64,000 nucleotides of DNA, from positions 4,654 through 68,653 of IMG/VR virus record IMGVR_UViG_3300045988_108221. One strand, given 5' to 3'. Both the position numbers and the translations under genes were made by a program. Numbering within the stretch: the first letter of the stretch is position 1; the number at the start of each line of letters is the position of its first letter. The DNA comes from a virus. Positions 1-64,000 of the stretch are shown piece by piece. The notes beneath the pieces are model-generated. The model made no database searches, was not told where the DNA came from, and saw nothing but the letters and a program-made list of their open reading frames with translations.

Positions 1-421
1 CAGTTTTATTGTCAACTTTTAATTTAAAATGTGGCTCACCAGTAAAGGTTAGATTTGGGTTACCAACCAAAATTGTAGACTGTAAAGCCATTGGAGCATA
101 ATTTGTTCGTGGCATTGGTTTGCCCCAGTTACCTAATAGTGCACTCAACACAGAGTCTACGGTGGAGTCGTCACACCAGATGTTATTTTCTAGCAACTTT
201 TGTCGTGCTTGCTCTGCTTTGGCTGTGCCACCGCCTTGCAGACTTGCAAGCCACTCTTGTTCCGTACCAATGAAACCGTTTCGGACGGCAACACGATATG
301 CATCATCGCCATCTCTACCGTTTATACCGTCTTTCCCTGCTTTTCCCTCAAAATTTGGTATAGCAACATTGACCTGTATAGGGTCAACCAAAGAAATTTT
401 TGTAATAGTATCATCTGCCAT
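1..421 (-). CDS. tail fiber protein, N-terminal part (ORF runs off the left edge)
   Basis: ATG at 421 behind CAGGAGA. Translation MADDTITKISLVDPIQ..GKAGKDGINGRDGDDAYRVAVRNGFIGTEQEWLASLQGG has a collagen-like G-X-Y run plus the AY..A..NGF.GTE.EWL.SL motif common in phage fibers. Absent from the ORF track because it has no stop in the window. Confidence 0.6.
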   Translation of the reverse strand, partial: MADDTITKISLVDPIQVNVAIPNFEGKAGKDGINGRDGDDAYRVAVRNGFIGTEQEWLASLQGGGTAKAEQARQKLLENNIWCDDSTVDSVLSALLGNWGKPMPRTNYAPMALQSTILVGNPNLTFTGEPHFKLKVDNKT

Positions 422-442
422 AGTTTGTCTCCTGTAAAAAAT

Positions 443-781
443 TTAATGCATAGAAATGTCATGGATAATCTCAATATCACCCATGCAAACTTTATAGGAC
501 TTATCATCCTTGAGAAGAAACACATCGTATTTACCCTTGCGTATTCGTTCATCAATACCAAGAGTTGTATCATATCCAATTTGTACCAAGACTTGATTGC
601 CACTAATCGAACACATTGCCGTACACAAGACATTATTTTTCATGTCTCTGATTTTACATACCGCAGATGCATCATCTAGTGTAAAATCAGGGTTTTGACT
701 GTTGATGATATACAGACGTTCCCAATCAGCACCAGTATGTAATGTCTCAGGTACATCAATCACATAGTTGATATTAATCAC
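443..781 (-). CDS. hypothetical protein (distal tail module)
   Basis: 112-aa ORF, co-directional, overlaps the upstream gene by 8 nt; no motif recognised. Confidence 0.45.
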   Translation of the reverse strand: MININYVIDVPETLHTGADWERLYIINSQNPDFTLDDASAVCKIRDMKNNVLCTAMCSISGNQVLVQIGYDTTLGIDERIRKGKYDVFLLKDDKSYKVCMGDIEIIHDISMH

Positions 782-1274
782 CTGCCTTTATTATATTTAG
801 TACAACAGTTATCCACCCAGATATTGTATGCTCAAATGATGTGCTATTATTTTTACAATAAGCAATACCATCTGAGTTGATACCAACGAGATAGTCAGAG
901 CCACGATACAATGGGAACTCTGGAGGTTTAACAATCGCACCAACATTTGGAGAATTAAATCTGTCGTCTGCCATTTGGAATGATACGATTGTTGCCCTGT
1001 ATTTAGAACTTGGGTATTCTTCCGTGTAAACGGCATCCCCATGTTTAATTCTAAAGATTAAGGCTTGAGAAGAACCATTTGATGGATTCTGTGGTTCTTC
1101 TGGGTTAATCTCTGGTTGTTCAATCACATAAGGTTTAATCTCGCCGTTTACCAACTGAATTTCCCATGTGTTGTAGAACTGTTCTGTTTCAATGGCGGTT
1201 GTGCCATCTATGTGTACTTCAATTGGTGATGAACATACGCATAAACCAGTGTTGTTGTCAAATATATAGAACAT
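774..1274 (-). CDS. hypothetical protein (tail-tip module)
   Basis: ORF track gives 774..1331. I prefer ATG 1274 (MFYIFDNN..), which lies 5 nt after the stop of the J-like gene and behind GAAAGG. Confidence 0.5.
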   Translation of the reverse strand: MFYIFDNNTGLCVCSSPIEVHIDGTTAIETEQFYNTWEIQLVNGEIKPYVIEQPEINPEEPQNPSNGSSQALIFRIKHGDAVYTEEYPSSKYRATIVSFQMADDRFNSPNVGAIVKPPEFPLYRGSDYLVGINSDGIAYCKNNSTSFEHTISGWITVVLNIIKAGD

Positions 1275-1279
1275 ATGTT

Positions 1280-4200
1280 TTAACCTTTCTTGCCAATCAC
1301 AAGAACATAAAGAACACCTAAAGCAATCCATTCGGTGTCTCTGTCACCACGGTTGCTATAGTGAGTTGTTGTATTCCATGTACTTTCACATACAGCTTTT
1401 CTATTGTTAAGTCCAACAACACAGTTTAAATCTTTAGCTCCGTATTGAGAATAAATCCATGGTTGTTGACCTTGTAGATAAATAGTGCATCTCCCTATTT
1501 TTCGTTTATTGGCTACATCATATCTTTTTCTACCATCGTAATCGCCAGCGTTACTGTTGTATTTTTCTGTAAAATTATACCCAATAGGAACAAATGTACA
1601 TTCGTTAACACTATAGTTGCCAATCGTTGGAACATCTTGACCGTGAGCTACAGTAAGAATTGCATAGTCTATATTCTTAACTTTATAGCCAGAGTTATAT
1701 ATTGAATCAGCACTAATGGTTGAACCTGTAATATTCGCACCACGGATATTGCCATTTGGGTCTACAGAGAATGTTCCGTTGTCATTTTTAATGGTAGAGC
1801 TTACGATTGTACCACTATGGACATCCCCCAAGTTAGCACTAATGGCACTTAAGGAGTCAGCTTTAATTTTGTCAGCAGTTACTGCATTGGCTTGCAACAT
1901 TTTGTCTGTAATAATGTTGTCGTCAAACTTAGCTTGACCTGTAACATGAAGCAATCGACCATCAATCAATGTGCCTGCGGAAGACAAATTGATTTTCGAT
2001 ACCAGCTTGTCGCCTGTCAAGTTCTCTTCCACTTTAAGCTGGATTGCTTTTTCAGTCTGTGTTAACTGAGAGGACATTTCCGCTTTAGCATCGTCAATCT
2101 TCTTTTGTACAGTTGACGAGATACCATTCACGGTTTGAACCATTTGTGTTACACGACCATCAATAGCGTTAACTTGAGTTAGAATCCCATTCTTAGATTG
2201 TGTGATTTCAGACCGTAGTGTGTTTTCTGTATTAGAAATCTTGGTTGTGTTTGCGGTTACATCGTTCTTAATACCATCTACTTTATCACTAAGAGTAGAC
2301 ACAAAATCTTCAATCGTAGTCAACCCAAGAGCTTCTCTATCCAGCATTTCTGCATCAATAGTTGCTTTGACTTGGACTGTTTGCTCAGGAGAGAACTCAC
2401 CGAGTCCAAAGTAGTCTTCAAAGGCTACGGATACGTTATATAAACCGCCATCGCTATTGTAGACAAACAAAGGTTCTTTAGTTCTATAGTCTGTTCCGTC
2501 AATACGAACAACAGCTTCACAGCCTTTTGGTATAGCATTATAGTTTACTCTAAAAGATTGTAAGAATGATTTAATTGTCACGGATGGAGCGGTTGGTTTT
2601 GGTAGATTGTACCCATACTTAGTAGGAGCACTATAGACTTCCTCTGAATTGACTGCATAGACCCAAACAGTACCACTTCGACCAATTCGTGTTAAATCAA
2701 TCTCTCCGCTGATTTCAGATGTCATTAATAACAGATTATTCTCTGTAAGAGATTCAGATGAGCGTACCTCATATCGGTCTATATCAGCGGTTGTTACACG
2801 TTTCCACGAGATAGTTACACTCTCTTTTGTAAATCTAATGGTAACATTCTCTGGTGCAGATGGATTACCAATTTTTGGAACAATCGTATGTGTGTATGTT
2901 ACCATTGACTCTTCGTGTGGTAATTCTTTAGAATCATATGGTATAATTCTGAAATGAACTTTATCGTTTTTGTTTAAGCCAATCACAGGCATTATACCAT
3001 GGCTAACACCATAAACTTTCCAATCACCAAGTACACCATTGCGTTCAATCTGAACAGACACTTGTGAGTATCCATAGTTAACATCGTTTGGCTCTGTAAA
3101 CACAAGCATAGCATCATATGTTGGAATACCATTGACTTTTTGACGGTATACCTGTTCAACAGATACATTTTCTACAGGCTTAACAGTTTCTGGTAACAGA
3201 TTAATTTCTTTAGAATTATCACCTGTTGGAGCGAATACTTTTAAGGATGCACCAAATGCATCGTCGTAGATTGACGGATTGTATTGTTTAGCAGAGATTT
3301 CAAACGTACCGTCTTCTTCTTTCATCTCGACAATACGAACTTGTTGGTTTTCAAACAAGGTTTGTTTTTCGCCGTTTTCATCAATGTATGTTTTTGTGAT
3401 TGTAACGACATCGCCAGCTTCAAGATGAGAAGCCATAAGACCTGTCTTGAATGTGACAGTAATCGGACACAAACGAATAATGTCTCGTGCAATTTTCCCA
3501 AGTCGTAAACATTGCGTTTGTCTGCGGACACCTTTGAACTCAATGTCTTGCTCCACAGGACGACCAATACCAATCGGTGGTGGTAATTGGTTTGTCGCAT
3601 CTTCTACAATTAATTTAACCGCAGTATAATCCAATGCAGGTTCAACATAAGTCAAATTAAACTTGTTTGGACTTTGTTCAATAGATGCTCCTTTATAGGA
3701 TAAAGAGTTTTCAACGATATTGTCGTCATTAAATGCATATACAGGCGTTTCCAATCGTTCACACCGTAGCTTGATTTTATTGTTTGAAAACACAACGAAT
3801 CCAAGGAACGAATTTAATATTGACTGCATATTTTCTAAATGAGATTTTGTCTCATTAAGAATAATATCAAGTTCATATCGCTTTTCTGACTTGGTAACAC
3901 CATATGGGTCATTATATGTAATAACTTCATCGCAGTAGTTCGCAACATCCGTAAATGATTCCATGTCAAGAACATCTGGTGTAATATATTTACCAGCACC
4001 ATAAACATCGTTTGTTAAGTAATCATACAAACATACAGCTGGGTTTTTAGAGTATTCTGTCTTCCCTGTACGCCAATCATATACCTTGCGACCACGAACG
4101 ATAGCTGTAATTGTTGGATTTCCTGCACCCATTTTATCAGTATATCGCAAATCTGCAACCATATACGCAATATTTGGATAACCACCTGTAGTTTTATAAG

Positions 4201-5131
4201 TCGATGGAGCTTCAGCATCGTGTTGTCCATTGTATAAGATAACAGTACTGTCTTTTGCATCTTGCTCGCCGTTCGTGGTGAAGAAAACGTCTTTTTTATA
4301 ACATGGCAATACATCTGTTGTTTGTATTTTGTTTGGTGAGTCTTGACAGATAACAGGGTCAACAAGTTCCCATCCGTCTTTTTGTAAATCAGATAAATAT
4401 GTGTCGCCTAAGATAATTTGGTAGACTTTGCCAAAGGTATTACACGCAAGAGAATACTTGTCGTCAATCTTCGTGTTATCTTCGGTTAAGAAAATGTATG
4501 TTTCCTTACCGTTTGCCTTGAGTACTAACTTAGGGTATTTATTAAAGTCTTTATAGTCAATATCGTCTTGATAAATGGATTGTTGTGATGTAGATGGTAA
4601 TTGTACTAGACCTCTAAAGCCTTTAGACGGTGCAGAACCACCTGTAATTTGAGCGGTTGCATCTTGCCATTTATTGTTTCGGATGCCGAATATATTGACT
4701 TTCCTCGATACAGAGTTACCATCTTTAATAGGCAGTAAATATCCATTGGCAGTTGCACCGAAGAAACCATCAATTTCGCCCTCCCCAACGATAACATGCT
4801 TCAACAGTTTGCGACCGTTAACATCCATATGATGGTATGTTTGTAAACCACCAGCCTTAGACTGACCGTAAATAATTGGGATTGTACCCTCAGATGTTAC
4901 TTGGTTGTTCTTGGAGTCAAACGTAGACTCTGGTGTGCGGTTCTTTTGTTTGTCAAACAGACCACCAATGGCAGAACCGAGAGATAGACCATACATGGCT
5001 GCGGTAAATGCTTTTACACCACCAAGGAACGCCCATGGAGCACCAGCACCGAAACCAAAGGCGATAGCCGCAGCAAGTCCGAGGAACTTACCAACACGAC
5101 CTTTACCGCCTTTTCCTCCGCCTTTACCCAT
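1280..5131 (-). CDS. host-specificity / central tail fiber protein (lambda J-like)
   Basis: 1283 aa, follows the L-like gene. Gly-rich hydrophobic N-terminus, FN3-like segment (PSAPENVTIRFTKESVTISWKRV), coiled-coil and fiber-like C-terminal third. Confidence 0.8.
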   Translation of the reverse strand: MGKGGGKGGKGRVGKFLGLAAAIAFGFGAGAPWAFLGGVKAFTAAMYGLSLGSAIGGLFDKQKNRTPESTFDSKNNQVTSEGTIPIIYGQSKAGGLQTYHHMDVNGRKLLKHVIVGEGEIDGFFGATANGYLLPIKDGNSVSRKVNIFGIRNNKWQDATAQITGGSAPSKGFRGLVQLPSTSQQSIYQDDIDYKDFNKYPKLVLKANGKETYIFLTEDNTKIDDKYSLACNTFGKVYQIILGDTYLSDLQKDGWELVDPVICQDSPNKIQTTDVLPCYKKDVFFTTNGEQDAKDSTVILYNGQHDAEAPSTYKTTGGYPNIAYMVADLRYTDKMGAGNPTITAIVRGRKVYDWRTGKTEYSKNPAVCLYDYLTNDVYGAGKYITPDVLDMESFTDVANYCDEVITYNDPYGVTKSEKRYELDIILNETKSHLENMQSILNSFLGFVVFSNNKIKLRCERLETPVYAFNDDNIVENSLSYKGASIEQSPNKFNLTYVEPALDYTAVKLIVEDATNQLPPPIGIGRPVEQDIEFKGVRRQTQCLRLGKIARDIIRLCPITVTFKTGLMASHLEAGDVVTITKTYIDENGEKQTLFENQQVRIVEMKEEDGTFEISAKQYNPSIYDDAFGASLKVFAPTGDNSKEINLLPETVKPVENVSVEQVYRQKVNGIPTYDAMLVFTEPNDVNYGYSQVSVQIERNGVLGDWKVYGVSHGIMPVIGLNKNDKVHFRIIPYDSKELPHEESMVTYTHTIVPKIGNPSAPENVTIRFTKESVTISWKRVTTADIDRYEVRSSESLTENNLLLMTSEISGEIDLTRIGRSGTVWVYAVNSEEVYSAPTKYGYNLPKPTAPSVTIKSFLQSFRVNYNAIPKGCEAVVRIDGTDYRTKEPLFVYNSDGGLYNVSVAFEDYFGLGEFSPEQTVQVKATIDAEMLDREALGLTTIEDFVSTLSDKVDGIKNDVTANTTKISNTENTLRSEITQSKNGILTQVNAIDGRVTQMVQTVNGISSTVQKKIDDAKAEMSSQLTQTEKAIQLKVEENLTGDKLVSKINLSSAGTLIDGRLLHVTGQAKFDDNIITDKMLQANAVTADKIKADSLSAISANLGDVHSGTIVSSTIKNDNGTFSVDPNGNIRGANITGSTISADSIYNSGYKVKNIDYAILTVAHGQDVPTIGNYSVNECTFVPIGYNFTEKYNSNAGDYDGRKRYDVANKRKIGRCTIYLQGQQPWIYSQYGAKDLNCVVGLNNRKAVCESTWNTTTHYSNRGDRDTEWIALGVLYVLVIGKKG

Positions 5132-5145
5132 ATGTCACCTGCTTT

Positions 5146-5964
5146 CTATGTTCTTACCGTAAATTCAAATGGTACGGACAAGAATCCTGCATATCGTTTT
5201 TGATTGTTATGTCTCTTGCAGTCAGATGGAGTTTTATCACATCCAGCTTGCACCGTACATTGTTTATTTAATAAAAAGTTTGTCGCTTGTAATAGCGGAT
5301 ATTCTAACTTGACAGTCTTATTAGTTATAAAACCAACGATTTTTCTTGCTTCACCCTCAACAATTAATACTCCATTGGTATAATCTTGTTCGGATACAAC
5401 GGCATTTAATGTGACTTCATATCCATTGTTTGTTTGTTGAATGTTTGTAATCGTTGGGTTCATCTGCTTAACAACGGCTTTGCATGATGCATCGCCAAAT
5501 ACAGATGTACAAGAGTATTGCGACCTACGACCGCCACGCACGTTTGGAACATCGCTTGTGACTGTTACCTTAAAGATGCCGTCACTAGATAGTTCTGGTG
5601 AGTCAACTCGCCCCATGAACACAGGTTTAACCAATCGGTTATTCGCAAGTGACTCAGGATATAAGATTCTGTAGATATATATACGACTGCCTGTAAATGG
5701 AATACCCTTGAATAACAGTTGTGTAAATTTGTCGGTCGCATTAGAGATTTCTAACTCGCATGAGTCGATAGAACTATCAACGGTTTTATTAATTTCACCT
5801 CGGCGTATCGGCAACGCCAAGTATGTCTGACCGTTGAATTGTATATTTATATCACATGAGCATAAATATAATGTCATGTTTGGGATATGCACTTCGTATA
5901 ATTCGATGTCAAACACCGAACCGCTTTCCAAAGCATCACGAAATGCAACAGGTAGATTAATCAT
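5146..5964 (-). CDS. minor tail protein L-like (tail tip)
   Basis: 272 aa. The C-terminal Cys cluster GCDKTPSDCKRHNNQKRYAGFLSVP resembles lambda gpL CSKCLSGCKFRNNVGNFGGFLSI. Lies directly upstream of the J-like gene. Confidence 0.65.
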   Translation of the reverse strand: MINLPVAFRDALESGSVFDIELYEVHIPNMTLYLCSCDINIQFNGQTYLALPIRRGEINKTVDSSIDSCELEISNATDKFTQLLFKGIPFTGSRIYIYRILYPESLANNRLVKPVFMGRVDSPELSSDGIFKVTVTSDVPNVRGGRRSQYSCTSVFGDASCKAVVKQMNPTITNIQQTNNGYEVTLNAVVSEQDYTNGVLIVEGEARKIVGFITNKTVKLEYPLLQATNFLLNKQCTVQAGCDKTPSDCKRHNNQKRYAGFLSVPFEFTVRT

Positions 5965-5975
5965 ACATCCTCCTG

Positions 5976-6350
5976 TTAGATTACTTTTTCAATTTGAACG
6001 CTTGCCGTGAAACCAACAGCATTGCCATGAGTACCATTCTCAATAGTAAAATCTCGTAGCACTTTCAGATTAAATTCGTTGGTTGCGAAACGGCAGATTT
6101 GGTCTTTACCAAACTCATCGGTAAACACAAAATGCCTTGTGTTACCACCAACTGTTTCACAAAAGTCTTCAAATATCTTTTGTTGCTCAGTTGTTCCTCG
6201 TAAGCTGATATTCCAAGTTCTTGTCGGTGTTACCGCATTTTGTCGCACTTGTTTTTTACCACTTGCGAATACGACTTCTTGTGTAGCGAACTTTAGACCT
6301 TTTTCAACCTCGAATATATACGGTAAAGGAAACTTTGGTAATTGTGCCAT
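5976..6350 (-). CDS. minor tail protein (gpM-like size and position)
   Basis: 124 aa, lies between the P60-like and L-like genes; assignment rests on synteny only. Confidence 0.4.
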   Translation of the reverse strand: MAQLPKFPLPYIFEVEKGLKFATQEVVFASGKKQVRQNAVTPTRTWNISLRGTTEQQKIFEDFCETVGGNTRHFVFTDEFGKDQICRFATNEFNLKVLRDFTIENGTHGNAVGFTASVQIEKVI

Positions 6351-6769
6351 TAGTTATTCCTTTCTTGACGGAAACCACAATAGAACAATGGTTGCCAATA
6401 ACTGCGTTTAAATACAGCAGATAGAGACTGATTGGTAACACAAGGAACTTGCATCGCCAGTATTTGTCCATTTTGTAGATATACCCCTGTGTGTAAATCT
6501 CCGTCAACATTAAATACAACAACATCTCCATGTTGAAGATTGTCCGCATCTCTGACTTTATCGAAATGTTTCAATAAATATCGCAAGAGTCTCATTTGAT
6601 GGTTCTTGTGAAAATCTTCACAGGACACAGGGTCTTTCTTCCCATCGTCAAAACAATGTGTATATCCATGGTCTTTATACCACATACGGCATATGTCAGC
6701 ACAATGGTATTGACCTTTGGTTTTATCAAAGCCATATTTCAAGCCAAGGTATTTTGTTATGTCTTCCAT
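6350..6769 (-). CDS. NlpC/P60-family tail-associated peptidase (gpK-like)
   Basis: Has YHCADICRMWY (Cys nucleophile context) and GDVVVFNVDGDLHTGVYLQNG (His context), both typical of NlpC/P60. Confidence 0.55.
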   Translation of the reverse strand: MEDITKYLGLKYGFDKTKGQYHCADICRMWYKDHGYTHCFDDGKKDPVSCEDFHKNHQMRLLRYLLKHFDKVRDADNLQHGDVVVFNVDGDLHTGVYLQNGQILAMQVPCVTNQSLSAVFKRSYWQPLFYCGFRQERNN

Positions 6770-6783
6770 ATGACCTCCATAGT

Positions 6784-6815
6784 AAAAACAATAGAGGGGG
6801 TATTCGCCCCTCTAT
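6784..6815 (-). terminator. hairpin plus T-run after the tape measure gene
   Basis: Stem ATAGAGGGG (6791-6799) / CCCCTCTAT (6807-6815), 7-nt loop, followed on the minus strand by TGTTTTT. Confidence 0.55.
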
Positions 6816-6844
6816 CTATAGTATCAAACATTCGACTTTTGTAA
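6810..6844 (-). promoter_or_regulatory. 35-bp late-promoter-like element, copy R3
   Basis: Minus-strand TTACAAAAGTCGAATGTTTGATACTATAGATAGAG. 26 of 35 positions are invariant across all three copies (R1 20786-20820, R2 22723-22757, R3). Confidence 0.5.
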
Positions 6845-6851
6845 CAAGATT

Positions 6852-9800
6852 TTATGCTTGTTTTAATTTCCCAAGAGCAATCAGTTTTTGGTACTTAGAC
6901 AAGAAGTCTTGGTCGGATATTGTTTGTTTAACAAACACAGGTTGAGCGATAGATTGTTGTGAACCAGAACTATTGTTCGCCATATAGTTCATGCCCTTAG
7001 TCATAGCATGAGTATTAGCAACCATTTGATTCATCAATCGGTCTTGCCTTTTAGTTGCATCCGACATAGCACCATTCTTTGTTTCCTCATGTTGCCACTT
7101 AGGTTCAATACCACTTGTTACACCAACACCAAGGTCTTTTGCCGCTTGATTCAATAGTTGACGACCTCGTGCTTTATCTGAGGTTGGGATAATCCATTCC
7201 TTTTTATCACCCTCACCAACACGAACTAATTGGTCTTTGTCAACAGAACCACCGCCAGCGAATTTCAATAGACCAAATTGTTTAGCAAAACCCATGACAG
7301 TACTGAGAGTACCCATCCACTTGTTATTGCCACCACCAGCAATTTTCATGCCAGCGTTGATATATTGAGATACATCGGTTTTACCGTCTTTGTCTTTAGT
7401 TGTCTCAGGTAAGTCTACATTACCTTTTTCACCTTGGACATTACCATAGATTACCGCATCGGTAAATGTCGCTTGTTGCCAAGCAGTACCGTTTTGAGTG
7501 TTAGCCATGAATGTTTCAAAGTTTTTATCAAGGTTTCGTGTAGATTGAGCAGTCAACATTTGATGGTTTAGACTTTCGTCAATACCTCCAATGTTTTTAC
7601 CGTCTTTCCCATCGCCACCCAACACAGGATTGATACCTTTTTGATATTTCTTATCGAATCTCTTTAGTAAGTTCTGTAGCAAACCACCATTACCGTCTTG
7701 GATTTTAAATATCATTTTTAAGGCATCTTCGGCAAGTTGTTTCCACAAGTCTTTCCACACATCTTTAAACTTTTTGCCCTCAAAGATTAATCCGTGGAAT
7801 ACATCGTGTGTTTGTTGCTTGATGTTTTTATTGAGTGCATTGCCTGTTTTCTTGATTTGAACCTCAAGTTTCTTAAGCTCAAGACCAGCCTTGCGAATGT
7901 CAGCTTCGGTATATTCAGAGTCACCACGCTTAAAGGCTGCAACCATATCTTGGTATTTCTTGACTTTAATCATATACTCTTCAACCAAACGATTGACAGT
8001 ACGTACATCAGACACCCAGAAGTTTTCAGATGTTCCTGCAATATCACGGTCTAAATCTTCGTTCTCATGACGGTCTTTCATCATTTGAACGGCTTCGTCA
8101 TAGTCTTTATCACGGTATTTATCTTGAAGACGATGAGTCATAGTTGCTTCATATTTCTTCATCGTTTCTTGAAGACTTTTGACATTGGCTTGAGGATTGA
8201 GTTTTAATAGCTCATCAATCTCTTTTTGCATGCTCTTGATTTTTTCAGTTAAAGATGCCGTTTCTTTTGCAAAATCGGCTTGCTCTTTCGGCTTCATGGC
8301 ATTTTCCATCTCAAGCTGTTCTTTGGCAAGTTTTAGGGCAATGTTTTCAACTTTCTTTTGTTTTTCAATGAGTTTGTTAGCACGATTGTCAGCAGTTTTA
8401 TCCTCATCGCCATAACCATTGTTTGCAAGGGCACGAGCCTTTTGTTGCCGCACCCAGTTATGCTCTTGAGAAGAGCGTTCAACATATTTATCAAAATATG
8501 ATGCATATTCTTCTGGTGTACCATTGACAGATTCACTAAGAACCTTTTGCCAATTACCACGTTCTTTATGTTGCAATTCATACACAAGGAACGCAAGTTG
8601 TGTTTCAAAAGCAGTATAATCAGACTGATTATCTCTTGCGAATTGTTTTAAGTCTTCTAAGCGACTGCCTTGCCATTGAGCAATACCGTACGCACCTGTA
8701 CCGTCTTCCGCCCATGGACGAATATCGTCAAAAGATTCTACTTGTAGATTACCTACGATACCATATGCTTGGTTAACAGAAAACCCTTGTTTTACCAAGA
8801 AATCAATGGCTGCACCAACACGAGTCTCTGCCAAAGGGTTCTTTTGTTTTTTACTTGAGGACTTGCCTTTTTTGCCCTTAGATTCGTCACCTGCTCCATC
8901 TGGTAGTTCGCTTCGTGCATAATCACCTGTGTTACCGCCACCGATAGCACCGCCACCTGCATGACCTGAGTTTGCAGTCATATCCAACTCATTAAGTTTT
9001 TCCGCTTGTTCAACCCTGATATTAGCGATTGCTCGTGCATTAAGTTTTGCGATACTGTCTTGAGCTTCATCTTGCCATTGTTTAGCCATTGATAAAGACT
9101 CTTGAGAGATATTCATTTGGTGTTCGGTTTCAGCCATGCGGTTTTCAAACGCTTGTGCACCTTGTAGGTCTCCCTCTGCTCTTCTTGCTTCGGCTTCGGC
9201 TTTATCTTCTTCAAGTTGTTTCTTGAGGTCTTCAATCCGTGCGTTTGCACGTTTTTCTTTCCATTCGCCAATGATTTGTAACAACTTAGCATAAGCCATT
9301 TGAGCAAGACCAACCCAGCCGATATACTCTTTCAATATAGCCATTCGTCTAATCCAACTGGTTTCTTCGCTTTTGAGAGAGTCTATATTCGCATTGGTTG
9401 CCGCTCTTAATTGATTTGCCGTCTCAGCAATGGCTGCACGTTCGTCTTCGGCTGACTTTTGAAGTTCTTCTTTCTTGCGAGTAATTGCATCTTGTGCTCT
9501 TTGGCTTTGCTCTTCGGCACTATCTGCGGCAAGCACATAAGCAGTCTCTTCTTCACCCAAAATGGCAATAAGTCCTTGTTCTGATTCTTGGACTTGGTTT
9601 TGTAGAGTGATTCGTTCCTGTTCAGATGTTGCTGTGTCTTTTATTTTTTCTTGTAATCGAGAATGGATGGTAATATATTGTTCTGCAACCCCTCTAGCTT
9701 CTTCCATTCTTGCCGCAGTCTCTTCGTATTGTTGAGCTAGCTTTTGGTGTGCTGAATAATCTTCATATAGAGACTTAGTTGTATCTTGTGATGCAGTATA

Positions 9801-11831
9801 AAGGTCGGACAATGTCTCTACAACCATTGCTACAATCATGATGATACCAAGCCATCCGCCAGCAAGTGCTTTTAAACCAGACCCAACACCTTTGATTGCA
9901 CCGCTTGTTGTTGCCATAGCTCGACCAACGCCACTTGTTGCAACAGATGCTTCTTGTGCAGCGACAATATATCCATTTACATGAGTCGTAGCTTCAGTCC
10001 ATAGTCTTGAAACATTCTTAATTACTAATTGGCTGACAGAACCCCATCTGCGTTGAGCAATTAATGCGGCAAGAGTTGCACCAGCTATAACATACATAGA
10101 AGATGGAATAGAGTCAAGCCATTTTAATAAACCCAAGGTGACATCCAATGTGGCTTTAATTGCAGAACCAAGAGTATGACTGCTTGATGTCATTTTCTCC
10201 CATTGAGCAGAAATTTGTTTAAGTTTTGTCTCAATAGTATCTAATTGCATACCAACTTGAGCGTTTGTAAAACCCATAGAAGAAGACGATTGTTTTAATG
10301 CTTCAAGATACTCATTTAAATCTAACATGGCATCTGCTTTATTCCATTGCCATTTACCACCTGAGATAGCCTTTAAAAGACCCTCCATGGACTCTTTTGA
10401 CCCTTGAGCTTTAATCATTAAATCTAATAGAACATCGTCAACTTTACGGAACGATTTTTCACCATTTTCGCCGACCTTATAGACTTCGATACCAAAGTCT
10501 TGCAATGCGGAGATTGCTTTTTTAGAGTGAATAGAACCAAAGATAGACTTTAAGGCATTACCGATTTCACCGCCGTCTGCTTGTGTTTTTCGAGCCATAA
10601 CAGCGACAAGTGCTTGTGCGGAATGAAATGATACACCAACTTCTGCGGCAGATTGAGCCATACGCTTGTTTGCTTCAGATAATGTTTGTGCAGAAACCGT
10701 ATAGTTATGAGCTAATGCAGTCCACGAATCAATAATACGGCTTGAAACACTCACAGCATCGTTTGCATTATGAATTTGGAAACCCCATTGCATGATTGAA
10801 GACTCAAGTGCTTTATTGGCAGATACGATGTCAAACGCATCGGCTACCGCAAGTTTAGTGGCTGCATCTGTTAACGCAAGTACTGTGTTGTTATCTTTGT
10901 ATGCACGACCCCAAAGTTTGGCAGACTCAATCATTTCATGGCTAGTTGTACCATACTTAACGGCAAGTCCTTGTAGTTTGCTTTGCATTTCCTCAAGCTC
11001 ATGCTTAAAGTGTTCCGCTTCTTGCCCAGATAATTGTAGACCATTCACCATATGCGATGGGTCAACTTCCATTAAACTTCGTGCAAAAGCGTTTGTTTGA
11101 CCTGTTCCATGTTTCATTACTTGGGCGAAACCAGCCATATCTTTTTCAACATGTGCCATTTGAGTGAAACTTTGGATAGTTTTATCTAATGCAAACGATG
11201 CGACCATGCGTGTTGCAAGATAACCAAGTCTATGACCTACGTTTTCTGTGTCAATGCCCCATTGTTTTAAAAGACCAATGTTTTCTCTTGTTGCCAAGTT
11301 GACAACTTTTTGTGCTTGATATAGTTTTTGCAATTCAGTATTGAGTGCTCGTGCATTTTGAGCATAAGCCATTGGATTTGTAGCAAAATTTTGTCTATAA
11401 TTTTCTTCCGCTTGTCTCTTTAGGCTCGCAATCTGTCCAGAGAACGATTGTTCTTTAGCCGTCATTGAAGACCGCTGTAATGATTGCCCTAGTTTTTCAA
11501 TGTTTCTTGAAGCATCGGTTACTTCCTTAGAGACATTCTTTGTCATATCACGAACGCTTGCAAACCTAGAGGTTACTTGTCCAAGGGAATTACTGAGAGT
11601 TGCACCGCTTGCAGATGCGGTTTTAAGACTCCTGTCGAGTTGTGCGGCATACTCAGTTAACTTCTTGAATTGGTCTCCACCAGCTTTAACATTAATGGAA
11701 ATATCCTTTACATTCTTGAGTCGTCCAATGGCTTTATCGAGTTCTTGAAGACCCTTGATAACCTTTTGGGTGTCGTCATGGATATTACCATAGTTGACCT
11801 TTATATCATATCCGAATTTCTTATTCGCCAT
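6852..11831 (-). CDS. tape measure protein with internal tail-lysozyme domain
   Basis: 1659 aa, coiled-coil rich, with a hydrophobic central segment. Carries the block AIDFLVKQGFSVNQAYGIVGNLQVESF..GAYGIAQWQGSR. Lies downstream of the frameshifted chaperone pair. Confidence 0.9.
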   Translation of the reverse strand: MANKKFGYDIKVNYGNIHDDTQKVIKGLQELDKAIGRLKNVKDISINVKAGGDQFKKLTEYAAQLDRSLKTASASGATLSNSLGQVTSRFASVRDMTKNVSKEVTDASRNIEKLGQSLQRSSMTAKEQSFSGQIASLKRQAEENYRQNFATNPMAYAQNARALNTELQKLYQAQKVVNLATRENIGLLKQWGIDTENVGHRLGYLATRMVASFALDKTIQSFTQMAHVEKDMAGFAQVMKHGTGQTNAFARSLMEVDPSHMVNGLQLSGQEAEHFKHELEEMQSKLQGLAVKYGTTSHEMIESAKLWGRAYKDNNTVLALTDAATKLAVADAFDIVSANKALESSIMQWGFQIHNANDAVSVSSRIIDSWTALAHNYTVSAQTLSEANKRMAQSAAEVGVSFHSAQALVAVMARKTQADGGEIGNALKSIFGSIHSKKAISALQDFGIEVYKVGENGEKSFRKVDDVLLDLMIKAQGSKESMEGLLKAISGGKWQWNKADAMLDLNEYLEALKQSSSSMGFTNAQVGMQLDTIETKLKQISAQWEKMTSSSHTLGSAIKATLDVTLGLLKWLDSIPSSMYVIAGATLAALIAQRRWGSVSQLVIKNVSRLWTEATTHVNGYIVAAQEASVATSGVGRAMATTSGAIKGVGSGLKALAGGWLGIIMIVAMVVETLSDLYTASQDTTKSLYEDYSAHQKLAQQYEETAARMEEARGVAEQYITIHSRLQEKIKDTATSEQERITLQNQVQESEQGLIAILGEEETAYVLAADSAEEQSQRAQDAITRKKEELQKSAEDERAAIAETANQLRAATNANIDSLKSEETSWIRRMAILKEYIGWVGLAQMAYAKLLQIIGEWKEKRANARIEDLKKQLEEDKAEAEARRAEGDLQGAQAFENRMAETEHQMNISQESLSMAKQWQDEAQDSIAKLNARAIANIRVEQAEKLNELDMTANSGHAGGGAIGGGNTGDYARSELPDGAGDESKGKKGKSSSKKQKNPLAETRVGAAIDFLVKQGFSVNQAYGIVGNLQVESFDDIRPWAEDGTGAYGIAQWQGSRLEDLKQFARDNQSDYTAFETQLAFLVYELQHKERGNWQKVLSESVNGTPEEYASYFDKYVERSSQEHNWVRQQKARALANNGYGDEDKTADNRANKLIEKQKKVENIALKLAKEQLEMENAMKPKEQADFAKETASLTEKIKSMQKEIDELLKLNPQANVKSLQETMKKYEATMTHRLQDKYRDKDYDEAVQMMKDRHENEDLDRDIAGTSENFWVSDVRTVNRLVEEYMIKVKKYQDMVAAFKRGDSEYTEADIRKAGLELKKLEVQIKKTGNALNKNIKQQTHDVFHGLIFEGKKFKDVWKDLWKQLAEDALKMIFKIQDGNGGLLQNLLKRFDKKYQKGINPVLGGDGKDGKNIGGIDESLNHQMLTAQSTRNLDKNFETFMANTQNGTAWQQATFTDAVIYGNVQGEKGNVDLPETTKDKDGKTDVSQYINAGMKIAGGGNNKWMGTLSTVMGFAKQFGLLKFAGGGSVDKDQLVRVGEGDKKEWIIPTSDKARGRQLLNQAAKDLGVGVTSGIEPKWQHEETKNGAMSDATKRQDRLMNQMVANTHAMTKGMNYMANNSSGSQQSIAQPVFVKQTISDQDFLSKYQKLIALGKLKQA

Positions 11832-11845
11832 TTATTTACTCCATT

Positions 11846-12112
11846 CTATTCTGCATATCCAGAACTTAAAAGACCTCGAATGGCATCTGCTCCTGTTACT
11901 GAATTGGAGTCAACAAAAGAGTCTTCCGATGAATCATCTAGTTTATTATTTTCGTTTAATGCAGTAGATAAACCCTCTAGTTCTGGCAAGGTATATTCCA
12001 TTAGACTTGCTTTTGTTTCGCTCGTGTGTTGAACAAGGGATGCGATTACATTGTCGAGTCCGCCATCCCCTGTAGACCCATCATTATCTTTTTTTTTAAA
12101 CCTGAGATACAC
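11846..12112 (-). CDS. tail assembly chaperone, -1 frameshift extension (T part of G-T)
   Basis: This reading frame is -1 relative to 12046..12438 and overlaps it across the A-run. Acidic C-terminal extension. Confidence 0.7.
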   Translation of the reverse strand: MYLRFKKKDNDGSTGDGGLDNVIASLVQHTSETKASLMEYTLPELEGLSTALNENNKLDDSSEDSFVDSNSVTGADAIRGLLSSGYAE

Positions 12113-12438
12113 ATGTATTCATCTAAGATTTCGATACCGCTATCTAAATCAACAACATCCATTACTTCTTTTCTTGGAATGTGTAATGCAAGCTCAAATA
12201 ATTCACACATGGCATTAAATGCCACATAGTCATATTTCACTTTACCATTCTTATCTAGTTCGAATGAACCGTCTTCCTTAGTAATTGGTGTTGGTAAATT
12301 CAAATATAAATACTGGTCATTAATCTTAGACAACAACCGTTCTACTCTTGCATAGTCACCAAGTTTCATTGGATGGATTTGATATTCTTTATCGCCAAGT
12401 TGAACGTATTTACTCTTAGGAATTAATGTGTCTGCCAT
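12046..12438 (-). CDS. tail assembly chaperone (G)
   Basis: 130 aa, sits between the major tail and tape measure genes, ends shortly after the slippery run. Confidence 0.7.
   Translation of the reverse strand: MADTLIPKSKYVQLGDKEYQIHPMKLGDYARVERLLSKINDQYLYLNLPTPITKEDGSFELDKNGKVKYDYVAFNAMCELFELALHIPRKEVMDVVDLDSGIEILDEYMCISGLKKKIMMGLQGMADSTM
12089..12100 (-). promoter_or_regulatory. programmed -1 ribosomal frameshift slippery site
   Basis: Minus strand GGT TTA AAA AAA AAG (9 A in a row). 0 frame reads ..SGLKKKIMMG.., -1 frame reads ..LRFKKKDNDGSTG.. Confidence 0.75.
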
Positions 12439-12455
12439 ATGTTAAATCTCCATAT

Positions 12456-12488
12456 ATAAAAAATAAGGGGCATCATTAAGATGCCCCC
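12456..12488 (-). terminator. rho-independent terminator after the major tail gene
   Basis: GGGGCATC / GATGCCCC stem (12467-12474 / 12480-12487), followed on the minus strand by TTATTTTTT. Confidence 0.75.
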
Positions 12489-12496
12489 ATAAGTTT

Positions 12497-13294
12497 TTAT
12501 TGAATTTCTTGAGTGATTTCCAAGATTTTACCATCGGTACGAGTAGTGTCGTACATTACCTCAAACTCAAGTTGAGGAGCGGACGCCTTTTGGCGTTCGT
12601 GGTCTATATCCATCTTGCCTGTAGCACGTGCACGGAAGATGTGAGTATGAAGAACAACTTTTTTGCCATCGCCCATATCAACTGGGTTAGAAACGTGGCG
12701 GATTTCCACGAATTGAGGAACAGATGTTGCTTTCATTGTTGCACGGCGAGATGTTGTATCAGTACGCAAACCAGATACTTCGATGTATTTATTTGTTACA
12801 GATGCACCTAGCGTGATAGCACCGTTTGCATCAATCGTAAATTGACCTGCGGATGGAGATGCTTTTACATAAACTAAAGTTTCACGTTCGTCTTCCATTT
12901 GCACATCGTTCGCAAGTACAACAATTGTATCTTCTGGAATTACATTGGATACGTTTGGTACAGTAAAGGATGTACCGCTTGCAATCAATGTAGGTTCAAC
13001 AGAGAAAATCAAAGTACCTTTGTTATCGATTTCAGCACCAGCAGTTACACCAAGATAATCAAGGTTGAAACGTGCTTCTGTAAATGATGCAGATACAGAG
13101 GATTCTTTATTCAAGATATAAATAGGTGGCAAGGCATCTGAGCCATACACCTTTTCGTCAGATGAACTAAATGATAGTTTCATTGTTTGAAGCGTGCCTA
13201 GTTTGTAGGCTTCAACTTTGCCGTTTACGACACGTTTCGCCCATGCTTCACCTACACCGTTCAAAACAAAGTTTTTGCCAGTTTGTTGTGCCAT
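12497..13294 (-). CDS. major tail protein
   Basis: Start moved to ATG 13294 (MAQQTGKNFVLNG..) behind CAGGAGAATAC. 265 aa with a strong terminator downstream. Assignment by position. Confidence 0.65.
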   Translation of the reverse strand: MAQQTGKNFVLNGVGEAWAKRVVNGKVEAYKLGTLQTMKLSFSSSDEKVYGSDALPPIYILNKESSVSASFTEARFNLDYLGVTAGAEIDNKGTLIFSVEPTLIASGTSFTVPNVSNVIPEDTIVVLANDVQMEDERETLVYVKASPSAGQFTIDANGAITLGASVTNKYIEVSGLRTDTTSRRATMKATSVPQFVEIRHVSNPVDMGDGKKVVLHTHIFRARATGKMDIDHERQKASAPQLEFEVMYDTTRTDGKILEITQEIQ

Positions 13295-13322
13295 TAAGTA
13301 TTCTCCTGTAATTAAGATGTAA

Positions 13323-13742
13323 TCAAGACCAAGTAAATGGTCTAACTCTAAACATATAACCAATAAGACCTGCTGTGCCTGTAGAGAATGAACCCTCAGC
13401 ATAAACAGACATATCTTCATAATGTTTTTTTAACAATTTGTTCAGGTGGATATATAAGTCATTCATTAGTTTGCGATTGTTACTCCGACCAATAAGTCGA
13501 AACTCAAGCATATTCTTGTTAACCATCCAATTCTTTGTTCCACCTACGGATGGTATGAACGACATAACAAAATAAATATCTTGTTTTTCGTCAACGAGTT
13601 CAGCACCTGCCAACCCTCGTCTCATTTTAGTGTTCCATTCAGTAAGACTCGTTGGGTCTTTTACCCTCAGTAACATAGCCAAGGTTTCATCCTTGCGGAA
13701 TGTATCCCATATTTCGTCTAACAGTTGTACCGTATACTTCAT
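13323..13742 (-). CDS. tail completion / head-tail joining protein (unassigned)
   Basis: Start moved to ATG 13742 (MKYTVQLL..), which overlaps the upstream stop as ATGA. Assignment by synteny only. Confidence 0.4.
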   Translation of the reverse strand: MKYTVQLLDEIWDTFRKDETLAMLLRVKDPTSLTEWNTKMRRGLAGAELVDEKQDIYFVMSFIPSVGGTKNWMVNKNMLEFRLIGRSNNRKLMNDLYIHLNKLLKKHYEDMSVYAEGSFSTGTAGLIGYMFRVRPFTWS

Positions 13743-14347
13743 GCGTTTGCCCCTTTGAAACATCCCTCGATTGAGTCCATTAACCACTCATCGACTGCTT
13801 CATTAATTGCATCTTCAAGTTCAATACACCAATAGAAGACCTCTTCTTCCACAATATGTAGTGGTTCTTGTGGTTCTAGTGGTGGTAATGGTTTTGCCTT
13901 GGGGTTCTTCCGTGGTAGCGGTTTCTCAAGGTTTTTCCCATATAATTTACCACTAGATTTTGTATCCTTTCCACCTCTTTCAGGGGAATGGATAATATCT
14001 CCTTTGTCACGACCTGTGATTGCATTTCCATTAGCTGTCCTAGCGTTGTTGAACCACGAGGAGTTCATGTAATCTGAGACATCTGGGTTGCCTAGGTCTC
14101 CAATTTCTGCACTCGTGTTTGTCACCATAAGTGAACCTGAGCCATACTCAAGGATAAAAGCACCAAGACCCTCAAAATCTAAACCAAGTCTAACCATGTT
14201 TTTGCTTGGTGTATATCGTCTAAGTGTTATATCGTGAGCAGTATATTCACCTTGGTCTGTCGCACTCCATCGTTGCTGGATGCGTTCTGTTAAAGCGAAT
14301 ACATGGTCTTCGACAACCTTAGAGACTACATCTTGGATTGTTTCCAT
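13739..14347 (-). CDS. head-tail joining protein (unassigned)
   Basis: 202-aa ORF in the connector block; no motif recognised. Confidence 0.4.
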   Translation of the reverse strand: METIQDVVSKVVEDHVFALTERIQQRWSATDQGEYTAHDITLRRYTPSKNMVRLGLDFEGLGAFILEYGSGSLMVTNTSAEIGDLGNPDVSDYMNSSWFNNARTANGNAITGRDKGDIIHSPERGGKDTKSSGKLYGKNLEKPLPRKNPKAKPLPPLEPQEPLHIVEEEVFYWCIELEDAINEAVDEWLMDSIEGCFKGANA

Positions 14348-14349
14348 GG

Positions 14350-14937
14350 TTAGCCACGCTCATCTGGTGAGCATTGCACATACAAGAATGGAGCAAAATC
14401 GAACTTGTTGATTACATCAATTTGTAAGAACTGCCCATTGATTTCGATTCTATCAAGTAGTGCCACACCAGTATCTTTGGGTAAAATAAAACGCTTGGTT
14501 GTAGTTGGTAACAAACCATAGTCAAATATATGCATTTTGGCAGAAACATCTTCGTATACACACTTAAGATTTTTCACTTTAAGTGTAGCGGTGGTGCCTG
14601 CCGTGTTACCATATTCGTCTAGTTGATTGTCAACACTATAGATATTTACTGTGGTATTAGTTGTGTAAAACTCACCTTTGTCTCCCTTGAATGAGTTTGT
14701 TTTTGCGACCAAGAACAGCGTATCGCCATTCTTGCGTTCGCAGATGTCTCCACACTCAAGTGCAGAGTCAGACATTAGATTTCCCCATCTGACATTATTC
14801 ACAAGAAACCGTTTTGTACCACGACCGATTCGAGTAAAAAGTACAAACTCAGGCTTCTTGCCATCACATTTTATAGTCTCTCTCCATGATGCGAACATCC
14901 GAGTACAGTCAAACTTAGGCGTATATTTTTCTCTCAT
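14350..14937 (-). CDS. head-tail joining protein (unassigned)
   Basis: 195-aa ORF in the connector block. Confidence 0.4.
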   Translation of the reverse strand: MREKYTPKFDCTRMFASWRETIKCDGKKPEFVLFTRIGRGTKRFLVNNVRWGNLMSDSALECGDICERKNGDTLFLVAKTNSFKGDKGEFYTTNTTVNIYSVDNQLDEYGNTAGTTATLKVKNLKCVYEDVSAKMHIFDYGLLPTTTKRFILPKDTGVALLDRIEINGQFLQIDVINKFDFAPFLYVQCSPDERG

Positions 14938-14949
14938 ATATACCTCCGT

Positions 14950-15522
14950 TTAGAACCTGTAGCGAGACAATAGAGACTTAATCTCATTCGTAAACAAATT
15001 AGGGTCAGCAAGGGAAAATCTAGCATCAAGTGTAGTCATTGAGTCTAATGCAGTAAAGGTTGATACCTGAGATATATTCATGGCAAGCATAGCACATGCA
15101 GTTTTTACTTCTTCTGGGATTCCATCATACCCATACTTGTATGTGACCTTGTAATATCTTGCACCACGCAAGAAGATTTTTGAATATGACATTTTATTGG
15201 CATTATTTAGTAGATAAACGTATTTACTGCCGTCAAAATCGTACAGATATGGCTCTATTTCAACACCAACTTCATTTACATCTCGTGTATGAACACCTTG
15301 GATAGACTCAATCTCTAATACAGGGTCATTCTTAAGTATCAGAATACCCTTGCGGTTCGGATGAACAACTTCGATTGCCCTGTTTTGTGAGAACTTTGAT
15401 TGACCATTGTTCGTTCCAACATAGGCATCAATCATTGTCGATGCGAAGCGAACATGAGTCTCATCAAAGGGAATAATCGTTGCATATTCGTCAATCTCAT
15501 TTGGTTCTAAGTACATCGACAT
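14950..15522 (-). CDS. head-tail connector protein (gp6-like position)
   Basis: Start moved to ATG 15522 (MSMYLEPNEIDEYA..) behind CAGGAGAG. Confidence 0.4.
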   Translation of the reverse strand: MSMYLEPNEIDEYATIIPFDETHVRFASTMIDAYVGTNNGQSKFSQNRAIEVVHPNRKGILILKNDPVLEIESIQGVHTRDVNEVGVEIEPYLYDFDGSKYVYLLNNANKMSYSKIFLRGARYYKVTYKYGYDGIPEEVKTACAMLAMNISQVSTFTALDSMTTLDARFSLADPNLFTNEIKSLLSRYRF

Positions 15523-15535
15523 ATTGACTCTCCTG

Positions 15536-15745
15536 TTATTCAGCTTCCGTTTCTTCTTTGTTTTTGGACTGTTTAGTGTCCAATGGTTTAACAACTTTGC
15601 CAGCTTTTTTATCCACAGGCTCTAGTACGGCTTCATTCAAAGCGTATTCTTCCTCGGAAACCTCAAAGCGACCGTTGTCAGATTCAATGATGCGACCACA
15701 CAGATAAATGCGTTTTGCATCACTATCTTTTAATGTTACTAACAT
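15536..15745 (-). CDS. small hypothetical protein
   Basis: Start moved to ATG 15745 (MLVTLKDSDAKR..) behind GGAGA; 69 aa. Confidence 0.4.
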   Translation of the reverse strand: MLVTLKDSDAKRIYLCGRIIESDNGRFEVSEEEYALNEAVLEPVDKKAGKVVKPLDTKQSKNKEETEAE

Positions 15746-15771
15746 ATGTATCTCCATTCGGTTAAAACATT

Positions 15772-15791
15772 GGGGTGTCAAAAGACACCCC
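15772..15791 (-). terminator. hairpin after the major capsid gene (attenuator/terminator)
   Basis: GGGGTGTC aaaa GACACCCC, followed on the minus strand by AATGTTTT. Confidence 0.5.
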
Positions 15792-15819
15792 TGTGATTAA
15801 TCGTTTGAATTATAGCTGA

Positions 15820-16842
15820 TTACGCTTCAACAAAATCAACTTTGAAGTGAGCACCTGCATCTGCACCTTTAGCAACAACTGCGTCAAACATTACTGCAAC
15901 GTACTCGTCTAATAAGTCTTTAGTGTCGCCCATTTTGAATACACGAGCTTCAGAATCACCAACCCAATGACGTTCGATTAAGTTTTCGTTTACAACATAC
16001 AATGTATGTTTTTTGTTAGATGGGTCAAATGGGATATAGTTGTCTGGAATCAATGGTAAATAGCCAGCTTGTGTACGGATAGTATTCACAATGAAACCAT
16101 TGCCTAAATCAACTTTATCAGCAGATTGGTCTACGCTGAAGTTAGGACGGCGAAGTTCTGCACGGCTTAAGTAATCAATAGTCAATGGGTTCGCATAGAT
16201 AGCTGTAGGCATCCCTACAAACTTAGTAGATGCCAAGTTTTGAGCCATTTTCGTGCGAATAGTATCTGTTACAAAATCACCAGAAGCAGTTGCAAAGCTA
16301 TAAGGGTTAGCCACAGTTACAGAGTCTGTAATTTGTGTTGCCAAACCGCAGTATTCAGTTGCAGTAGAGTCTTCAGTAGAAGTTGCATTACCTGTCCAAA
16401 TACCTTTATTGGATGTTTGATATAAATCAACAAGCATATCTGCCATGTCTTTATTTAACATTTGTTTAGCAAGTTCATCGCCTTGTTGAGCAACAATATC
16501 TTGGTCGAATAAAGAGTATTTAATACCAGAAGTGATTGCTTTAATGAACAATGCACGTTCTTTACGACCATAGTCTTCATCGTAAGTACCTGTAACACCG
16601 TATTTACCAGAGTCACCTGTGCGAGCATCTACGAATTTTGCGTTGTGTGCAATCTTAGTTTGTTCCCAATATCTAGATGGGTGACCTGTCGCCATTACGG
16701 ATTTGATACGGTCACGGATTGTTACTTGACGATTCAACAAGTCAAGCATATCTTTTTGGAACTTAGGAAGTTCGATATAGTGAGATTGATTGTAGTCTGC
16801 AACGGCTGCTGCAGAGATAAAACCTGTTTTTGTTACTGCCAT
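15820..16842 (-). CDS. major capsid protein
   Basis: 340 aa, downstream of the scaffold gene with a hairpin after it. Size and position are typical of an HK97-fold capsid. Confidence 0.75.
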   Translation of the reverse strand: MAVTKTGFISAAAVADYNQSHYIELPKFQKDMLDLLNRQVTIRDRIKSVMATGHPSRYWEQTKIAHNAKFVDARTGDSGKYGVTGTYDEDYGRKERALFIKAITSGIKYSLFDQDIVAQQGDELAKQMLNKDMADMLVDLYQTSNKGIWTGNATSTEDSTATEYCGLATQITDSVTVANPYSFATASGDFVTDTIRTKMAQNLASTKFVGMPTAIYANPLTIDYLSRAELRRPNFSVDQSADKVDLGNGFIVNTIRTQAGYLPLIPDNYIPFDPSNKKHTLYVVNENLIERHWVGDSEARVFKMGDTKDLLDEYVAVMFDAVVAKGADAGAHFKVDFVEA

Positions 16843-16887
16843 ATTATGTAGTCTCCTGTTATGAATAGTACTTAAATATCGTCTGTA

Positions 16888-17790
16888 TTATAATACAGAG
16901 TTAACCATATCTGCGAAGTCTGTGAAGTTTTCTTTCTTGCCAGCTTCTAATTTTGCTTTTGTTTCAAGATTTTTAACATCGGAAACAACAGTTGTTTCTT
17001 TTGCGGATGCTTCGATTTCTGCATCTTTGTCAGCAACAGCTTTTTCCAATTCAGCGATTTTCGCATCTTTTTCAGCGATTGTTACATCTTTAGCAGAACA
17101 TTCAGCAGTCAAGCGTTCAACTTCTGCTTTTGCAGTTGCCAATTCTTGAGCTTCAACTTTTGCTTGTTCAGCTTTTGCATTAGCTTCTAATTGAGCCTTG
17201 ATTGTTTCTTCAATAAGGTTTTGAATTTCGTGTTTTTCCATTTGTTTTCCTTTCGCTGCCTTTGCAGCAATTTCAGCAATATAAGTGTTTTGGTATGCGG
17301 CTGCATTTTTAAACAACATAGCAACACCAGTAAATTCGACATCTGCCATTTCAATATAGTCTTCGTGTTCGTGAAGATTGAACATGGCTTCCACGGAGAA
17401 CCCAAGGGAGTCAACGGTCTTTTTAATGAAGTCTGCAATATCTGGGAAGTCGTTTTTATACATGATGCCTGTAAACTTTAGCTCATCACCATCAACCCAA
17501 CACTTTTCGACAACACCAATTTTATTTCTTCGATTGTGAGCAGTCATGAGTTCATCTGGGAATAGCCATGGGTCATAATCACAATTAATACCCATAAGGT
17601 TCATCGTGGATGCACATTTTTCAGCTTCATCAGAAGACAATACTACTGGTCTGTCAACACCATTGGGCGTATAATCAGACGGTGTGTTCAAAAACATACA
17701 AGTACCTGTAAAACGCATTGCATTTGAGTGTAAATTATCAAGGGTTACACTAATTGCATTAGCTTGCAAGGATACCTTTTGCTTATTCAC
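16888..17790 (-). CDS. scaffolding protein (possibly protease-scaffold fusion)
   Basis: C-terminal A/K/E-rich coiled coil (AKAEQAKVEAQELATAKAEVERL..). Lies between the portal and capsid genes. Confidence 0.6.
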   Translation of the reverse strand: MNKQKVSLQANAISVTLDNLHSNAMRFTGTCMFLNTPSDYTPNGVDRPVVLSSDEAEKCASTMNLMGINCDYDPWLFPDELMTAHNRRNKIGVVEKCWVDGDELKFTGIMYKNDFPDIADFIKKTVDSLGFSVEAMFNLHEHEDYIEMADVEFTGVAMLFKNAAAYQNTYIAEIAAKAAKGKQMEKHEIQNLIEETIKAQLEANAKAEQAKVEAQELATAKAEVERLTAECSAKDVTIAEKDAKIAELEKAVADKDAEIEASAKETTVVSDVKNLETKAKLEAGKKENFTDFADMVNSVL

Positions 17791-19087
17791 TATCTGTCTC
17801 TCCTTTCTCCGTAGATTTCTCTAAAGGAACATCTTGTGGGGTGGATATCACTCGTTGTTCAATTAGAGATGATTTATATTCATCGAGCAGTTGATTGCCC
17901 TTTTGAATATCAGGGAGTTCAATACCAAGAACACCATTTAGTTCTTGACGAGCTTCGTTGATTGTGATAACATTACCATCAACAAGTTTTCTAACTCGTT
18001 CAACGGCATCGGCTTGTTGAGCCTTAGTAGGAGTAAACACAAAACGGAACTCAATTTTGCCACCATAACCAAGTCTATCAACGACATATTTATTGATGGC
18101 ACGTTCAAATATTTTCGCCCATGGCTTAATTGTGTATTCCAGCATCTCGTTGTCTTTTTCCGATGATGTTGAACGGTCATTTGAGATTGCAACCCCAAGT
18201 CGTTCTGGTGGAATGTTAAAGCATGTGGCAATAATTTGTAACAACAGCTTTTGCCAATTTAGAGATGCTGACTCGTCACCAATAGGAGACACTTGTTTTG
18301 CATCTAATTGTGTTGTACCAACGATTGCTACAGCAGATTGACCTTGGATTTCACTTTCGATATACACTCGAACTTTCTCGATTTCCTCTTGAGATGCGTT
18401 TGCACCAAGATTAATCAAATACTTTGGCATCGCATTAGAAGAAATATCATTTGCATACTCTTGTACCTCAGATAGATACTTGATGTGTCGATAGGCTTGT
18501 TCTAATGGTGAATAACCAAACTCATCATAAGTCAGTTTCGTGCGTTGTAACATTGCGATTTTATCACATTTATACCACTCCTGAACACCATTGGCGTTCT
18601 GCATGTATCTTGGCTGGTTTAAATCGCCAGACCAATTTGTGACAACTTCAATCGTTTGAGCATCAATAGGGAATAAATACAAAGGTCTATCCCTTTTAAC
18701 AACCTTTTGTTCAAAGAACGCAAGGTCTAACACAATTAAATCTTCAAATAATTTGCCAATGAAGTCATGGTAATCGTCCACAGGGTTAGGTTGTTTAACA
18801 ATCTCAGTTACTTTGCGAATTGCTTTTTTATTTTCGTTATCATCAATAGAAACAACCTCCCATGGCAATGCTAGGATGCCCTCTCGAATTTGATTAATAG
18901 CACTTCTAGCAATAGGTGTTTTTGCCATGTTTCGTAACGCATCGACACTCAACTTAGTTTCCGTGTTTTTGCGTTTCTTATTACCCCAACGACCAAACCA
19001 TGTTTGTGTTACATTGGCAATAGTATCTCGTGTAACGAAAGCACTCATCCATGCGTAAATTTTTTCTCGTAGGTTCATCGTTTCCAA
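17783..19087 (-). CDS. portal protein
   Basis: 434 aa, immediately downstream of and overlapping TerL; acidic C-terminus. Confidence 0.8.
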   Translation of the reverse strand: METMNLREKIYAWMSAFVTRDTIANVTQTWFGRWGNKKRKNTETKLSVDALRNMAKTPIARSAINQIREGILALPWEVVSIDDNENKKAIRKVTEIVKQPNPVDDYHDFIGKLFEDLIVLDLAFFEQKVVKRDRPLYLFPIDAQTIEVVTNWSGDLNQPRYMQNANGVQEWYKCDKIAMLQRTKLTYDEFGYSPLEQAYRHIKYLSEVQEYANDISSNAMPKYLINLGANASQEEIEKVRVYIESEIQGQSAVAIVGTTQLDAKQVSPIGDESASLNWQKLLLQIIATCFNIPPERLGVAISNDRSTSSEKDNEMLEYTIKPWAKIFERAINKYVVDRLGYGGKIEFRFVFTPTKAQQADAVERVRKLVDGNVITINEARQELNGVLGIELPDIQKGNQLLDEYKSSLIEQRVISTPQDVPLEKSTEKGETDSE

Positions 19088-20763
19088 CCTTTCATGAATG
19101 ATAGTGTGTCCATTCGTTTCTTACGAATTGTACCCATCGCACCAACATTGATAGTCGATGAGTTTTCTAAGAATTTAGATATACACCGTTCTAAACAGTC
19201 AGGTGCATCATCGTGGTCTTTTGGAAAGTTCTTAAGTTGACTTTCGAGAACACGATGGTTTTTGTTAAACTTGATGTATCCCTGCTTTATCTTTGGTGCA
19301 AGCGAGCGTATTCTAGTACCCTTGTTGTCGCTCGCTGTACTACGAGCAGAAATCCAGTTTACATACAGACCCATATCAACGGCGGTCTGCTGTAAAGTCT
19401 TAGAGAAGAACTCTTGGAATACGTTCTCTTCGACAATAAAACCGTCTAAACGACCATTATACTTGTCGAGATACAACAGTATATCATTAATAATAATATC
19501 TGGTGACCTGCGTTCAATGTCGGCTTCTAACACATAGAAATAATTATCTACGCCACGACCGACAAATATAATCGCAGAATAATCAGATGTTCGTGATTTA
19601 CCCATAGATAAATCGACAGATGCATATATCTGTTTCATCTTAGGTAAATTCGTTTCGTCATAATAGTTAGCCTTAATCCACGACTCTTTAAACACTCGAC
19701 TCGCTTCTGTCATAGGGTTGTTTTGATACTCTGAGTTGAACGCTTCATCGTCTTGCATACGCAAAATCATGAGTTCTTGATACCAGTTATCACGAGACAA
19801 TCTCATCTTCTCTTCGTATGAACAATCCATGTGTTCAAATAAACCAAAGTTACGACCCTCCCACATTATTTTGACACCGTCCATCATTTCATCTCGATGT
19901 TCCTCAAAATAATCGGCTGCGTTCTTTGCCGCATCTGGGTCTGACAAGTCGTTAAAGATTTCTTCCCAAACAGTCCAACAAGGACTTTCGGAAAACGTGT
20001 ATACAGCTTTATATATTGAACGATTCCAGTTATTAAATTTGGAGTCGGTCAACACTTTATATAGTAATGATTCATAATGCAATACCGAACCAACATACAA
20101 AAATACAGTTCGAGGATTGCCAATCGGCATCAATACTTTCATGAACCAATCATATAATTTCTTGCGTTGGTTTTCTGTTTCTACTGCTTCGTCATTCTCA
20201 AGGTCGTCCAAGATAACAACTTCTGGTCGAATATTGTTATAACTTGAACCACGTAAAGATTGACCGCTTGACTTTGCAAACACTTGGATTTTGTTCTTTG
20301 TGACAATCTTGTCGCTTGCCCATGTCTTATCACCTTTAAGAAGACCAAAGTCTTTTTTCAAACGTTCATTATCTTCTAGTTCGTCTTTTATCGTTTGAAT
20401 GAACTCCTTGGCTTGTTCAAAGGTATCAGATATAATCAGTATGTTCTTACGATAGCCATACACGATTAACCATATAGGGAACACGACCGAGATAATACGG
20501 CTCTTACCGTGACCTCGTGGTGCCGCACGAACAAATTTGTTATGCAAGTTATCAAAGTGCAGTATCATATTTTCTGCATCCCTAAACATCGAATGATGAA
20601 AGTCGCAGAATGGAGTAGAGAATATATGGGGGAAATATGTCTTGGCGAAGTGTTCCAAGTTTGTAGCACCAATATCTTTGTCAGTTGGTGTGTTATCACT
20701 TGGCTCTGTTGTCGCTCGAGATGCCCCTAGTAGCGTGTCTAAAATATTTTCAGCCATTAACAC
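19075..20763 (-). CDS. terL: terminase large subunit
   Basis: Walker A-like APRGHGKS, Walker B-like VVILDDLEND, C-terminal nuclease-type acidic motifs; 562 aa. Confidence 0.9.
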   Translation of the reverse strand: MLMAENILDTLLGASRATTEPSDNTPTDKDIGATNLEHFAKTYFPHIFSTPFCDFHHSMFRDAENMILHFDNLHNKFVRAAPRGHGKSRIISVVFPIWLIVYGYRKNILIISDTFEQAKEFIQTIKDELEDNERLKKDFGLLKGDKTWASDKIVTKNKIQVFAKSSGQSLRGSSYNNIRPEVVILDDLENDEAVETENQRKKLYDWFMKVLMPIGNPRTVFLYVGSVLHYESLLYKVLTDSKFNNWNRSIYKAVYTFSESPCWTVWEEIFNDLSDPDAAKNAADYFEEHRDEMMDGVKIMWEGRNFGLFEHMDCSYEEKMRLSRDNWYQELMILRMQDDEAFNSEYQNNPMTEASRVFKESWIKANYYDETNLPKMKQIYASVDLSMGKSRTSDYSAIIFVGRGVDNYFYVLEADIERRSPDIIINDILLYLDKYNGRLDGFIVEENVFQEFFSKTLQQTAVDMGLYVNWISARSTASDNKGTRIRSLAPKIKQGYIKFNKNHRVLESQLKNFPKDHDDAPDCLERCISKFLENSSTINVGAMGTIRKKRMDTLSFMKGWKR

Positions 20764-20785
20764 ACCTCCTTACAGAAAATTCGTT

Positions 20786-20820
20786 CTCTATATATAGTAT
20801 AAAACACTTTAATTTTGTAA
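20786..20820 (-). promoter_or_regulatory. 35-bp late-promoter-like element, copy R1
   Basis: Minus-strand TTACAAAATTAAAGTGTTTTATACTATATATAGAG, about 20 nt upstream of the terL SD. Confidence 0.55.
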
Positions 20821-20840
20821 CACTTTTTTGAGAAAAATTA

Positions 20841-21449
20841 TCAATTTTGTTGGATTTTTGCATAATTTGCCAATAAAATCTTATTATCTTTCATTTGTTC
20901 ACGCACTTTATTCGCCAAAGCAGGGTCTTCTTTATTGATAATATCCATAATCTCAACGATAATAGAGTTCATAGCTTGGAATGTATAAATTTTCTCTGCG
21001 ACTGTTTGCATATCCTTTAAGATAGACTGTTTTCTTGCGATATACTTCTCTTGGTCTAACATTAGGTCTTTCATACGTTTGTAGACAACATCGGCATCCG
21101 AAGAACCAGTCGCTTGTTGACATTGCAAGTCGTCTATGAACAGTTGTATCATCTCGATTTGTGTCTCAACCATATCAAGTAAGTTCTTTTGTTGGTTATA
21201 GGTGTTAACCACTTCAGTTTCTTCCGATGGTTGCATCTCTTGTACCAAGTTTGTGCGACACCAATCACCGACCATCTTAGGCGTAATCAAGATATTCTGT
21301 AGCTCGCCCTTATGTTCTTTATTTAGTTGTCGAGCGATTGCCGTATAAGATTTACCAGCGTTTCGCCAATCGGTTACATAGTCGCCAAGACCGAAAAAGT
21401 CAATGCGGTTCTCATAACCCTTTTTACGCTTTAATGCGACTTCATTCAT
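20841..21449 (-). CDS. terS: terminase small subunit (putative)
   Basis: 202 aa directly upstream of terL. N-terminal HTH-like SYTAIARQLNKEHKG, coiled-coil rest. Confidence 0.55.
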   Translation of the reverse strand: MNEVALKRKKGYENRIDFFGLGDYVTDWRNAGKSYTAIARQLNKEHKGELQNILITPKMVGDWCRTNLVQEMQPSEETEVVNTYNQQKNLLDMVETQIEMIQLFIDDLQCQQATGSSDADVVYKRMKDLMLDQEKYIARKQSILKDMQTVAEKIYTFQAMNSIIVEIMDIINKEDPALANKVREQMKDNKILLANYAKIQQN

Positions 21450-21484
21450 AATATCAAATTCTCCAAAAATATTTCAAAAAGTTG

Positions 21485-21513
21485 TTGACATAATATATCC
21501 TGTAATGTATCAT
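21485..21513 (+). promoter_or_regulatory. sigma70-type promoter for the recombinase cassette
   Basis: TTGACA (21485-21490), 17-nt spacer, TATCAT (21508-21513). Confidence 0.65.
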
Positions 21514-21553
21514 ATAAGTAGAAATCATGGAAACACACAGGAGGAAACATATC

Positions 21554-22084
21554 ATGGCTAATACAACAGAACCAATTAGAAATCTATCAAAAGTCCAAGA
21601 AATGAAACAAGCACTAGGGAATGACCGAGATAAAATGTTGTTCACTCTTGGCATTAACTCTGGTCTCCGCATCAGCGACCTTGTCGGTCTCACAGTCGAT
21701 GATGTTAAACCAGAGATGGAATTGTATGAACAAAAGACAGGTAAGTTCAAACGGTTTATGTTATCTAAAGAGGTCTACGCATTGTTATGCGAATACGCAA
21801 GCCGATGCAAGCATTGGTTATTTCCAAGTCGCTCTGGTGACGGACATATCTCGACCGTACAAGCGTGGAGGAAAATCAAAGCTGCATCCGTGAAATGTGG
21901 TTTAGATAACATCGGTACGCACTCGATGCGTAAAACATTTGGATACCATGCGTATCGCAAAGGTGTACCGATTGCGTACCTTATGCAAGTCTTTAATCAT
22001 TCCTCGGAAGCAATCACAATGCGATACATTGGTATCACAACAGAGGAATTAAATACTAAAGTGTATGCCATTATGGCTTTATAA
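21554..22084 (+). CDS. minimal tyrosine recombinase (catalytic domain only)
   Basis: Start at ATG 21554 behind AGGAGG. Catalytic signature present: GLRISD (Arg), KTGKFK (Lys), HSMRKT (H..R), NHSSEAITMRY (His, Tyr). Only about 25 aa precede the catalytic domain. Confidence 0.8.
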   Translation: MANTTEPIRNLSKVQEMKQALGNDRDKMLFTLGINSGLRISDLVGLTVDDVKPEMELYEQKTGKFKRFMLSKEVYALLCEYASRCKHWLFPSRSGDGHISTVQAWRKIKAASVKCGLDNIGTHSMRKTFGYHAYRKGVPIAYLMQVFNHSSEAITMRYIGITTEELNTKVYAIMAL

Positions 22085-22099
22085 CAGGAGGAATCACTT

Positions 22100-22354
22100 A
22101 TGATTGCAATTATTTTATTATTACTATTGGTTACCGCAGTTAGTCTTGCGATTGCATTGGTTGTCGGATGGGTAACATCTCCACGCACCGCAGGTATTCT
22201 GTATATTGTTGTCGCTGGCATGTATGGAGCATCCACCGTAAGCAATATCGCTGACGGAACTGTCAAGTTTGGTGACTCTTGGTTGGCTTTTGCAATTTGT
22301 GCAATTTTTGTCTACCTTGGATTGCGATTTATTGCTGAGTTCCCAGAGTATTAA
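22100..22354 (+). CDS. small integral membrane protein (about 3 TM)
   Basis: AGGAGG SD. Hydrophobic segments MIAIILLLLLVTAVSLAIALVVGW.., ILYIVVAGMYG.., WLAFAICAIFVYLGL. Confidence 0.6.
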   Translation: MIAIILLLLLVTAVSLAIALVVGWVTSPRTAGILYIVVAGMYGASTVSNIADGTVKFGDSWLAFAICAIFVYLGLRFIAEFPEY

Positions 22355-22371
22355 TCACAAAGTCTTTTAAA

Positions 22372-22422
22372 GGGCATACATAGGTTTATATCTTAGGATA
22401 TATTCTTATGTATGCCCTTTTT
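22372..22422 (+). terminator. terminator of the plus-strand cassette
   Basis: 11-bp stem GGGCATACATA / TATGTATGCCC (22372-22382 / 22407-22417) followed by TTTTT. The 24-nt loop carries an operator-like box. Confidence 0.65.
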
Positions 22423-22722
22423 GTGTTTCTTGGGTTACATCTGTATGTTTCATTTGTAGTCTCACACGTATGTTAACAGGTTTGGTCTCAAACACAATAT
22501 CTGACTATAAGGCAAACACGTTAGTGTTTATTGTCGAAGACAATCTTATAGGTTTAATACTTATGTATTCTTTAGAGTATTCCTTATAGATTGCTTCGCA
22601 ATATTCCTTACGGAATGTCTTTCAAGTCGGTTTCTTAAGTTTGGGGTAAAACCTTTTTCAAAAGCTGTTTCTTAAAACTCTTTCAAGAACGCACTTGCTT
22701 TCAAACCATAAGTTAAAACTCT

Positions 22723-22757
22723 CTCTACTTATAGGGTAAAACATTTGATTTTTGTAA
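22723..22757 (-). promoter_or_regulatory. 35-bp late-promoter-like element, copy R2
   Basis: Minus-strand TTACAAAAATCAAATGTTTTACCCTATAAGTAGAG. Points toward terS through the antisense strand of the recombinase cassette. Confidence 0.5.
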
Positions 22758-22939
22758 CACTTTTTTCTTAAAATTGGATAAATATTTTATTTTACATGGT
22801 AAAATTTACCCCTCAAAAATGCCACTCAGCTCAGTAAATATCTGTGTTTCAAGACTTGAAAAAATTTTTTCCAGTTTATGAGTAAAAAATGCCCCATAAG
22901 TCTTAAATCTATAAAATGCGATACAGGATTTTTAACTCG

Positions 22940-23234
22940 CATGGTACTAGGCTGGTGTCACACTCCTATGGTAGTGCTTGGGTTGGACGGCATCTGACCC
23001 ACATGGGATAAAATCGAACGAATGTACGTTGGTAAACACAACCATAGTATCGTGATGAATTTTCACAAGCACAACACTAGGGTCGTGATTTTGGATGGAA
23101 AATAGTTTGGCTGCGGCCTGTAGTTAGTCTGACTAAAAATAAAGCAATCACCATCCTATGATGGTGATTAACTATGTTGAAAAATATTGTCCAAACGATA
23201 CACAGTCCTAGTATTGCATCTCCCTAGTACCATG
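22940..23234. repeat. 12-bp perfect inverted repeat CATGGTACTAGG flanking a 271-bp segment
   Basis: CATGGTACTAGG at 22940-22951 and its reverse complement at 23223-23234. Part of a TACTAGG motif family (22945, 23207 inverted, 23223 inverted, 23257, 23293, 23744). Confidence 0.7.
23134..23169 (-). terminator. hairpin plus T-run in ORF-free DNA
   Basis: 10-bp stem AATCACCATC / GATGGTGATT (23146-23155 / 23160-23169), followed on the minus strand by GCTTTATTTTT. Confidence 0.45.
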
Positions 23235-23718
23235 TCACAAACTTATAATAACGCTATACTAGGAAAACATACATCAAAAAACATAATCATCATACTAGGG
23301 TTTACATATTATAGAAAATCATAAGTTACCTTGTATGCAACCCTAAAAATTTCTACAAAAATTTTAAACGATTGTATATTCGATAGACAACTCAAATTGG
23401 AAAATACGATTGTTCCATATGATGTTTCATATCTTAGACAATCTATTGAAACGATTGTTTTATCGATAGTATTTGCGATTGTTTTCTACATATGTTATGT
23501 GTTTAAATGTATGAAACCATAGATAAAACATGGGTTTGTAGACCATTGTATGGTGTGTTTTGTATATAGCCATTGTTTGTACTGGGGTATGTTTCTTATG
23601 TGTGGACTTAGGTATGCTCTTGGGTTTGTTATGATTATACCGCCCCCAGCTGAGAATGGTTCTCCCTTTTGGATATTGAAAATTTTCGATACGCTTAGGG
23701 GTGTCTCATTGGTTCATA

Positions 23719-23732
23719 TGAACATATGTTCA
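23719..23732. promoter_or_regulatory. 14-bp perfect palindrome TGAACATATGTTCA (GAAC-N4-GTTC core)
   Basis: Read directly; flanked by further CATATG half-sites (23715-23740). Confidence 0.6.
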
Positions 23733-24377
23733 CATATGCACCATACTAGGGTTAGTCAATCAATCGAATAGTATCAATGTAATAGAATATCTAATTGCTT
23801 ACATTCATTATCACTTGTATTCTCAATATGTAGATGTCATATATTGAAAACTATCGATATATATGTTTGTACATAGAGTATTCGTTCATGTATCAACTAA
23901 CGGTTTACAGTTGGGTAACATATGAGTAGATACTCATGTATGCACTATATGCATTATACCTATGATTTTAAGTAATGTTTAATATTGGTCTTGGCTGGCG
24001 GTGGTTGTAAAATTGTATTTTACACAATGTTTTTTATTTGGGTACATCAATAAGGGTTCAAAATTCTGTAGTATCACTCGCCTAAGTCAATGCCATTGTA
24101 CACCCTACGTACACTACCAAAGTACAACCACATCACAATACAATACGTTTATACATCTGTTACATACATGAGTAATACATATGTATAAAACAAATAAAAA
24201 TACAACGATATACAACGATTGTATATAACAGATATATTTACCGTTGTATGCTCATTTGTATTCGTTGCATATGTTTATATTCGAACGAGATTAAACGCAC
24301 CGTATAACTCAAATAAATCAATCGTTTATTCTCATTTAGTCGTGCGTATTGATAACGCCTGCGTTATGTGTAGCATA

Positions 24378-24391
24378 TGAACATACGTTCA
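24378..24391. promoter_or_regulatory. palindrome TGAACATACGTTCA (GAAC-N4-GTTC core)
   Basis: Read directly; one mismatch from the 23719 copy. Confidence 0.55.
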
Positions 24392-24440
24392 TATGTTATG
24401 TTTGTATGAATGGTTGTTTATATATTGAATATAAATATAA

Positions 24441-24465
24441 GCGGTACAGAAATGATCTGTACCGC
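24441..24465 (-). terminator. GCGGTAC-stem hairpin after gene 24476..24736
   Basis: 10-bp stem GCGGTACAGA / TCTGTACCGC with a 5-nt loop. The downstream T-run on the minus strand is weak. Confidence 0.45.
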
Positions 24466-24475
24466 TTGTTATTGT

Positions 24476-24736
24476 TTACATATAACATTCAACAAGACTT
24501 TGCACGGTATCTTTATTTACAGTATCAAGGCTATCCAAATATGTGCTATTTGTATGTATAGCTATTAACTTATTTTTATAGCCTTTTTTACTAATAATTT
24601 TAAATCTAATTAAATAGTTCCATCCTTCCATATCGTTAAAATATAGGAATTTTACTGATGTACATTTAATGTTATCAATTAAATGTAGATTTCTTTGTAA
24701 AAAGTCAAATAATGCATTATATGTATATGTTTTCAT
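24476..24736 (-). CDS. hypothetical protein (AT-rich cassette)
   Basis: Start moved to ATG 24736 (MKTYTYNALFDF..) behind AAGGGG; 86 aa. Confidence 0.5.
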   Translation of the reverse strand: MKTYTYNALFDFLQRNLHLIDNIKCTSVKFLYFNDMEGWNYLIRFKIISKKGYKNKLIAIHTNSTYLDSLDTVNKDTVQSLVECYM

Positions 24737-24753
24737 TTTAATAACCCCTTTTC

Positions 24754-24945
24754 TTAACATTCCCAATAATCAACAATATCATTATGGGCAGTAATTAAAT
24801 CAATCATGTGAAAATATAAATATTCTTTTGAACATTCCCATAACTCATTAGAATTATTATTAATAGTTGCCACATCATGAGCGTGATTTATTGCATAATC
24901 GATGTACACCATGGATATATACGTTATGAGACTGCCAAAATACAT
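24754..24945 (-). CDS. hypothetical protein (AT-rich cassette)
   Basis: 63-aa ORF; no convincing SD seen. Confidence 0.3.
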   Translation of the reverse strand: MYFGSLITYISMVYIDYAINHAHDVATINNNSNELWECSKEYLYFHMIDLITAHNDIVDYWEC

Positions 24946-24972
24946 ATGGTCTAAAAACGCTATATTTGCTTT

Positions 24973-25176
24973 CTAAGGCGTTTTATATGTTTTACATACA
25001 ATCATAAGCGAATGTTTTTACACGCACCCTATAGCGTAAAATAACGAATGTTTTATTGAGAAATGTTCTCAAAATATATGGATGCCTACGCTGGTGTTCT
25101 CATTTAGGATTTCTAATTGAGAATTGCTGCTTAAGGTGTACACGCAAGAAAAAGCGGTATCTATAAGGATACCGCC
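24973..25176. repeat. non-coding repeat module, copy A
   Basis: Aligns block by block with 28637-28810: TACAATCATAA, ATAACG, TTATTGAGAA, ACGCTGG, TTCTCATTT, TCTAATTGAGAAT, then a GGCGGTAT-stem hairpin. Confidence 0.65.
25146..25176 (-). terminator. rho-independent terminator after gene 25184..25495
   Basis: GCGGTATC / GATACCGC stem (25154-25161 / 25168-25175), followed on the minus strand by TTTTTC. Confidence 0.7.
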
Positions 25177-25183
25177 GTATAAA

Positions 25184-25495
25184 CTATAATTCATTTAGAG
25201 TGTTTTTGTAAACCGTGTATAATTCATGTTCAAGGAACGGCAACCATCTCCATTTATCCGCTTTGTCTAAAATCCTTTCATTGATAAACACAATTTCAGA
25301 TATAACATAAGCACGATAATTCATAGTATTTTCGTGTTCCTCTTTTACCCTACTAGGGTTATAACCGTAACACTCGGCATCTCGTAAGAAATTTAATAAT
25401 TTACCTTTATCTTTTGTAGGCTTGCCACTTGTAGCATAATTAGATACTACGTTCAATATAGCTTTTTTCGTGTATTCGTTTTTGATAGTAAACAT
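25184..25495 (-). CDS. hypothetical protein (AT-rich cassette)
   Basis: 103-aa ORF with a terminator directly downstream. Confidence 0.5.
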   Translation of the reverse strand: MFTIKNEYTKKAILNVVSNYATSGKPTKDKGKLLNFLRDAECYGYNPSRVKEEHENTMNYRAYVISEIVFINERILDKADKWRWLPFLEHELYTVYKNTLNEL

Positions 25496-25525
25496 TATTA
25501 TATTACCTCTTTTTATTCCTTTCGT

Positions 25526-25915
25526 TTATACGATATAACTACTTGCAACGGCGAGCCGTTCGCCGTCAATCATAATCTGAACACCTTTATATAAGTTAAT
25601 AGGTAGTAAATATCTTTGATGTGTATAACTATAAATATGCTCGTTTTCATAAATCAAAAATTGCCCTTGATTATTCTGTAATTTAACTTTATATAAATCA
25701 AACTTGATATAATACCGCCGTAAAACACGATTATTTTTATCAAGTAAGATATAAAACTCTTTGCCTTCGCTATCACATGGATAATAAGTGATAGCGTTAT
25801 CTATTTTATATAGTGTACCATTGTTATATAATCGGTTGCGTTTTTCTATTGTGATAGGTTTAAACTCTACCCACTTTAAACCATAATACACTTTTATGTT
25901 TTCTACTGTTTTCAT
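25526..25915 (-). CDS. hypothetical protein (AT-rich cassette)
   Basis: 129 aa; GGAGGG SD. Confidence 0.55.
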   Translation of the reverse strand: MKTVENIKVYYGLKWVEFKPITIEKRNRLYNNGTLYKIDNAITYYPCDSEGKEFYILLDKNNRVLRRYYIKFDLYKVKLQNNQGQFLIYENEHIYSYTHQRYLLPINLYKGVQIMIDGERLAVASSYIV

Positions 25916-25997
25916 GTGTTCCCTCCGATGTGATCACTTATGATTATATTCCACGGTTAAACACAAACGGTATAACCGTGGTTAAAAAATTCTTATG

Positions 25998-26066
25998 TTA
26001 TAATGTTTGATTGTTTTTCGTGCGTTGAATAAACACGATAATTAAACTTAATAAAACTAAAGCCAT
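25998..26066 (-). CDS. possible 22-aa hydrophobic peptide
   Basis: AAAGGGGA SD, then MALVLLSLIIVFIQRTKNNQTL. Below the ORF-track cutoff. Confidence 0.3.
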   Translation of the reverse strand: MALVLLSLIIVFIQRTKNNQTL

Positions 26067-26098
26067 ATAAATATGTTCCCCTTTCGATTGATAAGCAA

Positions 26099-26401
26099 CT
26101 ATAGATATAACTCATCAAGATAATATAGCAAATCAAGATATCTATTGAGAGACTTTATAAAGTCATTCAAATTGTTGTATTCCTTATGTGTTCCCTTAAC
26201 AGTAATAAAACAATAATTATTACCTTGCACAAATATATGTATATCGTAGTCATGATATAATAACGTATGTATTTTATCGTATTCTACATAGCTATAAAAC
26301 ATATAACTTTCTGCATATGTGATAATTTCATAATCTTTTGACATATCAAATATAAATGCATTTAGGTTTATAATCTTATGTATATTATCTTTTGTTTTCA
26401 T
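26099..26401 (-). CDS. hypothetical protein (AT-rich cassette)
   Basis: 100 aa; AGGGGTG SD. Confidence 0.55.
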   Translation of the reverse strand: MKTKDNIHKIINLNAFIFDMSKDYEIITYAESYMFYSYVEYDKIHTLLYHDYDIHIFVQGNNYCFITVKGTHKEYNNLNDFIKSLNRYLDLLYYLDELYL

Positions 26402-26411
26402 ATTTTCACCC

Positions 26412-26771
26412 CTAACAATAAACTACAAATGGACTATACATATCTGTGTATGCAACACATGATTCACAACAAATATTTCTAAATGTTTTTTCATAGTCAA
26501 TCGATATCCAATACGGTAAATCACCATATAAACCACTTTCATAAAAATATAAGTCTATATAATTATAAATATCTGTATAATACCAACAATCACCATTTTT
26601 AATATATTCGCTTGACTCGTCAATATTCAAATCTTGACTTAAAATGTCAAGCATATCCATTTCATATTCTGAAAATTCGTTGATACACTCAAGAAAATCA
26701 TGCAATCCATCAAGTGTTCCTAACTCGTTTTTATATTGTCGTGCATATTGTAACAATGTTATAAATTCCAT
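26412..26771 (-). CDS. ArdA-like antirestriction protein (C-terminal domains only)
   Basis: YNYIDLYFYESGLYGDLPYWISIDYEKTFRN parallels the Tn916 ArdA segment YDVARYYIEETGALGEVPASLQNYIDYQAYGRD (from memory). Acidic; lacks the ArdA N-terminal domain. Confidence 0.4.
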   Translation of the reverse strand: MEFITLLQYARQYKNELGTLDGLHDFLECINEFSEYEMDMLDILSQDLNIDESSEYIKNGDCWYYTDIYNYIDLYFYESGLYGDLPYWISIDYEKTFRNICCESCVAYTDMYSPFVVYC

Positions 26772-26782
26772 GTTGTACCTCT

Positions 26783-27367
26783 TTAACCGTTAATTTCTGT
26801 AATAAGTCCGATATCTTCACCGTCAATAGTAAAATAGTATTGACTACAATAATTTATTAATTCCTTTGTATCTAATAAGTCATTATGGTTATTATGATAA
26901 TGTTCTATAATTAATTCTATATCTTTATCAAAATCATAAAAACTTTGTTGTAATTTTCTCCATTCGTTCGCAAGTTGTAAACATTCGCTATCAGATAATA
27001 AAAGATAATTCTCTAACTTAAAGCCGTTAACATCAAATATTTGATATTTTACGTTTTCGCCGTTTATGTCTGCATTAGGTAAAACAAAACGAATAAGCAA
27101 TGATAATTTTTTATTATCGTTTATAAACATTTCTAAAGCATCACCATAATAGCTATATTTATAAAGACATTGATAATGAGTAGTAATATTATATTCTTTT
27201 TCTTGTACATTAGATAATAATATCATATCAATAAGTTCGTCAATCATTCCATTATGAATGATATTATCAAGCATATTTTTCTTTATTTTATTTTGTACAT
27301 CAATAGATAATTCATTATATTCATATATATTAATTGTCTTTGTTTCTGTTTTTGTAATTGTTTTCAT
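26783..27367 (-). CDS. hypothetical protein (AT-rich cassette)
   Basis: Start moved to ATG 27367 (MKTITKTETKTINIYEYNELS..) behind AAGAGG; 194 aa. Confidence 0.5.
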   Translation of the reverse strand: MKTITKTETKTINIYEYNELSIDVQNKIKKNMLDNIIHNGMIDELIDMILLSNVQEKEYNITTHYQCLYKYSYYGDALEMFINDNKKLSLLIRFVLPNADINGENVKYQIFDVNGFKLENYLLLSDSECLQLANEWRKLQQSFYDFDKDIELIIEHYHNNHNDLLDTKELINYCSQYYFTIDGEDIGLITEING

Positions 27368-27368
27368 T

Positions 27369-27635
27369 TTAACCTCTTTCAATAATCATATATAATTCTT
27401 CATTATTTACTTTTTCAATGTGTAACGGCGAAAATTTTCGAATAAATCTATTTAAGTATTTAGATGTGGTATGAGAATATTTTTCTCTATCTTGATACAT
27501 TACATCATTTTTACTATCATATACGGCAATCAAAGTATTATAACTTTGAAAAGCTGTTAGATTTAAACAGATATTAATAATAAATTGATTGGGAACCGTG
27601 TTACCCTTACTACTTAACATATTTTGTACTAACAT
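27369..27635 (-). CDS. conserved phage/plasmid protein of unknown function
   Basis: The pattern NQFII....FQSYNTLIA....YSHTTSKYLNRFI recalls a widespread unnamed phage/plasmid family (memory only). Confidence 0.5.
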   Translation of the reverse strand: MLVQNMLSSKGNTVPNQFIINICLNLTAFQSYNTLIAVYDSKNDVMYQDREKYSHTTSKYLNRFIRKFSPLHIEKVNNEELYMIIERG

Positions 27636-27748
27636 AATTTTTGCCCTTTCATTCGTTCCAATACGGTATATACTCTATTCATACCGTACACCATAGCCAC
27701 AGTAAACACCATAGCCAAAACATTTTTTAAAATCATAGATAATTCCAT
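27629..27748 (-). CDS. possible 39-aa membrane peptide
   Basis: MELSMILKNVLAMVFTVAMVYGMNRVYTVLERMKGQKLC. Stop overlaps the next start (ATGTTAG). First ORF after promoter 27900-27928. Confidence 0.35.
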   Translation of the reverse strand: MELSMILKNVLAMVFTVAMVYGMNRVYTVLERMKGQKLC

Positions 27749-27899
27749 AGGCTACACCCTTTCGATTAAATATATAACCTTTTCTATGGTCTTATTGTAC
27801 CGCTTAGTAGGTGCAATGTACAATAGTTTTTATCTATGGTTGCCATAGTTTTAAGCTATGGCGGTACACCATTGAATACCGCTATACAATAGATATATA

Positions 27900-27928
27900 T
27901 AAATACCACAAAAACACGAATTTGTCAA
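27900..27928 (-). promoter_or_regulatory. sigma70-type promoter for cassette 27748->25184
   Basis: Minus-strand TTGACA (27928-27923), 17-nt spacer ending in TGG, then TATTTA. Confidence 0.55.
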
Positions 27929-28259
27929 ATTTTAGCAAAAACCAAGCGTAAATGAGAATGTCTCTCAATAAAACGTTTAAATATTTGCGTTCTAAGGTCT
28001 GTCTAAAGTCTCCGCCTTATGATTGTATGCAAAAAGTCAAAAACGCCGTACAACGCAAATAAATCAATTCTAGAGGTATTGTCTAAATGAGAATGACGGT
28101 GGTATCTTTTGTATGCATACATAAGTTATGAATTTGTTTGTCTACAATAGACACCGTTGTATATCGAATGTTTTCTATATGTTATTAACAAATATAATCA
28201 TTATTGACTAATAGCTAAAATTTTCGATATGGTTTACGCAGGCGGTGGTCGTGCAATAT

Positions 28260-28457
28260 GGTTGTATGCAATCGAATTTCACGCAACGGTTTTTCATCTG
28301 AATATATGTTCATATGTTCACACATCGGTTATATGAATAAGTTTTCATATGAACATACATTCATTTGAAAACATATGAATATATGCTCATGTATTCATTT
28401 ATTGAACACATGAAAGTATGTTCAATTATTCATATGTTATAATCGGTTGTATGCAAT
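28260..28457. repeat. CATATG-palindrome array bracketed by 13-bp direct repeats
   Basis: GGTTGTATGCAAT at 28260-28272 and 28445-28457. Between them are 4 CATATG sites (28311, 28346, 28372, 28431) inside TTCATATGAA / GAACATA..TTC-type palindromes. Confidence 0.7.
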
Positions 28458-28636
28458 TTAATTGTGGTATCTCGCAGGATTTACCGTATTGAGAATATTT
28501 CTCATTTAAGCTGCGGTATATTGTGATGTCTTCTATAGGCGTACACATTCATATGTTTTGTACATAAAAACAAACAAACGCAAAAACACGCAAAAAGTCA
28601 TATATCATAAAATCGTGTATTTTCGCTTGTATGCTC

Positions 28637-28810
28637 GTTTAGGTGTTTTATGTACAATCATAAACGGAACATCTGAAAACTGCCGTATAACTCAAATAAC
28701 GCAACTTTTATTTGAGAACAATTATCAAATACGCTGGCTTTTCTCATTTGTAGTATCTAATTGAGAATACGATGGTAAAACAAAAGGCGGTATACCTTAA
28801 GTATACCGCC
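28637..28810. repeat. non-coding repeat module, copy B
   Basis: Paralog of 24973-25176 (see that entry). Confidence 0.65.
28777..28810 (-). terminator. rho-independent terminator
   Basis: 10-bp stem GGCGGTATAC / GTATACCGCC (28786-28795 / 28801-28810), followed on the minus strand by TTTTGTTTT. Confidence 0.75.
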
Positions 28811-28816
28811 AATGGT

Positions 28817-28918
28817 TTATAGGTCTTCTAGTCCCTCTTCTAAGTCTTTTTTATAATCTTCATCTACGTTATCAAGTAGCGCCTTAATATATTCTTGTTC
28901 AACGATAAAATAAAACAT
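28817..28918 (-). CDS. possible 33-aa acidic peptide
   Basis: MFYFIVEQEYIKALLDNVDEDYKKDLEEGLEDL, with GGAGGA 10 nt upstream and a terminator directly downstream. Confidence 0.35.
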   Translation of the reverse strand: MFYFIVEQEYIKALLDNVDEDYKKDLEEGLEDL

Positions 28919-28987
28919 AAGTTGATCATCCTCCGTTATTATTAAGTGCTTAAAGCGTTGGCGGTACATAAGTACCGCCGTTAGTGT

Positions 28988-29281
28988 TTATCTGAGTGGC
29001 TTTTCATCGTGTAGTATGATTTTGGCAACTCGCCAATTATATTGGCTTAAGTTTACCATGTATTCACTACCGCTTTTTGTACTACCGATTAGGCTTGAAT
29101 GTTTTTCGCCATCAAAATAATCACAAATTGTGGTGGTTTGATAGATACGCTCATTCAATGGATACACTTTAGACCAATTAGATTTACTATATTCAATCTC
29201 AATCAAATAAGGCTTTTTTAATAAATATCTGTGTTCCTCTAGGTAGTCAACTAATTTTGATAAACTAGAAAATTCTTTCAT
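28988..29281 (-). CDS. hypothetical protein (AT-rich cassette)
   Basis: Start moved to ATG 29281 (MKEFSSLSKLVDYLEE..) behind GAAAGGGG; 97 aa. Confidence 0.55.
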   Translation of the reverse strand: MKEFSSLSKLVDYLEEHRYLLKKPYLIEIEYSKSNWSKVYPLNERIYQTTTICDYFDGEKHSSLIGSTKSGSEYMVNLSQYNWRVAKIILHDEKPLR

Positions 29282-29486
29282 GAGTTTTACCCCTTTCAAT
29301 ATAAAATTATAAAAGACCTACGAAAGACATTTATCATCTTTCGTTACACTCATTATACACCTAGAGGGGCAATCTGCATAATAGAAAAAATCTATGGATA
29401 GTCATAACTTTAAGCTATGGCGGATAACCGCACTCCGCAGGATTTATCCATACAATTCTATTGTGTACAACTGAATTTTACGCCGT

Positions 29487-29600
29487 CATATGAATATGTG
29501 CTCATATGTTCATGTATCGTTACATGAATGTCTGTTCATATGAACAACTGTTCAGATGACAACACATGAACGAATGTTCATATGTTCAAACGCTCATATG
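29487..29600. repeat. second CATATG-palindrome array
   Basis: 5 CATATG sites in 114 bp (29487, 29503, 29537, 29579, 29595). GAAC-N4-GTTC cores at 29542-29553 and 29568-29579. Flanks resemble those of the 28260-28457 array (CAATCGAATT..). Confidence 0.7.
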
Positions 29601-29785
29601 ATTGAATACAATCGAATTGCATGAGACTATATCGAAAGTTTTCACGCTTTAATCATCTAAAGTATTCGAACTGATTGAAAAAATTCGATTAGTTGCAGGA
29701 TTTTCGATATACTGCACATCGAAAATTTTCGACCTTTAGTATACTAAAGTTTTCGATTAGATGGAAAATTTTGAATATATTAAAG

Positions 29786-29799
29786 TGAACAAATGTTCG
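29786..29799. promoter_or_regulatory. palindrome TGAACAAATGTTCG (GAAC-N4-GTTC core)
   Basis: Read directly. Confidence 0.5.
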
Positions 29800-29859
29800 C
29801 TGGTTGCAGGCGGTCTCGCAGGTCGTGGCGAGCACATGGGCGGTCAATATGTAATGCCT

Positions 29860-30400
29860 TGAAAAAACACACATATGTATTAATATATGAGCGTATATAT
29901 GTATAAAAATAGGGGTGAGATATATATGTATATATACATATATAAAATACCGTGGACATATACATATAAATATATACAAATGTAAAAATCCGTGGACAAT
30001 ATCATATATATAAACAATAAAAACCACCGCAGAATTGATTTAAATCGTTTATACGGTGTGTTTATATCCACGGTGGTATATTTGTATACCACATATGTGA
30101 AAACCACCGTACAATGCAAATAAATGAATTTCATGAGATGATGTGGTCGTATGAACATATGTTCAATCATGGGTATTGCCACGTGGTATCATGGAAGATT
30201 AAAAACAAACAAATGTTCGGTTGTTTTTCTCTTAGGCAGCATCCGTGGTTCGTCAATAGAATACCCCATGAACACACCATAATACACACCAATAGATAAA
30301 CACATATATCATCGACACATATATACGTTTGTTTAATACCACGATATATATAAATAAAAAAATACCACCGCATAAAACGTGGACACATAACGAACGTATA
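29860..30400. repeat. AT-rich (ATATAC/TATATA) block with short iterons; origin-like
   Basis: CCGTGGACA at 29950 and 29990, ACGTGGACA at 30377. ACCACCGY at 30023, 30103, 30364 and inverted at 30070. TATATA/ATATAC runs between them. Confidence 0.5.
30152..30165. promoter_or_regulatory. second perfect copy of TGAACATATGTTCA
   Basis: Identical to 23719-23732. Confidence 0.6.
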
Positions 30401-30608
30401 ATGTATAAGCAATATATGCTGCGGATGCACGATTGTTTCATGCAGGTGTTCGCCATGATTTTTATGCTGTGGTATTTATAATAGACAACAGGTAGTACAC
30501 GCATAAATGTTAGCTGTATTTAAAATGGTGGTATGATTACCTGTGTGCTGTGTTTGGGATGCATCACACAATGTTGGTGTATACATGCACTCATCTGTTG
30601 TCATTTAT

Positions 30609-30638
30609 AGAATAACACAAGACGGTTTGTGTTGTCAA
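30609..30638 (-). promoter_or_regulatory. sigma70-type promoter firing into the ORF-free island
   Basis: Minus-strand TTGACA (30638-30633), 18-nt spacer, TATTCT. Preceded by an A-tract-rich stretch (30650-30710). Confidence 0.45.
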
Positions 30639-30717
30639 TAACCAATGTGTTTTTCTTGGGTTTTATTTTTTGAAATCTTGTTTTTTATTTTTTGGTTTTT
30701 AATTTTTTGGATTTAGG

Positions 30718-31137
30718 TCATTGGTTTTTGGTTATGCCACATAACTCTTGGATGGGAAATTCATAGTTCTGTAGACATGATACACCAATATTATTCGTTG
30801 ACTCGTTGACAAAAACATAGATTGTATTTTTTACATATATCGTCTTTTCTGTAAATCTAGTGACTACGCCGATATAAACATGTTTATCATTAGACCGTGC
30901 AATAGCTGTATCGCCATCTCTGAGATAGCCGTATTTAGTATTTAGCGTAGTAACAGTCGGTAAATCTTCCACAGATTCATCCACAGACTTCCCATTGAAC
31001 AACATCGTGCCAGTCGGAATGAAATTTGAAACCTGAGATTCAGGCTTTAAAAACAATGACTTTAAATATTCGATGTTCTGTGGTGTCACTTCCAGTTTTA
31101 ATTTTAATGTTCCCATAGAGTCGTTTTTGGTTTTCAT
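30718..31137 (-). CDS. hypothetical protein
   Basis: 139 aa; GGAGA SD; start overlaps the upstream stop. Confidence 0.55.
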   Translation of the reverse strand: MKTKNDSMGTLKLKLEVTPQNIEYLKSLFLKPESQVSNFIPTGTMLFNGKSVDESVEDLPTVTTLNTKYGYLRDGDTAIARSNDKHVYIGVVTRFTEKTIYVKNTIYVFVNESTNNIGVSCLQNYEFPIQELCGITKNQ

Positions 31138-31379
31138 TAATTATCTCCTATTGGTTCATCGGTTTTCACCAAGTAAATTGTAATGGCATTTGCCCTAGAG
31201 AGATTTAACGCAAATGCATCTATTGATTCTTCCCGTTCGTTGTCAAACAGATAACATACTTGACCTACAAAAGTGTCAGATAATAAGCTTGTCTTTAGCT
31301 CTTGCAAAGTCTTTGTTGACTTGTATGTGATTGTTCGTCTGCCACTACTGTAATCGGCATGGATGCGATATATATTCAT
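31137..31379 (-). CDS. hypothetical protein
   Basis: 80-aa ORF in a packed operon. Confidence 0.5.
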   Translation of the reverse strand: MNIYRIHADYSSGRRTITYKSTKTLQELKTSLLSDTFVGQVCYLFDNEREESIDAFALNLSRANAITIYLVKTDEPIGDN

Positions 31380-32123
31380 TTAGACCTCCTGCACGATTTT
31401 AAACCACTCTTTGTAAAAGTTGTCATGGACTGCTGCAATAAATACTTTTTCTTCAAAAGCAGATGTAGTCACACTTTCAACTGTAACTTGTTTTGTTTTT
31501 GTCGGAGGAGTTGTTTCAATATTGGCATACAACACTTCTGCTTCGACTTCAACTTTAGTACCACTTGGTAATAACGCTGATAATTCATCCACAGTAAAGT
31601 CTGTAGTATGATACCATTTGTCTGCTTGTAGAGCAACTCCATGAATTAATTCCAAGTTTTTATCTGTGGCAAACCATCCGCCGTAGCAATCAACACCATC
31701 GTGTTCAACATTACATTCAAAGCCATTGGTTGCATTATCTAGTTGTACGACATAACCCTCTGAGAAGTCAACACCACTCATTGGTAAGCGAACAATAGTG
31801 CCTGTAAAGTCGTTATATTTTACGATTACACGGTCGCCAATATTAAACTTAGACTTTGGTTGCTCCTGTGGTTCATCTGGGTCAACCGTTGGCTGTTCTT
31901 GCGTATAATCAAAAGATTTAATCTGATGTGGATACGTTGGCTGTTCTTGGGTTTCCATCCGTTGTTGCTCCAAAACTTCCACCAGCTTATCTGCATGACG
32001 TTTGATATTCATGGCACAACCAAAGTTTTGTCCTTGAATGGCAAACTTAATGATTGTTCCTTTTAAGAATGAAATAAACTCATCTTTTGTTAGATTTTCT
32101 TCGATAATGTCTAATGTTTTCAT
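31380..32123 (-). CDS. hypothetical protein, DUF3310-like N-terminus (weak)
   Basis: Start moved to ATG 32123 (MKTLDIIEENLTKDEFISFLKGTIIKFAIQ..) behind CAGGAGAA. N-terminus loosely resembles DUF3310. Confidence 0.5.
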   Translation of the reverse strand: MKTLDIIEENLTKDEFISFLKGTIIKFAIQGQNFGCAMNIKRHADKLVEVLEQQRMETQEQPTYPHQIKSFDYTQEQPTVDPDEPQEQPKSKFNIGDRVIVKYNDFTGTIVRLPMSGVDFSEGYVVQLDNATNGFECNVEHDGVDCYGGWFATDKNLELIHGVALQADKWYHTTDFTVDELSALLPSGTKVEVEAEVLYANIETTPPTKTKQVTVESVTTSAFEEKVFIAAVHDNFYKEWFKIVQEV

Positions 32124-32136
32124 ATGTTTTCTCCTG

Positions 32137-32451
32137 TTAGTCAATTTGAGTATATATTATTTTATATCCATCATTAATACATTTCTTAATCTGACATAAC
32201 TGCTCTACTTGGTCATGGAATATTAATGGGTCTCTTGGGTTAGATAATGGACTGCGAGTTAATGTTCCATCTTCGTGAGACTCCAACAAACGTGAAACCA
32301 AAGAGCCATCAATAATGTATTCCTCGTTTGGTTGAAAATTACGGAGATTATCTCTGAAAAACCCTCCGACATTTCTGTTGTAGATGCTAAAGTGTGCCAC
32401 AGGAATGACTCTATTGTTTGCAAACACATAAAACTCGTTGTATATGCCCAT
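32137..32451 (-). CDS. hypothetical protein
   Basis: 104-aa ORF; start overlaps the upstream stop (TAATG). Confidence 0.5.
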   Translation of the reverse strand: MGIYNEFYVFANNRVIPVAHFSIYNRNVGGFFRDNLRNFQPNEEYIIDGSLVSRLLESHEDGTLTRSPLSNPRDPLIFHDQVEQLCQIKKCINDGYKIIYTQID

Positions 32452-32588
32452 TAGTAATCCTCCTGTTTCTCTACCAGTAGATATTCAATGTCTGCAAAAG
32501 CCAATAACTGTAGAAAATACATAGGGTCTTCTTTTGTATATAATTCTTGGGTTTGTTTATTGGCTTGTCTAAAGGTGATTTTATGCAT
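32451..32588 (-). CDS. small hypothetical protein (45 aa)
   Basis: CAGGAGG SD, then MHKITFRQANKQTQELYTKEDPMYFLQLLAFADIEYLLVEKQEDY. Below the ORF-track cutoff. Confidence 0.45.
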   Translation of the reverse strand: MHKITFRQANKQTQELYTKEDPMYFLQLLAFADIEYLLVEKQEDY

Positions 32589-32604
32589 TAGAATACCTCC
32601 TGTG

Positions 32605-32922
32605 TTATAGAAATGCTTGTCGTGTCACGGCAAAAGTCAGTAAAATTGTCACAATAACAGTTATAACAACTAGTTCCATTGGCATATACCGAGTGCCATA
32701 CTCAAAGCCACCAATGACATGAACTGCTTTTTGTCGAATTGCTGCACTCGCCCATTTTTTATCAAACTTTTGACATGAAATCTCCCATCTGGCAGAACAT
32801 AACTCGTCTGTTGTTTTTTCTAACTTGCGTTGTAACTGCTCAATATAACTGTCTTTGGCGACAATCACTTGGTTCTGTTCTTCGATTGTTTTATGTAGTT
32901 GTTGTGTGTCCAAGTTAATCAA
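32605..32922 (-). CDS. hypothetical protein with C-terminal TM segment
   Basis: Coiled-coil N-terminal half, then MELVVITVIVTILLTFAV. Confidence 0.5.
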   Translation of the reverse strand: MINLDTQQLHKTIEEQNQVIVAKDSYIEQLQRKLEKTTDELCSARWEISCQKFDKKWASAAIRQKAVHVIGGFEYGTRYMPMELVVITVIVTILLTFAVTRQAFL

Positions 32923-33259
32923 TCTCCTGTTCTAAATGGGTTTCAAACAATTTTAAGAACTGAAGCTCTGCATCCAAGTCGTCAACTTGCTCGGTATCAT
33001 ACATCACTTGGTCTTCTAAAGTTAAGAACGAGAGTCCATATGCATATCTTGTAAGTTCACCACTATTACGAATAAACATTAAGTTTGTATACGGTCGTTG
33101 CTCACCGAATAAAGACATATTATGAGTATACACAATCATGTGACCTTGTGGCAACGTTACAGAATATACAGAATACATTTGCTTGTGTACATCCCCAATA
33201 TAGCTGTAGATGTTTTCAACTGTTTTGTCGATTTGTTTTAATAATTGTTTGCGTTTCAA
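32915..33259 (-). CDS. hypothetical protein
   Basis: 114-aa ORF. Confidence 0.5.
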   Translation of the reverse strand: MKRKQLLKQIDKTVENIYSYIGDVHKQMYSVYSVTLPQGHMIVYTHNMSLFGEQRPYTNLMFIRNSGELTRYAYGLSFLTLEDQVMYDTEQVDDLDAELQFLKLFETHLEQEID

Positions 33260-33282
33260 TGGTTTTTCCTCCTGCTATTGAA

Positions 33283-33816
33283 TTAAACTTTCAACTTAAA
33301 AATTGTGTTTTTATGCTCAAATGCACGAATTAATTGATATTCATATGTGTTGATAATGGTTTGTCTTGCATTTTGTAATATGTTCCCTAGAGTCTCAAAT
33401 TGCTCTACCGTGTATTCTTGAGTGCCATCAAGAAAATACATATTAGTGAGTAATCCTTGATGCAATAAAACTTTATCTTTTCTAACCTCCAGTCGATAGC
33501 CGTCTCGTAAGTATATTGTATCACATAACTTTAATATCGCCAACAAGTTATCTGAGTCAAACTTAACAGAAACACTTGGTTGTCCATTAGACCAGCTTGG
33601 TTGCACGGTTGTTACAATTAAATCTGGCACATTATCAGACCAGAACTGATTGCGACCTAAAGTAATACCATGGAGTCTCATGGGTAATGTCTTTGGTATG
33701 ATAACATCTGCACCATATTGATTGATACTGCTATAGATGATTTGTTGAGACATATATTCATCGAAAATATCTATCTCAGGCTGTACAGGGTCTAATCTTA
33801 AGTACGTTACTTCCAA
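33283..33816 (-). CDS. hypothetical protein
   Basis: 177 aa; TTG start 8 nt after AGGAGG. Confidence 0.5.
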   Translation of the reverse strand: MEVTYLRLDPVQPEIDIFDEYMSQQIIYSSINQYGADVIIPKTLPMRLHGITLGRNQFWSDNVPDLIVTTVQPSWSNGQPSVSVKFDSDNLLAILKLCDTIYLRDGYRLEVRKDKVLLHQGLLTNMYFLDGTQEYTVEQFETLGNILQNARQTIINTYEYQLIRAFEHKNTIFKLKV

Positions 33817-33818
33817 GG

Positions 33819-34238
33819 TTATTCCTCCTGCCTTTCTTGTGGTTTCTCATGTTTATCAGCAAGCGTTAAGCACTTGTCGCATACGCCCTGTAGCTGTTTC
33901 TTAACCAGTGTCACCGCTTGGTCTAATTCCTTGATTACTTGCTTAACGCACTTCAAGTCTTCTTTTGTTAATCGGTCAGTATCTGCATTTGGCAATAACA
34001 AAATGATGTCTTTGATTGTCTTGATTTGTTTCCACTCGACAACCTGTTGTTGCAATGCTTCAAAAGATAACGTATGTTCACCAACAGCATTTAAAATCTC
34101 TTGATACATTGAGTATCGTAAATGGTTTAAAACCACATTATCTTCTTTGTGAGAATTGATGTTATCTGCCATGCGGTCAATATATAACGTAAGCGGATAA
34201 CCTGCCATAGAATTTACTAAGATGTCTTTATTATTCAT
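33819..34238 (-). CDS. hypothetical protein
   Basis: 139-aa ORF. Confidence 0.5.
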   Translation of the reverse strand: MNNKDILVNSMAGYPLTLYIDRMADNINSHKEDNVVLNHLRYSMYQEILNAVGEHTLSFEALQQQVVEWKQIKTIKDIILLLPNADTDRLTKEDLKCVKQVIKELDQAVTLVKKQLQGVCDKCLTLADKHEKPQERQEE

Positions 34239-34253
34239 TCCAACCTCCGTTTT

Positions 34254-34520
34254 TTATTCGTTATCAATTTCTTGTTGTCTTTGCTCGGCGTATAACCGAC
34301 TGTAATATTTTTGTTTACACGTTGTTGTACAAAACCGTTGATTGTGACTTTTGGGTATAAACCAACGGTCACAACAATCGCATTGTTTCATATGTTTTCT
34401 TCGTTCGGCTTCTCGCTTATAAAACCCAATAAGAAAATCATGTGGTACTGCTGGGTGAGGTCTGCCGTCAAAACAAGATTTCCCCTGTAGAAATTCTGGT
34501 AATTTAGACATAGATTCCAC
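34254..34520 (-). CDS. Cys-rich zinc-ribbon-like protein
   Basis: CDCCDRWFIPKSHNQRFCTTTCKQKYY. Confidence 0.45.
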   Translation of the reverse strand: MESMSKLPEFLQGKSCFDGRPHPAVPHDFLIGFYKREAERRKHMKQCDCCDRWFIPKSHNQRFCTTTCKQKYYSRLYAEQRQQEIDNE

Positions 34521-34526
34521 CTCCGA

Positions 34527-34841
34527 TTATAACTCAAATGTTTTACGTTGAGTCGCTTTAGAACCACGGTTTTGAACCAATGCTGCTTCATAGTTAGAGA
34601 TAAATGCTCGTAGATTAATGTATACATAACCCTTGCCTGTTGCAACAGCATCTTCCATAAGCTGATGAGTCAAGGTGTTAAACATTTTAGACAACATAAC
34701 TGCATCAATTTCAGATACAGGTACGTTAATTGTCATGTTTGACAATTCGTTGTCCAAAATGATAATCTTAGATTGCTTCGCATCGAATGTAAAAGTTTTA
34801 ACGAATGTTGTATTTGTATCTAAAGATAACTTAAATAGCAT
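34527..34841 (-). CDS. hypothetical protein
   Basis: 104-aa ORF. Confidence 0.5.
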   Translation of the reverse strand: MLFKLSLDTNTTFVKTFTFDAKQSKIIILDNELSNMTINVPVSEIDAVMLSKMFNTLTHQLMEDAVATGKGYVYINLRAFISNYEAALVQNRGSKATQRKTFEL

Positions 34842-34843
34842 GA

Positions 34844-35059
34844 TTATTTCTCCTGTTCATTTAATTCATTTCTAATAATGTCACGCACCATTGCACAATA
34901 CCATGCACAGTATGGGTCGTGTAATAATTTGGCTTGTTCTTGCCATAATTCTTGTAATTGTTCTTTGGTCTTCTTTGGCTGTTGTGCCCGTTTTAATAAC
35001 TTGCGACCAGCTTTAATTGACTTGGTTATTCTTTTTAGCTCTTTTTCTGTTGGTTGCAC
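34844..35059 (-). CDS. hypothetical protein
   Basis: 71-aa basic ORF. Confidence 0.45.
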   Translation of the reverse strand: MQPTEKELKRITKSIKAGRKLLKRAQQPKKTKEQLQELWQEQAKLLHDPYCAWYCAMVRDIIRNELNEQEK

Positions 35060-35060
35060 G

Positions 35061-35261
35061 TTAGACCACCACCAAGTTTTCTTCCAAAGCTACACTCAAG
35101 GCAAATGCTGCACTATCGCAATCCCATTTAATGGCGTTACCAATTAATGTTCTTGCCGATTGTTGTTCTTGCGGTGTCAAGCGGATGCCGTCTTGAGTTG
35201 ACTGTTTGATTGTCCGAACTCGTTCATCGCAATTTCTTCTGATTTCATTTCTTGGGTTCAT
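35061..35261 (-). CDS. hypothetical protein
   Basis: 66 aa; first ORF after promoter 35343-35371. Confidence 0.45.
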   Translation of the reverse strand: MNPRNEIRRNCDERVRTIKQSTQDGIRLTPQEQQSARTLIGNAIKWDCDSAAFALSVALEENLVVV

Positions 35262-35342
35262 ATAATGTTTCCTACCTTTCGTTAATAATAAAACCCCAGA
35301 CTGTTTAATGTCTAACAGGTGTTTTCCTTACCTGTTGATTAC

Positions 35343-35371
35343 ATTATATCAGTTGGGGTTTTTCGTGTCAA
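35343..35371 (-). promoter_or_regulatory. consensus sigma70 promoter
   Basis: Minus-strand TTGACA (35371-35366), 17-nt spacer, TATAAT (35348-35343). Confidence 0.7.
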
Positions 35372-35406
35372 CAACTTTTTTACAAAATTTCGACTTTTTT
35401 ATTTTA

Positions 35407-35832
35407 TTATTGTTTTAACGTGTATTTGTTCATTACATCAGCTATAGATACCCATTGATAACCTGCTCCGATGTGTGAATACACTTGAATAAATACCGTG
35501 TCAATATCTTTATCCACACGCATGTCGCAACCAATCAAACGAGCGTTCTTATCTCGGTCAAACACATGCTTGTTCATGTATTGTACTGCGGCTAACACTT
35601 GTTTGTCGATGTCCAGGTATTTCCTCTTGGCATCTTCCATGGCTGTAAACAGTTGTTTTACATCATAGTGACCAATATATGTATACTCATCTGTAATGGC
35701 ATAGATTGAGTCAAAAGAGCCATCGTCATACATTACATAAAGTTCTCCATCCGTATCTATACGAAAGATAATGATTGTATATCCACAATCATCAATATAC
35801 ATATCTCCGACTGTTGGCGTATGTTTATCCAT
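35407..35832 (-). CDS. hypothetical protein
   Basis: 141-aa ORF. Confidence 0.5.
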   Translation of the reverse strand: MDKHTPTVGDMYIDDCGYTIIIFRIDTDGELYVMYDDGSFDSIYAITDEYTYIGHYDVKQLFTAMEDAKRKYLDIDKQVLAAVQYMNKHVFDRDKNARLIGCDMRVDKDIDTVFIQVYSHIGAGYQWVSIADVMNKYTLKQ

Positions 35833-36142
35833 TAGCGTTGACCTCCTGTTGTAATGTACAATAAAATTGTTCCAAGAACTGGTCTATTTGATTGATTTCA
35901 CATATGGTATAAACATTATATTCGTGGTCGATAATACCATCTGGGTGGTCTTCCCAAGAACATTCATATACAACTCGACCATCTTTCAATCGTATAACAA
36001 ATGCTGCGTACATAATTGTAAGTGTTGCGTATTCATCATATGCGATTTCTTTGTTGATAACGATTGAGAATTGTTTATCGGTATAATCATATGTAAAACC
36101 ATTGGCTGACACAAGATTAAACATATTTTTGATGTCAAACAT
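35825..36142 (-). CDS. hypothetical protein
   Basis: 105-aa ORF with overlapping junctions. Confidence 0.5.
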   Translation of the reverse strand: MFDIKNMFNLVSANGFTYDYTDKQFSIVINKEIAYDEYATLTIMYAAFVIRLKDGRVVYECSWEDHPDGIIDHEYNVYTICEINQIDQFLEQFYCTLQQEVNANG

Positions 36143-36419
36143 TGTACTTATGCATCCTTTCTTTGAGTGTTATTAATAACAAATTCAGATTGGTATGCTC
36201 GTAAAGTGTAATGTATCGACCAAGGATGTCTCTCTTTTGTATCGTTGATGTCGAGAAACAATCACCTGCCACCATATAGATTACACGATATGTCTTGAGT
36301 GTTTCTTTATATATTAATACAGGTTTGTCTTCCCAAAGGAATACATCCCCAATGGATAACTCGTGTTCATTATTAGACAATTTGTTGTCTCTATTAAAAA
36401 ACTTACAAATCTTCTTCAT
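36135..36419 (-). CDS. hypothetical protein
   Basis: 94-aa ORF. Confidence 0.5.
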   Translation of the reverse strand: MKKICKFFNRDNKLSNNEHELSIGDVFLWEDKPVLIYKETLKTYRVIYMVAGDCFSTSTIQKRDILGRYITLYEHTNLNLLLITLKERMHKYNV

Positions 36420-36633
36420 AGTCTTCCTCGTAATCTGGTTCTTCTTCTTCGATGTAAGAAATCGTCACTTCTTCGACTTGACCATCAACATCGTATTGGC
36501 AAATGGTTGTATTGATGTCGAAACAGTCGGTTAAATCAGATGCAATCTCGTAGGCTTCTTCTTCACTAGAAGCGGTAATCCGTGCTTCACCATAGAATGT
36601 GCCACTATAAGTAATATTATAGACTTTATCCAT
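36403..36633 (-). CDS. highly acidic small protein (DNA-mimic candidate)
   Basis: 76 aa with 24 D/E and only 2 K/R. C-terminus IEEEEPDYEEDYEEDL. Confidence 0.5.
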   Translation of the reverse strand: MDKVYNITYSGTFYGEARITASSEEEAYEIASDLTDCFDINTTICQYDVDGQVEEVTISYIEEEEPDYEEDYEEDL

Positions 36634-36871
36634 TGTTATTCTCCCCCATACCTATTAAACCAACAACCAACAAACAAATGATAAACGCAAGTGTAATCTT
36701 TAGTGTGAACCAAAGAACAGTCCATGCCATCGCCATAGTTACGCCTGCGATACCAATAAGTGCTAGAACGAACGCAATCGAAACAGCAATCCATGATAAT
36801 TTTGTGATAATACCAAGGACAACGATTGCAACCGCAAGGATTGCACCTATAATAGCAGTCAATAGTTTCAT
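36626..36871 (-). CDS. small multi-pass membrane protein
   Basis: Start moved to ATG 36871 (MKLLTAIIGAILAVAIVVLGII..) behind GGAG. 81 aa, almost entirely hydrophobic. Confidence 0.5.
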   Translation of the reverse strand: MKLLTAIIGAILAVAIVVLGIITKLSWIAVSIAFVLALIGIAGVTMAMAWTVLWFTLKITLAFIICLLVVGLIGMGENNNG

Positions 36872-36875
36872 ATGT

Positions 36876-37049
36876 TTAACTCCATTGTTTAATAATGCGT
36901 TTAGACGGTATATACCAAACATGACCGTTAATTTCGGCTTGCACCAAATAGAAATCATCTGTCGGATTATACAGCTTGATTTCACCGACCAATTTTTGGT
37001 CTTTATCGTTTAAAAACTCCACGATTGTACCATCTTTAATTGTTTCCAT
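36876..37049 (-). CDS. small hypothetical protein (57 aa)
   Basis: AAGGAG SD inside the thyX 3' end, then METIKDGTIVEFLNDKDQKLVGEIKLYNPTDDFYLVQAEINGHVWYIPSKRIIKQWS. Below the ORF-track cutoff. Confidence 0.45.
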   Translation of the reverse strand: METIKDGTIVEFLNDKDQKLVGEIKLYNPTDDFYLVQAEINGHVWYIPSKRIIKQWS

Positions 37050-37698
37050 TTTCTAGCTCCTTGCGGACAGGTGTCTTTGGTTTCTTTTTATGTGTTGTAA
37101 AGTCGCAAGATACCTCTTTGCAGGACTCACACATCCCAAGCGTTTGTAAATTCACCAAAGATGGATACAAGTAATTCAAGCGTTCAAAAATCGCTCGTGC
37201 CACTTGTTGGTGTTCCATGGATGCTCTCTTGCAGAGACGCTTTGGCAAGTACTCCATCCATGTACGCAAAGAACCGCTCACAGTCATTGTCACGTTGGTT
37301 GCTAATGGTAACACATAGGATGCAACTTGGTATGGAACGCCTGCATCAACCAAACGGCGGTATTCTAAGATTTGGTTCTCAATTAATTTATTCATGAGTT
37401 GACCCATGTCGTCTGTAATCTCTGGGTGTTCTGTGGAATCAAACCATGTGGCATCGCCAAAGTCTGTTCCTCGTGTAGATTTCACAGTAAAAGACAAGTG
37501 TCTGTGTCGTGTGATTTGTGCAAGGCATTTCTGTGACATTTCAATATCAAATGTTACAAGGGTATGTTCCAATAGTGACAAATGTCCACTTTTGATGGCT
37601 CTCACTAGTGCATCCTCGGTTAGCTCCTTACCATAACATTGACCCATAGCATGAGTCGCTGTATTGAGTGGTGTGTAATTCTGTAGTTCTACATGCAT
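37036..37698 (-). CDS. thyX: flavin-dependent thymidylate synthase
   Basis: ThyX signature RHRHLSFTVKSTR (RHR..S....S.R); 220 aa. Confidence 0.85.
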   Translation of the reverse strand: MHVELQNYTPLNTATHAMGQCYGKELTEDALVRAIKSGHLSLLEHTLVTFDIEMSQKCLAQITRHRHLSFTVKSTRGTDFGDATWFDSTEHPEITDDMGQLMNKLIENQILEYRRLVDAGVPYQVASYVLPLATNVTMTVSGSLRTWMEYLPKRLCKRASMEHQQVARAIFERLNYLYPSLVNLQTLGMCESCKEVSCDFTTHKKKPKTPVRKELENGNN

Positions 37699-37710
37699 AA
37701 AAGACCTCCG

Positions 37711-38046
37711 TTAAAACATTTTGAGTGTAAACCATGTTGCCATTATAATGTTGAAAATCGTAAGACCAAAACACCATGCTTTAAGCCATAAGACAGAACG
37801 CTTGTTTTTCTGTACTTCACAGTTAATCGCACGAAACTTCAGTCTATTATCAATATTCGTATCTCGAATAATCAGGATGGTATCATCTAGCGTTTTTTGC
37901 AACTCTCTGATACTTCGTGTGTTTGATAACGACCGTTGGTTAGCTGCGGTTTGACCGCTAACAAGTAAATCAATGGCATGAGTTCGCTGCTTAACTTTAG
38001 CTTCCATCTGTAAGCATTTGGTTTTTATCTTCTGTATTAAGTTCAT
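37711..38046 (-). CDS. coiled-coil protein with C-terminal TM anchor
   Basis: C-terminus WLKAWCFGLTIFNIIMATWFTL. Confidence 0.5.
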   Translation of the reverse strand: MNLIQKIKTKCLQMEAKVKQRTHAIDLLVSGQTAANQRSLSNTRSIRELQKTLDDTILIIRDTNIDNRLKFRAINCEVQKNKRSVLWLKAWCFGLTIFNIIMATWFTLKMF

Positions 38047-38058
38047 TAAGACCTCCTG

Positions 38059-38490
38059 TTAATGCATTTGTGTTAAACCATATATAAACGTGCCACCTGT
38101 GATTACAATGACCGCAATTAAATACCAAAAGATACGTTTATACATTTTAACCATTTCGGCTCTTAACAAGATAACATCGGATGAAAGACTATCGAGTCGC
38201 TCTTGTTGATACTTTACAACTGTCGACAATTTGTCGGTAATACTATTTATTTGCTCAAATAGTGATTGTTGTGCTTTAAATGTTTCTGCGACTTTCTTGA
38301 GTTGTTCTTGTTGCGTTTGTAGTGATGTGGAAAGCACCTCGATTTGTTTGTGGTGTTCATCTATGGTACTAGAGTACTCTCCTAGCTGGAGGGTCGTGGT
38401 TTGTAATACCTCGTTATTTTTGCCAACATTCTTTGCCAATGTTCCCATCGTTTCGTGTGTACGTTGGTAAGCATCCATTAGTTCTGCCAT
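38059..38490 (-). CDS. coiled-coil protein with C-terminal TM anchor
   Basis: C-terminus IFWYLIAVIVITGGTFIYGL. Confidence 0.5.
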   Translation of the reverse strand: MAELMDAYQRTHETMGTLAKNVGKNNEVLQTTTLQLGEYSSTIDEHHKQIEVLSTSLQTQQEQLKKVAETFKAQQSLFEQINSITDKLSTVVKYQQERLDSLSSDVILLRAEMVKMYKRIFWYLIAVIVITGGTFIYGLTQMH

Positions 38491-38493
38491 GTG

Positions 38494-38706
38494 TTATTTC
38501 TCCTGTGTTATATGATAAAAACAATAGTGTGACCCATAGTCAACCGTGATACCCAATGGATTATGCATGATGCGGTAATATGGTGGTGTAAAGCCATTGT
38601 GATGCCACCATTCTTTAATTGCTTGCAACGCATCAGCTTCGGTCTCAAATAAACCATGGTGTTTCATTTCGTATGTTCGTGTATCTTGCCACTCAAGTCT
38701 ATACAT
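38494..38706 (-). CDS. hypothetical protein
   Basis: Start moved to ATG 38706 (MYRLEWQDTRTYEM..) behind GGAGA; TAATG overlap with the upstream stop. Confidence 0.45.
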   Translation of the reverse strand: MYRLEWQDTRTYEMKHHGLFETEADALQAIKEWWHHNGFTPPYYRIMHNPLGITVDYGSHYCFYHITQEK

Positions 38707-39212
38707 TAGTCTATCTCCACAAGTTTTTGTAAATATAAGCAATTCGGCAATAATGTTGACAACTGAATATCGTCTGTATGACCGACTTGTCTATAGCCTG
38801 TGAATACAATCATGTCTTGCCAATACACATGGTTATTCGGTCGGAAATATACGCCTGTTGGTCTATATTGACAACCATTGACTCTAAGGGTGATACCTCG
38901 GTCAAATGTGTTCCTCAAGAATACAAACTTTTGTTTGGCAATCTCTTGTTGCTCTTTAATGTAAGTCTGTAGTTGAAATCGCACACTTCCATTAGCAATA
39001 TTATATAAGTCAATTTCTAATGGTTTATTGCTGAGATACTTCTTGCGAGATACCAAGTCATGTATGTTTTTGAACACTAATTCGTTACGGCGGATGTCGT
39101 AACAAATGCAATACTTTGGGTCGATGCAGATGTTTTGAACAAACATATATATATTTCGTATTGCATCCTTATAGTTGTGTCGGTCGGTAATTAAGTCTCC
39201 ATACACAAACAT
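38706..39212 (-). CDS. hypothetical protein
   Basis: 168-aa ORF. Confidence 0.5.
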   Translation of the reverse strand: MFVYGDLITDRHNYKDAIRNIYMFVQNICIDPKYCICYDIRRNELVFKNIHDLVSRKKYLSNKPLEIDLYNIANGSVRFQLQTYIKEQQEIAKQKFVFLRNTFDRGITLRVNGCQYRPTGVYFRPNNHVYWQDMIVFTGYRQVGHTDDIQLSTLLPNCLYLQKLVEID

Positions 39213-39214
39213 TG

Positions 39215-39571
39215 TTACACCTGCTTTCTGCGATACTCAGTAATAGTTGTAAGTTCTGGGTACACTTCATACCACTCAAAATCAAATCTTTCGATGGTGT
39301 GAATGTCTTCTGAGAATTGCAAACAATGGTATTTATTTGTTTGAACATTGTGATAAATCTCTTTATGAACTAAGTGTTCGCCACCAAAGACTTCTTTTTC
39401 TTTAACCAACTCATAGTTGCCAAAAGAACAAAACACAATGTTTTCAACAATTTCAGTAATATATTGGTTTGGGTTTTCCAACCAATGAATACATACTAAG
39501 TCCATATCTTCGATAGACAAACCGTCAACACCATAGTCTGCGTAATGTTGTAACGCTTGCTCAGTTGTCAT
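39215..39571 (-). CDS. hypothetical protein
   Basis: 118-aa ORF. Confidence 0.5.
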   Translation of the reverse strand: MTTEQALQHYADYGVDGLSIEDMDLVCIHWLENPNQYITEIVENIVFCSFGNYELVKEKEVFGGEHLVHKEIYHNVQTNKYHCLQFSEDIHTIERFDFEWYEVYPELTTITEYRRKQV

Positions 39572-40262
39572 TTGTTTCCTCCTGTGTATTTAAAATCCGT
39601 TGCTTGGCAACATCGAAGTATAATGGGTCTAACTCAATACCAATGAAATCTCGACCCAACTCAACGGCTGCAACACCTGTTGTACCAGAACCCATAAATG
39701 GGTCAACAATAGTATATTCCTGTGGCAGAATACCTACGATGTTTTTCATTACTTGTAATGGCATCTGACATGGATGCACAGTTTTTTCTGCTGAGGTATT
39801 CTTAACGATATTAATATTCCACCAATCGTAAATCGGTGTGCCTTTAGAACCATTTGCTATTAGCTGTTTAATTCGTTTATCATTTGGGTTTTTGTACGGT
39901 TGTAACACTTGCTTGAAATCAGGCATTACACCAAAGAACGCAATATCACGATGTTGCTTGCGATTGTTTGTGTTATATACCCATGATACTACACGAGTTG
40001 GTGGCATGTCAATATCAATCGCAAGCTGATACAACTGTTCTGGATAGTGAATAACCACGGATGGATGCGATGGAGAAAATACCATAGATAACATATATCG
40101 GTATGCATCATCATCCATTTTATCGTGGTATTTGTCGTAATGATACCCAATGTTGAACGGAGGGTCTGACACGATGATGTACGGCTTGCTTTCTTCTTGC
40201 AGTTGGGTTTCTATTGATTGTAATATGTTTCGACAATCGTTGTGGTATAAATCAATCTTCAT
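39561..40262 (-). CDS. DNA N6-adenine / N4-cytosine methyltransferase
   Basis: Motif IV VSDPPFN and motif I VDPFMGSGTTGVAAVELGRDFIGIELD (beta-class order). Start taken at MKIDLYHNDC (40262). Confidence 0.8.
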   Translation of the reverse strand: MKIDLYHNDCRNILQSIETQLQEESKPYIIVSDPPFNIGYHYDKYHDKMDDDAYRYMLSMVFSPSHPSVVIHYPEQLYQLAIDIDMPPTRVVSWVYNTNNRKQHRDIAFFGVMPDFKQVLQPYKNPNDKRIKQLIANGSKGTPIYDWWNINIVKNTSAEKTVHPCQMPLQVMKNIVGILPQEYTIVDPFMGSGTTGVAAVELGRDFIGIELDPLYFDVAKQRILNTQEETNDN

Positions 40263-40650
40263 AGTCTTCCTCAAATAACATTTTTGCGATTTCTTCGTCA
40301 TAACTGAAGCCAAGTAGTCGCAGGATACTATCTTTATCCTTTTCAGTAAATGCTCTGTGACCGTTCAATTTCAAAGACATATTTGTGAGACTCATCCCAA
40401 TTCTTGATGCAGCCTTGCTGACACTTAAATTTCGGTCTTTTAACATACCTCGTAACATTGTATATCGCTCTTGGTATCGTGTTCCAATGTCTACTTTGAG
40501 TCGTGCGAGATATGTTTTGACATCTTCAATATCTTTAAAAGTGTCGTCTTCTAACACCTTTTGCAATTTTGACAGTAACACCGATGTTTCTTCAAACTTT
40601 TTGTAATCTTCTTCAATGACGATACCATTAATTCTTACATGTGTTTTCAT
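40252..40650 (-). CDS. HTH (XRE-like) DNA-binding protein
   Basis: Start moved to ATG 40650 behind GGAGGA. C-terminal LSVSKAASRIGMSLTNMSLKLNGHRAFT helix-turn-helix. Confidence 0.55.
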   Translation of the reverse strand: MKTHVRINGIVIEEDYKKFEETSVLLSKLQKVLEDDTFKDIEDVKTYLARLKVDIGTRYQERYTMLRGMLKDRNLSVSKAASRIGMSLTNMSLKLNGHRAFTEKDKDSILRLLGFSYDEEIAKMLFEEDYED

Positions 40651-40667
40651 ATATTCCTCCAATAATT

Positions 40668-40686
40668 TGGGGCGGAAGAACCGCCC
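40668..40686 (-). terminator. GC-rich hairpin directly after the adhesin gene
   Basis: GGGGCGG aagaa CCGCCCC. The downstream T-run is weak, so possibly only an attenuator. Confidence 0.4.
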
Positions 40687-40695
40687 CATTTATTA

Positions 40696-42126
40696 TTATT
40701 TACTTAATAGATTTTCTAGCATTTCTACACGCTCTTTTAAGTCTTTTAACTCATCTCGTTTAACATTCGTTGTTTTACCAACTTTAAAGTTAACAGATGC
40801 ATTAGTCACCTTGGCAGAGCCAAAAGATTGTCCAACGTAGAACATTACATTTTCATTCGGAGCGTAGAACGCACCCAATGCACCAGCGTTTGCATTTTTG
40901 TAATGACCGAAGCCAGCACTAAAAGACAGTTTGTTGTTCACATCGAAACCATCCCAATGTAATGCACTCAAGGCAGATACAGATGCAATCGCTTTGTTTG
41001 TGCCACGTTCTAATTGATTGATTTTATTATCGAAGTTACCAAACATTTGTTGACTTTGATTTTCCAAAGTAATAATTCGGTTTTCATGGTTCATAGACAA
41101 TTGTTTTAACGCTGAAATATCGCCTGTGTGAGCGTTTTGGATGTCTCGTAATGTATTTACTTGTGCACTAACATTTGTGATGGATTGATGGTTCTCATTA
41201 ATTAATGCGGTATTAGAACGAATGTCTGCTGTATTGGTTCGCACTTGTTTTTGGGTTTCGACAATCGCATCTGCATTAGTGGCTACATATGTATGCAACT
41301 CATCAATGGCATCTTTGTTTGTTTTGATGTTGATTCCATTAGTATTGATTTCATCAATAGCTGCATGCAACTGAGAACCATTGACTGCATCTATAGAGTC
41401 AGAATCAATACGTCCAGCGGCTACATTCGTAATAGTTCGTTCCTTGCCTGTGTCGCCAATAGATATAGTACCTGCTGGGACAACACCAGCAAATGTATGC
41501 GTTTTGCCATTAATTACGGAAGAAGAAGTACCAATTACTACACTAGCTTTCGCATTATGTCCGATTGCTACGGATTCATCTTGGGTTACAGAAGCATCGT
41601 TACCAATAGCAATACCATAGTTAGCATGGTTGATTGTGCTAGATTTGCCTAAAATAATTCCGTGATAACTGTCTTGTAGTATATTTCTATTGCCAAGCAA
41701 TACATCGCCTGTAGAGTTGCCTGTGTGATTTTCCACATTATTAAAAGCACCGATTAGAACAGAATCCTTTGTAGCACCATGGTTAATATTGCCAATGTTA
41801 ACTGCATCATTCCCATCTGTAGTAAGTCCATAACCAATAGCTATGGAGGTCGTACTATTGGCATGAACTCCATTACCGATAGCAATAGTATTAATATTGT
41901 GTGCACCAACTCCATTGCCGATTGCGATGGCATTTGTGTTAGCAGTAACACCGTTGCCAAGACCAATGCTATTATTGCTTGTGTTGATTACTCCGTTACC
42001 AACTGCAACACTATTATCTTGAGCAGCAATAACACCATTGCCAAACTCCACTGGGTTTGCAAACACGCCCATAGTTGCCATTGCTAATACTGCGGATAAA
42101 ATTGTTGTTTTCATTTTGTTGTTCAT
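40696..42126 (-). CDS. trimeric autotransporter adhesin (YadA-like)
   Basis: Signal peptide MNNKMKTTILSAVLAMATMGVFA. About 12 head repeats of the S.A.G.G / NS.AIG type. Neck ERTITNVAAGRIDSDSIDAVNGSQLHA, about 120-aa coiled-coil stalk. C-terminal anchor ALSALHWDG..LSFSAGFGHYKNANAGALGAFYAPNENVMFYVGQSFG. Confidence 0.85.
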   Translation of the reverse strand: MNNKMKTTILSAVLAMATMGVFANPVEFGNGVIAAQDNSVAVGNGVINTSNNSIGLGNGVTANTNAIAIGNGVGAHNINTIAIGNGVHANSTTSIAIGYGLTTDGNDAVNIGNINHGATKDSVLIGAFNNVENHTGNSTGDVLLGNRNILQDSYHGIILGKSSTINHANYGIAIGNDASVTQDESVAIGHNAKASVVIGTSSSVINGKTHTFAGVVPAGTISIGDTGKERTITNVAAGRIDSDSIDAVNGSQLHAAIDEINTNGINIKTNKDAIDELHTYVATNADAIVETQKQVRTNTADIRSNTALINENHQSITNVSAQVNTLRDIQNAHTGDISALKQLSMNHENRIITLENQSQQMFGNFDNKINQLERGTNKAIASVSALSALHWDGFDVNNKLSFSAGFGHYKNANAGALGAFYAPNENVMFYVGQSFGSAKVTNASVNFKVGKTTNVKRDELKDLKERVEMLENLLSK

Positions 42127-42147
42127 TGTGTTTCTCCTGTGTTTTAA

Positions 42148-42405
42148 TTACAAAGTTTTGTTTAATTGTTTAAAATAATCCAATACGTCTTCTTTTGTTT
42201 TCTTTTTAATTAGATTAATGTCCGTGGTTGTCCAATCGGCACTTGTGAGACACTTAGCATCAATAGATTTTAACCGTTTATGCCATTGGTCGGTACAAAC
42301 GTAAATCACACCTCGTTTCATCCGTAGACATTGCGATGTGTTCCAATGGTGTCTTCGAATGCCCTTGCCGTTTGACATCAATTCGTATGCTTCGTGGAAT
42401 CGCAT
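42148..42405 (-). CDS. DUF2829 / Tad2-like protein
   Basis: Start moved to ATG 42405 behind AAAGGAGA. MRFHEAYELMSNGKGIRRHHW fits the DUF2829 N-terminal pattern F.EA...M..GK.IRR..W. Also has the C-terminal ..ADW.. motif; 85 aa. Confidence 0.5.
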   Translation of the reverse strand: MRFHEAYELMSNGKGIRRHHWNTSQCLRMKRGVIYVCTDQWHKRLKSIDAKCLTSADWTTTDINLIKKKTKEDVLDYFKQLNKTL

Positions 42406-42578
42406 TTGCAACTCTTCTCCTTTCTTGGGAATAAACATAAGACTACAACACTTAATAGCATTGCCCCAAGCCATTCTTGGTTATTGAATATAAATGTTTG
42501 AATGAATGAACCACCCATCAGTAATAAACATGAGATGTCAATCATTCGTCTAATGTCAAGAATTAATTGTTTGTCCAT
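42378..42578 (-). CDS. small membrane protein
   Basis: CAGGAGG SD; two hydrophobic segments; 66 aa. Confidence 0.5.
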   Translation of the reverse strand: MDKQLILDIRRMIDISCLLLMGGSFIQTFIFNNQEWLGAMLLSVVVLCLFPRKEKSCKCDSTKHTN

Positions 42579-42888
42579 TTTCTTCCTCCTGTTGCTTTAA
42601 TTCTTTACGACCAATCTTTTGTAAAAATTTCCATGCTCTAAACATTGACACATAATCAAGGTTTATGTATGTACGGTTCTTTGGATGCTTTGGACAAGCC
42701 AAGTATATCCAATGTTCATCTGCTGACCGCAAGTGCTGAAGTATTGGTATTGGCTTTGTTTTGCACTTATAACAGCCATCTGTTTTTTGACACCTGTCTA
42801 ACACATCGTCAAACCCATCGCCATAATCAATGAAATACTCTCGTTTTTTCGGTAGCTTGCGACCACCGCCAAATCCTGTACTTGCCAT
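42556..42888 (-). CDS. Cys-rich (zinc-finger-like) protein
   Basis: CQKTDGCYKC ... LACPKH; AGGTGA SD; first gene after promoter 42911-42939. Confidence 0.5.
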   Translation of the reverse strand: MASTGFGGGRKLPKKREYFIDYGDGFDDVLDRCQKTDGCYKCKTKPIPILQHLRSADEHWIYLACPKHPKNRTYINLDYVSMFRAWKFLQKIGRKELKQQEEENGQTINS

Positions 42889-42910
42889 ATCTCACCTGCT
42901 TTCTAATAAG

Positions 42911-42939
42911 ATAATACCATATAAATATACTTATGTCAA
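42911..42939 (-). promoter_or_regulatory. sigma70-type promoter of the operon containing the Tad2-like and adhesin genes
   Basis: Minus-strand TTGACA (42939-42934), 17-nt spacer, TATTAT. Confidence 0.6.
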
Positions 42940-42974
42940 TAACTTATTTTTAATAAGTGTAAGATTTTTACATA

Positions 42975-43004
42975 TAAAAAAAAGAGACCAACTATGTGGT
43001 CTCT
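42975..43004 (-). terminator. rho-independent terminator
   Basis: AGAGACCA actatg TGGTCTCT, followed on the minus strand by a run of 8 T (plus-strand A-run 42976-42983). Confidence 0.8.
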
Positions 43005-43010
43005 TATGTA

Positions 43011-43472
43011 CTATTTGTTTGTATTATCTGCTAATTTTATATAATTATATTCAACTATAGCATTTGTGCTTGTAGACCATGAAGACTGTCCAGATGCGTA
43101 TACAAAATATGCTCCATCTTCATACTTAGCAAAATAACGAGGTTTCCAATTTTGTGTGTTATCATCTCTGACTAACACAGGCGTGTCAACAGGCACCTTA
43201 GACCAATCGACAGTATCAATGTGGTCTTCAATCGCAATATAATTTCTGTCGGTTAATAAGTCTTTAGCGACCAACGTGGGAAAATATGAGACAAACGGAT
43301 ATTTTTCTCCATCGCAATACATAAATGTTGCATCACGAAAAACAGGCTCTTGTTTTGATAACATGTGAATACCTCTATCTGGATTGTAAAACACATATTT
43401 AAACCCAAGTTTATAACATTCCTTAAACCAAGCCTGTAAACCGTCTTGTGTTAAATATTTTGATTGTAACAT
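43011..43472 (-). CDS. hypothetical protein
   Basis: 153-aa ORF with a terminator downstream. Confidence 0.55.
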   Translation of the reverse strand: MLQSKYLTQDGLQAWFKECYKLGFKYVFYNPDRGIHMLSKQEPVFRDATFMYCDGEKYPFVSYFPTLVAKDLLTDRNYIAIEDHIDTVDWSKVPVDTPVLVRDDNTQNWKPRYFAKYEDGAYFVYASGQSSWSTSTNAIVEYNYIKLADNTNK

Positions 43473-43484
43473 GTGTACCTCCTG

Positions 43485-43961
43485 TTACCTACTAACCCAT
43501 TTCATGCAGCCAATGCGTAAATATCGCAAGTATTCTTCCTCAGACATTTCCTTATAATTTTTGCGGACTTTTGCTCGTTTAGCATACTTATCAACGCAAT
43601 AAAGATTACCTCGGAAATCACATGTATCAATCTCATCTATTAATATTAAGCCTGCACCGACTTCATTTAACTTATTATCGACAAATTGTCGATGTTTCTC
43701 ATACACATCTATTGGCATGGCGTAATAGAAATACTTGACATGCTCACAGTCGTGATACCTTTTCTTGTTAAAGTCTCGCTTAAAGTCCTCAATATTGGTC
43801 TTAGCTTCAACTTCTGTTAAGAACCGTTGAGTGTGTTTGAAGTATATAAAATCAGCTTCATATTCGCTGCGGTTGTCTCCAAACATTAATACATTGGGAA
43901 TACATATGTATTTTAAATACAGATGACACCCTAGTGCTTGGACAATGTCATATTCCGTCAT
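43485..43961 (-). CDS. PD-(D/E)XK nuclease, MmcB-like
   Basis: EYEADFIYF ... LTEVEAKT (D...E.K arrangement); 158 aa. Confidence 0.45.
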   Translation of the reverse strand: MTEYDIVQALGCHLYLKYICIPNVLMFGDNRSEYEADFIYFKHTQRFLTEVEAKTNIEDFKRDFNKKRYHDCEHVKYFYYAMPIDVYEKHRQFVDNKLNEVGAGLILIDEIDTCDFRGNLYCVDKYAKRAKVRKNYKEMSEEEYLRYLRIGCMKWVSR

Positions 43962-44260
43962 TGTACCTCCAATTCAGAAATCGCCTGTAGATATTCCAGT
44001 ACTGCATCAAGACAAACATTGGTAACATCTCCATCTGGCAACAGCTTAGTATCATAATAAATCACGCCGTCTCTCAATAGTTCTAAACAAAAGACATCAT
44101 TGTCTTCGGTATACTCAAATTGAATAACGGCAACATCATATCCATTGTCAAATGCAAACCACCACATTTGCCTTTCTTCATACATAATGTTTTTTGGTAA
44201 AATAGTCGTGTATTTAAAGCCGTTGTGTTCTTGCAATTCTTTTATAATTGTTTTGTCCAT
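43958..44260 (-). CDS. hypothetical protein
   Basis: 100 aa; first gene after promoter 44299-44327. Confidence 0.5.
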   Translation of the reverse strand: MDKTIIKELQEHNGFKYTTILPKNIMYEERQMWWFAFDNGYDVAVIQFEYTEDNDVFCLELLRDGVIYYDTKLLPDGDVTNVCLDAVLEYLQAISELEVQ

Positions 44261-44298
44261 AATTCCTCCTGTGTAAAAAACAATTTGTTTACATCATT

Positions 44299-44327
44299 AT
44301 GATACCATGGATATATACGTATGTCAA
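44299..44327 (-). promoter_or_regulatory. sigma70-type promoter
   Basis: Minus-strand TTGACA (44327-44322), 17-nt spacer, TATCAT. Confidence 0.6.
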
Positions 44328-44334
44328 CAACCAA

Positions 44335-44365
44335 ATAAAAAAAGACGGAAGAAATTAATCTTCCG
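44335..44365 (-). terminator. rho-independent terminator overlapping the 3' end of 44355..44540
   Basis: CGGAAGA / TCTTCCG stem, followed on the minus strand by TCTTTTTTT. Confidence 0.65.
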
Positions 44366-44540
44366 CCATACGATAATGCCATAATGCACAATCGTCTATT
44401 TCACAAGCCTGTACTTCCGCAAGTGTACCACAACAACACTCTCGACATTTCTTATGAATTGCTTCGAGCGGTGTCTTTGGTTTTGATGGCTTGCGTTTTC
44501 GTTTGGCTGTTTTATTGTTTGGTTTCTTTGGCATGTTCAA
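44355..44540 (-). CDS. small basic Cys-rich zinc-binding protein
   Basis: Lys/Arg-rich N-terminus, then CRECCCGTLAEVQACEIDDCALWHYR, a pattern common in small phage proteins. Confidence 0.5.
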   Translation of the reverse strand: MNMPKKPNNKTAKRKRKPSKPKTPLEAIHKKCRECCCGTLAEVQACEIDDCALWHYRMAED

Positions 44541-45354
44541 CTGCCTTTCGCAAGTGTTCTAATTCAAGAACACGGTCGATGTGGTCGTGTACTCTCATTT
44601 GTTTTTTATTGCGTTCTCCACTAAGCTCAACAATGGATGTACCACAATCGTTTGGGCGATAACCCTTGTCTGCGGAATAACCGCCCCAACCAAGGAATGA
44701 ACCTGTTTGGACATCCAAGTGTTCAATTAAAGACCAAGCCTTGGCAATACGGTTTGGTTCTGCCACCATGGTGCGTTCATACGTTGTCTTATGTAGATGC
44801 TCGTAGAACGTAATATCGGTATGTAGCCATTCCATTTTATCAGGTTTCTTTGAATTGTGCCATGTGCCAATAACATACAAGTTTTTATTGACATTAAAGA
44901 ATACCGATGCCATACCATGGTAGAATGGAACGCCCAACAGTTCAGCTAACATTTGCTCTGGGATTAAACGGTTATGTTTCAACGCTCGTTCATATCCATG
45001 GTTGCCACTTCGGCAGAACAAAATACGGTCTTTAATCGGTTCTAACAAGCGATATGCCGTAAGAACTTGGTCTCCACCGTGCTCAGATTGTTCAAATACC
45101 GATGATGCGGACGATGTGGTTGCATTATCCGTAGAGTCACCACCGATAATCAAATACAGATTGTCAATCGTTTTGACTTGAGAAATGAACTTCTCAAAGG
45201 CTTCACGATTGTGATAGATGTTACCGACATGGATATCAGATATGTCAGCAATATATGCTCGTTCCGACTCCACTCGAACATCCAATTTATTTACATTTAA
45301 GGACTGTTCAGCAATATTCAAATTCGTTTCTCCATATCTTTCAAACGTGTACAT
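44512..45354 (-). CDS. calcineurin-like metallophosphoesterase
   Basis: DISDIHVGN, GGDSTDN and GNHGYE motifs in canonical order. Confidence 0.75.
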   Translation of the reverse strand: MYTFERYGETNLNIAEQSLNVNKLDVRVESERAYIADISDIHVGNIYHNREAFEKFISQVKTIDNLYLIIGGDSTDNATTSSASSVFEQSEHGGDQVLTAYRLLEPIKDRILFCRSGNHGYERALKHNRLIPEQMLAELLGVPFYHGMASVFFNVNKNLYVIGTWHNSKKPDKMEWLHTDITFYEHLHKTTYERTMVAEPNRIAKAWSLIEHLDVQTGSFLGWGGYSADKGYRPNDCGTSIVELSGERNKKQMRVHDHIDRVLELEHLRKAVEHAKETKQ

Positions 45355-45971
45355 TGGTTGCCACAGAAATTACAAATGGTTTGGTTATCACCGAATGACC
45401 CATCCAGATATTCAACCGCTTTACAAGTAGTCATAGGTCTTTGTTCTCCAGCATATTTGTACATGCGTTTAAATGTTTGTCTTGCAGAGTCAAACGGATA
45501 GTTAACCTTGATGGTTGGTGTCTTTGCTTCGTAATGTCTAATACTTGGTCTCAAGACATCCTCATCAAGAACACCATTGTCAATTAAGTCTTTAAGTACT
45601 GCTTGAGCAATACCCAATGACTTCTTGAGTCTTCTTGAGGTCAACATTTTGTATTCACCAAATTGTTTGGCAATGTCGCTAACTTTCATTCGTAAGCCAT
45701 AACGCATCATAAGTCGTTTCATACAACTACTACCGACTTCTTTTCTAAGTCGCAAGAACGCATACATCAACTCTTTGATTTCTTCTTGTTCAATCAAGAT
45801 GTCCTCTGGTGAGCGTTCGTAATCAAAATCCCTGTAACGTTTCATCTTGCGTACCAATTTCTTTGATATTCGCTCTTGGTCGAACTCTTTAAAAGACATA
45901 CGGTTATCAAACTCGTGTATCTTAAAGAGTTCATCCGAATTAGAGCAAAAGAACTCCATTAATTTATTCAT
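45318..45971 (-). CDS. sigma-factor region-4-like / HTH transcription regulator (putative)
   Basis: RLMMRYGLRMKVSDIAKQFGEYKMLTSRRLKKSLGIAQAVLKDL resembles sigma70 region 4. C-terminal CNFCGNQC. Confidence 0.35.
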   Translation of the reverse strand: MNKLMEFFCSNSDELFKIHEFDNRMSFKEFDQERISKKLVRKMKRYRDFDYERSPEDILIEQEEIKELMYAFLRLRKEVGSSCMKRLMMRYGLRMKVSDIAKQFGEYKMLTSRRLKKSLGIAQAVLKDLIDNGVLDEDVLRPSIRHYEAKTPTIKVNYPFDSARQTFKRMYKYAGEQRPMTTCKAVEYLDGSFGDNQTICNFCGNQCTRLKDMEKRI

Positions 45972-46288
45972 GCGACCACCGTATATCTACTATCAACACC
46001 AATAATTTTCTTTGACCGTTCTCCGATTGATTGGCAACGGTCTGTCCGAAAATCACATTGTACGATTGTACCAACATTTCTACCGTTGTACGTTATCTTG
46101 CGATATTTACCCTTTGTGCGTTTCTTTTCTTGCTTTTCTGTTTCCTCGTCTTCACGCAAGAAGATTACCTCTGGTGAAATCGAATATAAATACTGTTGGA
46201 TTATCTCCCTGTGTTCACCGTATATTGATACTCGATATAACTCCCCATTCTTAAACATATCCACTAAAAACATATATCTTTTAAACAT
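45968..46288 (-). CDS. hypothetical protein
   Basis: 106-aa ORF. Confidence 0.5.
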   Translation of the reverse strand: MFKRYMFLVDMFKNGELYRVSIYGEHREIIQQYLYSISPEVIFLREDEETEKQEKKRTKGKYRKITYNGRNVGTIVQCDFRTDRCQSIGERSKKIIGVDSRYTVVA

Positions 46289-46306
46289 GGATGTGTTTCC
46301 CCTGTG

Positions 46307-46807
46307 TTATTTATTTGTTGACCCTGTGCCACCTGTGCGTTGGTCTGTTGTATTGTCGTAATCAGCCAAGAAATATTTTGTGAACACACCTTGCACGATA
46401 CGTTCTCCAGCTTCGATGGTTTGGGTTTCATCACCATAGTTATATAAAACCACCATGATTTCACCCTCGTTATCTGGATTGTTATAATAATCAGCATCAA
46501 TAACTGATGCACTAGTCGCCAGCATTAATTGGCGTTTAATACCCAAAGATGAACGCACTCGCAAGTCCAAGTATTCGTCTGGTGGCATATACGCTTTAAT
46601 ACCTGTTTTAATTAATACCGATTGTTTTGGTTCGATTGTATAGTCGTCATAAGCGTGGATGTCATAACCAGCACTATGGATTGACCCTCGTTTTGGCAAT
46701 TTAACAGGTGTTTCCATTCTACTTACGACCTCAAAACCTCGTACTCGCTTTGTTGCAGGTTTAAAGCCATGTATCTTTCGTATTGCATTTAATGTATTTT
46801 TTGACAT
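46307..46807 (-). CDS. dut: dUTP diphosphatase
   Basis: SAGYDIHA, VIDADYYN and C-terminal RTGGTGSTNK motifs. Confidence 0.85.
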   Translation of the reverse strand: MSKNTLNAIRKIHGFKPATKRVRGFEVVSRMETPVKLPKRGSIHSAGYDIHAYDDYTIEPKQSVLIKTGIKAYMPPDEYLDLRVRSSLGIKRQLMLATSASVIDADYYNNPDNEGEIMVVLYNYGDETQTIEAGERIVQGVFTKYFLADYDNTTDQRTGGTGSTNK

Positions 46808-46823
46808 AATTCTCCTCTAAAGG

Positions 46824-47156
46824 TTACACTAAGACTTCAACAGTAATATACTGTCGTCCAAATTCAATGGCATCTTCGTATGATGGCATCCAAATGTCAA
46901 TAGCATTTGAATAACCACCACCGAATCTATCTTTTACAACATACGTTCGACCATTAATAACCACTCGTGTGCCAAACGGTAAGTCGTCACTTGCGATTGC
47001 ACCATCGTGTGTCCATTCACCGTTTGCCATTGTGCCGTGGTCTGCATATGCGGATACCTCAGCTTGCATTTGATATGCTTGTGATGGCATTAAGCCACTC
47101 AGGAATAATACAAATGCAAGCAAACCCAGTCGTAACATATCTAAGCGTTTTTTCAT
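46824..47156 (-). CDS. secreted 3D-domain (MltA/RlpA-like DPBB) protein
   Basis: Start moved to ATG 47156 (signal peptide MKKRLDMLRLGLLAFVLFLSGLMPSQA). Contains GTMANGEW..IASDDLPFGTRVVINGRTYVVKDRFGGG..IDIWM. Confidence 0.6.
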   Translation of the reverse strand: MKKRLDMLRLGLLAFVLFLSGLMPSQAYQMQAEVSAYADHGTMANGEWTHDGAIASDDLPFGTRVVINGRTYVVKDRFGGGYSNAIDIWMPSYEDAIEFGRQYITVEVLV

Positions 47157-47160
47157 ATAT

Positions 47161-47271
47161 CTATCTCCTGTTGTCGTAATATTCAATAATTTGTTTAATC
47201 CATAAAAAGCACACATAGATAAAACCAACAAACATTAGTGTGGCAATTATCTTATGCAGTAATACTAACAT
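47161..47271 (-). CDS. possible 36-aa membrane peptide
   Basis: MLVLLHKIIATLMFVGFIYVCFLWIKQIIEYYDNRR, immediately upstream of the 3D-domain gene. Confidence 0.3.
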   Translation of the reverse strand: MLVLLHKIIATLMFVGFIYVCFLWIKQIIEYYDNRR

Positions 47272-47273
47272 AA

Positions 47274-47834
47274 TTAAACAGTCCATGATTGCACCGCATC
47301 TATTGTGTGATTTAATTCGTCAACGATACTGTCTTGTGCTTGATACCCAAGTTGCATAGACCAAATTAAACCAATAGTCAATGTATAATCGTTTAATAAA
47401 GCACCAGACACAATCTTGTTGACCTTAGATTGATTATCTTCGTCTAGTCGATATACAGCAATCGTATTTTCTTTTTCGACTTCATCAAAATCTGCAACAC
47501 AGTATTCTTCTTCGATGTCGCCTAATTTGTTAACAAATGCATGTACGATAATGTCACCATGGAACACAGTAAAGGCTTCATCAATCACACCCAAATCACA
47601 CAGGCATTTATCCAATGCTTCACCATTCAAGAACGCTTGACGTGCAATCTCGTTTGTATCCTCGTCTACATCGCCAGTTAAATACACAAGCCAATGCGGA
47701 TGCAATTTACGAATGTCTTCACATGATGGTGAGTCTGTGGATGTCAAGCAATAGGACTGACCGTTGAACCACAACAGTTGTTCTCCCCATAGTTTATTTA
47801 AACCATCTGTGTTTATTAATTTTTGTTCTAACAT
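47274..47834 (-). CDS. hypothetical protein
   Basis: 186-aa ORF. Confidence 0.5.
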   Translation of the reverse strand: MLEQKLINTDGLNKLWGEQLLWFNGQSYCLTSTDSPSCEDIRKLHPHWLVYLTGDVDEDTNEIARQAFLNGEALDKCLCDLGVIDEAFTVFHGDIIVHAFVNKLGDIEEEYCVADFDEVEKENTIAVYRLDEDNQSKVNKIVSGALLNDYTLTIGLIWSMQLGYQAQDSIVDELNHTIDAVQSWTV

Positions 47835-47849
47835 AAGTATTGTCTCCTA

Positions 47850-48269
47850 TTATGGTGTAATGTCATAAACTTTAAACTCGATGCGTGGATGCTCGCTATA
47901 GCGTTTTCTACAGATTACATCGCACACTTGGTTATCATCATGCCATACGATGCCACTCAATGCATCCATGACACCTTTTAATACGTTATCAACATCTGGT
48001 TTTTTAGTCGGTAGAATTAAGCCTGACTTCATATCTTCACGGTCTTTCTTGCGACCACCAGATGGTATTTTACGGTAAATATCAAGTTCAAACAGTAATG
48101 GCACTTCCGTTACATCTTTTGGATGTTCGATTGAGTCTTTAATCAGTTGTTTATAAGCCTTTGACTTCGGAGGGTCATATGCTCTTACGAAACGACCTCG
48201 TCCGCATAGGCGTGGACGACCTTGTGGAACAGGTTCTCCCATTACTGTTGCTGAATAAATTAATTTCAA
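47850..48269 (-). CDS. rusA: RusA-family Holliday junction resolvase
   Basis: GEPVPQGRPR near the N-terminus and PDVDNVLKGVMDALSGIVWHDDNQV. Confidence 0.8.
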   Translation of the reverse strand: MKLIYSATVMGEPVPQGRPRLCGRGRFVRAYDPPKSKAYKQLIKDSIEHPKDVTEVPLLFELDIYRKIPSGGRKKDREDMKSGLILPTKKPDVDNVLKGVMDALSGIVWHDDNQVCDVICRKRYSEHPRIEFKVYDITP

Positions 48270-48272
48270 GTA

Positions 48273-48455
48273 CTAAACCTCCGCTTTATCATACAATCGA
48301 CATAATGCATCTGTAATATCATCGCAAGCCTTGTCTACGAGATGAACAGCTTCTTGTTTTGACAGGTCAGATTCTAACATTCGTCTTCGGACTTCTGCCT
48401 TTAGTTCATTAGTTCTATAATCAATAATCGCAAGCATGTGTAATTCTTTTACCAT
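48273..48455 (-). CDS. hypothetical protein
   Basis: 60-aa ORF. Confidence 0.4.
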   Translation of the reverse strand: MVKELHMLAIIDYRTNELKAEVRRRMLESDLSKQEAVHLVDKACDDITDALCRLYDKAEV

Positions 48456-48458
48456 AGT

Positions 48459-49085
48459 CTATTCTCCGATTGTAGCTTTGATTTTATCAACTTGTTCTTT
48501 TAAATGATTTATGTCTTTAGAGTTATTAATCACGAAGTCACATTGAGATTTTAAATCATCAACAGATGTTTCTGACACATCGTTAAGTCTCGTTTCATTG
48601 CATGACCCATCTCTTTTCTTCATTCGTTTAATACGTTCTTTTTTGTTCGCTGAAATAAAGATTGCGACATTGAACGCTGGGTCTCCAACTTGTAGCTCTT
48701 TTAACATATCAAGCTCATTTTGATAACGACAATCAGTAACAATATATCGACTTGGTTTATCTACCAGTAGTTGATTCTTTAAGACAACAATCCAAAAGTC
48801 TTTAAACAATGACCGCAAACCATTGCCAAGTGCTTGTAGATGTTTCCGTTGTTTGCCATCTAAGACGGTTTTCTCAATCGTTTGTACCACAGGTAGAATA
48901 CCTTGTAATTCTTCGATTGAATATCCACTCAGGTCTGACAAATATTTCATGCCTGCATCTACACCATCAGATTGAATAATGGATACCATTTCTTTGATTG
49001 CATCTGCGTAGGCATACTGTGGAATATCATTAAACATTTCAGCAACAGTATCTTTACCAACGCCAGCACGACCAATTAATATCAT
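48459..49085 (-). CDS. deoxynucleoside monophosphate kinase-like P-loop protein
   Basis: P-loop GRAGVGKDT at the N-terminus; 208 aa; size and layout match phage dNMP kinases. Confidence 0.6.
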   Translation of the reverse strand: MILIGRAGVGKDTVAEMFNDIPQYAYADAIKEMVSIIQSDGVDAGMKYLSDLSGYSIEELQGILPVVQTIEKTVLDGKQRKHLQALGNGLRSLFKDFWIVVLKNQLLVDKPSRYIVTDCRYQNELDMLKELQVGDPAFNVAIFISANKKERIKRMKKRDGSCNETRLNDVSETSVDDLKSQCDFVINNSKDINHLKEQVDKIKATIGE

Positions 49086-49393
49086 TCGACTACCTCCGTT
49101 GTTCCAACGTCTTCGCTACAGGTCACAGGTTCAGCATCGAAGTTAAAGCTAAAGATTTTCTGTAAACGCTCTTGTGTGATATATTTCGTATGTTTGTTTT
49201 TATCTGGAAAATACAGTCTCACTCGTGGTGCTAAATAGCCAGCTTGACTGCGTTCACCATGCAGTTTCGTACAAATGTAAAACTCGTCACCAACACGCAA
49301 GTCATTGACAAACGCTGTTCTCGATTGTCGGTGAATTGCAGTCACTCGGTAACGGTCAACAGTACGAAACTCTTGAGTTTTTATGTTTAACAT
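49082..49393 (-). CDS. hypothetical protein
   Basis: Start taken at ATG 49393 (MLNIKTQEF..), TAATG overlap with the nuclease stop. Confidence 0.45.
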   Translation of the reverse strand: MLNIKTQEFRTVDRYRVTAIHRQSRTAFVNDLRVGDEFYICTKLHGERSQAGYLAPRVRLYFPDKNKHTKYITQERLQKIFSFNFDAEPVTCSEDVGTTEVVE

Positions 49394-50265
49394 TACTTTT
49401 TTATCCTTTCTTGATAATATGGACAACAATATGATACACTACAATAGTCTTTACATTTGCGACCCATTGGATATGTCTTGGACACCCATCGGTCTTTTGC
49501 AGAACACTCTCGTGGTAATTCTTGTTTGGCGATGGCATTTACCAAGGCATCCTTTTTGTATAACGCATAATCAAGCAACCTCTGGTCGTTCATCTTGGGT
49601 AGCTGTATTAGATAACATTGTTTATCTAAATTGAATGTCTTGATTGTATTAATTGGCTCTTTGATAATCACTTGTAAGAACATGTCATTGATTGGTATAC
49701 CATGCTTATTTAACAGTATTCTATATAAATTTTGTTGCTTGCAGTAATCTCCATAATGGTGTAAACCATCGTATACCCATTGTTGTCGCATCTCGGTTTC
49801 ACCCTTGCGTTTACCACGAGTGATTGTATATGGTCTCCACAATGGTCTTCCGCCCATCATTGTCGCACACTTGTATGCACCAACGACTTTGTAATCATAC
49901 AAGGTATGATGCTCTAAGTCAATACAGTCCATCTGACCTGTGAGACCTTGATAATTCAACCGAAACTCACCTGCGTAATTCTGCGGTAGACAATTCTCAA
50001 GAATACCATGCACGGATGTACCGACTGTCGCAGCAATCGAAGAGAATGGGTTGATTGTCTCTGGGTTGTTTGCCTTGAGATACATGTATAATGTTGGAGA
50101 CAATACCTCGGTGACTGAGAAGTGGTCTCTATTTAAATTCCTGAGACGACTTGCATTTACAAGCAAAGGTTTTGCAAGACACCGTTGCCCCATTCGACAT
50201 TCTTTCATACAGTCTTTAACCAGTATGGTTTTGCCGTCAGGGCACAGAAAGGAGTTTTCTTTCAT
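49393..50265 (-). CDS. PD-(D/E)XK nuclease with Cys cluster (Cas4/RecB-like exonuclease)
   Basis: N-terminal Cys residues, core MDCIDLE..LYDYKV, C-terminal CKDYCSVSYCCPYY. Confidence 0.6.
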   Translation of the reverse strand: MKENSFLCPDGKTILVKDCMKECRMGQRCLAKPLLVNASRLRNLNRDHFSVTEVLSPTLYMYLKANNPETINPFSSIAATVGTSVHGILENCLPQNYAGEFRLNYQGLTGQMDCIDLEHHTLYDYKVVGAYKCATMMGGRPLWRPYTITRGKRKGETEMRQQWVYDGLHHYGDYCKQQNLYRILLNKHGIPINDMFLQVIIKEPINTIKTFNLDKQCYLIQLPKMNDQRLLDYALYKKDALVNAIAKQELPRECSAKDRWVSKTYPMGRKCKDYCSVSYCCPYYQERIKK

Positions 50266-50291
50266 ATATTCACCTGCTTTCGTATATACTT

Positions 50292-50320
50292 ATTATACAG
50301 TATTTTTCTATGTTTGTCAA
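50292..50320 (-). promoter_or_regulatory. consensus sigma70 promoter
   Basis: Minus-strand TTGACA (50320-50315), 17-nt spacer, TATAAT (50297-50292). Confidence 0.75.
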
Positions 50321-50346
50321 CAAATTTGCCACCCCTTTATAAACAC

Positions 50347-50393
50347 AAAAAAAAGACCCAAGCGTGAAAGGAGGGAAAACGCTTGGGTCTTTT
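50347..50393 (-). terminator. strong (bidirectional-type) terminator ending the tRNA operon
   Basis: 11-bp stem AGACCCAAGCG / CGCTTGGGTCT. A8 on one side gives T8 on the minus strand; TTTT on the other side. Confidence 0.8.
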
Positions 50394-50517
50394 ACATAGT
50401 ACACTATGTTTAACGTGCTAGTGTGAACACTAAAGATGAAGATGATGGTTTGTAGAGGATTGCAAGTGTTTACATCTCTTGCGTGATGCTGTTATGTACA
50501 TAACAGAAGTAGACGTG

Positions 50518-50592
50518 TGCACTCAGCAAGACTCGAACTTGCATAACGAAAAAGATGATGAGAACCGTTGTTTTACATTAAACTATGAGTGC
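50518..50592 (-). ncRNA. tRNA-like element with aberrant 15-nt anticodon-position loop
   Basis: 7-bp acceptor GCACTCA/TGAGTGC, D arm GTTT-aatgta-AAAC, canonical T arm GCAAG-TTCGAGT-CTTGC. The stem AACGG/TCGTT encloses TTCTCATCATCTTTT. No encoded CCA. Confidence 0.4.
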
Positions 50593-50747
50593 ATGAGCGA
50601 CTTGGGTTTTACCCCAAGTCAGTTAGGAGGAAAAATCATGCGTACCTCTTGGACTATTACCCAAGACATACGATGTATGCCAGCCGAATGGCAAACCCTT
50701 GAGTAAACCATTCGGTGATACAATGGCGTACCATATGCATCTGGCTC

Positions 50748-50837
50748 TGGAGGAAAGTGTGGGATTTGAACCCACGGAACATTTCTGTTCGACAGTTTTC
50801 AAGACTGTTGCATTAAACCAAACTCTGCCAACTTTCC
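50748..50837 (-). tRNA. tRNA-Ser (anticodon UGA), type II, CCA encoded
   Basis: Hand-folded. Acceptor GGAAAGT/ACTTTCC. Anticodon arm ACAGT-CTTGAAA-ACTGT. Long variable arm GAACA-gaaa-TGTTC. T arm GTGGG-TTCAAAT-CCCAC. 3' end TCCA. Confidence 0.85.
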
Positions 50838-50934
50838 ATGTGAGTCGGCTGACAAAACAGCGTACGTCCGTTCTGTCTCTAACGGCAAGCCAGCTCATAC
50901 CGACCACCTTATTAGCTAGATAAGATGGATTTAA

Positions 50935-51026
50935 TGGAGGATGGTACAGGATTTGAACCTGTGGTCGTTTTAATGAACGACATCTCTTTAGCAAAGAGAC
51001 TCAATAAACCACTCTGACAACCACCC
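50935..51026 (-). tRNA. tRNA-Ser (anticodon GCU), type II, CCA encoded
   Basis: Hand-folded. Acceptor GGGTGGT/ACCATCC (G3-U70 wobble). Anticodon arm TCTCT-TTGCTAA-AGAGA. Variable arm GTCGTT-cattaa-AACGAC. T arm ACAGG-TTCAAAT-CCTGT. 3' end TCCA. Confidence 0.85.
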
Positions 51027-51445
51027 ATGTCTACCGCCACACAATCCTTGTTGTGTCATTCAACCACCGAAAGATTGCAATCTCGATGTCTTATGTTCGT
51101 ATACGTCTATACTCATCGGCGGTAGGAGCTATAGCGTACCTGTTGTAGCTTGACAGGCTCAAGCGAGTTTTAACGTCTTCACAATGACGGCGGTCAATAT
51201 AGAGCGGACTCTACATTTTTACACATGATGTTATCGTCTTGTCTGACGGTGTAATTATGAGATTACACACCCCTGTTAGTTTTATCAAGGCTATCAGAAA
51301 CTTGTTTTTGATGTTTGTTTGTCGCACATCAACCAAGCGACCTGTCTTTTACATCTATAGTGATGGTTTACAGTTGTCTCTGTCATGATTCTCGCTACAT
51401 GCAACGCTCACTTTTGACACGGTAGGTAGCACCGTTTATGCTATT

Positions 51446-51505
51446 TGGGTCTCTTGGGAATCGAACCCAAGGTCAAGTATACTCGATTGCTTCCTGCAAC
51501 GACCC
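51446..51505 (-). ncRNA. 60-nt mini tRNA-like element (acceptor plus T arm only)
   Basis: GGGTCGT...TTGGG-TTCGATT-CCCAA-GAGACCC-A. A canonical T arm and an acceptor with one mismatch. The D and anticodon arms are replaced by a tetraloop hairpin TCGAG-tata-CTTGA. Confidence 0.35.
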
Positions 51506-51588
51506 ATGTGTGTCAACGGATGTTACTCCGTTGACTATGTTAAGAAAGGAGGTGGACTAAGTAGGAACACAAACCTTAGTACACTATT

Positions 51589-51617
51589 ATAATAACATCT
51601 CCAACAGTACATGTCAA
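51589..51617 (-). promoter_or_regulatory. sigma70-type promoter of the tRNA operon
   Basis: Minus-strand TTGACA (51617-51612), 17-nt spacer, TATTAT. Confidence 0.6.
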
Positions 51618-51641
51618 GTATTTATTTTAGATTTTTACGAT

Positions 51642-52802
51642 TTATGAGAAATAATTAATCTCTGATAGATGAGATGTTTTCTCGTCATACTTGAATTGGA
51701 ATATATTGGCTGGCCCTCGTAATTTTCTACGAGTCTTACCAATTTTAACATATGTATGGTTCTTGACTTTTTCTCTTTCGTCAAAATCAAGTTGCGTATC
51801 GGTGATATATGGTCGCCACAACAACAAAATAATATCTGCAATGGCTTTTAACGCATTAGAACCCTTGATGTACCTCAATATTGGTTCATATGGTTTCTTA
51901 CTTTTTTCTTTCCCAAAGGTATTTTGAGATTCCTCGTTGAACTGGCAAAGCATAAACAAAATCAAGTTGAACTTTTTAACGTATTCTTTCATCTTGTTTG
52001 CATTTTTGGACAACACAGGAATGTCGTCAATATCAGGTATCAAGTGGAAATGGTCGAACACAACAAAATCCACAGGGAAATCGTTAGCATAACAAACCTC
52101 TGTAATCTTCTCAAGGTCTTCAATGGTTTTATTCGGCTCGTCAACAAAACGTACACGCTTGTCTAGCACAGCAGACACTTTTGAGTAAATCTCGATACCT
52201 GACTCCGTCTGCAACATCTCAAATAATTCGTCTTCTTCAACCCCAAGAATTTCCTTGACGATTTCAGCCAAGAATTGACCTCTTGGCATTTCCAAGGAGA
52301 AAATTAAGACATTATCATTAGAGTCCATTAATCGATGTGCAGCAACCTTGGCTGCAAAGAATGATTTACCTTGGTTGGTGTATGCACCAAGCAATACGAT
52401 TTCTCTACGTTTAACACCATTGATTGCAAAATCCAAGGATGGAAAACCAAGAGGAACACCCTCTTGACCGATGAATGTCTTCATGTCCTCAAACGAGTCA
52501 TTAAACCCATGGACTTTTTCCCAAAGTTCTTCACTATTGGAAGCAGTCACATCGAGATAATTTTTGACATCTTCAATGGAACGCTCCCATCGTTTTGCCA
52601 GCATGGTGGCAATATCGGCAAGCACCATTTTGTCTGTTACCGACTTGCAGAACCGAGATGCTTTTTTATATTGGTCTTCTTTTCTTGGGTATTCTTCCAA
52701 AAGAACATTCAAACATGTAATATCTAATGGTTCAGTCTCAAGAGAGCCAATGTCAATATTTTGGACTAACAAGTCGTTGTAATCTTTACATTGTTTCTCC
52801 AT
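51642..52802 (-). CDS. dnaB: DnaB-family replicative helicase
   Basis: Walker A GAYTNQGKSFFAAKVA, Walker B-like DFVVFDHFH, RecA-type C-terminal domain; 386 aa. Confidence 0.8.
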   Translation of the reverse strand: MEKQCKDYNDLLVQNIDIGSLETEPLDITCLNVLLEEYPRKEDQYKKASRFCKSVTDKMVLADIATMLAKRWERSIEDVKNYLDVTASNSEELWEKVHGFNDSFEDMKTFIGQEGVPLGFPSLDFAINGVKRREIVLLGAYTNQGKSFFAAKVAAHRLMDSNDNVLIFSLEMPRGQFLAEIVKEILGVEEDELFEMLQTESGIEIYSKVSAVLDKRVRFVDEPNKTIEDLEKITEVCYANDFPVDFVVFDHFHLIPDIDDIPVLSKNANKMKEYVKKFNLILFMLCQFNEESQNTFGKEKSKKPYEPILRYIKGSNALKAIADIILLLWRPYITDTQLDFDEREKVKNHTYVKIGKTRRKLRGPANIFQFKYDEKTSHLSEINYFS

Positions 52803-53065
52803 TAGTCCTCCGATAACGTAATCACGGTATTGGATTTCTTATGGTATTCATCAACATAATACTCATTGGTATTACCATTAAATGTTACTTCCCAGTATGT
52901 ATGGTCGTAATCATCATGTGTTGACATAACCAATGCTTTGTGGTTTTTCAATGTTTTTGAGAACCATACAATATTTAAGGACTCGAATACTTCATCGATT
53001 TTATTGTCTTCGACATACATAGTATACCATACGGCTTCAATACAATTATCAATAAATTTGCCCAT
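52802..53065 (-). CDS. hypothetical protein
   Basis: Start moved to ATG 53065 (MGKFIDNCIEAVWY..) behind CAGGAGG; 87 aa. Confidence 0.5.
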   Translation of the reverse strand: MGKFIDNCIEAVWYTMYVEDNKIDEVFESLNIVWFSKTLKNHKALVMSTHDDYDHTYWEVTFNGNTNEYYVDEYHKKSNTVITLSED

Positions 53066-53162
53066 GTAACCTCCTGTGGTGTTCAATAATGTTCTTCCCA
53101 AGTTCGTAAACAATCGGTATAGACACGGAATTACCAGCTTGTTTATATAACTGTGCGTTCGA

Positions 53163-53951
53163 TTATATCTTCGCACAGGTTTCAAATTGTTCATCAGTAA
53201 ACCCCTGTAATCGCCAAAACTCCCTTGGGGTCAACTTGCGTATTACATTAGGATTTTTCGACAATAAAATCTTTGGTTCAATACCACCACCCTTGACACA
53301 CGTCAAAGTCGGTGATAAGCCATGTGGTGAATATATACGACCTCGTTGTGGATTGCCACCAAAAGATGTTGTCTTGATTATATTTCCGACTTGAATAATA
53401 GATTGTTCGCTTTGGTCTGGTCGGTATAATACTTCGGATGGACATTCGTTTCCAAGGTGTCCGATAACGAACAACCTTTCACGGTTTTGCGGAAGTCCAA
53501 AGTCTTTTGTGTTGTACACACGCCATGCGATACTGTACCCTGCTTTGTCCATTTCAGACAAAACGCCGTAAAATCCCCATCCGTTATCAATTGACAAGAG
53601 GTTTTTAACATTCTCAATAAGCAACCATTTGGGTTTATGTTTTGTTTCATTCAATAACCTCGTGACTTCGTAAAATAAACCGCTTCGTGTGTTTCCCATG
53701 CCGTCTTTCAGTCCAGCAATGGAAACATCTTGACATGGGAAACCGAAGCACCATAAGTCTGCATACGGCATCTCTGTACCGTTTAATGCACGAACATCTG
53801 GTGAAAACCAAAGATTATCCGTTGGGTATAACGCACGGTATGATTCTTGTGCGTATTTATCTTGTTCGCACCAACCAACGCACTTCATGCCAGCCTTGGT
53901 TAAGCCATAATGAAAACCGCCAATGCCAGCGAATAAATCAATGAATTTCAT
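53163..53951 (-). CDS. dcm: DNA (cytosine-5) methyltransferase
   Basis: Motif I FIDLFAGIGGF, motif IV GFPCQDVS, motif VI LLIENVKNLL, QNRERLF. Confidence 0.9.
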   Translation of the reverse strand: MKFIDLFAGIGGFHYGLTKAGMKCVGWCEQDKYAQESYRALYPTDNLWFSPDVRALNGTEMPYADLWCFGFPCQDVSIAGLKDGMGNTRSGLFYEVTRLLNETKHKPKWLLIENVKNLLSIDNGWGFYGVLSEMDKAGYSIAWRVYNTKDFGLPQNRERLFVIGHLGNECPSEVLYRPDQSEQSIIQVGNIIKTTSFGGNPQRGRIYSPHGLSPTLTCVKGGGIEPKILLSKNPNVIRKLTPREFWRLQGFTDEQFETCAKI

Positions 53952-53965
53952 GTAGACCTCCTGTG

Positions 53966-54313
53966 TTATATTTTTACCGTGTATAACTTTGGTCGTATCT
54001 CATAACCAATACCACCGTCTGCATCTCGAATAAACCGAACGTCTACCAAGTGAGAAATGGCACTCATGGGTAGATTACGCAATTCTTCTTCGGTATCTCT
54101 AGCAGCAAGATGCCAAAGTATTACCGTTTCCAAACTGGTTAAAATATTTTTACAAAACGCATTTGTAACCCATTGTATCATATCTAAGCGTGGTTCGTCA
54201 ACGTATCTTTTTGACTTAATGTTTTGGTCTACAGATGGCATCACATAATTTGTCTTCAACACGGTCAATATCTTTTGTTCTAATGTCATTGAATCATCCT
54301 TAGTGTCTAACAT
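53966..54313 (-). CDS. hypothetical protein
   Basis: 115-aa ORF. Confidence 0.5.
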   Translation of the reverse strand: MLDTKDDSMTLEQKILTVLKTNYVMPSVDQNIKSKRYVDEPRLDMIQWVTNAFCKNILTSLETVILWHLAARDTEEELRNLPMSAISHLVDVRFIRDADGGIGYEIRPKLYTVKI

Positions 54314-54774
54314 GAGATATCTTCTATTTGATAGAATGTATCATGTAAAATAAGTCTGCCATCTGCTTGCATCTCATAATGACCTAGTTTGAAATAAGCA
54401 TTATCATATGTACGACTAAAGCCACCAAGTTGTTCATAACGATTATTTAACGCACAGAACTTTAAAAACATTTCTTGTTGTCCTGTGGTAAACTTACGAA
54501 GAACTTCTGGATACTTCTCAGGCTCATCTAAGAAATCATAAAAGTCTACGCTATTGAAGCCGATGGTTTCATGAAAGACTTCATCTAAATGCTGTTCATC
54601 ATATTGCCCTAAAGCCATAGAGATAATATCGTATTCTTCATTATCTGCTTTTTCTTTAAGAATCAACTCAGACCACTTATGTTTGGCTGCACTTAGATGA
54701 AAAAACATATATTCAGGACTTTCGATATAATCTTCGTATTCTCCTGAGCATAACGCCAAAATGTAAACATCCAT
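54307..54774 (-). CDS. hypothetical acidic protein
   Basis: 155-aa ORF. Confidence 0.5.
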   Translation of the reverse strand: MDVYILALCSGEYEDYIESPEYMFFHLSAAKHKWSELILKEKADNEEYDIISMALGQYDEQHLDEVFHETIGFNSVDFYDFLDEPEKYPEVLRKFTTGQQEMFLKFCALNNRYEQLGGFSRTYDNAYFKLGHYEMQADGRLILHDTFYQIEDISC

Positions 54775-54788
54775 TATTAAACCACCTC

Positions 54789-55337
54789 CTAATCGTTATG
54801 TTGTTTACCTGTGTACCATTCTTGATGTTCGCTATTGTCGTTTTCAATATGGATTACGATGTCGTTATTAAACAGATATGTCAACAAACCTTCTTTGGTT
54901 TGAAACATATTTTTGTCCACGACATTCCAAGATTGATGGTCAACATATGCATCGACCTTACTAGAGTCACCGTATTCTTCTGGTAGATTGACAACAATAT
55001 CTAATTCGTTTAACCATTGGATTACTTGTTTGAAAAATGGGTCTTCTTTAATAACACCCCAAGTTTTATACTGGTAGACGGACGACATAAGGTAACTTAG
55101 CTTTTCTGCTGGAGAAGATAACACATCAAATCCCCAACCGTATTCATCAAAGTACAAAGGCATATACGAATACATTTCATATTCCTTTGGCTTCTTTGTT
55201 AGATGCAATTCTTTTGTGGCGAAACACAAGTCGTCTTTTGGTTTGTAATTGTAATCACGCAAGACCGTGTTTTTGTATGCCAACGAATGTGCAGAACTAG
55301 AGTTTGTTTCAAAAACTCCGTTGCGTATTAATTTCAT
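54789..55337 (-). CDS. FETNSSS.HS-motif protein, paralog 1
   Basis: Start moved to ATG 55337 behind TAGGAGG: MKLIRNGVFETNSSSAHSLAY.. Shares N-terminal, central (DPFF.QVIQWL) and C-terminal (MFQTKE.L..YLFNNDIVI) blocks with 55643..56137. Confidence 0.6.
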   Translation of the reverse strand: MKLIRNGVFETNSSSAHSLAYKNTVLRDYNYKPKDDLCFATKELHLTKKPKEYEMYSYMPLYFDEYGWGFDVLSSPAEKLSYLMSSVYQYKTWGVIKEDPFFKQVIQWLNELDIVVNLPEEYGDSSKVDAYVDHQSWNVVDKNMFQTKEGLLTYLFNNDIVIHIENDNSEHQEWYTGKQHND

Positions 55338-55347
55338 TTGTTTCCTC

Positions 55348-55629
55348 CTATTTGGCAACCCAATAATCAACAGTTTTCACCTTATGCTCGACTTCGATAA
55401 AACGAATAAGATGTCTTTTCTTGTTATTGTATTCTTCGTAACATTCTAACATATAATAACGACCATTAGACCCCATGTATATATCTTGAACCTTAGCATA
55501 AAGACTATCGAAGTATAACACAATATGTTTAACTCGGTCTAAACATGACGGCATCATGTCAACATCACAACGAATACCAACTTGGGATTCCAATAGACAT
55601 TCCAATGAATGTTGGTCTTGTGAATCCAT
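55348..55629 (-). CDS. hypothetical protein
   Basis: 93-aa ORF between the two paralogs. Confidence 0.5.
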   Translation of the reverse strand: MDSQDQHSLECLLESQVGIRCDVDMMPSCLDRVKHIVLYFDSLYAKVQDIYMGSNGRYYMLECYEEYNNKKRHLIRFIEVEHKVKTVDYWVAK

Positions 55630-55642
55630 TAGTACTCCTCCC

Positions 55643-56137
55643 TTAGTACTCTGCCATTACCTCATATTGGCGAACATCAATCACGATATTATTATCAAAC
55701 AAATATTTGTATAAATCTTCTTTGGTTTTAAACATTTCTTGCTTAACAACACCATTGGTAGGAACTGATTCAACAATGTCGTCTACATCGTACCCAATTT
55801 CTTCTAAATAGATTCCGATGTCAGATAACCATTGTTTTATCTGTAGATAAAATGGGTCACCAAACACTTCGTCAACCAAAGATTCGCTATAGATTTCCAT
55901 TAGTAAAAACCATAGTTTATCTTGTGGTGTTGACAATGTTTGTTCTTTCCATACATAATCCGTAAAGTGGACTTCCCAAGACTGGTCGTTAAACATCGGA
56001 GTAAAACCAAGAACCCCAAACTGTTGTGTAATTGTTTGTGTTTGTGGCGGTTTAGCCAATTGTAATCTTGCGACATATGCCATAGAATGACAAGAAGAAC
56101 TGTTGGTTTCAAATACGCCTACTCGCTTAAGAATCAT
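55643..56137 (-). CDS. FETNSSS.HS-motif protein, paralog 2
   Basis: Start moved to ATG 56137 behind CAGGAGG: MILKRVGVFETNSSSCHSMAY.. ..DPFYLQIKQWL.. ..MFKTKEDLYKYLFDNNIVI. Confidence 0.6.
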   Translation of the reverse strand: MILKRVGVFETNSSSCHSMAYVARLQLAKPPQTQTITQQFGVLGFTPMFNDQSWEVHFTDYVWKEQTLSTPQDKLWFLLMEIYSESLVDEVFGDPFYLQIKQWLSDIGIYLEEIGYDVDDIVESVPTNGVVKQEMFKTKEDLYKYLFDNNIVIDVRQYEVMAEY

Positions 56138-57041
56138 GCGACACCTCCTGTGATTCGCAAAAATGAAAATACGAACGTAAATCAGTTTCATCAAAACGTT
56201 TGATGTTATTCCGTGTTCGGCTGGATGGAGCAAAATATTGTTCCACCGCATTGATATACATGGAATGTTCGCCTTGGTAAAACGATTTGTATTCCTCATC
56301 TGTTATCTTACCACGGATTTCCAATTGTTGCAACCCCAAGTTATCAAAAGATACAATGTCAAAAATTTCTGTGAGTTGCATTATATTGGATTTCCATTGT
56401 TTGTGTTCTGGTGTGTTTAAATCAACTTTACCACGGTTAAACCCAAAGTCTTTTTCACCCAAGATTAGTAACTTACGGTACTTCACAGATAGCTCTTTTA
56501 CATCGTCAAAATCATCAATACCATTAATCACATGGATAACAGTATGTGGATATTCTGCAATCCAATCTGGTAGCGATAAACAACCCTGTAACGAACGATA
56601 CGAGATACCAAGACCATATACATATGGCATCATCTCTTTAAGCCGTGTGTCGCCATATTGCAAAATATAACGCTCGTTCATTGTAATGTTGACAACCAAA
56701 CCAAGTTTCCATAAATTCTTGACGAACTGCATTAAGTCGTCTGTAATTTGATTGACACCTAGGGCAATTTCTGTCCCACGTGGTAATTTTGCGTCCATCA
56801 ATACCTGTTGCAGAATACCATAATGACATTCTACTCCGCTAACCAATGCAGATTCGTGACAAAATGCACAAGTAGATTTCTGCGTTTCCACGTTATAACC
56901 ATATGGACATTGTGTAGAAACACGAATATCAATATTGAGTGGTGTCTGTAGTGTTAGCGGTTCGTTGTCTGGGTATTCAATAATGCGTGTGCCATCTCGT
57001 AAGTCAAGCCACACGCTTGCGTTTCCGTTTGTATACTTCAT
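56127..57041 (-). CDS. Cys-motif enzyme-like protein (possible non-canonical radical-SAM/Fe-S)
   Basis: 304 aa with STQCPYGYNVETQKSTCAFCHES (C-x12-C-x2-C with an aromatic residue between the last two Cys). Function not recognised. Confidence 0.3.
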   Translation of the reverse strand: MKYTNGNASVWLDLRDGTRIIEYPDNEPLTLQTPLNIDIRVSTQCPYGYNVETQKSTCAFCHESALVSGVECHYGILQQVLMDAKLPRGTEIALGVNQITDDLMQFVKNLWKLGLVVNITMNERYILQYGDTRLKEMMPYVYGLGISYRSLQGCLSLPDWIAEYPHTVIHVINGIDDFDDVKELSVKYRKLLILGEKDFGFNRGKVDLNTPEHKQWKSNIMQLTEIFDIVSFDNLGLQQLEIRGKITDEEYKSFYQGEHSMYINAVEQYFAPSSRTRNNIKRFDETDLRSYFHFCESQEVSHDS

Positions 57042-57060
57042 GATTTCCTCCTGTAATAAA

Positions 57061-57315
57061 TCAACCGATGTACTTATCGTTAATCTCTAATAAGCTGTGT
57101 GGTGTAACATCAAAGTCATAACCTTTGTATTTAACCAACACCATGGCAACCAACGCAGTCACCATTCGGCATACACTCAGGATGCCAAAGATGCCAATCG
57201 TTAATGCAATTAGCGTTGGTTGTTGCATATTTAACACCAATAGTAAAATCACATATAGTGTCCAATACAGAACACGAAAGGTAAATACTGGGTGTTGTTC
57301 AATTAGTTTTTTCAT
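57061..57315 (-). CDS. small membrane protein (2-3 TM)
   Basis: FRVLYWTLYVILLLVLN.., LIALTIGIFGILSVCRMVTALVAMVLV. Confidence 0.5.
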   Translation of the reverse strand: MKKLIEQHPVFTFRVLYWTLYVILLLVLNMQQPTLIALTIGIFGILSVCRMVTALVAMVLVKYKGYDFDVTPHSLLEINDKYIG

Positions 57316-58040
57316 TTGTTTCTCTCCTGTTGTTTAATGTAGTCACCCCATTGTTTAGCCATTGCATCTGCCATACCCTTGAAAGTCTTAGAGCGTAAAC
57401 GTCTGCGTTCTTCGGCAGTCTTTGTTTCGGTTAATGCATCTGAAATCCACTTTTGCATCCGTTTGCCGCTTTTAAAAGTAAGTGTCTCACCCTCGTCTAC
57501 GACATTCGTAGGTTCTAATAATGGCAACCCTTTCAGCCATAAACATGTTGTTTTTCGTGCTTGGTCTCCAAACATAAATGGTTGAACGATTTGGTCTGGC
57601 TTGCGGTATCTCGTTGACATAACACCAACAGGGTTTTCTACCGCAATATAGTCAATGTTTGCATCCATAAGAGCCATAAAGAAGTTTGCACCATCTTCTT
57701 GGTCTTTCTTACGATTTGGAAACTTTGGATGTGGTCTGCGTTGTTCAATCGGTAGATGTTTGTCCTCAGGATGATAATACCATTTTGCACCACTAGATGT
57801 CAAGTATGTACATGGTGGATGTGCAATCATTAAATCCCATTTGTCAACCATAACTCGTGTACCATCTTGTGTTATACCACCGTTATTCCTAATGACTTCT
57901 AGTGCATCACCCATAATGTGCCACTCAGGATATCCACCAGAGCACTCCACCAAGTCACAACTGTAGGCGTTAAACCCAAGTTCCCTAAAAGCCTTACAAA
58001 CGGTTTGAGACTCCTCGCATGCAATTAATACGTTAATCAA
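57312..58040 (-). CDS. C5-methyltransferase-like protein (short phage type)
   Basis: TTG start 7 nt after GGAGG. N-terminus MINVLIACEESQTVCKAFRELGFNAYSCDL and IAHPPCTYLT (Pro-Cys catalytic context), as in short phage proteins annotated as DNA cytosine methyltransferase. Confidence 0.5.
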   Translation of the reverse strand: MINVLIACEESQTVCKAFRELGFNAYSCDLVECSGGYPEWHIMGDALEVIRNNGGITQDGTRVMVDKWDLMIAHPPCTYLTSSGAKWYYHPEDKHLPIEQRRPHPKFPNRKKDQEDGANFFMALMDANIDYIAVENPVGVMSTRYRKPDQIVQPFMFGDQARKTTCLWLKGLPLLEPTNVVDEGETLTFKSGKRMQKWISDALTETKTAEERRRLRSKTFKGMADAMAKQWGDYIKQQERNK

Positions 58041-58207
58041 AATTCAACCTCCTGTACCCATTCTCCCAAGTAATCAAAAACTGTTCCATTCAGCACATCT
58101 AAAGAAAAGTACTTCTTACCGTCTTTCACAATGGCTTTATCTTCGCAATAAGCGGTTATATCGTTTGAACCGAATAAATCTTCATAAGATACGACTTTTA
58201 TTTTCAT
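58037..58207 (-). CDS. small hypothetical protein (56 aa)
   Basis: CAGGAGG SD, then MKIKVVSYEDLFGSNDITAYCEDKAIVKDGKKYFSLDVLNGTVFDYLGEWVQEVEF. Below the ORF-track cutoff. Confidence 0.45.
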   Translation of the reverse strand: MKIKVVSYEDLFGSNDITAYCEDKAIVKDGKKYFSLDVLNGTVFDYLGEWVQEVEF

Positions 58208-59124
58208 TCTTCAACCTCCTGTTTGGGATATTTAACAACACGCACGTTTAATTCTGGTGCGTACTTATTGATGTCTTCTCGTGTCTTTAACAATGCCTTA
58301 CGCCCTGTTGCATCACACTCTGGATTGTCAACAGCCAATGCAAAGGTAATATCGCCATTATATCTCTTTTGTAACTCCCATAGTAAACCAATTTGGTCTT
58401 TTGTCAAACGACCACCAAGATAACCAACGCATGGTACGCCTTGTTGATGTGCTGACATAACATCGAGATAACCCTCGGCAACATGCAGTATACCATTTGG
58501 TTTTAACATTTTGATGGCACGATGGTAATTAAACAGCAGTTGTCGTTTAATGAATACATCGTCTTCTCTTGTGTTCTTGTACTTTGGTTCGTTGGTTTCT
58601 TCGAGCCGTCTTTTGGAAAACCCAACTATACGACCATAGGCATCTTGAATTGGGATAACAATACCAGATGATTGCACTCCTAAGAAACCACCAGCATCAT
58701 AACCAATTAGAAATTCTTCCAAAGTCTCATTATTGATGCCACGCTTAATATTCATATATTCACGAACGGCATCAACGGCTTTATGATACTTCATGGCAAC
58801 CTTGGTGTTTTGTCCTACGATGCTTTTCTGCTTTTGGTACGTTGGGTCGTCTGTTGATACCTCGTACTTTTCTGCCAAGGCTTCTACCGCTTGATAGAAC
58901 GGAAGACCCTCTACTTCGGCATAGAAACCGATGGCATCGCCAGATGAACCACATCGGTGACAATAATATCTGTCGCCCAAGATGCAAAACTCTGTTGGGT
59001 TATCACCATGACAAATCGGACAGGTTCCTCGTGGTACTTTGCCACCGTTTCGTGATAACGTGGTGTATTCTTCCACAAGTTCTTGTATGTCGATTTTATA
59101 CTTAAGTGTTGAGATTGTGTTCAT
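58204..59124 (-). CDS. dnaG: DNA primase (DnaG-type)
   Basis: CHC2 zinc finger CPICHGDNPTEFCILGDRYYCHRCGSSGD. TOPRIM AEGYLDVMSAH and DNPECDATG. Confidence 0.85.
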   Translation of the reverse strand: MNTISTLKYKIDIQELVEEYTTLSRNGGKVPRGTCPICHGDNPTEFCILGDRYYCHRCGSSGDAIGFYAEVEGLPFYQAVEALAEKYEVSTDDPTYQKQKSIVGQNTKVAMKYHKAVDAVREYMNIKRGINNETLEEFLIGYDAGGFLGVQSSGIVIPIQDAYGRIVGFSKRRLEETNEPKYKNTREDDVFIKRQLLFNYHRAIKMLKPNGILHVAEGYLDVMSAHQQGVPCVGYLGGRLTKDQIGLLWELQKRYNGDITFALAVDNPECDATGRKALLKTREDINKYAPELNVRVVKYPKQEVEE

Positions 59125-59734
59125 ACCAATTATATTCCTCCTGTAGTTTTTTAATTAATGTATTCATCTCATAATCTATTGTATCATCAAAACAACACTT
59201 TAGCAAGTACAATGTGTTTACTAGCTCTCTAACAGGAACTGGCTTGTTGTCTCTGACTTCTATAAGCGGTAGATATTCACTAATTGGTTCAACGTGTGTA
59301 ATGAATTTAGGCTCAATAGTACAGTTGCGAACCACTCTTTCACGGTCAACCAAATACAGTTCTTCAAACGGACTGTATGGGTTTTCTATGGTTTCCATAA
59401 CGCTCAATAATTGTTTGTACGATGTTTCAATACTATTAGTAATTTCCTTAGCGTTGTCAAATGAACCTTTAATTGTTGCTCTGCGTTTGTTTATGAATTG
59501 CGACACAGGCATTTGTTTATGTGTCATGGCAGATTTTTCACTAAGATAGCAAAAGTCTTTATGTCTAAGGGATGTCAAGTATTCTCCATTAGATAGAATC
59601 AATAAACCGTCATTTGTTGGTTGTATTGTTTGATACCCATGTTCGTAAATCAACTCCATCAACTTTATTAAATTCTTGCGTATATCTAAGGAATACAATA
59701 AATGAAAGTATCTCAAGTTATCTTCAATCTTCAT
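59102..59734 (-). CDS. hypothetical protein
   Basis: 210-aa ORF in the replication module. Confidence 0.5.
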   Translation of the reverse strand: MKIEDNLRYFHLLYSLDIRKNLIKLMELIYEHGYQTIQPTNDGLLILSNGEYLTSLRHKDFCYLSEKSAMTHKQMPVSQFINKRRATIKGSFDNAKEITNSIETSYKQLLSVMETIENPYSPFEELYLVDRERVVRNCTIEPKFITHVEPISEYLPLIEVRDNKPVPVRELVNTLYLLKCCFDDTIDYEMNTLIKKLQEEYNWYEHNLNT

Positions 59735-59735
59735 G

Positions 59736-60170
59736 TTACCCCCAATAGTTTAAATCTGACATTTCCCATATCTCAAGCTCTGTCTCTGGATATGGCTTAC
59801 GGATAATAAAGATAAACGTTTCGTTCTTACCATAGTCAAAAATGAACAAGTATGAACGCTTGTCTCTTTGATATGAGCCAAAACCAATATGTTCAACATT
59901 CCAATTTCTTGCAAAAGGTTTTTGTTCTTCTTCAAATACAACCCTGAGTGCATTACCAACTAACTGATAGTCAAAAGGCTTATGAGTATCTGCAATAGAC
60001 TCAAGTTTAAGAAACACTTCTTCTTTATCAGTAGTTTTTACTTTTGCCAGATATTTATGGCTGTTAAGTCGTGACATAAATGTATTTAGGTTGACATCTT
60101 CGATTTTTCTCTTAGGTGTTGGTTTCTTTTTATTGACAACCAAGAAACCTAGTTGGTTAACCCTACGCAT
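59736..60170 (-). CDS. hypothetical protein
   Basis: 144-aa ORF; start uncertain (weak SD). Confidence 0.45.
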   Translation of the reverse strand: MRRVNQLGFLVVNKKKPTPKRKIEDVNLNTFMSRLNSHKYLAKVKTTDKEEVFLKLESIADTHKPFDYQLVGNALRVVFEEEQKPFARNWNVEHIGFGSYQRDKRSYLFIFDYGKNETFIFIIRKPYPETELEIWEMSDLNYWG

Positions 60171-60501
60171 TGTCGTCTAGCCATTTATTAATGTCAAACT
60201 GTTTGCGTTCTCTGACAGTTTTATTTGTATTGGCTTTTGCGAACTGTACTGCATTTAACTCGTTTGCTTTAATGAACAGGTCGGTTAAAGACATTTCTTT
60301 GTATTCCAACGAGTTCATGTATTTATGCAATTTCAACATAGAGTTTTCGTCAATCTGCATAAAGAATGAGCGAACTTTAAAGAACTCAGATGTTGGTTTG
60401 TTATTCTTGAACGCACCATTTTTGGTACACTTCTTAAAGTATTGCATGGCAAGTGTCCATGCTTTTTTCTTTGGTTCTTGTTGTTCAAAGTCTGTTGCCA
60501 T
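60163..60501 (-). CDS. hypothetical protein
   Basis: Start moved to ATG 60501 (MATDFEQQEPKKKAW..) behind CAGGAGG; 112 aa. Confidence 0.5.
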   Translation of the reverse strand: MATDFEQQEPKKKAWTLAMQYFKKCTKNGAFKNNKPTSEFFKVRSFFMQIDENSMLKLHKYMNSLEYKEMSLTDLFIKANELNAVQFAKANTNKTVRERKQFDINKWLDDNA

Positions 60502-60655
60502 GTTTTGTTCCTCCTGTCGGTCTAATAGTTTGTTTCTGACTTGTTGTACCATCATTATATCACACCTGTATTACCAAGTCAAGAAAGTTTTGTCTGACTA
60601 AGAAAAATACAATCGGCTTGCCGATTATTGCGAAGCAATTCATATGGTTTGTCGT

Positions 60656-60696
60656 ATAACTTATGTATTCGAACGTAGTGAGAATACATAAGTTAT
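60656..60696. repeat. 15-bp perfect inverted repeat (hairpin) built on the ACTTATGTATTC box
   Basis: ATAACTTATGTATTC (60656-60670), 11-nt loop, GAATACATAAGTTAT (60682-60696). Confidence 0.7.
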
Positions 60697-61012
60697 CAAA
60701 CAAGTATTCCACTACTGTATGAATACCTTAAGTAGAAAAACAGAGAGTGAAAACATATGTATAGGGAACTTGTGTATTAAGACCATTGTTTTAAATCAAA
60801 GGTATGAATAACCAATGTATTCATACCAATGTTTTAATCCAAAAGTATTCAAACACAAGTATACTTATGTATTAATTCTAAGGTATATTCTTATGTATTA
60901 ATACTAAGGTTTGATAGGGTATCACAAAAGTTTAAATTTGTCAAGGATAAATCTCACACTTTTACATAAAATTTTAGACAAAAATACAACATTGTTTGAA
61001 CGCCAAAATACC

Positions 61013-61050
61013 CAAGCCGTATTTGACTTGGGTTGATTTTGGTTCTCAAT
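61013..61050 (-). terminator. terminator-like hairpin after ssb
   Basis: ACCCAAG / CTTGGGT stem (61020-61026 / 61037-61043), followed on the minus strand by ATTTTGG. Confidence 0.5.
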
Positions 61051-61062
61051 ATTTGGTTTTAA

Positions 61063-61662
61063 TTAAAATGGAATGTCTTCAGAGTTATCAAATGTTTCTG
61101 CCATTGGAGAGCCACCAAAGGACTGAACACTATCGGATGCAGAACCACCGAACGCACCACCAGAGCCACCTGTGATTAAGTCGATAACTTGAATACCTTT
61201 GAGTTTTAAAGACACACCGTACATAGATGGTGTTTCATATGGTTTAGCACCAAGCCACAATGCAACTTTAGAGCCTTTCCAAATTTGTGTTTTAGTGTCC
61301 ATTGGTTTTTTGTTACCATCGACTAATTGGATGATGTTTTCATGAACATTACCGTTTTTGTCTGTAAACTCAGTCTTGGTAGTTGCCTTGAGTTGCCATC
61401 CGTACTCCTTAGATTTAGTTAATGGGAACTTAGGACGGTCAACTTCTTTTTCTTCATCAACTCTAGCATCGTGAGTGTCGGAGTTTTCCCAAATGTCCAT
61501 CAACTGTTTTTGTAATGCTTTGGCATCTGACTCTTCAAGTTTAATGGTAATAGTATATTTATTTTGACCCATGTAATCGTCAACGACACCATTAATCTTG
61601 CAGAACACAGACTCACCAACTGGAGTCATTACATCAATGATTTTTTCGACTGTTTTTGCCAT
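61063..61662 (-). CDS. ssb: single-stranded DNA-binding protein
   Basis: Start moved to ATG 61662 (MAKTVEKIIDV..). Gly-rich tail GGSGGAFGGSASD.. ends in the acidic tip FDNSEDIPF. Confidence 0.7.
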   Translation of the reverse strand: MAKTVEKIIDVMTPVGESVFCKINGVVDDYMGQNKYTITIKLEESDAKALQKQLMDIWENSDTHDARVDEEKEVDRPKFPLTKSKEYGWQLKATTKTEFTDKNGNVHENIIQLVDGNKKPMDTKTQIWKGSKVALWLGAKPYETPSMYGVSLKLKGIQVIDLITGGSGGAFGGSASDSVQSFGGSPMAETFDNSEDIPF

Positions 61663-61713
61663 ATGCTTTTGTCCTCTTTTGTAAAAAAAACTTTGCGGTA
61701 TAACTTTCCGCAC

Positions 61714-61742
61714 TTGTATTGTCGCACAATGTGTGGTATACT
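61714..61742 (+). promoter_or_regulatory. promoter for dnaE (extended -10)
   Basis: TTGTAT (61714-61719), 17-nt spacer ending TGG, TATACT (61737-61742). Confidence 0.55.
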
Positions 61743-61794
61743 GTCAATAGGGTAAATGAAAATTTTTACAATAGCAATTGTAACAGGAGGCAAT

Positions 61795-64000
61795 ATGTCA
61801 GATAATTTTATTCACACACATCTACACTCGCAGTTTTCAAACTATGGGATGAAAGATGCAATCAGTTCCGTAGATGGTATTATCCAGCGTGTACACGAAT
61901 TGGGGCAACGTGGATTTGCACTCACAGACCACAATGGCTGTTCTGGGTTGATTGATACGTATGTACATCTGCAGAAATATAACAAGAAACATGGCACGAG
62001 TTTAAAGTTGTTGATGGGGTCAGAGCTGTATTATACATATGATGTAACCATTAAAGACAAATCGTATTCACATATATTATTCCTTGCGAAGAACCAAGTT
62101 GGTCTTGAGAACTTATTCGGGTTAACAACGGAAGCCCACCAGCATTATTATTATAAGTCAAGATGTGACTTGGATATGATACGCAAATACTCCGATGGCT
62201 TAATCTGTACATCGGCTTGCATGGGTGGATGGTTAAAAGGTGATAATCGTGAATCATTAATTCCACAGTTCAAAGACATCTTCGGTGATGACTTGTATTT
62301 TGAAATCCATACGTATCAGCATGAAGACCAAAAACGGTTCAATGCGATGGTTGCAGAAATGGGTGCAAAATATGATGTACCATTGATTGCCGCTTGTGAT
62401 TCTCATTATGTCTATGAAGAAGATTATGCTTTACATAAGGCGTTCCGTGGTCGTTCACAAGATGATGACGAAGACCAATACTATGGTTCAAACGATTTCT
62501 TTATACAATCGGAAACACAAGTGTTTGACCGACTTGAACCACAATTTGGTAAAGATATGGTTCAAACAATGATTGGCAATACAAATGTTATTTTTGACAA
62601 GTGTAATACACAGATTGATTTCAACCTTGATGTGTACCCAAAGTTTGTTAAAGATGGTGATGTCAAGCCTGTGTTTTTAGATGCGTTACGCCAGGGATAT
62701 AAGAAGAAAATCATCGGCAAGGTAACACCAGAATTTAAGAAACGTGTCGACGAGCGTGTGTTGCACGAGATTGATATTTTGGAACAAGTTGGGTATATGG
62801 ACTACTTGTTGATTACCAAAGACTTACTCGATGCTTGTCGTAAGCGTGGAATCCCTGTTTCAAGCGTGGGGCGTGGTTCTGTTGGAGGATGTGAGTGTGC
62901 ATATTTACTCGATATTGTCGGTTTGGATGCTATTAAAAATAACTTGTATTTTGAACGGTTTGCAAATCCAAACCGTGTATCTCCAGCCGACATCGACAAC
63001 GATTGCTCTAAGACAAGACGTGGAGAAGTCATTCAATATCTCGAAGAAAAATATAAATATGTATACCAATGTCGTACATTTTCATACATGAAAGCATCTG
63101 GTGCCTTAAAAGAAGCCGCACGTTGTTTAAACATAGACCATACAATTGCAGATGCCTACTCAAAGAAAATCAAGGGCGTATCGTTCGATGATGATGAAGA
63201 CTATTACGATAACGACCTAGAGTATGCCAAACTTGACCATGTAAACGATGGTAAACATCCAGAGATGTTCTCTCTAGCAAAACAGTTGGTCGGTATTATG
63301 ACTGGCTTTGGTAAACACGCATCGGCAGTCATTGTTTCAAACCAAGATATTACCAAGTATTGTTCTTTAGAAATGCAAAAAGATTCTAAAACAAAAGAAG
63401 AAACATTTGTGGCATCCACAAACTTTAAACATTTAGAGTCTATGGGTTTTCTAAAAGAGGATATTCTTGGTCTTAGAACCTTGGATGTAATTGACGATTG
63501 TGTAACGATGGCTGGTGTCAAAGAAACACTTGACTTAATTAATTTACCTTGGAATGATGAAAAGACTTTACAGTTATTGCGAAAAGGTGATACATTGGGT
63601 GTGTTTCAAATGAAATCACCGGGAATGATTAAGGTTCTTAAAGATATTGCTCCAAGGTCTTTTGTCGATTTGATTTCTGTAGTTGCCTTGTATCGACCAG
63701 CGTGTATTCTCGGTGGTACATTACAGGAGTTCATTGACCGAAGAAATGGTAAACCGTTTGAATACTTGGATGAACGACTAAAAGGTGTACTTTCGGAAAC
63801 ATATGGTATTATGTTATACCAAGAAGACATCATGAAAGTAGTTCAAGTTATTGGTGGCTACAGTATGGCAGAAGCTGATACGGTTCGTAGAGCCATCGGT
63901 AAAAAAGACCATGATTTAATGCAACAAATCACAGGTGAATTTATTGAACGTGCAAAATCCACAGGTACAGACCCAGAGGTGGCACAACAGATTTTAGATA
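61795..64000 (+). CDS. dnaE: DNA polymerase III alpha subunit (DnaE-type), 5' part; runs off the right edge
   Basis: AGGAGG SD. PHP domain FIHTHLHSQFS..DHNGCSG, palm GRGSVGGCECAYLLDIVGLD..YFERFANPNRVSPADIDND. Absent from the ORF track because it has no stop in the window. Confidence 0.9.
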   Translation, partial: MSDNFIHTHLHSQFSNYGMKDAISSVDGIIQRVHELGQRGFALTDHNGCSGLIDTYVHLQKYNKKHGTSLKLLMGSELYYTYDVTIKDKSYSHILFLAKNQVGLENLFGLTTEAHQHYYYKSRCDLDMIRKYSDGLICTSACMGGWLKGDNRESLIPQFKDIFGDDLYFEIHTYQHEDQKRFNAMVAEMGAKYDVPLIAACDSHYVYEEDYALHKAFRGRSQDDDEDQYYGSNDFFIQSETQVFDRLEPQFGKDMVQTMIGNTNVIFDKCNTQIDFNLDVYPKFVKDGDVKPVFLDALRQGYKKKIIGKVTPEFKKRVDERVLHEIDILEQVGYMDYLLITKDLLDACRKRGIPVSSVGRGSVGGCECAYLLDIVGLDAIKNNLYFERFANPNRVSPADIDNDCSKTRRGEVIQYLEEKYKYVYQCRTFSYMKASGALKEAARCLNIDHTIADAYSKKIKGVSFDDDEDYYDNDLEYAKLDHVNDGKHPEMFSLAKQLVGIMTGFGKHASAVIVSNQDITKYCSLEMQKDSKTKEETFVASTNFKHLESMGFLKEDILGLRTLDVIDDCVTMAGVKETLDLINLPWNDEKTLQLLRKGDTLGVFQMKSPGMIKVLKDIAPRSFVDLISVVALYRPACILGGTLQEFIDRRNGKPFEYLDERLKGVLSETYGIMLYQEDIMKVVQVIGGYSMAEADTVRRAIGKKDHDLMQQITGEFIERAKSTGTDPEVAQQILD

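Follow-up and report, generated by a model that had tools for sequence, protein, structure and literature searches.

Two arrays of palindromic repeats in the ~68-kb genome of an uncultured, Veillonella-type phage are read here as groups of operators to which a sequence-specific repressor binds as a dimer, most likely the LexA of the host; we assign this reading a probability of about 0.4. They were studied in a window of 64,000 nucleotides, which is the whole stretch of phage DNA analyzed. The arrays and five extra sites lie in an 8-kb region that is low in GC, mostly noncoding, and gene-poor. The repeat unit is the hexamer TGAACA/TGTTCA with a period of 8 bp. Pairs of hexamers create dyads of 16 to 22 bp, (CAT)ATGAAC-N4-GTTCAT(ATG), with the core GAAC-N4-GTTC, and since half-sites are common to neighboring dyads, the whole arrangement represents an 8-bp lattice. 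In its letters, the core equals the Bacillota LexA (SOS) box—a consensus that may not be the one of Veillonella. Because of this core, and because no phage repressor is recognizable, the LexA of the Veillonella host is the most likely binder. Most likely, the arrays couple a swappable gene cassette to the stress response of the host.

The positions of all elements are compiled in Table 1. Over a length of more than 200 bp that takes in the flanks, array 1 in plus orientation can be aligned to reverse-complemented array 2; hence, the two arrays are inverted paralogues, in agreement with the paralogy proposed in the preliminary description. Successive dyads start 35, 16, 26, and 35 bp apart in array 1 and 34, 16, and 26 bp apart in array 2, and the array dyads carry zero to two core mismatches. 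Within the arrays, the half-sites are nearly unbiased in orientation (51 direct, 37 inverted, and 24 everted), and a third half-site recurs (pattern ><<). In array-type dyads, the base beside GAAC/GTTC is T/A and not C/G (T 83%, C 5%), and conservation spans ~20 bp (20–22 bp), more than in a canonical SOS box. The arrays have a GC content of 24 to 34%, and either strand has a high propensity for hairpin/cruciform formation (z −4 to −5.8). The 13-bp direct repeats around array 1 are exact, and each is one copy of the recurrent near-palindrome TTGTATRCAA (motif B), to which the flanks of array 2 are related. Next to array 2 are a tandem repeat rich in AT and patches rich in GC.

Table 1 Elements of the array region and its surroundings, in window positions. 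A dot marks elements without strand assignment.
Element	Position	Strand	Description
Mini-array	23707–23740	.	three phased half-sites, one perfect GAACATATGTTC; position kept in relatives
Isolated dyad	24374–24397	.	CATATGAACATACGTTCATATG; position conserved, N4 variable among orthologues
Promoter-like site, conserved	28204–28233	+	TTGACT-18-TATGGT, reads into array 1; spacer has motif C AAAATTTTCGA; function putative
Left flanking repeat of array 1	28260–28272	+	GGTTGTATGCAAT, motif B (near-palindrome TTGTATRCAA)
Array 1	28291–28444	.	14 TGAACA/TGTTCA half-sites, 8-bp register; GC 24%
Array 1 dyads (n = 5)	starts 28298, 28333, 28349, 28375, 28410		16-bp ATGAAy-N4-rTTCAT
Array 1 CATATG (n = 4)	28311, 28346, 28372, 28431		within the 172-bp block (28273–28444)
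Right flanking repeat of array 1	28445–28457	+	GGTTGTATGCAAT, exact copy, motif B
Cassette between the arrays	28786–29284	-	98-aa ORF (29284–28988), small acidic ORF (28918–28817), terminator (28810–28786)
Cassette promoter, inferred	29352–29380	-	-35 TATGCA 29380–29375, 17-bp spacer, -10 TATAAT 29357–29352; by inspection
Left flank of array 2	29460–29477	+	ATTGTGTACAACTGAATT, motif B
Array 2	29487–29602	.	9 phased half-sites; inverted paralogue of array 1
Array 2 dyads (n = 4)	starts 29490, 29524, 29540, 29566		
Array 2 CATATG (n = 5)	29487, 29503, 29537, 29579, 29595		within 114 bp
Right flank of array 2	29600–29618	+	GATTGAATACAATCGAATT, motif B
Motif C palindromes, cluster	29626–29780	.	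GAAAAyTTTCGA; adjoins array 2, kept in relatives
Site X	29785–29800	.	GTGAACAAATGTTCGC
Isolated dyad	30148–30169	.	CGTATGAACATATGTTCAATCA; in relatives, orthologous dyad immediately follows a terminator
Site Y	30206–30219	-	CGAACATTTGTTTG; LexA-box-like, one core mismatch; kept in L034

On recheck, the array coordinates and CATATG counts given previously all hold. The accompanying background of one CATATG per 4 kb is understated, since the window contains 63 copies versus 28 expected. Calculated at the window's own rate, the clustering has probabilities of 1.7e-5 (≥4 in 172 bp) and 6e-8 (≥5 in 114 bp), overall ~1e-5 to 1e-9. Half-sites were counted as TGAACA/TGTTCA with at most one mismatch in an 8/16-bp register. 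By this count, 14 phased half-sites (28291–28432) and nine (29491–29588) compare with four or fewer when the window was resimulated 100 times by a first-order Markov model that kept the dinucleotide frequencies. Six of the window's eight perfect GAAC-N4-GTTC copies lie at 23.7 to 30.2 kb, where 0.23 are expected (P ~1.5e-7), and the other 57.5 kb contain two.

The motif also occurs at five places beyond the span reported previously (mini-array, two isolated dyads, and sites X and Y in Table 1). In relatives, the isolated dyads have an unchanging GAAC and GTTC, whereas their N4 and frequently their flanks differ. Free inner halves and fixed outer parts fit one dyad and not two equal boxes. The dyads centered on CATATG that were described earlier are only one register of the 8-bp lattice; the constrained dyad is ATGAAC-N4-GTTCAT, as the isolated conserved sites reveal. 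Some orthologues of site X are canonical LexA boxes of the form CGAAC-N4-GTTCG (TCGAACATCTGTTCGC in L100 and GCGAACAGATGTTCGA in L028). These orthologues and site Y have the CGAAC/GTTCG outer bases and lack the ATG/CAT flanks.

About 45 related metagenomic genomes were compared. Among them, the arrays grow, shorten, or disappear (zero to 18 half-sites; types with zero, seven, and 18 are L102, L101, and L098), and the boundaries of gain and loss are always copies of TTGTATRCAA, including the 13-bp repeats of array 1. Array 1 is missing in L102, although the integrase is identical; array 2 is missing in L034, where a single copy of motif B replaces the unit of array and flanks; both are missing in L013, L017, and L027. 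Some near-identical genomes have arrays cut to two dyads. The preliminary description had treated absence from close relatives with conserved flanking genes as an observation that would speak against it, and this is partly the case, as these five relatives lack one or both arrays. Hence, the arrays are accessory, and the single dyads, which hold their positions, represent the conserved core. The idea of deliberate multisite palindrome arrays stands: relatives keep the motif, although the sequence inside the units and that separating them changes. The range of zero to 18 half-sites among near-identical genomes offers a natural titration series for operator number versus repression.

The host is probably Veillonella, as assigned via one Veillonella prophage relative (L035) at 64% TerL identity; the motif is missing in this relative. 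By megablast, close relatives are not found among annotated phages, and the terminase matches in annotated phages all have less than 60% identity (33–36% among the matches listed). Human metagenomes contain this lineage very frequently, with 453 blocks of the assembly collection listing its integrase protein, and the host genus is a poorly studied one of the oral cavity and gut. The phage encodes its own replication genes (DnaE, a DnaB-like helicase, primase, and SSB), and most of its ORFs are without a recognizable family. The Pfam search covered ~75 ORFs—the main ORFs of the window and five gap ORFs of the relative L058—and the PHROGs search 20 ORFs of the window; neither set yielded a regulator, initiator, or partition protein. 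Helix-turn-helix (HTH), ribbon-helix-helix (RHH), and S24 regulators are likewise missing among the ~75 ORFs by Pfam, and phmmer with LexA queries finds no LexA homologue in the phage. A KorB assignment at 45318–45971 was discarded as a weak match, closer to sigma region 4 and without a PDB relative. A tRNA-Lys called by ARAGORN at 27797–27871 was not confirmed.

If LexA is the binder, repressor dimers would occupy both inverted clusters as well as the single dyads, which punctuate three noncoding stretches, with a distance of 16 or 26 bp between neighboring dimers, which would thereby face opposite sides of the helix. The bound dimers would silence the promoter platform that drives the swappable cassette, either as roadblocks upstream or downstream or through a loop of the 1.2 kb that separates the clusters. 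Upon DNA damage, RecA-stimulated cleavage of LexA would release this block. Array length would set the tightness and cooperativity of the hold on the platform and may drift by gain and loss of units between the flanking TTGTATRCAA repeats. A large tailed phage lacking its own repressor would then have tied a swappable platform of accessory genes to the SOS response.

Several described systems resemble this arrangement. The LexA consensus of Bacillus subtilis is CGAACATATGTTCG, and SPbeta sites with a/t at the outer positions bind LexA with nM Kd (PMC8270828). In GIL01 of Bacillus thuringiensis, tandem LexA boxes and gp7 hold weak boxes (PMC6182141), and a small phage cofactor possibly aids LexA here in the manner of gp7. 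The paired boxes of SPbeta and the tandem dinBoxes of GIL01 share the GAAC-N4-GTTC core, with ATAT as best center. As in other Bacillota LexA (SOS/Cheo) boxes in phages, several boxes per control region occur, weak ones beside strong ones, and GIL01 is also without a recognizable repressor of its own. In contrast to SPbeta and GIL01, four to seven putative LexA dyads per cluster are arranged on an 8-bp lattice with T/A outer bases and ~20 bp of conservation, the clusters lie upstream or downstream of promoters rather than over them, and the copy number is hypervariable. LexA binding, if true, would carry the GIL01 paradigm to phages other than tectiviruses. The lambda operators OL and OR are likewise two inverted paralogous dyad clusters ~1 to 2 kb apart that bracket a small gene unit, a geometry suited to looping. 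Unlike in the lambda immunity region, the enclosed genes are exchanged among relatives and show no DNA-binding domain; hence, the repressor gene does not lie between the clusters. For Veillonella parvula, LexA transcripts have been reported (PMC6052428), and searches of the literature on a Veillonella SOS box and on Veillonella phages returned nothing of use. We infer the link of the arrays to Veillonella LexA from the LexA box of Bacillota.

A number of features count against LexA, and some of them favor a dimeric regulator that is encoded by the phage among its core ORFs and goes unrecognized. Such a regulator would use the same operator architecture, its half-site ATGAAC overlapping or deliberately mimicking the host SOS box, and would time expression of the accessory cassette during infection; this is possible but somewhat unlikely. 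The T/A outer bases and the 20- to 22-bp conservation are unlike canonical LexA boxes, and the recurrent ><< triplets, together with the near-unbiased orientation, are unexplained by a simple LexA dimer. Clusters of four to seven dyads that keep a distance of 50 to 250 bp to the closest promoter-like sites depart from the usual LexA geometry, and some relatives do without the arrays. Arrays of 8-bp TGAACA repeats also occur in phages of Proteobacteria, where the LexA box differs, so that other proteins use the 8-bp lattice as well; the proteins beside the arrays in other phages have no family in common. A regulator of the phage itself would agree with such arrays in unrelated phages, with absence of the motif from the Veillonella prophage relative, and with the many ORFs without recognizable family. 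It is opposed by the lack of a detectable DNA-binding domain in the ~68-kb genome (Pfam on ~75 ORFs, phmmer), by the canonical CGAAC/GTTCG boxes without ATG/CAT flanks at the orthologues of sites X and Y, and by the improbability that core and spacing match the host SOS box by chance. Recurrence across phages was rejected as evidence for LexA, the array contigs including relatives of Ralstonia and Moraxella phages. Two broader formulations appear unlikely: in a repressor-less phage, variable arrays of degenerate LexA boxes may act as an SOS-sensing silencer or LexA sink that scales with genome copies, or the 8-bp TGWWCA lattice may mark an undescribed, orientation-indifferent DNA-binding module that numerous unrelated Bacillota and Proteobacteria phages have in common.

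As replication-origin iterons of the P4 ori/crr or plasmid incC/incA type, the arrays would be bound and paired by an initiator, and their AT-rich palindromic DNA would melt, perhaps with the aid of transcription initiated at the conserved promoter upstream. The type-1 iterons of P4 (GGTGAACA/TGTTCACC), which are bound by the alpha primase-helicase, share the TGTTCA hexamer with the arrays and likewise occur in either orientation, and in P4 as in the P1/F incC-incA sets two separated clusters exist, one of them dispensable or variable. The AT-richness and cruciform potential of the arrays, the promoter-like site that reads into array 1, the tandem repeat and GC-rich patches next to array 2, and the phage's own replication genes all fit this function. 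We nevertheless consider it decidedly unlikely. Near-identical genomes lack the arrays or retain two dyads, which is at odds with a requirement in cis; the arrays are more than 22 kb away from the replication genes, and a better candidate lies at 60.6 to 61.06 kb, a repeat-rich noncoding stretch of the replication module that coincides with the GC-skew minimum. No enrichment of DnaA boxes was seen. Only the hexamer is shared with the P4 octamer TGTTCACC, whose last two bases correspond to TA/NN here, and the period is 8 bp compared with 9 to 11 bp in P4. Searching all window ORFs by phmmer with P4 alpha and its C-terminal 130 residues revealed no origin-binding homologue (best C-terminal E-value 0.7; the only other match is a weak primase similarity). 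A text search for the octamer returned primer sequences only.

A nucleoprotein filament of an RHH-type binder on tandem 8-bp boxes (ATGWWCAT), serving as silencer or, as at ParR/ParG centromeres, as partition site, is very improbable. Like the heptad arrays of the omega repressor and the metboxes of MetJ, which consist of head-to-tail boxes of 7 to 8 bp in mixed orientation and variable number, the boxes here are contiguous, of 8-bp period, mixed in orientation, and variable in number. However, Pfam and a small-ORF scan found no RHH, ParA, or ParM gene, and the isolated sites, with free inner halves and fixed outer parts, fit 16-bp dyads instead. Among other known binders considered by inspection, Rex has the wrong spacing, and CcpA requires the central CG of cre, which is missing. 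The ARG box of ArgR also has TGAAy-N4-rTTCA, but position 5 stays C/G in the isolated sites, and the spacing is 16/26/35 bp and not the 21 bp expected.

It is just as improbable that the arrays act as weak overlapping promoters in both directions or as RNA hairpins in leader transcripts. TGAACA-N16-TATGWW has ~8/12 matches to the sigma-70 consensus by inspection, and both arrays are downstream of promoter-like sites and fold well. On the other hand, a sigma-70 scan of the 8.5-kb region finds 57 sites versus 63 expected, with only one marginal site at the array edges (29585–29612); the switchable bidirectional promoters suggested in the preliminary description are not borne out. The Rfam scan gives no match, and unit indels break the structure rather than preserving it. 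Mismatches between the arms of the five array-1 dyads are uncompensated and have no G-U bias on either strand (G-T versus A-C, own tally), which points to recognition of DNA rather than RNA.

The operator function proposed for LexA concerns the cassette between the arrays. In the closest relatives, its slot contains unrelated genes, and among near-identical genomes, the cassette is exchanged while arrays and promoter stay; the cassette accordingly appears not to encode the binder. One array is located at +50 to +200 from a promoter-like site, and array 2 at about −140 to −255 relative to the inferred cassette promoter. The -10 element of this promoter, which lies outside array 2, and the downstream leader are kept in relatives.

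Both arrays are built from a single hexameric unit, TGAACA or the complementary TGTTCA, which recurs with a period of 8 bp. Half-site distances within the arrays peak at 8 and 16 bp, and phase slips of 2–3 bp move the peaks to 26–27 and 34–35 bp. The phased half-sites number 14 in 28291–28432 and 9 in 29491–29588, compared with four at most in any of 100 resimulations of the window (first-order Markov, window dinucleotide frequencies kept). The preliminary description had reported two paralogous clusters of CATATG-centred palindromes. Its coordinates were all correct on recheck, and the clustering exceeds chance (P = 1.7e-5 and 6e-8 for the two clusters versus the window's own rate), with a background that is itself raised twofold (63 CATATG in the window versus 28 in shuffles). 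The paralogy also holds, as the reverse complement of array 2 and its flanks can be aligned with array 1 and its flanks, and dyad start-to-start spacings are alike (35, 16, 26, and 35 bp in array 1; 34, 16, and 26 bp in array 2). CATATG is the junction of adjacent hexamers; hence, TTCATATGAA dyads and GAAC-N4-GTTC dyads represent the same lattice read in two registers. Judged from sequence, the arrays are real and selected, forming clusters of predicted operator dyads within a control region that is hypervariable. This element class is already known; new are the 8-bp lattice, the scale, the plasticity in copy number, and the fact that the phage apparently lacks a repressor.

The functional register can be read from the further motif copies listed in the table. 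The single sites hold their position in relatives with GAAC and GTTC invariant, while the central four bases vary (ATAT, ATAC, AAAT, ATGT, ACGT, GCAT, AGAT, and others). When all GAA-N6-TTC sites of the variable regions are tallied without bias, the consensus is ATATGAACAT|ATGTTCATAT, with T immediately before GAAC in 83% and C (59%) or T (31%) at GAAC position 4. This pattern is the signature expected of a dimeric protein reading a 16–20-bp dyad. It does not fit a protein that reads CATATG, nor do two equal 8-bp boxes fit invariant GAAC/GTTC with a free centre. Mismatches in the dyad arms show no G-T versus A-C strand bias (hand tally of five array 1 dyads), unit indels do not keep pairing intact, and Rfam yields no match, which together make DNA-level recognition more probable than an RNA element.

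Features of the window, with positions in nucleotides unless kb is given
Feature	Position	Strand	Remark
Structural and packaging genes	1–21.4 kb		
Small tyrosine recombinase	21.5–22.1 kb (21554–22084)	plus	
Noncoding blocks of 1–2 kb	22.36–24.47, 27.76–28.80, 29.30–30.70 kb		also left empty by independent gene calls in relatives
Further motif copies	23707–23740, 24374–24397, 29785–29800, 30148–30169, 30206–30219		single sites or mini-array
Promoter-like site TTGACT-18-TATGGT	28204–28233		conserved, directed into array 1
Predicted cassette promoter −10, perfect TATAAT	29357–29352	minus	conserved, just outside array 2; by inspection
Nucleotide-metabolism/replication genes	37–61.7 kb		ThyX, dUTPase, RusA, DnaB-like helicase, primase, SSB
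YadA-like trimeric autotransporter adhesin gene	40696–42126	minus	
Small ORF adjoining adhesin gene	42148–42474	minus	weak Thoeris anti-defence Tad2-like match
217-aa protein	45318–45971	minus	
DnaE-type polymerase	from 61795		rightwards

The arrays sit within an 8-kb stretch (22.36–30.7 kb) of low GC (26–34%) that is mosaic among relatives. A noncoding block of ~950 bp around array 1 is kept in eight relatives, with flanks better conserved than the array, which differs among them by whole units. In six genomes with identical integrase (L098–L103), array 1 has 18 phased half-sites (L098 and L099), 17 (L103), 10 (L100), 7 plus a separate run of 3 (L101), or none (L102). Five of these six retain just two array 2 dyads, 35 bp apart, and in L099 no dyad was detected at the array 2 position. 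In relative L034, array 2 is missing exactly between its flanking repeats, a single ATTGTRTACAAyyGAATT copy standing in place of repeat–array–repeat; in L013, L017, and L027 the variable region is complete and free of arrays, but two or three single dyads are retained. The cassette between the arrays holds a 98-aa ORF and a small acidic ORF, and in the closest relatives unrelated genes of 88, 59, and 95 aa occupy this position with promoter, leader, and arrays retained. From this swapping we conclude that the arrays are part of a conserved platform expressing interchangeable cassettes and that the array binder is encoded outside the cassette, not by it.

The proposal that the arrays are bidirectional promoters found no support, since sigma-70-like sites number 57 versus 63 expected in the region and the arrays contain one marginal match only. 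We infer promoters at the TATAAT and TTGACT-18-TATGGT sites of the table; at the former, the 17-bp spacer varies in sequence, and the leader is conserved and contains a hairpin. Immediately upstream of minus-strand cassette promoters lie paralogous copies of a conserved element with CCATAG...CTATGG hairpins (27797–27871 and 29385–29450), the first of which ARAGORN calls tRNA-Lys, without Rfam support. At the start of the 27751–25184 operon, the palindrome ATTGTAC-N18-GTACAAT (27786–27815) provides each strand with a promoter-like TTGTAC-18-TACAAT pair, and the array-flanking TTGTATRCAA resembles fused halves of this promoter type.

The single most likely binder of the arrays is LexA, tentatively, with a probability of about 0.4. 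The dyad core and spacing equal the Bacillota LexA box, whose B. subtilis consensus is CGAACATATGTTCG, and SPbeta sites with non-consensus outer bases retain LexA binding with nM Kd (PMC8270828). GIL01, a phage without its own repressor, is silenced by host LexA via tandem boxes, assisted by the small protein gp7 (PMC6182141), and LexA expression is reported in V. parvula (PMC6052428). Six of the window's eight perfect GAAC-N4-GTTC cores fall within 6.5 kb (P ~1.5e-7), and orthologues of the dyad at 29785–29800 include TCGAACATCTGTTCGC and GCGAACAGATGTTCGA. A search for LexA homologues among the ~75 ORFs scanned came up empty. Counting against LexA are a nearly unbiased half-site orientation (51 direct, 37 inverted, 24 everted), a third half-site that recurs in the arrays, and outer bases T/A with conservation wider than the canonical box. 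The last two departures favour a serious, if doubtful, rival ranked after LexA, namely an unrecognised phage regulator. Unrelated phages, probably of Proteobacteria, also have similar lattices, which adjoin CI-like repressor, Erf, and ParA or lie just upstream of terminase genes; hence, other proteins can use this lattice, which again speaks for the regulator and against LexA. However, no HTH, RHH, or S24 protein was detected among ~75 ORFs scanned. Unrelated IMG/VR viral contigs of 26–66% GC (L036, L037, L046, L040/L047/L049/L050, L055, and L056) carry their own 8-bp-phased TGAACA/TGTTCA arrays; L046 has two, 1.8 kb apart with two ORFs between, and in Ralstonia-phage-like contigs they lie directly upstream of terS–terL.

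Improbable, and ranked behind both LexA and the regulator, is that the arrays are replication-origin iterons. The type-1 iterons of phage P4 (GGTGAACA/TGTTCACC), which occur in both orientations and in two clusters, ori and crr, bear a striking resemblance to arrays that are themselves AT-rich and strongly self-complementary. However, the P4 repeat distance is 9–11 bp versus 8 bp here, no alpha-type binding domain was found among the window ORFs, DnaA boxes are not enriched, and near-identical genomes can do without the arrays. A more conventional, plausible candidate origin lies at 60600–61060, 450 bp of noncoding DNA flanked by the SSB gene and the genes that follow, inside the replication module and where GC skew is lowest; its repeats comprise a tandem repeat of 26 bp, inverted repeats of 22 and 43 nt, and recurring CTTATGTATT/GAATACAT motifs.

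The window covers most of a tailed phage genome of ~67.8 kb, with nearly all its genes on the minus strand; judging from one relative, the ~3.8 kb absent between window end and start carry the remainder of DnaE together with lysis genes. No close relative was found among annotated phages, and dozens of 63–72 kb contigs in IMG/VR and ENA belong to the lineage. A prophage relative in Veillonella sp. 3310 (64% TerL), the phage GC of 38%, and the human samples point to Veillonella as the likely host. The recombinase has only 176–185 aa, the catalytic domain alone. Its exact protein is recorded in 453 assembly blocks, none on a contig >200 kb, which suggests that the lineage is seldom or never seen integrated, despite its distant relative being a prophage. 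The equivalent variable region of that prophage (600–5200) has no dyad arrays; each of its small-gene cassettes has one copy of an 83-nt element (six copies in all) that contains a consensus TTGACA-17-TATAAT promoter.

The 2.1 kb at 22360–24470 contain no credible ORF, are 85–91% conserved in close relatives, and end at a minus-strand terminator (23170–23145); they could be a long noncoding transcript or a packaging/attachment region beside the recombinase gene. A ~34-nt element, AAAACGCCGTAyAAC.CAAATAAATCAAT, occurs at 24290, 28036, 28673, and 30097, is 86–94% identical in relatives whose genes share only about 70–76%, and is often accompanied by TTCTCATTT/AAATGAGAA hairpin motifs in both orientations; factor-specific promoters or RNA–RNA pairing sites could be represented. 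Between array 2 and the next dyad, 29860–30030 is a very AT-rich alternating purine-pyrimidine tract with a 40-bp tandem repeat (29930–30012). In the 217-aa protein, the stretch LMMRYGLRMKVSDIAKQFG...SRRLKKSLGIAQAVLKDL resembles sigma-70 region 4 and is followed by a C-terminal CxxC...C motif; Pfam yields a weak KorB match only, and the protein may act as a sigma-like or late regulator of the phage.

Follow-up and report, generated by a model that had tools for sequence, protein, structure and literature searches.

A phage of about 68 kb from the human gut and mouth encodes an intact YadA-type trimeric autotransporter adhesin (TAA), consisting of a signal peptide, head, neck, stalk, anchor, and short helical tail. 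The gene lies at 40696 to 42126 on the minus strand of the window (the whole 64,000-nucleotide stretch of viral DNA analyzed here), and its 476-aa product is identical to GenBank DAT71425.1. The window represents a siphovirus-type genome with terminase, portal, capsid, tape-measure, J-like tail protein, primase, and DnaB genes, and the TAA is located in its lytic-direction early region, amid replication and nucleotide-metabolism genes. The initial annotation had placed a complete YadA-type TAA in a phage early transcription unit and not in host DNA, and this was supported on every point that could be tested. We give about an even chance to the reading that the gene is a functional Veillonella-type TAA, carried as an accessory cassette by a non-integrating phage, and that it would bring about an adhesive lytic conversion of the infected cell.

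The phage gene encodes all parts of a YadA-type TAA

The TAA reading frame starts with an ATG, has AGGAGA just upstream, and ends with TAATAATAA. Searches returned 6135 homologs at E ≤ 0.001, the best of them at E = 5e-282. The first 23 residues (42058 to 42126, minus strand, as for all domains below) form a predicted Sec signal peptide. A heuristic sequence check of MNNKMKTTILSAVLAMATMGVFA/NP found a basic n-region and a 15-residue hydrophobic core with a mean hydropathy of 2.07, and cleavage is predicted at VFA/NP. The signal peptide is almost invariant in the family and was kept in all 91 phage TAAs that we extracted, while hydropathy analysis of the remainder of the protein detected no further membrane-spanning segment.

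The signal peptide is followed by a head, which we refer to as type A (aa 24 to 230; 41437 to 42057), with about 13 YadA-type β-roll repeats and a pre-neck insert. The count of about 12 repeats given in the initial annotation held, as the motif search found 12 regular repeats of 13 to 19 residues each plus two matches in the neck transition (aa 196 and 221). The head matched solved TAA heads in the PDB, including BpaA (4usx, E = 7e-17) and UspA1 (3ntn and 3pr7), with E values ranging from 1e-9 to 7e-17. The AF2 monomer model was β-rich over aa 26 to 233 (pLDDT 70 to 85). The neck or connector (RTITNVAAGRIDSDSIDAVNGSQLHA; aa 231 to 275; 41302 to 41436) matched Pfam YadA_stalk with 40.9 bits at aa 231 to 274 (cut-off 28.4), and residues N234, A237, G238, R239, D246, and N249 to L253 were invariant in the family alignment. 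The coiled-coil stalk (aa 276 to 375; 41002 to 41301) falls within a single long helix in the AF2 model (aa 250 to 379, pLDDT 76 to 89), and its length differs among family members through insertions and deletions.

The YadA-like β-barrel anchor (aa 376 to 450; 40777 to 41001) matched Pfam YadA_anchor with 34.1 bits at aa 397 to 447 (cut-off 22.7), and phmmer aligned the YadA anchor 2lme to aa 360 to 447 (E = 5e-8). Homology to 2lme implies an anchor of four β-strands per protomer. AF2 modeled only two short strands with pLDDT below 50 at aa 374 to 457, which is expected because the model lacks the trimer. Thus, the signal peptide, neck, stalk, and anchor that had been annotated were each recovered, by sequence and hydropathy, by YadA_stalk and YadA_anchor scores above cut-off, or by PDB matches. 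Of the three Pfam models that had been suggested as a check, only YadA_head scored slightly below its threshold (22.2 bits against 25).

A predicted helix follows the anchor and forms a putative periplasmic coiled-coil domain (aa 451 to 476, ending in NVKRDELKDLKERVEMLENLLSK; 40699 to 40776). The tail after F447 comprises 29 residues with hydrophobic residues at five of six heptad a/d positions, AF2 modeled a helix at aa 461 to 474, and the alignment to PDB 9gh4 runs past the anchor to aa 461. The segment also matches the short periplasmic domain of Veillonella TAAs. A coiled-coil tail behind the barrel was present in 91 of 91 phage TAAs extracted, and an SLH domain in 0 of 91. The coiled coil described in the initial annotation is therefore real, but it is not unusual, since it corresponds to the documented periplasmic domain of all Veillonella and nearly all Terrabacteria TAAs, which is essential for their stability (PMC7549365; 10.64898/2026.01.22.700529).

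The host is most likely a Veillonella

Homology, MAG binning, and GC content point to the diderm Firmicute Veillonella as the most likely host. Cellular matches to the anchor and tail came from Veillonella, Megasphaera, and Dialister. The protein WP_295285723.1 (Veillonella sp.) showed 50% identity over 95% of the query, and a contig assigned to Veillonella by binning carries a chromosomal TAA whose head is 49 to 51% identical to that of the phage. The GC content of the phage is 38%. Because the periplasmic coiled coil points to a diderm host lineage, the occurrence of Firmicute-like signals around a gene for an outer-membrane protein is partly explained. The post-barrel coiled coil could also serve as a practical host marker, by which genomes filed as uncultivated "Caudoviricetes sp." can be assigned to phages of diderm Terrabacteria.

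The TAA belongs to a putative early transcription unit

A σ70/SigA-type promoter (42911 to 42939, minus strand) begins a four-gene unit composed of g110, g66, g85, and the TAA. It sits right behind the intrinsic terminator of the unit before it (AAGAGACCACATAGTTGGTCTCTT, then a T-run; 42982 to 43005, minus strand), which was found by the terminator scan and is conserved in the subclade. The promoter proposed in the initial annotation was borne out: it reads TTGACA-17-TATTAT with an extended −10 TG and 11 of 12 consensus matches, and its hexamers were unchanged across a drifting spacer in L002 and L040 to L048. The scan predicted no terminator on the minus strand between this promoter and the TAA. 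The 21-nt gap between g85 and the TAA contains no promoter; the closest one, about 0.8 kb upstream, also serves three other genes. A distinct 30-nt motif occurs in three copies only, all within the structural region, and is absent at the TAA. The conservation of a consensus promoter over a drifting spacer suggests that the TAA is most likely made early in infection.

The three upstream genes were only partly assignable. The first, g110 (42556 to 42888, minus strand), encodes a 110-aa putative zinc ribbon with a CX5CX2C...CX2H pattern that is 60 to 91% conserved across the phage family and has no Pfam or PHROG match. The second, g66 (42378 to 42578, minus strand), encodes a small hydrophobic, putative membrane protein with a hydropathy maximum of 1.69 over 19 residues and no family match. 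Thus, the zinc-finger and membrane labels given earlier rest on sequence pattern and hydropathy, and family searches added nothing to them. The third, g85 (42148 to 42405, minus strand), had been called Tad2-like; it does match PF11195 (DUF2829), but weakly, with 23.7 bits against a cut-off of 25 and over its N-terminal half only. It probably starts at ATG 42405 and not at the start of the 108-aa ORF; it is called as 85 aa in relatives and as 108 aa in the source-like contig.

Directly behind the triple stop codon of the TAA lies a GC-rich stem-loop (40668 to 40686, minus strand), as had been noted. The hairpin GGGGCGG-UUCUU-CCGCCCC has a folding energy of −19.7 kcal/mol (z = −3.8; none of 200 shuffles was equally stable), and it recurs behind the TAA in every member of the 66-kb family examined, with substitutions that preserve the pairing. 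Its sense-strand U-tract is weak (AAAUUAUU), and the terminator scanner classed it as a terminator on the opposite strand only. The hairpin is intergenic only if the downstream gene begins at ATG 40650, which is preceded by a Shine–Dalgarno sequence. We reassigned the start of this gene (g132; 40252 to 40650, minus strand; 132 aa) to that codon, which is supported by 132-aa gene calls in L004 and L162, while a 145-aa ORF from 40689 is probably spurious. The g132 product showed a weak helix-turn-helix match, with HTH_31 and HTH_26 below cut-off.

The TAA and its hairpin form a present-or-absent cassette under purifying selection

A neighboring gene was used to retrieve 32 related IMG/VR contigs, of which 26 have a TAA in the same slot, as do ENA/Logan assemblies from separate samples. 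This excludes the misassembled host flank that had been named as a refuting possibility. The remaining six relatives lack the gene, so it is dispensable; in L049 and L050, g85 joins g132/MTase directly, with no TAA in between. In L064, whose backbone is divergent, the TAA and hairpin alone align, with a DNA identity of 83%. The TAA with its hairpin is thus a present-or-absent cassette. A 54.7-kb contig with three TAAs flanked by radical-SAM genes (L098) was left out of the counts, as its phage status is unconfirmed.

Pairwise dN/dS lay between 0.04 and 0.42 in every domain of the TAA, and in the anchor and tail it was 0.04 to 0.08 although dS reached 0.7 to 0.9. By this measure, the TAA is maintained by purifying selection. 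Positive selection on the head found no support, as pairwise dN/dS was 0.14 to 0.22; the diversity of the head arises from module exchange and not from fast point substitution. The 2-kb window over the TAA has a GC content of 0.38, and the neighboring windows have 0.36 to 0.39.

In a collection of 50,697 deposited phage records, megablast with the 8 kb surrounding the TAA gave no match, and tblastn of the TAA hit two Salmonella genome contigs only. The phage therefore has no cultured relative in this collection.

Heads are shared between phage lineages, while anchors are not

The phage family has only two main head types, A and B, which are 31% identical to each other. Each is common to other phage lineages at 64 to 73% identity, whereas the anchors there show only 39 to 54%. 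These lineages include jumbo phages (about 224 kb) and temperate phages (34 to 43 kb); the type-A head shows 71 to 73% identity to its counterparts in a jumbo phage and a temperate prophage. In contrast, the anchor together with the tail shows 85 to 93% conservation within the family and only 39 to 54% identity to those of other phage lineages. Judged from these alignments, the periplasmic tail changes together with its barrel, which fits the co-evolution of the two that marks TAAs of the Terrabacteria/Veillonella type. Recombination within the gene was evident from a head dS of 0 to 0.09 against an anchor dS of 0.82. Carriers of such TAAs number 293 in IMG/VR. At least four phage lineages, which probably share a host, carry TAAs, and related TAAs lie near integrases in the temperate elements L122 (tyrosine integrase) and L006 (serine recombinase and antirepressor).

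We propose that the head serves as an exchangeable specificity module, taken from a limited pool that unrelated Veillonella phages share, and that the anchor with its tail is a lineage-specific insertion module. The two widely shared head types and the intragenic recombination suggest specific ligand binding rather than random drift. Co-variation of head type with the tail-fiber module was examined and rejected: whether a phage has head type A, head type B, or no TAA, its tail module is collinear with those of the others, and the modules of type-A and type-B phages have about 88% DNA identity to that of the window.

The phage appears to replicate freely

The contigs of the family are all 63 to 72 kb long, have permuted start points, and carry no host flanks. 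For this reason, the phage appears to be free-replicating, without integration. Its only recombinase candidate is an Xer-like protein (21527 to 22084; 185 aa) that has a tyrosine-recombinase catalytic domain and lacks the N-terminal DNA-binding domain. Among the ORFs scanned, we found no full-length integrase, repressor, or partition genes. An exact-sequence look-up found neither P0024 nor the 185-aa recombinase on record. The Xer-like recombinase leaves room for a plasmid-like or carrier state, in which an ordinary benefit of the lysogenic-conversion type would be possible.

The phage TAA resembles cellular Veillonella TAAs and differs from other phage-borne systems

The closest likeness is to VtaA, VtaE, and VtaF of Veillonella parvula, which have a signal peptide, YadA-type head, neck, and stalk (PMC7549365; 10.64898/2026.01.22.700529). 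In both cases the anchor is not at the extreme C terminus, as a short coiled coil lies behind the barrel, and in both domains are swapped, in V. parvula between paralogs. Cellular Veillonella TAAs are also the nearest non-phage relatives, with about 40% identity in the anchor and tail and 49 to 51% in the head. However, the phage protein has 476 residues as compared to roughly 3,000 for VtaA, VtaE, and VtaF; its anchor and tail form a clade of their own, about 90% identical within the family; and its gene follows an early promoter of the phage and is not part of the chromosomal adhesin cluster.

The initial annotation had named the Eib proteins of E. coli as the precedent. The concept stands: EibA, EibC, EibD, EibE, EibF, and EibG, the textbook example of phage-carried TAAs, are encoded on lambdoid prophages and make cells autoaggregate and form chains (PMC12511318, PMC5450701). 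Like the phage TAA, they are phage-borne, of similar size, and composed of a YadA-like head, neck, stalk, and anchor. Kinship in sequence and integration do not carry over. EibD structures are present in the PDB, and yet no Eib chain was among the 17 PDB matches at E ≤ 10. To our knowledge, Eib proteins have no periplasmic domain. They belong to integrated prophages and are expressed by lysogens, whereas the phage TAA is part of a lytic early unit, and its genome has never been seen integrated. YadA of Yersinia shares overall size and the lollipop plan, but it is plasmid-borne and proteobacterial and has no periplasmic tail. The NCBIfam model YadA_autotrans aligned to aa 157 to 447 with only 59.6 bits against a family cut-off of 750, so the phage TAA is not a YadA ortholog.

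The gene also resembles the morons of lambda (lom, bor) in being a dispensable cassette between conserved genes with its own stem-loop and an outer-membrane product. Here the earlier comparison with morons stands for the cassette and its hairpin, but not for an own promoter or a deviant GC content, and the gene further differs from morons by lying in a lytic early unit of a phage for which lysogeny is not known. Searches of open-access papers and preprints found no report of TAAs in Veillonella phages, and neither a global TAA survey nor a Negativicute-phage study mentions them.

Discussion

In the mechanism we favor, which is drawn from signals, conservation, and homology, host RNA polymerase would read the promoter at 42939 to 42911 soon after infection, and g110, g66, g85, and the TAA would be transcribed as one message. 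The precursor would pass the inner membrane via Sec and shed its 23-residue signal peptide. By homology, three C-terminal anchors would then form a 12-stranded outer-membrane barrel with the help of BAM, and the 26-residue periplasmic coiled coil would guard the protein from degradation, as it does in host TAAs. The stalk would thread the pore, and the passenger would fold outside as a lollipop of about 20 to 25 nm, as estimated from domain lengths, which is about the size of YadA. The head would bind its ligand and glue the infected cell to neighboring Veillonella, partner cells, or the substratum, so that the progeny would burst out into a dense aggregate of hosts; shielding against other phages might be a side effect. 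Adhesion has been demonstrated for host TAAs with such a tail, namely VtaA, VtaE, and VtaF (10.64898/2026.01.22.700529). Several considerations count against the adhesive reading. Host TAAs reach about 3,000 aa, and a passenger of some 350 residues might disappear beneath them. The absence of the gene from 6 of 32 relatives and the carrier state for which the Xer-like recombinase leaves room also count against it. Moreover, known TAA autoaggregation is homotypic, and infected cells would then clump together and not with fresh hosts.

The main rival, which we regard as unlikely but still worth weighing, is superinfection exclusion or surface shielding, in which a layer of TAA made early would block adsorption of the same or competing phages and may also keep progeny from being wasted on cell debris. 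The early promoter provides the timing expected of exclusion proteins, and the presence of several TAA-carrying lineages on what is probably one host makes competition between phages plausible. There is also a precedent in T5 Llp, a small lipoprotein that binds and blocks the phage's own receptor FhuA (PMC9586334). Llp is, and the phage TAA would be, an outer-membrane protein that a virulent-type phage installs early in infection, but the analogy is functional only, as the phage TAA is a barrel-anchored fiber, and its head varies independently of the tail module. Because of this lack of co-variation, masking of the phage's own receptor is disfavored: phages with head type A, type B, or no TAA have collinear tail modules, and the head is thus unmatched to their own receptor-binding apparatus. 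Furthermore, head modules common to several lineages imply co-infection, which strong exclusion would prevent, and a purely steric shield needs no two conserved, widely shared head types.

We find it doubtful that the TAA is a classical conversion factor of a persisting phage (for example, a plasmid-like prophage with Xer-like resolution), in which it would aid bacterial colonization or evasion of immunoglobulin or complement. The tyrosine-recombinase catalytic domain, the TAAs near integrases in L122 and L006, and the prophage precedent of the Eib proteins would fit such a role. However, the recombinase is short and without the N-terminal DNA-binding domain, repressor and partition genes were absent among the ORFs scanned, no contig of the family exceeded 72 kb or carried host flanks, the TAA lies in the lytic-direction early region, and it has no similarity to Eib.

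A role in the virion or in lysis, as a tail adhesin or as the outer-membrane partner of a spanin-like system acting via the periplasmic coiled coil, seems very improbable. It could draw on a weak match to PHROG 17426 ("tail/adhesin," E = 6e-7) and on two coiled-coil proteins with C-terminal hydrophobic segments encoded about 2.2 kb downstream (37711 to 38490). We also know of no account of how Negativicutes phages breach the outer membrane, which leaves a place for such a function. Yet the signal peptide and β-barrel anchor direct the protein to the host outer membrane and not to the capsid or tail, and its gene, located apart from the structural module, does not carry the late-type 30-nt motif. 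We rejected a spanin-like role of the coiled coil, because this element serves stability in host TAAs in general (10.64898/2026.01.22.700529) and a spanin needs neither a variable adhesive head nor a gene that 6 of 32 relatives do without. That the gene is an artefact, either host DNA misassembled onto the phage or a decaying passenger, can practically be dismissed given a constant position in dozens of assemblies obtained by different studies, an intact frame, purifying selection in all domains, and a GC content equal to that of the flanks.

Extending the adhesive reading beyond this one phage, we tentatively suggest, at somewhat less than an even chance for the parts taken jointly, that Veillonella phages (apparently virulent siphoviruses of about 68 kb, jumbo phages of about 224 to 235 kb, and temperate phages) routinely encode compact TAAs with lineage-kept barrels and tails and traded heads, which would represent an undescribed class of lytic-conversion factors. 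As part of the same suggestion, these TAAs would change how the infected cell adheres in the course of the lytic cycle; the cell would, for instance, be kept within a biofilm or coaggregate, where progeny reach neighboring hosts. The traded heads have more distant relatives on host chromosomes, and phage-driven exchange would then add to adhesin diversity in a commensal that is important in both mouth and gut.

Phage-borne TAAs have been known from the Eib proteins of integrated E. coli prophages and regarded as factors of lysogenic conversion. The present case is an intact TAA under selection in the early region of a phage never seen integrated, and genes of this kind recur in jumbo and temperate phages, which probably infect the same host. 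As V. parvula SKV38 is genetically tractable and assays for TAA-dependent aggregation and biofilm formation exist, the hypothesis is directly testable. If infected cells display the TAA in the course of lytic growth, then virulent phages can alter how adhesive cells are that are about to die, which would change how phage spread in biofilms is modeled. Phages would then also be a vehicle for the exchange of adhesin heads in Veillonella, a bridging organism of dental plaque and an early colonizer of the gut.

The window encodes a complete trimeric autotransporter adhesin

The gene for the trimeric autotransporter adhesin (TAA) is an intact ORF of 476 aa (40696-42126, minus strand) with a good Shine-Dalgarno sequence (AGGAGA) before it and a triple stop, TAATAATAA, at its end. 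The initial annotation had called it a complete YadA-type TAA, and we found all of the parts: signal peptide, head, neck, stalk, and anchor. The N terminus is, by its sequence, a typical Sec signal peptide (MNNKMKTTILSAVLAMATMGVFA/NP). Among the Pfam models proposed for checking, YadA_stalk (stalk/neck, aa 231-274; 40.9 bits against a cut-off of 28.4) and YadA_anchor (aa 397-447; 34.1 bits against 22.7) scored above threshold, while YadA_head, at 22.2 bits, stayed slightly under its 25-bit cut-off. The head assignment is nevertheless secure because it matches solved TAA heads, with E values from 7e-17 (Burkholderia BpaA, 4usx) to 4e-9 (Moraxella UspA1). The YadA anchor structure 2lme aligned to aa 360-447. 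Motif counting gave 12 regular head repeats, each 13-19 residues long, plus another two in the neck transition, in agreement with the earlier estimate of about 12. The AF2 monomer model (mean pLDDT 63) contained a beta-rich head, a single helix at aa 250-379, and a terminal helix at aa 461-474, with the barrel unresolved, as expected of an obligate trimer. Since the NCBIfam matches to YadA, Ata, BimA, EmaA, and Vomp were all far below threshold, the protein is not orthologous to any named TAA.

The C-terminal tail points to a diderm Firmicute host

The protein is identical to GenBank DAT71425.1, titled 'MAG TPA: hypothetical protein [Caudoviricetes sp.]'; 'autotransporter adhesin' is the IMG pipeline label for the identical sequence. 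The same protein is encoded on a contig of 68,727 bp that shares the gene order of the window, and several human gut and other metagenome samples yield syntenic contigs. This synteny across samples makes an assembly artefact unlikely.

The coiled-coil tail behind the anchor had been considered unusual, a view that we could not uphold. In Veillonella, every TAA extends beyond the anchor with a further domain, of SLH or coiled-coil type (PMC7549365). A 2026 survey found that such periplasmic domains are near-universal in TAAs of Terrabacteria and rare in Proteobacteria, and that a short periplasmic coiled coil is required for protein stability and co-evolves with the barrel (bioRxiv 10.64898/2026.01.22.700529). 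Thus, because such domains are typical of Veillonella and Terrabacteria TAAs, the tail is a mark of the host lineage rather than an oddity. Cellular matches to the anchor and tail came from Veillonella atypica, V. tobetsuensis, and V. intestinalis, and also from Megasphaera and Dialister. WP_295285723.1 (Veillonella sp.) is 50% identical across 95% of the query, and a chromosomal locus binned to Veillonella (L024), with an ATP-grasp enzyme, an MFS transporter, and a ClpB-like protein as neighbours, encodes a head with 49-51% identity. The GC content of the window (38%) is a better match for Veillonella than for Megasphaera and Dialister, which have more GC-rich genomes. A diderm Firmicute host, to which tail type, Veillonella matches, and GC all point, accounts for the Firmicute-like signals initially noted around this outer-membrane protein.

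The TAA gene lies in a predicted early transcription unit

The genome in the window is of siphovirus type, and nearly all of its genes lie on the minus strand. Its structural genes include a J-like tail protein (1280-5131), baseplate hub (5146-5964), tape measure (6852-11831), SU10-like capsid protein (15820-16842), and portal and large terminase (17783-20763). Among the replication and nucleotide genes are primase, DnaB, C5 and N6/N4 DNA methyltransferases, dUTPase, and dNMP kinase; RusA and ThyX are annotated on related loci. The C5-type methyltransferase (262 aa, 53163-53951, minus strand) matches its Pfam model over the first half only, and the N6/N4-type enzyme (39561-40313, minus strand) lies just downstream of the TAA unit. 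Two tRNA-Ser genes with anticodons TGA and GCT (50748-50837 and 50935-51026, minus strand) sit among the replication genes. A low-GC island (23000-30500; 26-33% against ~38% elsewhere) is packed with TGAACATATGTTCA-type palindrome copies, clustered at 23707-23749, 24374-24397, 28291-28440, 29480-29605, and 30133-30168, and contains only short ORFs plus a tRNA-Lys gene (27797-27871, plus strand); candidate explanations are an origin of replication, an array of operators, or inserted foreign DNA.

On the transcribed strand, a predicted terminator (43005-42982) is followed by a near-consensus extended -10 promoter (42939-42911), the three upstream genes g110, g66, and g85, the TAA gene, and a GC stem-loop. 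No terminator was predicted between the promoter and the TAA end. Both promoter hexamers are invariant in relatives while the spacer drifts, a pattern expected of a working promoter. These observations support the proposed placement of the TAA gene in one unit with g110, g66, and g85. The Tad2-like identity suggested for a gene of this unit fared less well: g85 is indeed part of it, but its match, at 23.7 bits, fell short of the 25-bit cut-off. For the 108-aa ORF preceding the TAA gene, the probable start is 42405, giving 85 aa.

A separate, conserved 30-nt motif (reverse complement TGTTACAAAA...TTTTATACTATA) has exactly three copies (6817-6846, 20793-20822, and 22730-22759), with zero expected by chance. 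All copies lie in the structural/packaging region and none near the TAA gene, and we regard the motif as a candidate phage-specific late promoter. From the working-promoter pattern and the absence of the candidate late motif, it is reasonable to infer that the TAA unit belongs to the early, host-polymerase-dependent class.

The GC-rich hairpin initially described behind the gene (40686-40668) is stable (-19.7 kcal/mol, z = -3.8) and is conserved, with pairing-preserving changes, behind the TAA gene in every member examined of the 66-kb family, the family of the ~68-kb phage of the window. Because its sense-strand U-tract is weak in the window, the hairpin may act as an attenuator of transcription, or stabilise the 3' end, instead of terminating fully. 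A mechanical ORF of 145 aa begins within the hairpin (40650-40689 region). The downstream gene (132 aa) most likely starts at ATG 40650, which is preceded by the Shine-Dalgarno sequence GGAGGA, and a 132-aa gene is called independently on related contigs; with this start, the hairpin is intergenic. About 2.2 kb downstream of the TAA gene, two adjacent coiled-coil proteins of 111 and 143 aa (37711-38046 and 38059-38490, minus strand) each carry a hydrophobic segment at the C terminus; we considered whether they span the periplasm as partners, but set this idea aside.

The TAA gene is under purifying selection and recombines

We sampled the family via the neighbouring 280-aa phosphoesterase gene, which avoided a bias to TAA carriers, and found the TAA in 26 of 32 contigs. 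In two loci (L049 and L050), the flanking genes are joined without it, and in a divergent backbone (L064), the TAA and hairpin alone align, at 83% DNA identity. Over all TAA domains, dN/dS was 0.04-0.42, indicating purifying selection. The anchor and tail are 85-93% identical in protein with a dN/dS of 0.04-0.08 at a dS of 0.7-0.9; thus, their similarity reflects constraint, not recent spread. Direct evidence of recombination within the gene came from the loci L004 and L072, which are near-identical in head and neck (dS 0-0.09) and divergent in the anchor (dS 0.82).

TAAs recur in other phages, which share heads

A scan of IMG/VR found 293 viral contigs with TAA relatives. Four further classes have representatives that are bona fide phages: 34 kb (order RecE-like module, TAA, terminase, portal), 41 kb (TAA, terminase, head-tail adaptor), 43 kb (full-length integrase ~3.5 kb from the TAA), and jumbo phages of 224-235 kb (DNA polymerase, SbcC, virion protein; two TAAs on one contig). 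A Veillonella-binned contig of 88 kb harbours a temperate element that encodes a serine recombinase and an antirepressor. The 91 phage TAAs extracted all follow a common plan of signal peptide, short passenger, anchor, and coiled-coil tail (257-876 aa in total), and none of the 91 has an SLH domain.

Two main head types occur in the 66-kb family, B (90/104) and A (13/104, including the window). Outside the family, head A is closest to those of jumbo-224 (71%), the temperate Veillonella element (73%), and a chromosomal TAA (49%), and head B to those of the 41-kb (72%) and 34-kb (64%) classes. Anchor identity between phage lineages is only 39-54% for A and B alike. Thus, with similar heads on divergent anchors, barrel and tail are inherited within a lineage, while heads come from a small shared pool.

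The jumbo contigs L001 (6001-10006; about 224 kb, ENA) and L099 (9764-11899; 234.7 kb, IMG/VR), presumably also from Veillonella phages, have a pair of TAAs (767 plus 418-420 aa) or a single one (711 aa), all of which combine a signal peptide with a longer periplasmic coiled coil; genes nearby include those for RNA ligase, HU, Mu Gam, SNF2 helicase, and a Sequestin-domain protein. A 54.7-kb IMG/VR contig, phage or bacterial (L098, 7862-13920), has three tandem TAA genes (503, 599, and 876 aa) flanked by several radical-SAM proteins, the same genes being found in L096 and L136; in the 876-aa protein, the C terminus is extended by a long non-coiled segment.

The phage genome has the signature of a free, circularly permuted molecule

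Contigs of the 66-kb family reach 63-72 kb at most (>100 protein clusters, about 60 IMG/VR loci), with the TAA region at widely differing offsets and orientations. Such variation marks a free genome with circular permutation, as opposed to a prophage bordered by host DNA. The ORFs scanned included no repressor. The only recombinase found in the window is a 185-aa Xer-like tyrosine recombinase consisting of the catalytic domain alone (21527-22084, plus strand; PF00589, 84.6 bits), which adjoins the packaging module on the strand opposite to almost all genes. In NCBIfam, it matches XerA and XerD best and FimB/E-type invertases more weakly. A classical integrase would be longer, and the enzyme may act in dimer resolution or segment inversion. 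A plasmid-like carrier state is possible.

A possible role in adhesion of infected cells

Together, these data show that the phage has, in a predicted early unit, an intact and conserved TAA gene that selection maintains. By homology, the protein would be exported via Sec, its trimeric barrel assembled with the assistance of BAM and stabilised by the periplasmic coiled coil, and a fibre of about the size of YadA displayed on the cell surface. We favour a role in adhesion, a 'lytic conversion' of the infected-cell surface that would keep the cell within host-rich aggregates, because Veillonella TAAs with the same kind of tail have been shown to mediate adhesion and because the few conserved, widely shared head types suggest defined ligands rather than a generic shield. 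The main rival is superinfection exclusion, for which Llp of T5 offers an analogue (PMC9586334); however, tail modules ~88% DNA-identical to that of the window accompany head A, head B, or no TAA, which weakens receptor-specific exclusion. In view of the encoded Xer-like recombinase, it is also possible that the TAA converts a carrier host. A role as a virion or lysis component is unlikely.

Neither for Veillonella phages nor for virulent or jumbo phages did we find TAAs reported in the searchable literature. Like the Eib proteins, the TAA of the window is phage-borne; in contrast to Eib, it belongs to a different host phylum, an apparently non-integrating phage, and a predicted early lytic unit, and it recurs over phage lineages with modular exchange of heads. 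The gene is an additional member of the TAA family, and its setting is new within the known theme of phage-borne TAAs.

What the first reader, a model, noticed from the sequence alone, without database searches (positions are those of the whole stretch)
51027..51536. About 480 nt of hairpin-dense non-coding RNA at the head of the tRNA operon, starting with a 60-nt mini tRNA-like element
Downstream of promoter 51589-51617 the minus-strand transcript begins with a 9-bp hairpin (51513-51536). Next comes a 60-nt element (51446-51505) with a canonical T arm (TTGGG-TTCGATT-CCCAA) and an acceptor stem, but a tetraloop hairpin replaces the D and anticodon arms.

About 420 nt without ORFs then follow, packed with local stems:
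- GGTGTAAT/ATTACACC at 51248-51269
- TGATGT/ACATCA at about 51311-51333
- ACGGT/ACCGT at 51419-51435
- ACACAA/TTGTGT at 51039-51056
- a long-range pair CTACCGCC (51031) / GGCGGTAG (51118)

An acceptor plus T-arm minihelix is the minimal substrate for CCA-adding enzyme, RNase P and some synthetases. It is also the part of a tRNA gene usually duplicated at phage att sites. The function of the rest is unknown.
Basis: seen in the sequence. Interest (0 to 1): 0.65.

Follow-up and report, generated by a model that had tools for sequence, protein, structure and literature searches.

The report
Structured RNA heading phage tRNA array
A gut-phage tRNA operon begins with about 560 bases of conserved, non-coding, tightly folded RNA (a non-decoding mini tRNA look-alike, three pseudoknots and an almost invariant four-way junction) that matches no catalogued RNA family and has no known function.

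Summary
The promoter is a conserved TTGACA-17-TGnTATTAT.

The region is homologous in at least 36 distinct leaders from 64-72 kb human-gut phage contigs. Across them 93% of predicted pairs are kept, against 31-42% in slid controls, with many compensatory changes.

The anatomy on the minus strand is:
- a 5' hairpin, an invariant CU-rich 18-mer and a 9-bp hairpin;
- a 60-nt miniature cloverleaf with a 7-bp acceptor stem, a canonical T arm, a GG-loop D-like hairpin and a 4-5-nt-loop stub instead of an anticodon arm;
- about 320 nt of exchangeable modules, including three H-type pseudoknots;
- a 95-nt four-way junction, nearly invariant, ending 4 nt before the first tRNA.

Rfam 15 gives no hit, even at E<=10. 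Tests for tmRNA, hammerhead, ROOL, GOLLD, Y RNA and attP all failed.

The best reading is a new phage structured-RNA family, excised from the tRNA precursor by RNase P and RNase Z at tRNA and tRNA-like punctuation. It is the same kind of object as ROOL and GOLLD, but not homologous to them. Its function is unknown.

In passing: host type III-A CRISPR arrays carry spacers against the junction domain, and related arrays hold several classes of anticodon-arm-less tRNA look-alikes.

The parts
51589..51617 (-). Sigma-70-type promoter: TTGACA, 17-nt spacer, TG-extended TATTAT. The inferred transcription start is near 51582.
   Evidence: The scan scores 11 of 12 consensus matches with TG present. Both hexamers are invariant or nearly so in the 13-sequence alignment.
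51556..51580 (-). 5'-terminal stem-loop (ACUAAG / CUUAGU) beginning about 2 nt from the inferred 5' end.
   Evidence: It appears in the MFE and centroid folds. It covaries across clades: CUAAG/CUUAG changes to CCAAG/CUUGG, and other clades carry a different hairpin at the same place.
51535..51552 (-). Invariant single-stranded 18-mer CCUCCUUUCUUAACAUAG. It looks like an anti-Shine-Dalgarno sequence, or alternatively like a boxA element.
   Evidence: It is identical in all family members, apart from one A/G difference. There is one copy in the window. Phage genes use GGAGG ribosome-binding sites.
51512..51535 (-). 9-bp hairpin GUCAACGGA-GUAACA-UCCGUUGAC.
   Evidence: Pairing is 100% across 19 leaders, with U-A changing to C-G and A-U to G-U. 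Clade 2 has a longer hairpin at the same position.
51446..51505 (-). 60-nt non-decoding tRNA-like miniature cloverleaf. It has a 7-bp acceptor stem with one G.A mismatch, a D-like hairpin with a GG loop, a stub hairpin with a 4-5-nt loop, a 5-bp T stem with loop UUCGAUU, and discriminator A. No CCA is encoded, and U sits at position -1.
   Evidence: Fold z = -3.1. Between the two allelic types, 8 of the 12 acceptor plus T pairs change on both sides and stay paired. ARAGORN does not call it, and Rfam gives no tRNA hit at E<=10.
51352..51445 (-). Module A: the UAGCAUAA motif plus four hairpins, namely ACGGU/ACCGU (51435-51419), CGUUG/UAGCG (51406-51393), CAG-AGACAA-CUG (51383-51370) and CAUC/GAUG (51365-51352).
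   Evidence: Pairing is 97-99% for the first two hairpins, with one-sided wobble changes. The whole module is missing in some relatives.
51308..51341 (-). H-type pseudoknot 1. Stem S1 is GUCGC/GCGAC and stem S2 is UUGAUGU/ACAUCAA.
   Evidence: S1 covaries to ACCGC/GCGGU and S2 is invariant, across 7 sequence versions. The module is absent in 6 of 18 type-A leaders.
51273..51304 (-). H-type pseudoknot 2. Stem S1 is CAAG/CUUG and stem S2 is CUGAU/AACAG.
   Evidence: S1 covaries to CAGG/CCUG. S2 covaries to CUGUU/AACAG and CUGAG/CACAG.
51235..51268 (-). Two hairpins with conserved loops: GUGUAAU-CUCAUA-AUUACAC and CGUC-AGACAA-GACG.
   Evidence: Four of 7 pairs in the first hairpin and 2 of 4 in the second show compensatory changes, while the loops YYCAUA and AGAYAA are conserved.
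51174..51213 (-). Hairpins UAGAG/CUCUA (51213-51200) and CGUC/GACG (51189-51174), followed by the conserved sequence AGACGUUAAAA.
   Evidence: The second hairpin is 100% paired and invariant, and the first is 81% paired. This block is present in every type-A leader aligned, in part only in L008.
51139..51163 (-). H-type pseudoknot 3. Stem S1 is CUUGA/UCAAG and stem S2 is CCUGU/ACAGG, lying just upstream of the 3' domain.
   Evidence: Three unrelated sequence versions at this position can each form a pseudoknot. One of them covaries internally, CGCA/UGCG to CGUA/UACG.
51031..51125 (-). 95-nt four-way junction, the 3' domain. P1 is an invariant 8-bp stem. P2 is GUAUA-GACG-UAUAC. P3 has a 6-bp stem, a UU bulge, a 3-bp stem and a UGCA loop. 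P4 is ACACAA-CAAGGA-UUGUGU. The junction purines are invariant.
   Evidence: On 24 variants, 99.6% of cells are paired, 11 of 28 pairs are compensatory and 0 of 500 shuffles match. Fold z = -4.0. The covariance model gives one hit per genome, at 95-120 bits on the sense strand and 15-19 bits on the antisense strand.
51027..51030 (-). ACAU linker placing U at position -1 of the first tRNA, the expected RNase P cleavage context.
   Evidence: Seen directly in the sequence. Nearly all tRNAs and tRNA-likes in 42 arrays are preceded by NNAU (a few by ACAC).
50935..51026 (-). tRNA-Ser(GCU) with an encoded CCA. It is the first canonical tRNA and marks the 3' boundary of the leader.
   Evidence: Called by ARAGORN and by Rfam at 50.7 bits.

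Best explanation
The minus-strand stretch from about 51582 to 51027 is the untranslated front part of a phage tRNA-array precursor. It encodes a family-specific, multi-domain structured RNA.

**Shown:**
- It has its own conserved strong promoter.
- It folds into a 5' hairpin, an invariant CU-rich 18-mer, a hairpin, a non-decoding tRNA-like miniature cloverleaf, exchangeable hairpin and pseudoknot modules, and a nearly invariant 95-nt four-way junction.
- These helices are maintained by compensatory substitutions on the transcribed strand only.
- The leader's fixed parts are more constant across genomes than the tRNA repertoire behind them.

**Inferred mechanism:**
- The tRNA-like element and the first tRNA act as punctuation. 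RNase P cuts 5' of each, where U is at -1 and the acceptor plus T stack is 12 bp. RNase Z cuts after the discriminator of the CCA-less tRNA-like element.
- This would release a leader RNA of about 75 nt, a 60-nt tRNA-like RNA that the CCA-adding enzyme could complete, and a structured RNA of about 420 nt running from 51445 to 51027.
- The 3' end of the 420-nt RNA would be capped by the four-way junction.
- The released RNA of about 420 nt would then act in trans during early or middle infection. Most likely it binds a host or phage factor of the tRNA or translation apparatus, as is suspected for ROOL and GOLLD RNAs. Its actual target is unknown.
For: - **Promoter.** It is confirmed and conserved.
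- **Not protein-coding.** No ORF exceeds 49 aa, and frames are not preserved across relatives.
- **Folding.** z = -3.3 for the whole leader, -4.0 for the 3' domain and -3.1 for the mini tRNA-like.
- **Covariation.** In the 3' domain, 99.6% of cells are paired and 11 of 28 pairs are compensatory, with 0 of 500 shuffles as good. Across all 25 helices, 93% of cells are paired against 31-42% when slid. In the tRNA-like element, 8 of 12 acceptor and T pairs are compensated between the two alleles. Pseudoknot stems covary.
- **Strand specificity.** The covariance model scores 95-120 bits on the sense strand and 15-19 bits on the antisense strand, with one copy per genome.
- **Conservation pattern.** The 18-mer, the tRNA-like element and the 3' domain occur in every one of 36 unique leaders, whereas the tRNAs behind them vary among Ser, Asn, Gln, Tyr, Phe and Ile.
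- **Processing context.** Nearly every tRNA or tRNA-like element is preceded by NNAU. Canonical tRNAs carry an encoded CCA, while the tRNA-likes do not.
- **Precedent.** Phage and prophage RNAs next to tRNA islands, possibly co-transcribed with them, are documented. GOLLD also has a conserved 3' region and a variable 5' region (PMC5737381; PMC12286853). [quoted passage not shown]
Against: - No expression or processing data exist, so the released species are inferred only from structure and sequence context.
- Whole modules, including pseudoknots 1 and 2 and hairpin blocks, are missing in some genomes. That argues against one integrated three-dimensional fold like that of ROOL, and allows the middle to be dispensable spacer.
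- The family was found only by near-exact motif scans, and only in one group of 64-72 kb gut phages. Covariation therefore rests on a narrow phylogeny with recombination among modules.
- No partner protein is evident in the neighbouring genes, which encode replication and nucleotide-metabolism functions.
- The acceptor stem of the window's element carries a G.A mismatch, which could weaken RNase P or RNase Z recognition.
Confidence: 0.55

Rival explanations
1. The region is a purely cis-acting leader with no independent RNA product. Under this reading, the 5' hairpin plus the invariant 18-mer would form an rrn-type nut-like signal, with a boxB-like hairpin followed by a linear boxA-like motif. 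That signal would make RNA polymerase resistant to Rho on a long untranslated transcript. The downstream structures and the four-way junction would only stabilise the precursor and order its processing.
For: - The operon is at least 1.2 kb of untranslated RNA with no intrinsic terminator predicted on its strand. Such a transcript is exposed to Rho.
- The order hairpin then linear U/C-rich motif near the 5' end is the order found in rrn leaders (PMC8632103).
- UCUUAACA in the 18-mer resembles the E. coli boxA core UCUUUAACA. This comparison is from my own recall and was not tested.
- The 18-mer is invariant while its flanks vary.
- The middle modules are dispensable in some genomes.
- The 3' domain always abuts a tRNA or tRNA-like element.
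Against: - The host and its boxA sequence are unknown, and the similarity needs a gap.
- A simple stabilising leader does not explain pseudoknots kept by compensatory change in three unrelated sequence versions.
- It also does not explain a 95-nt junction with invariant unpaired purines, or a maintained tRNA-like elbow with a GG loop.
- The same 18-mer is equally well read as an anti-Shine-Dalgarno look-alike.
Confidence: 0.22
2. The region is an anti-defence decoy. The mini tRNA-like element, together with the other anticodon-arm-less tRNA look-alikes in these arrays, would present the tRNA acceptor, T arm and elbow without a decodable or cleavable anticodon. In that way they would soak up host tRNA-targeting nucleases or toxins, or other tRNA-binding factors.
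For: - Several independent classes of truncated tRNA-likes are conserved across 42 arrays. They have intact acceptor, D and T arms and Rfam tRNA scores of 52-57 bits, but lack an anticodon arm.
- The mini element keeps the GG loop needed for an elbow.
- Phage tRNA genes are known to counter tRNA-cleaving defences, for example Septu cleaving tRNA-Tyr (abstract of PMC13096335).
Against: - No defence system or target is identified.
- A decoy role does not explain the 420 nt of other structure or the junction domain.
- Truncated tRNA-likes could equally serve only as processing punctuation, or be decaying genes.
- No literature precedent for anticodon-less decoys was found.
Confidence: 0.12
3. The region is non-functional debris: eroded tRNA genes and spacer left by turnover of the array.
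For: - The tRNA content of the arrays is in flux.
- Modules come and go.
- The mini element could be a tRNA that lost its anticodon arm.
Against: - The 3' domain averages 88% column identity over its 24 variants, whereas the whole leader averages 60% column identity.
- Compensatory changes occur in many helices.
- Unpaired motifs are invariant.
- No tRNA-model hit falls anywhere in 51027-51445 at E<=10.
Confidence: 0.04
4. The region is a DNA-level element: either an attP core derived from a tRNA 3' half, or a replication origin or cruciform region beside the helicase gene.
For: - It lies in the replication module directly downstream of a DnaB-like helicase.
- It is dense in inverted repeats.
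- tRNA 3' halves are common att cores.
- A small tyrosine recombinase is encoded in the window.
Against: - The 24-nt 3' half of the element has 0 matches in 185,579 species genomes. The domain pattern also has 0 matches, so no prophage copies were found.
- The recombinase gene is 30 kb away.
- Many helices rely on G.U pairs, and the covariance model is strongly strand-asymmetric. That points to an RNA constraint rather than a duplex-DNA constraint.
- No iterons or tandem repeats are present.
Confidence: 0.04

Closest known systems
ROOL (RF03087) and GOLLD (RF01998) RNAs: large ornate non-coding RNAs of phages and prophages found near tRNA islands
   Same: - They are encoded by phages next to tRNA genes, possibly co-transcribed with them, and are several hundred nucleotides long with multistem junctions and pseudoknots.
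- Their function is unknown.
[quoted passage not shown]
   Different: - There is no covariance-model match to either family, even at E<=10 on 581 nt or at E<=1 on 61 kb of relatives.
- The conserved core here is only 95 nt.
- The middle is a string of exchangeable modules rather than one ornate fold.
- The distribution is narrow, limited to one group of gut phages.
- Nothing here bears on whether the RNA forms multimers or cages.
tRNA-like modules of non-coding RNAs: the tmRNA tRNA-like domain, the YrlA Y RNA module, and mascRNA-type punctuation
   Same: - All have an acceptor stem plus a T arm with a canonical T loop and a reduced D element, and no anticodon function.
- Such modules are substrates of RNase P and the CCA-adding enzyme, as shown for YrlA (PMC4201824).
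- They are used to define RNA ends.
   Different: - There is no tag reading frame, and ARAGORN makes no tmRNA call.
- The acceptor stem closes only a 60-nt element, not the whole RNA.
- No Rfam family, Y RNA or otherwise, matches the region at E<=10, and no Ro60-sized gene was seen.
- A GNCGAA-like string in the junction domain is not conserved.
Phage T4 stable RNAs, species 1 and 2 (rnaC and rnaD), in the T4 tRNA cluster. This comparison is from my own knowledge and was not tested here.
   Same: They are small stable RNAs of unknown function, co-transcribed with phage tRNAs and cut out by the tRNA-processing machinery.
   Different: They are much shorter and come from an unrelated phage and host. 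No sequence or structure comparison could be run.
rrn operon leader nut-like site (boxB hairpin, boxA, boxC)
   Same: Both have a hairpin followed by a linear pyrimidine-rich conserved motif at the 5' end of a long untranslated structured transcript (order as described in PMC8632103).
   Different: - The sequence resembles boxA only partially, and only by my recollection of the E. coli consensus.
- The host's boxA is unknown.
- The motif is equally an anti-Shine-Dalgarno look-alike, CCUCCUUUCU.

Membership tests
tRNA (RF00005) | Cloverleaf with a 7-nt anticodon loop on a 5-bp stem, detectable by tRNA models | tested here: not met
   ARAGORN does not call 51446-51505. Rfam gives no tRNA hit at E<=10, even on a 581-nt slice. 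The hairpin at the anticodon position has a 4-5-nt loop.
tRNA (RF00005) | A 7-bp acceptor stem stacked on a 5-bp T stem with a UUCRANY T loop | tested here: met
   The stems GGGUCGU/GAGACCC and UUGGG-UUCGAUU-CCCAA are present. Eight of the 12 pairs are compensated between alleles.
tmRNA | A tRNA-like domain closing the whole molecule, plus a tag reading frame ending in a stop codon | tested here: not met
   ARAGORN, which includes permuted forms, finds none. Rfam gives no hit. No tag-like frame appears in three-frame translation.
ROOL / GOLLD | A match to the family covariance model (conserved junctions and pseudoknots) | tested here: not met
   There is no match at the gathering threshold, at E<=10 in the window, or at E<=1 in 8 relatives.
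ROOL / GOLLD | Genomic context: phage or prophage, adjacent to tRNA genes | tested here: met
   The region lies at the head of the tRNA array in every family member, and the contigs are phage genomes.
Hammerhead ribozyme | Conserved core CUGANGA ... GAAA around three helices, with a non-G residue at the cleavage site | tested here: not met
   The core-like string reads CCGAUGAG...CGAAC. The GAA varies to CAAAC and CACAC. The junction has four helices, G occupies the would-be position 17, and Rfam gives no hit.
Bacterial Y RNA (YrlA) | Encoded next to a Ro60/Rsr gene; GNCGAAN0-1G motif; match to the Rfam model | tested here: not met
   No Rfam family of any kind matches the region. The motif's C is not conserved, appearing as GUUGAAUG or AAUGAAUG. 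No Ro60-sized ORF with such a function was seen among the neighbours tested, but not every protein was scanned.
Phage attP core derived from a tRNA 3' half | Identity to the 3' end of a host tRNA gene, and adjacency to an integrase | tested here: not met
   The 24-nt 3' half has 0 matches in 185,579 species genomes. The only PF00589 protein (185 aa) is at 21527-22084, 30 kb away.
Type III toxin-antitoxin RNA antitoxin (ToxI-like) | Tandem direct repeats of a pseudoknot unit of about 34-45 nt | tested here: not met
   No tandem repeats are found at a minimum score of 30. The only direct repeats are T arms and tRNA 5' junctions.
rrn-type nut-like antitermination site | A boxA sequence bound by NusB/NusE | not testable with these tools
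   Only the order hairpin then linear motif could be compared. The host is unidentified and there are no binding data.

The most novel reading that the evidence does not exclude
This may be a previously undescribed class of phage-encoded large structured RNA. It would combine a tRNA-like module, pseudoknots and a four-way-junction core, be cut out of a tRNA-array precursor by the host's tRNA-processing enzymes, and act in trans on the host tRNA or translation machinery, or on a tRNA-targeting defence. It would work together with a set of deliberately anticodon-less tRNA look-alikes in the same operon.
Probability: 0.3. Interest if true: 0.8.

Novelty: new variant of a known kind. Interest (0 to 1): 0.62.

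Why it matters
- **A third example of an unexplained kind.** Phage tRNA islands are known to harbour two enigmatic giant RNAs, ROOL and GOLLD, whose function is still unknown. This would be a third, unrelated family in the same genomic niche. It is small and modular, with a 95-nt invariant core and a clear proposed processing logic. That makes it a tractable handle on why phages pair structured RNAs with tRNA genes.
- **Non-decoding tRNA look-alikes.** The conserved anticodon-less tRNA look-alikes suggest that part of what is annotated as phage tRNA arrays does not serve decoding at all.
- **Annotation.** The family is common in human-gut viromes. A covariance model for it would annotate an otherwise blank 0.5 kb in these genomes.

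Tried and rejected
- **Known RNA families.** Rfam was searched at the gathering threshold and at E<=10 or E<=1 on the window and on 8 relatives. Only tRNAs and chance snoRNA-level hits appeared.
- **Hammerhead.** The string CCGAUGAG-stem-CGAAC looked like a hammerhead core. It was rejected because the core positions vary, the junction has four helices, and G sits at the would-be cleavage position.
- **tmRNA.** There is no tag frame and no ARAGORN call.
- **Kissing-loop dimerisation.** The palindrome GAUUGCAAUC suggested this. The variants GGUUGCAACC and UAGUGCACUA show it is simply a 3-bp stem closing a UGCA tetraloop.
- **CsrA sponge.** GGA occurs in two loops, but it is not conserved in P4 variants or in clade 2.
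- **ToxI-like repeat antitoxin.** No tandem repeats are present.
- **attP.** There were 0 genome hits.
- **Trans target of the 18-mer within the phage.** No second site or complementary site was found within 3 mismatches.
- **Cultured relatives.** None were found. blastn and tblastn against 50,697 phage records found only tRNA hits and helicases at about 22% identity.
- **Prophage or host copies.** There were 0 hits in genome contigs.
- **Earlier catalogue.** The partly held supplement of the human-microbiome structured-RNA catalogue was checked, and the sequence was not found. This is not conclusive.
- **CRISPR spacer orientation as evidence of transcription.** Orientation was mixed, 2 antisense and 2 sense, so it is uninformative.
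- **AGAC enrichment.** AGAC occurs 9 times against 3.1 expected, with 0 of 500 shuffles as high. This was noticed post hoc and would not survive correction for 256 tetramers.
Full report
**1. What is in the sequence**

On the minus strand, the DnaB-like helicase gene (51642-52802; PF03796) is followed by a promoter. The -35 TTGACA lies at 51617-51612, then comes a 17-nt spacer and a TG-extended TATTAT ending at 51589. From about 51582 the strand carries no ORF longer than 49 aa on either strand down to the first tRNA.

ARAGORN and Rfam find tRNA-Ser(GCU) at 50935-51026 and tRNA-Ser(UGA) at 50748-50837. In permissive mode Rfam also finds an odd tRNA at 50518-50592, whose anticodon-position loop is 15 nt long. 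Nothing in Rfam 15 matches 51027-51600. This holds at E<=10 and when only 581 nt are searched, which loosens the filters.

The 557-nt leader folds better than all 100 dinucleotide shuffles, with z = -3.3.

**2. Relatives**

No cultured phage has this region. The helicase protein recovered 12 IMG/VR contigs at 82-98% identity. Three short motifs from the leader were then used as exact patterns, and they recovered many more contigs from IMG/VR and from human-gut metagenomes. The contigs are mostly 64-72 kb.

In total, 64 loci hold a full leader. These comprise 36 distinct leaders of 456-707 nt and 24 distinct versions of the last 95 nt. The gene context is a replication and nucleotide-metabolism module. 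Primase, an ssDNA-annealing protein, methylases and the helicase lie before the array. An exonuclease, a dNMP kinase, RusA and dUTPase lie after it. The structural genes are Mu-like or Mushu-like.

**3. Anatomy supported by comparison**

(a) *5' hairpin.* A stem-loop begins about 2 nt from the inferred start (51580-51556). It covaries, with CUAAG/CUUAG changing to CCAAG/CUUGG, and other clades carry a different hairpin at the same place.

(b) *Invariant 18-mer.* The single-stranded sequence CCUCCUUUCUUAACAUAG (51552-51535) is invariant.

(c) *9-bp hairpin.* It spans 51535-51512 and is 100% paired, with U-A changing to C-G.

(d) *The 60-nt element (51505-51446).*
- It exists as two alleles. One has GGGUCGU/GAGACCC with UUGGG/CCCAA, and the other has GGACUGU/ACAGUUC with ACAGG/CCUGU. 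Eight of the 12 acceptor and T-stem pairs differ on both sides and remain paired.
- The T loop UUCGAUU is constant.
- The interior varies from 26 to 51 nt.
- In the window it folds as a miniature four-way cloverleaf.
- The first inner hairpin keeps GG in its loop in every variant, like the D loop that forms the tRNA elbow. Its stem covaries, C-G to U-A.
- The second inner hairpin has a 4-5-nt loop, so no anticodon can be presented.
- No CCA is encoded, and position -1 is U.

(e) *Middle section, about 320 nt.* It is built from modules that are individually present or absent in different genomes.
- It includes three H-type pseudoknots. In PK1 (51341-51308), stem 1 changes from GUCGC/GCGAC to ACCGC/GCGGU.
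- In PK2 (51304-51273), both stems covary.
- At PK3 (51163-51139), three unrelated sequence versions can each form a pseudoknot, and one of them covaries internally.
- Hairpins with conserved loops also covary: GUGUAAU-CUCAUA-AUUACAC and CGUC-AGACAA-GACG.

(f) *Last 95 nt (51125-51031).* These form a four-way junction.
- P1 is an invariant 8-bp stem and P2 is a 5-bp stem with a GACG loop.
- P3 has 6 bp, a UU bulge, 3 bp and a UGCA loop. P4 is a 6-bp stem.
- On 24 variants, 99.6% of cells are standard pairs, 11 of 28 pairs show compensatory double changes, and 0 of 500 shuffles reach this. Slid controls pair at 26-46%.

A covariance model of this domain finds exactly one copy per phage genome. 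It scores 95-120 bits on the transcribed strand and 15-19 bits on the other. Over all 25 helices and 19 leaders, 93% of cells pair, against 31-42% in slid controls. The many G.U pairs and the strand asymmetry show that the constraint acts on the minus-sense RNA, not on duplex DNA.

**4. What varies and what does not**

The tRNAs behind the leader differ from genome to genome. The two Ser tRNAs are usually present, while Asn, Gln, Tyr, Phe and Ile come and go. By contrast, the promoter, the 18-mer, the tRNA-like element and the 95-nt domain occur in every leader. Versions of the 3' domain do not track the 5' clade; for example, L013 and L005 share one domain version. The locus is therefore a recombining mosaic around fixed parts.

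The domain is always followed by A(C/A)AU and then a tRNA or a tRNA-like element whose identity varies.

**5. How it most likely works**

The following points are shown. There is a dedicated promoter and an untranslated, strand-specifically structured RNA. A tRNA-like element has the 12-bp acceptor plus T stack and the elbow features that RNase P, RNase Z and the CCA-adding enzyme recognise. U sits at -1 before nearly every tRNA and tRNA-like element. Canonical tRNAs have an encoded CCA and the look-alikes do not.

From this I infer that the precursor is cut by RNase P at 51505/51506 and 51026/51027, and by RNase Z after 51446. That would release a leader of about 75 nt, a 60-nt tRNA-like RNA and a structured RNA of about 420 nt ending in the four-way junction. 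[quoted passage not shown]

The trans function of the 420-nt RNA is unknown. By analogy with ROOL and GOLLD, I favour binding of a host or phage factor. Those RNAs occur in the same genomic niche, GOLLD has a conserved 3' part and a variable 5' part, and tRNAs are sometimes embedded in it.

The 18-mer has two readings.
- It may be an anti-Shine-Dalgarno look-alike. The window version CACCUCCUUUCU equals the 3' end of Bacillota 16S rRNA as I recall it, and phage genes use GGAGG ribosome-binding sites.
- It may be a boxA-like element following a boxB-like hairpin, as in rrn leaders. Only the order of elements could be compared.
Neither reading could be tested.

**6. Rivals**

- A purely cis-acting antitermination or processing leader is the main rival, at 0.22. 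It explains the 5' part and the dispensable modules. It does not explain the pseudoknots kept in unrelated sequence versions or the invariant junction purines.
- A decoy role for the tRNA-like elements (0.12) is suggested by several conserved classes of anticodon-arm-less tRNA look-alikes in the 42 arrays. It has no identified target.
- Debris (0.04) is contradicted by the covariation.
- A DNA-level att or ori element (0.04) is contradicted by strand asymmetry, by zero genome matches and by the distance to the recombinase gene.

**7. Comparison with known families**

Membership tests failed for tRNA (anticodon arm and model score), tmRNA, ROOL and GOLLD, hammerhead, Y RNA, a ToxI-like antitoxin and attP. 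Details are in the membership table.

The RNA works like known tRNA-like punctuation modules, and it occupies the same niche as ROOL and GOLLD. It is not a member of any catalogued family. I rate it a new variant of a known kind, that kind being phage structured RNAs co-encoded with tRNA islands.

The human-microbiome structured-RNA catalogue (PMC8040213) could be checked only in part, so prior listing there cannot be excluded.

**8. Side findings**

Two partial covariance-model hits turned out to be CRISPR spacers. L066 and L062 are type III-A loci, encoding cas10/csm1, csm2-6, cas6 and cas1. Their arrays each carry a spacer against the start of the 95-nt domain, and L062 has at least five spacers against this phage family. 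This links the phages to a host with type III-A immunity. Spacer orientation is mixed, so it does not by itself prove transcription.

**9. Verdict**

The locus is a real, conserved, uncatalogued structured RNA with a plausible excision mechanism and an unknown function. I score interest at 0.62.

Noticed in passing
window 50518-50592 (-); relatives e.g. L023:5568-5624, L013:1939-1995: A third tRNA is missed by ARAGORN but scores 45.7 bits in Rfam. Its acceptor, D and T arms are normal, but a 15-nt loop sits where the anticodon loop should be. In 14 related arrays the homologous GCACA-type element is about 55-57 nt with the anticodon arm deleted outright, yet still scores 52-54 bits.
   Followed up: partly
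L013:1383-1447, L030:1422-1480, L015:9789-9905, L009:5814-5931: A GGAGA-type tRNA-like element follows the 3' domain in many relatives. Its interior ranges from 26 to 86 nt. Some copies have no anticodon arm, and others carry an insertion of about 55 nt containing an extra T-arm-like hairpin at the anticodon position. Canonical tRNAs in the arrays have an encoded CCA, whereas these look-alikes mostly do not.
   Followed up: partly
L066:1727-1768 and L062:9479-9523 (metagenome contigs OGGM01000805.1 and BNJU01001242.1): These are type III-A CRISPR-Cas loci (cas10/csm1-6, cas6, cas1) with the repeat GTTAAATTAAATAATCCCCAGATGGGGACGGAAAC. Each carries a spacer matching the first 32-36 nt or so of the 95-nt domain. 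L062 has at least 5 spacers against this phage family. Orientation relative to the phage transcripts is mixed.
   Followed up: partly
L034:9440-9475 (IMGVR_UViG_3300022753_000048, 122 kb): An unrelated large phage has 28 tRNA genes, including one called tRNA-Pyl(cta). Directly after its tRNA-Gln(ctg) it carries the hairpin GGGCGAAAGCCC followed by UCCUUUCUUAACAUAG. That is the same 16-18-mer as the invariant leader motif, again behind a hairpin and inside a tRNA island. It could be chance.
   Followed up: no
window 50838-50934 and 50593-50747 (-): The spacers between the tRNAs are also hairpin-rich, for example CCGAAUGG...CCAUUCGG and GACUUGGG-GUAAAA-CCCAAGUC. The first spacer has recognisable homologues after other tRNA-likes in relatives, always ending in CACAU before the next tRNA.
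   Followed up: no
window 51174-51197 versus 51099-51125 (-): The sequence ACCGCCG...AGACGU occurs twice, once before pseudoknot 3 and once at the start of the 3' domain. The upstream copy (UUACUGCC in relatives) could pair with GGCGGUAG instead of the P1 5' strand. This could be a partial duplication or an alternative helix. It was read by eye.
   Followed up: no
window 50292-50320 (-): A perfect TTGACA-17-TATAAT promoter lies just upstream of the exonuclease gene (49393-50265). No intrinsic terminator is predicted on the minus strand between the tRNA array and this promoter.
   Followed up: no
window 21527-22084 (+), 24001-28000, 27797-27871 (+): A short (185 aa) tyrosine-recombinase-family protein is encoded on the opposite strand. 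Nearby is a low-GC stretch (0.28, against about 0.38 elsewhere) and a lone tRNA-Lys(UUU), also on the plus strand.
   Followed up: no
window 51027-51583 (-): The tetramer AGAC occurs 9 times against 3.1 expected, and 0 of 500 dinucleotide shuffles reach this. Several copies lie in hairpin loops (AGACAA) or junctions. This was a post hoc observation, not corrected for 256 tetramers.
   Followed up: partly
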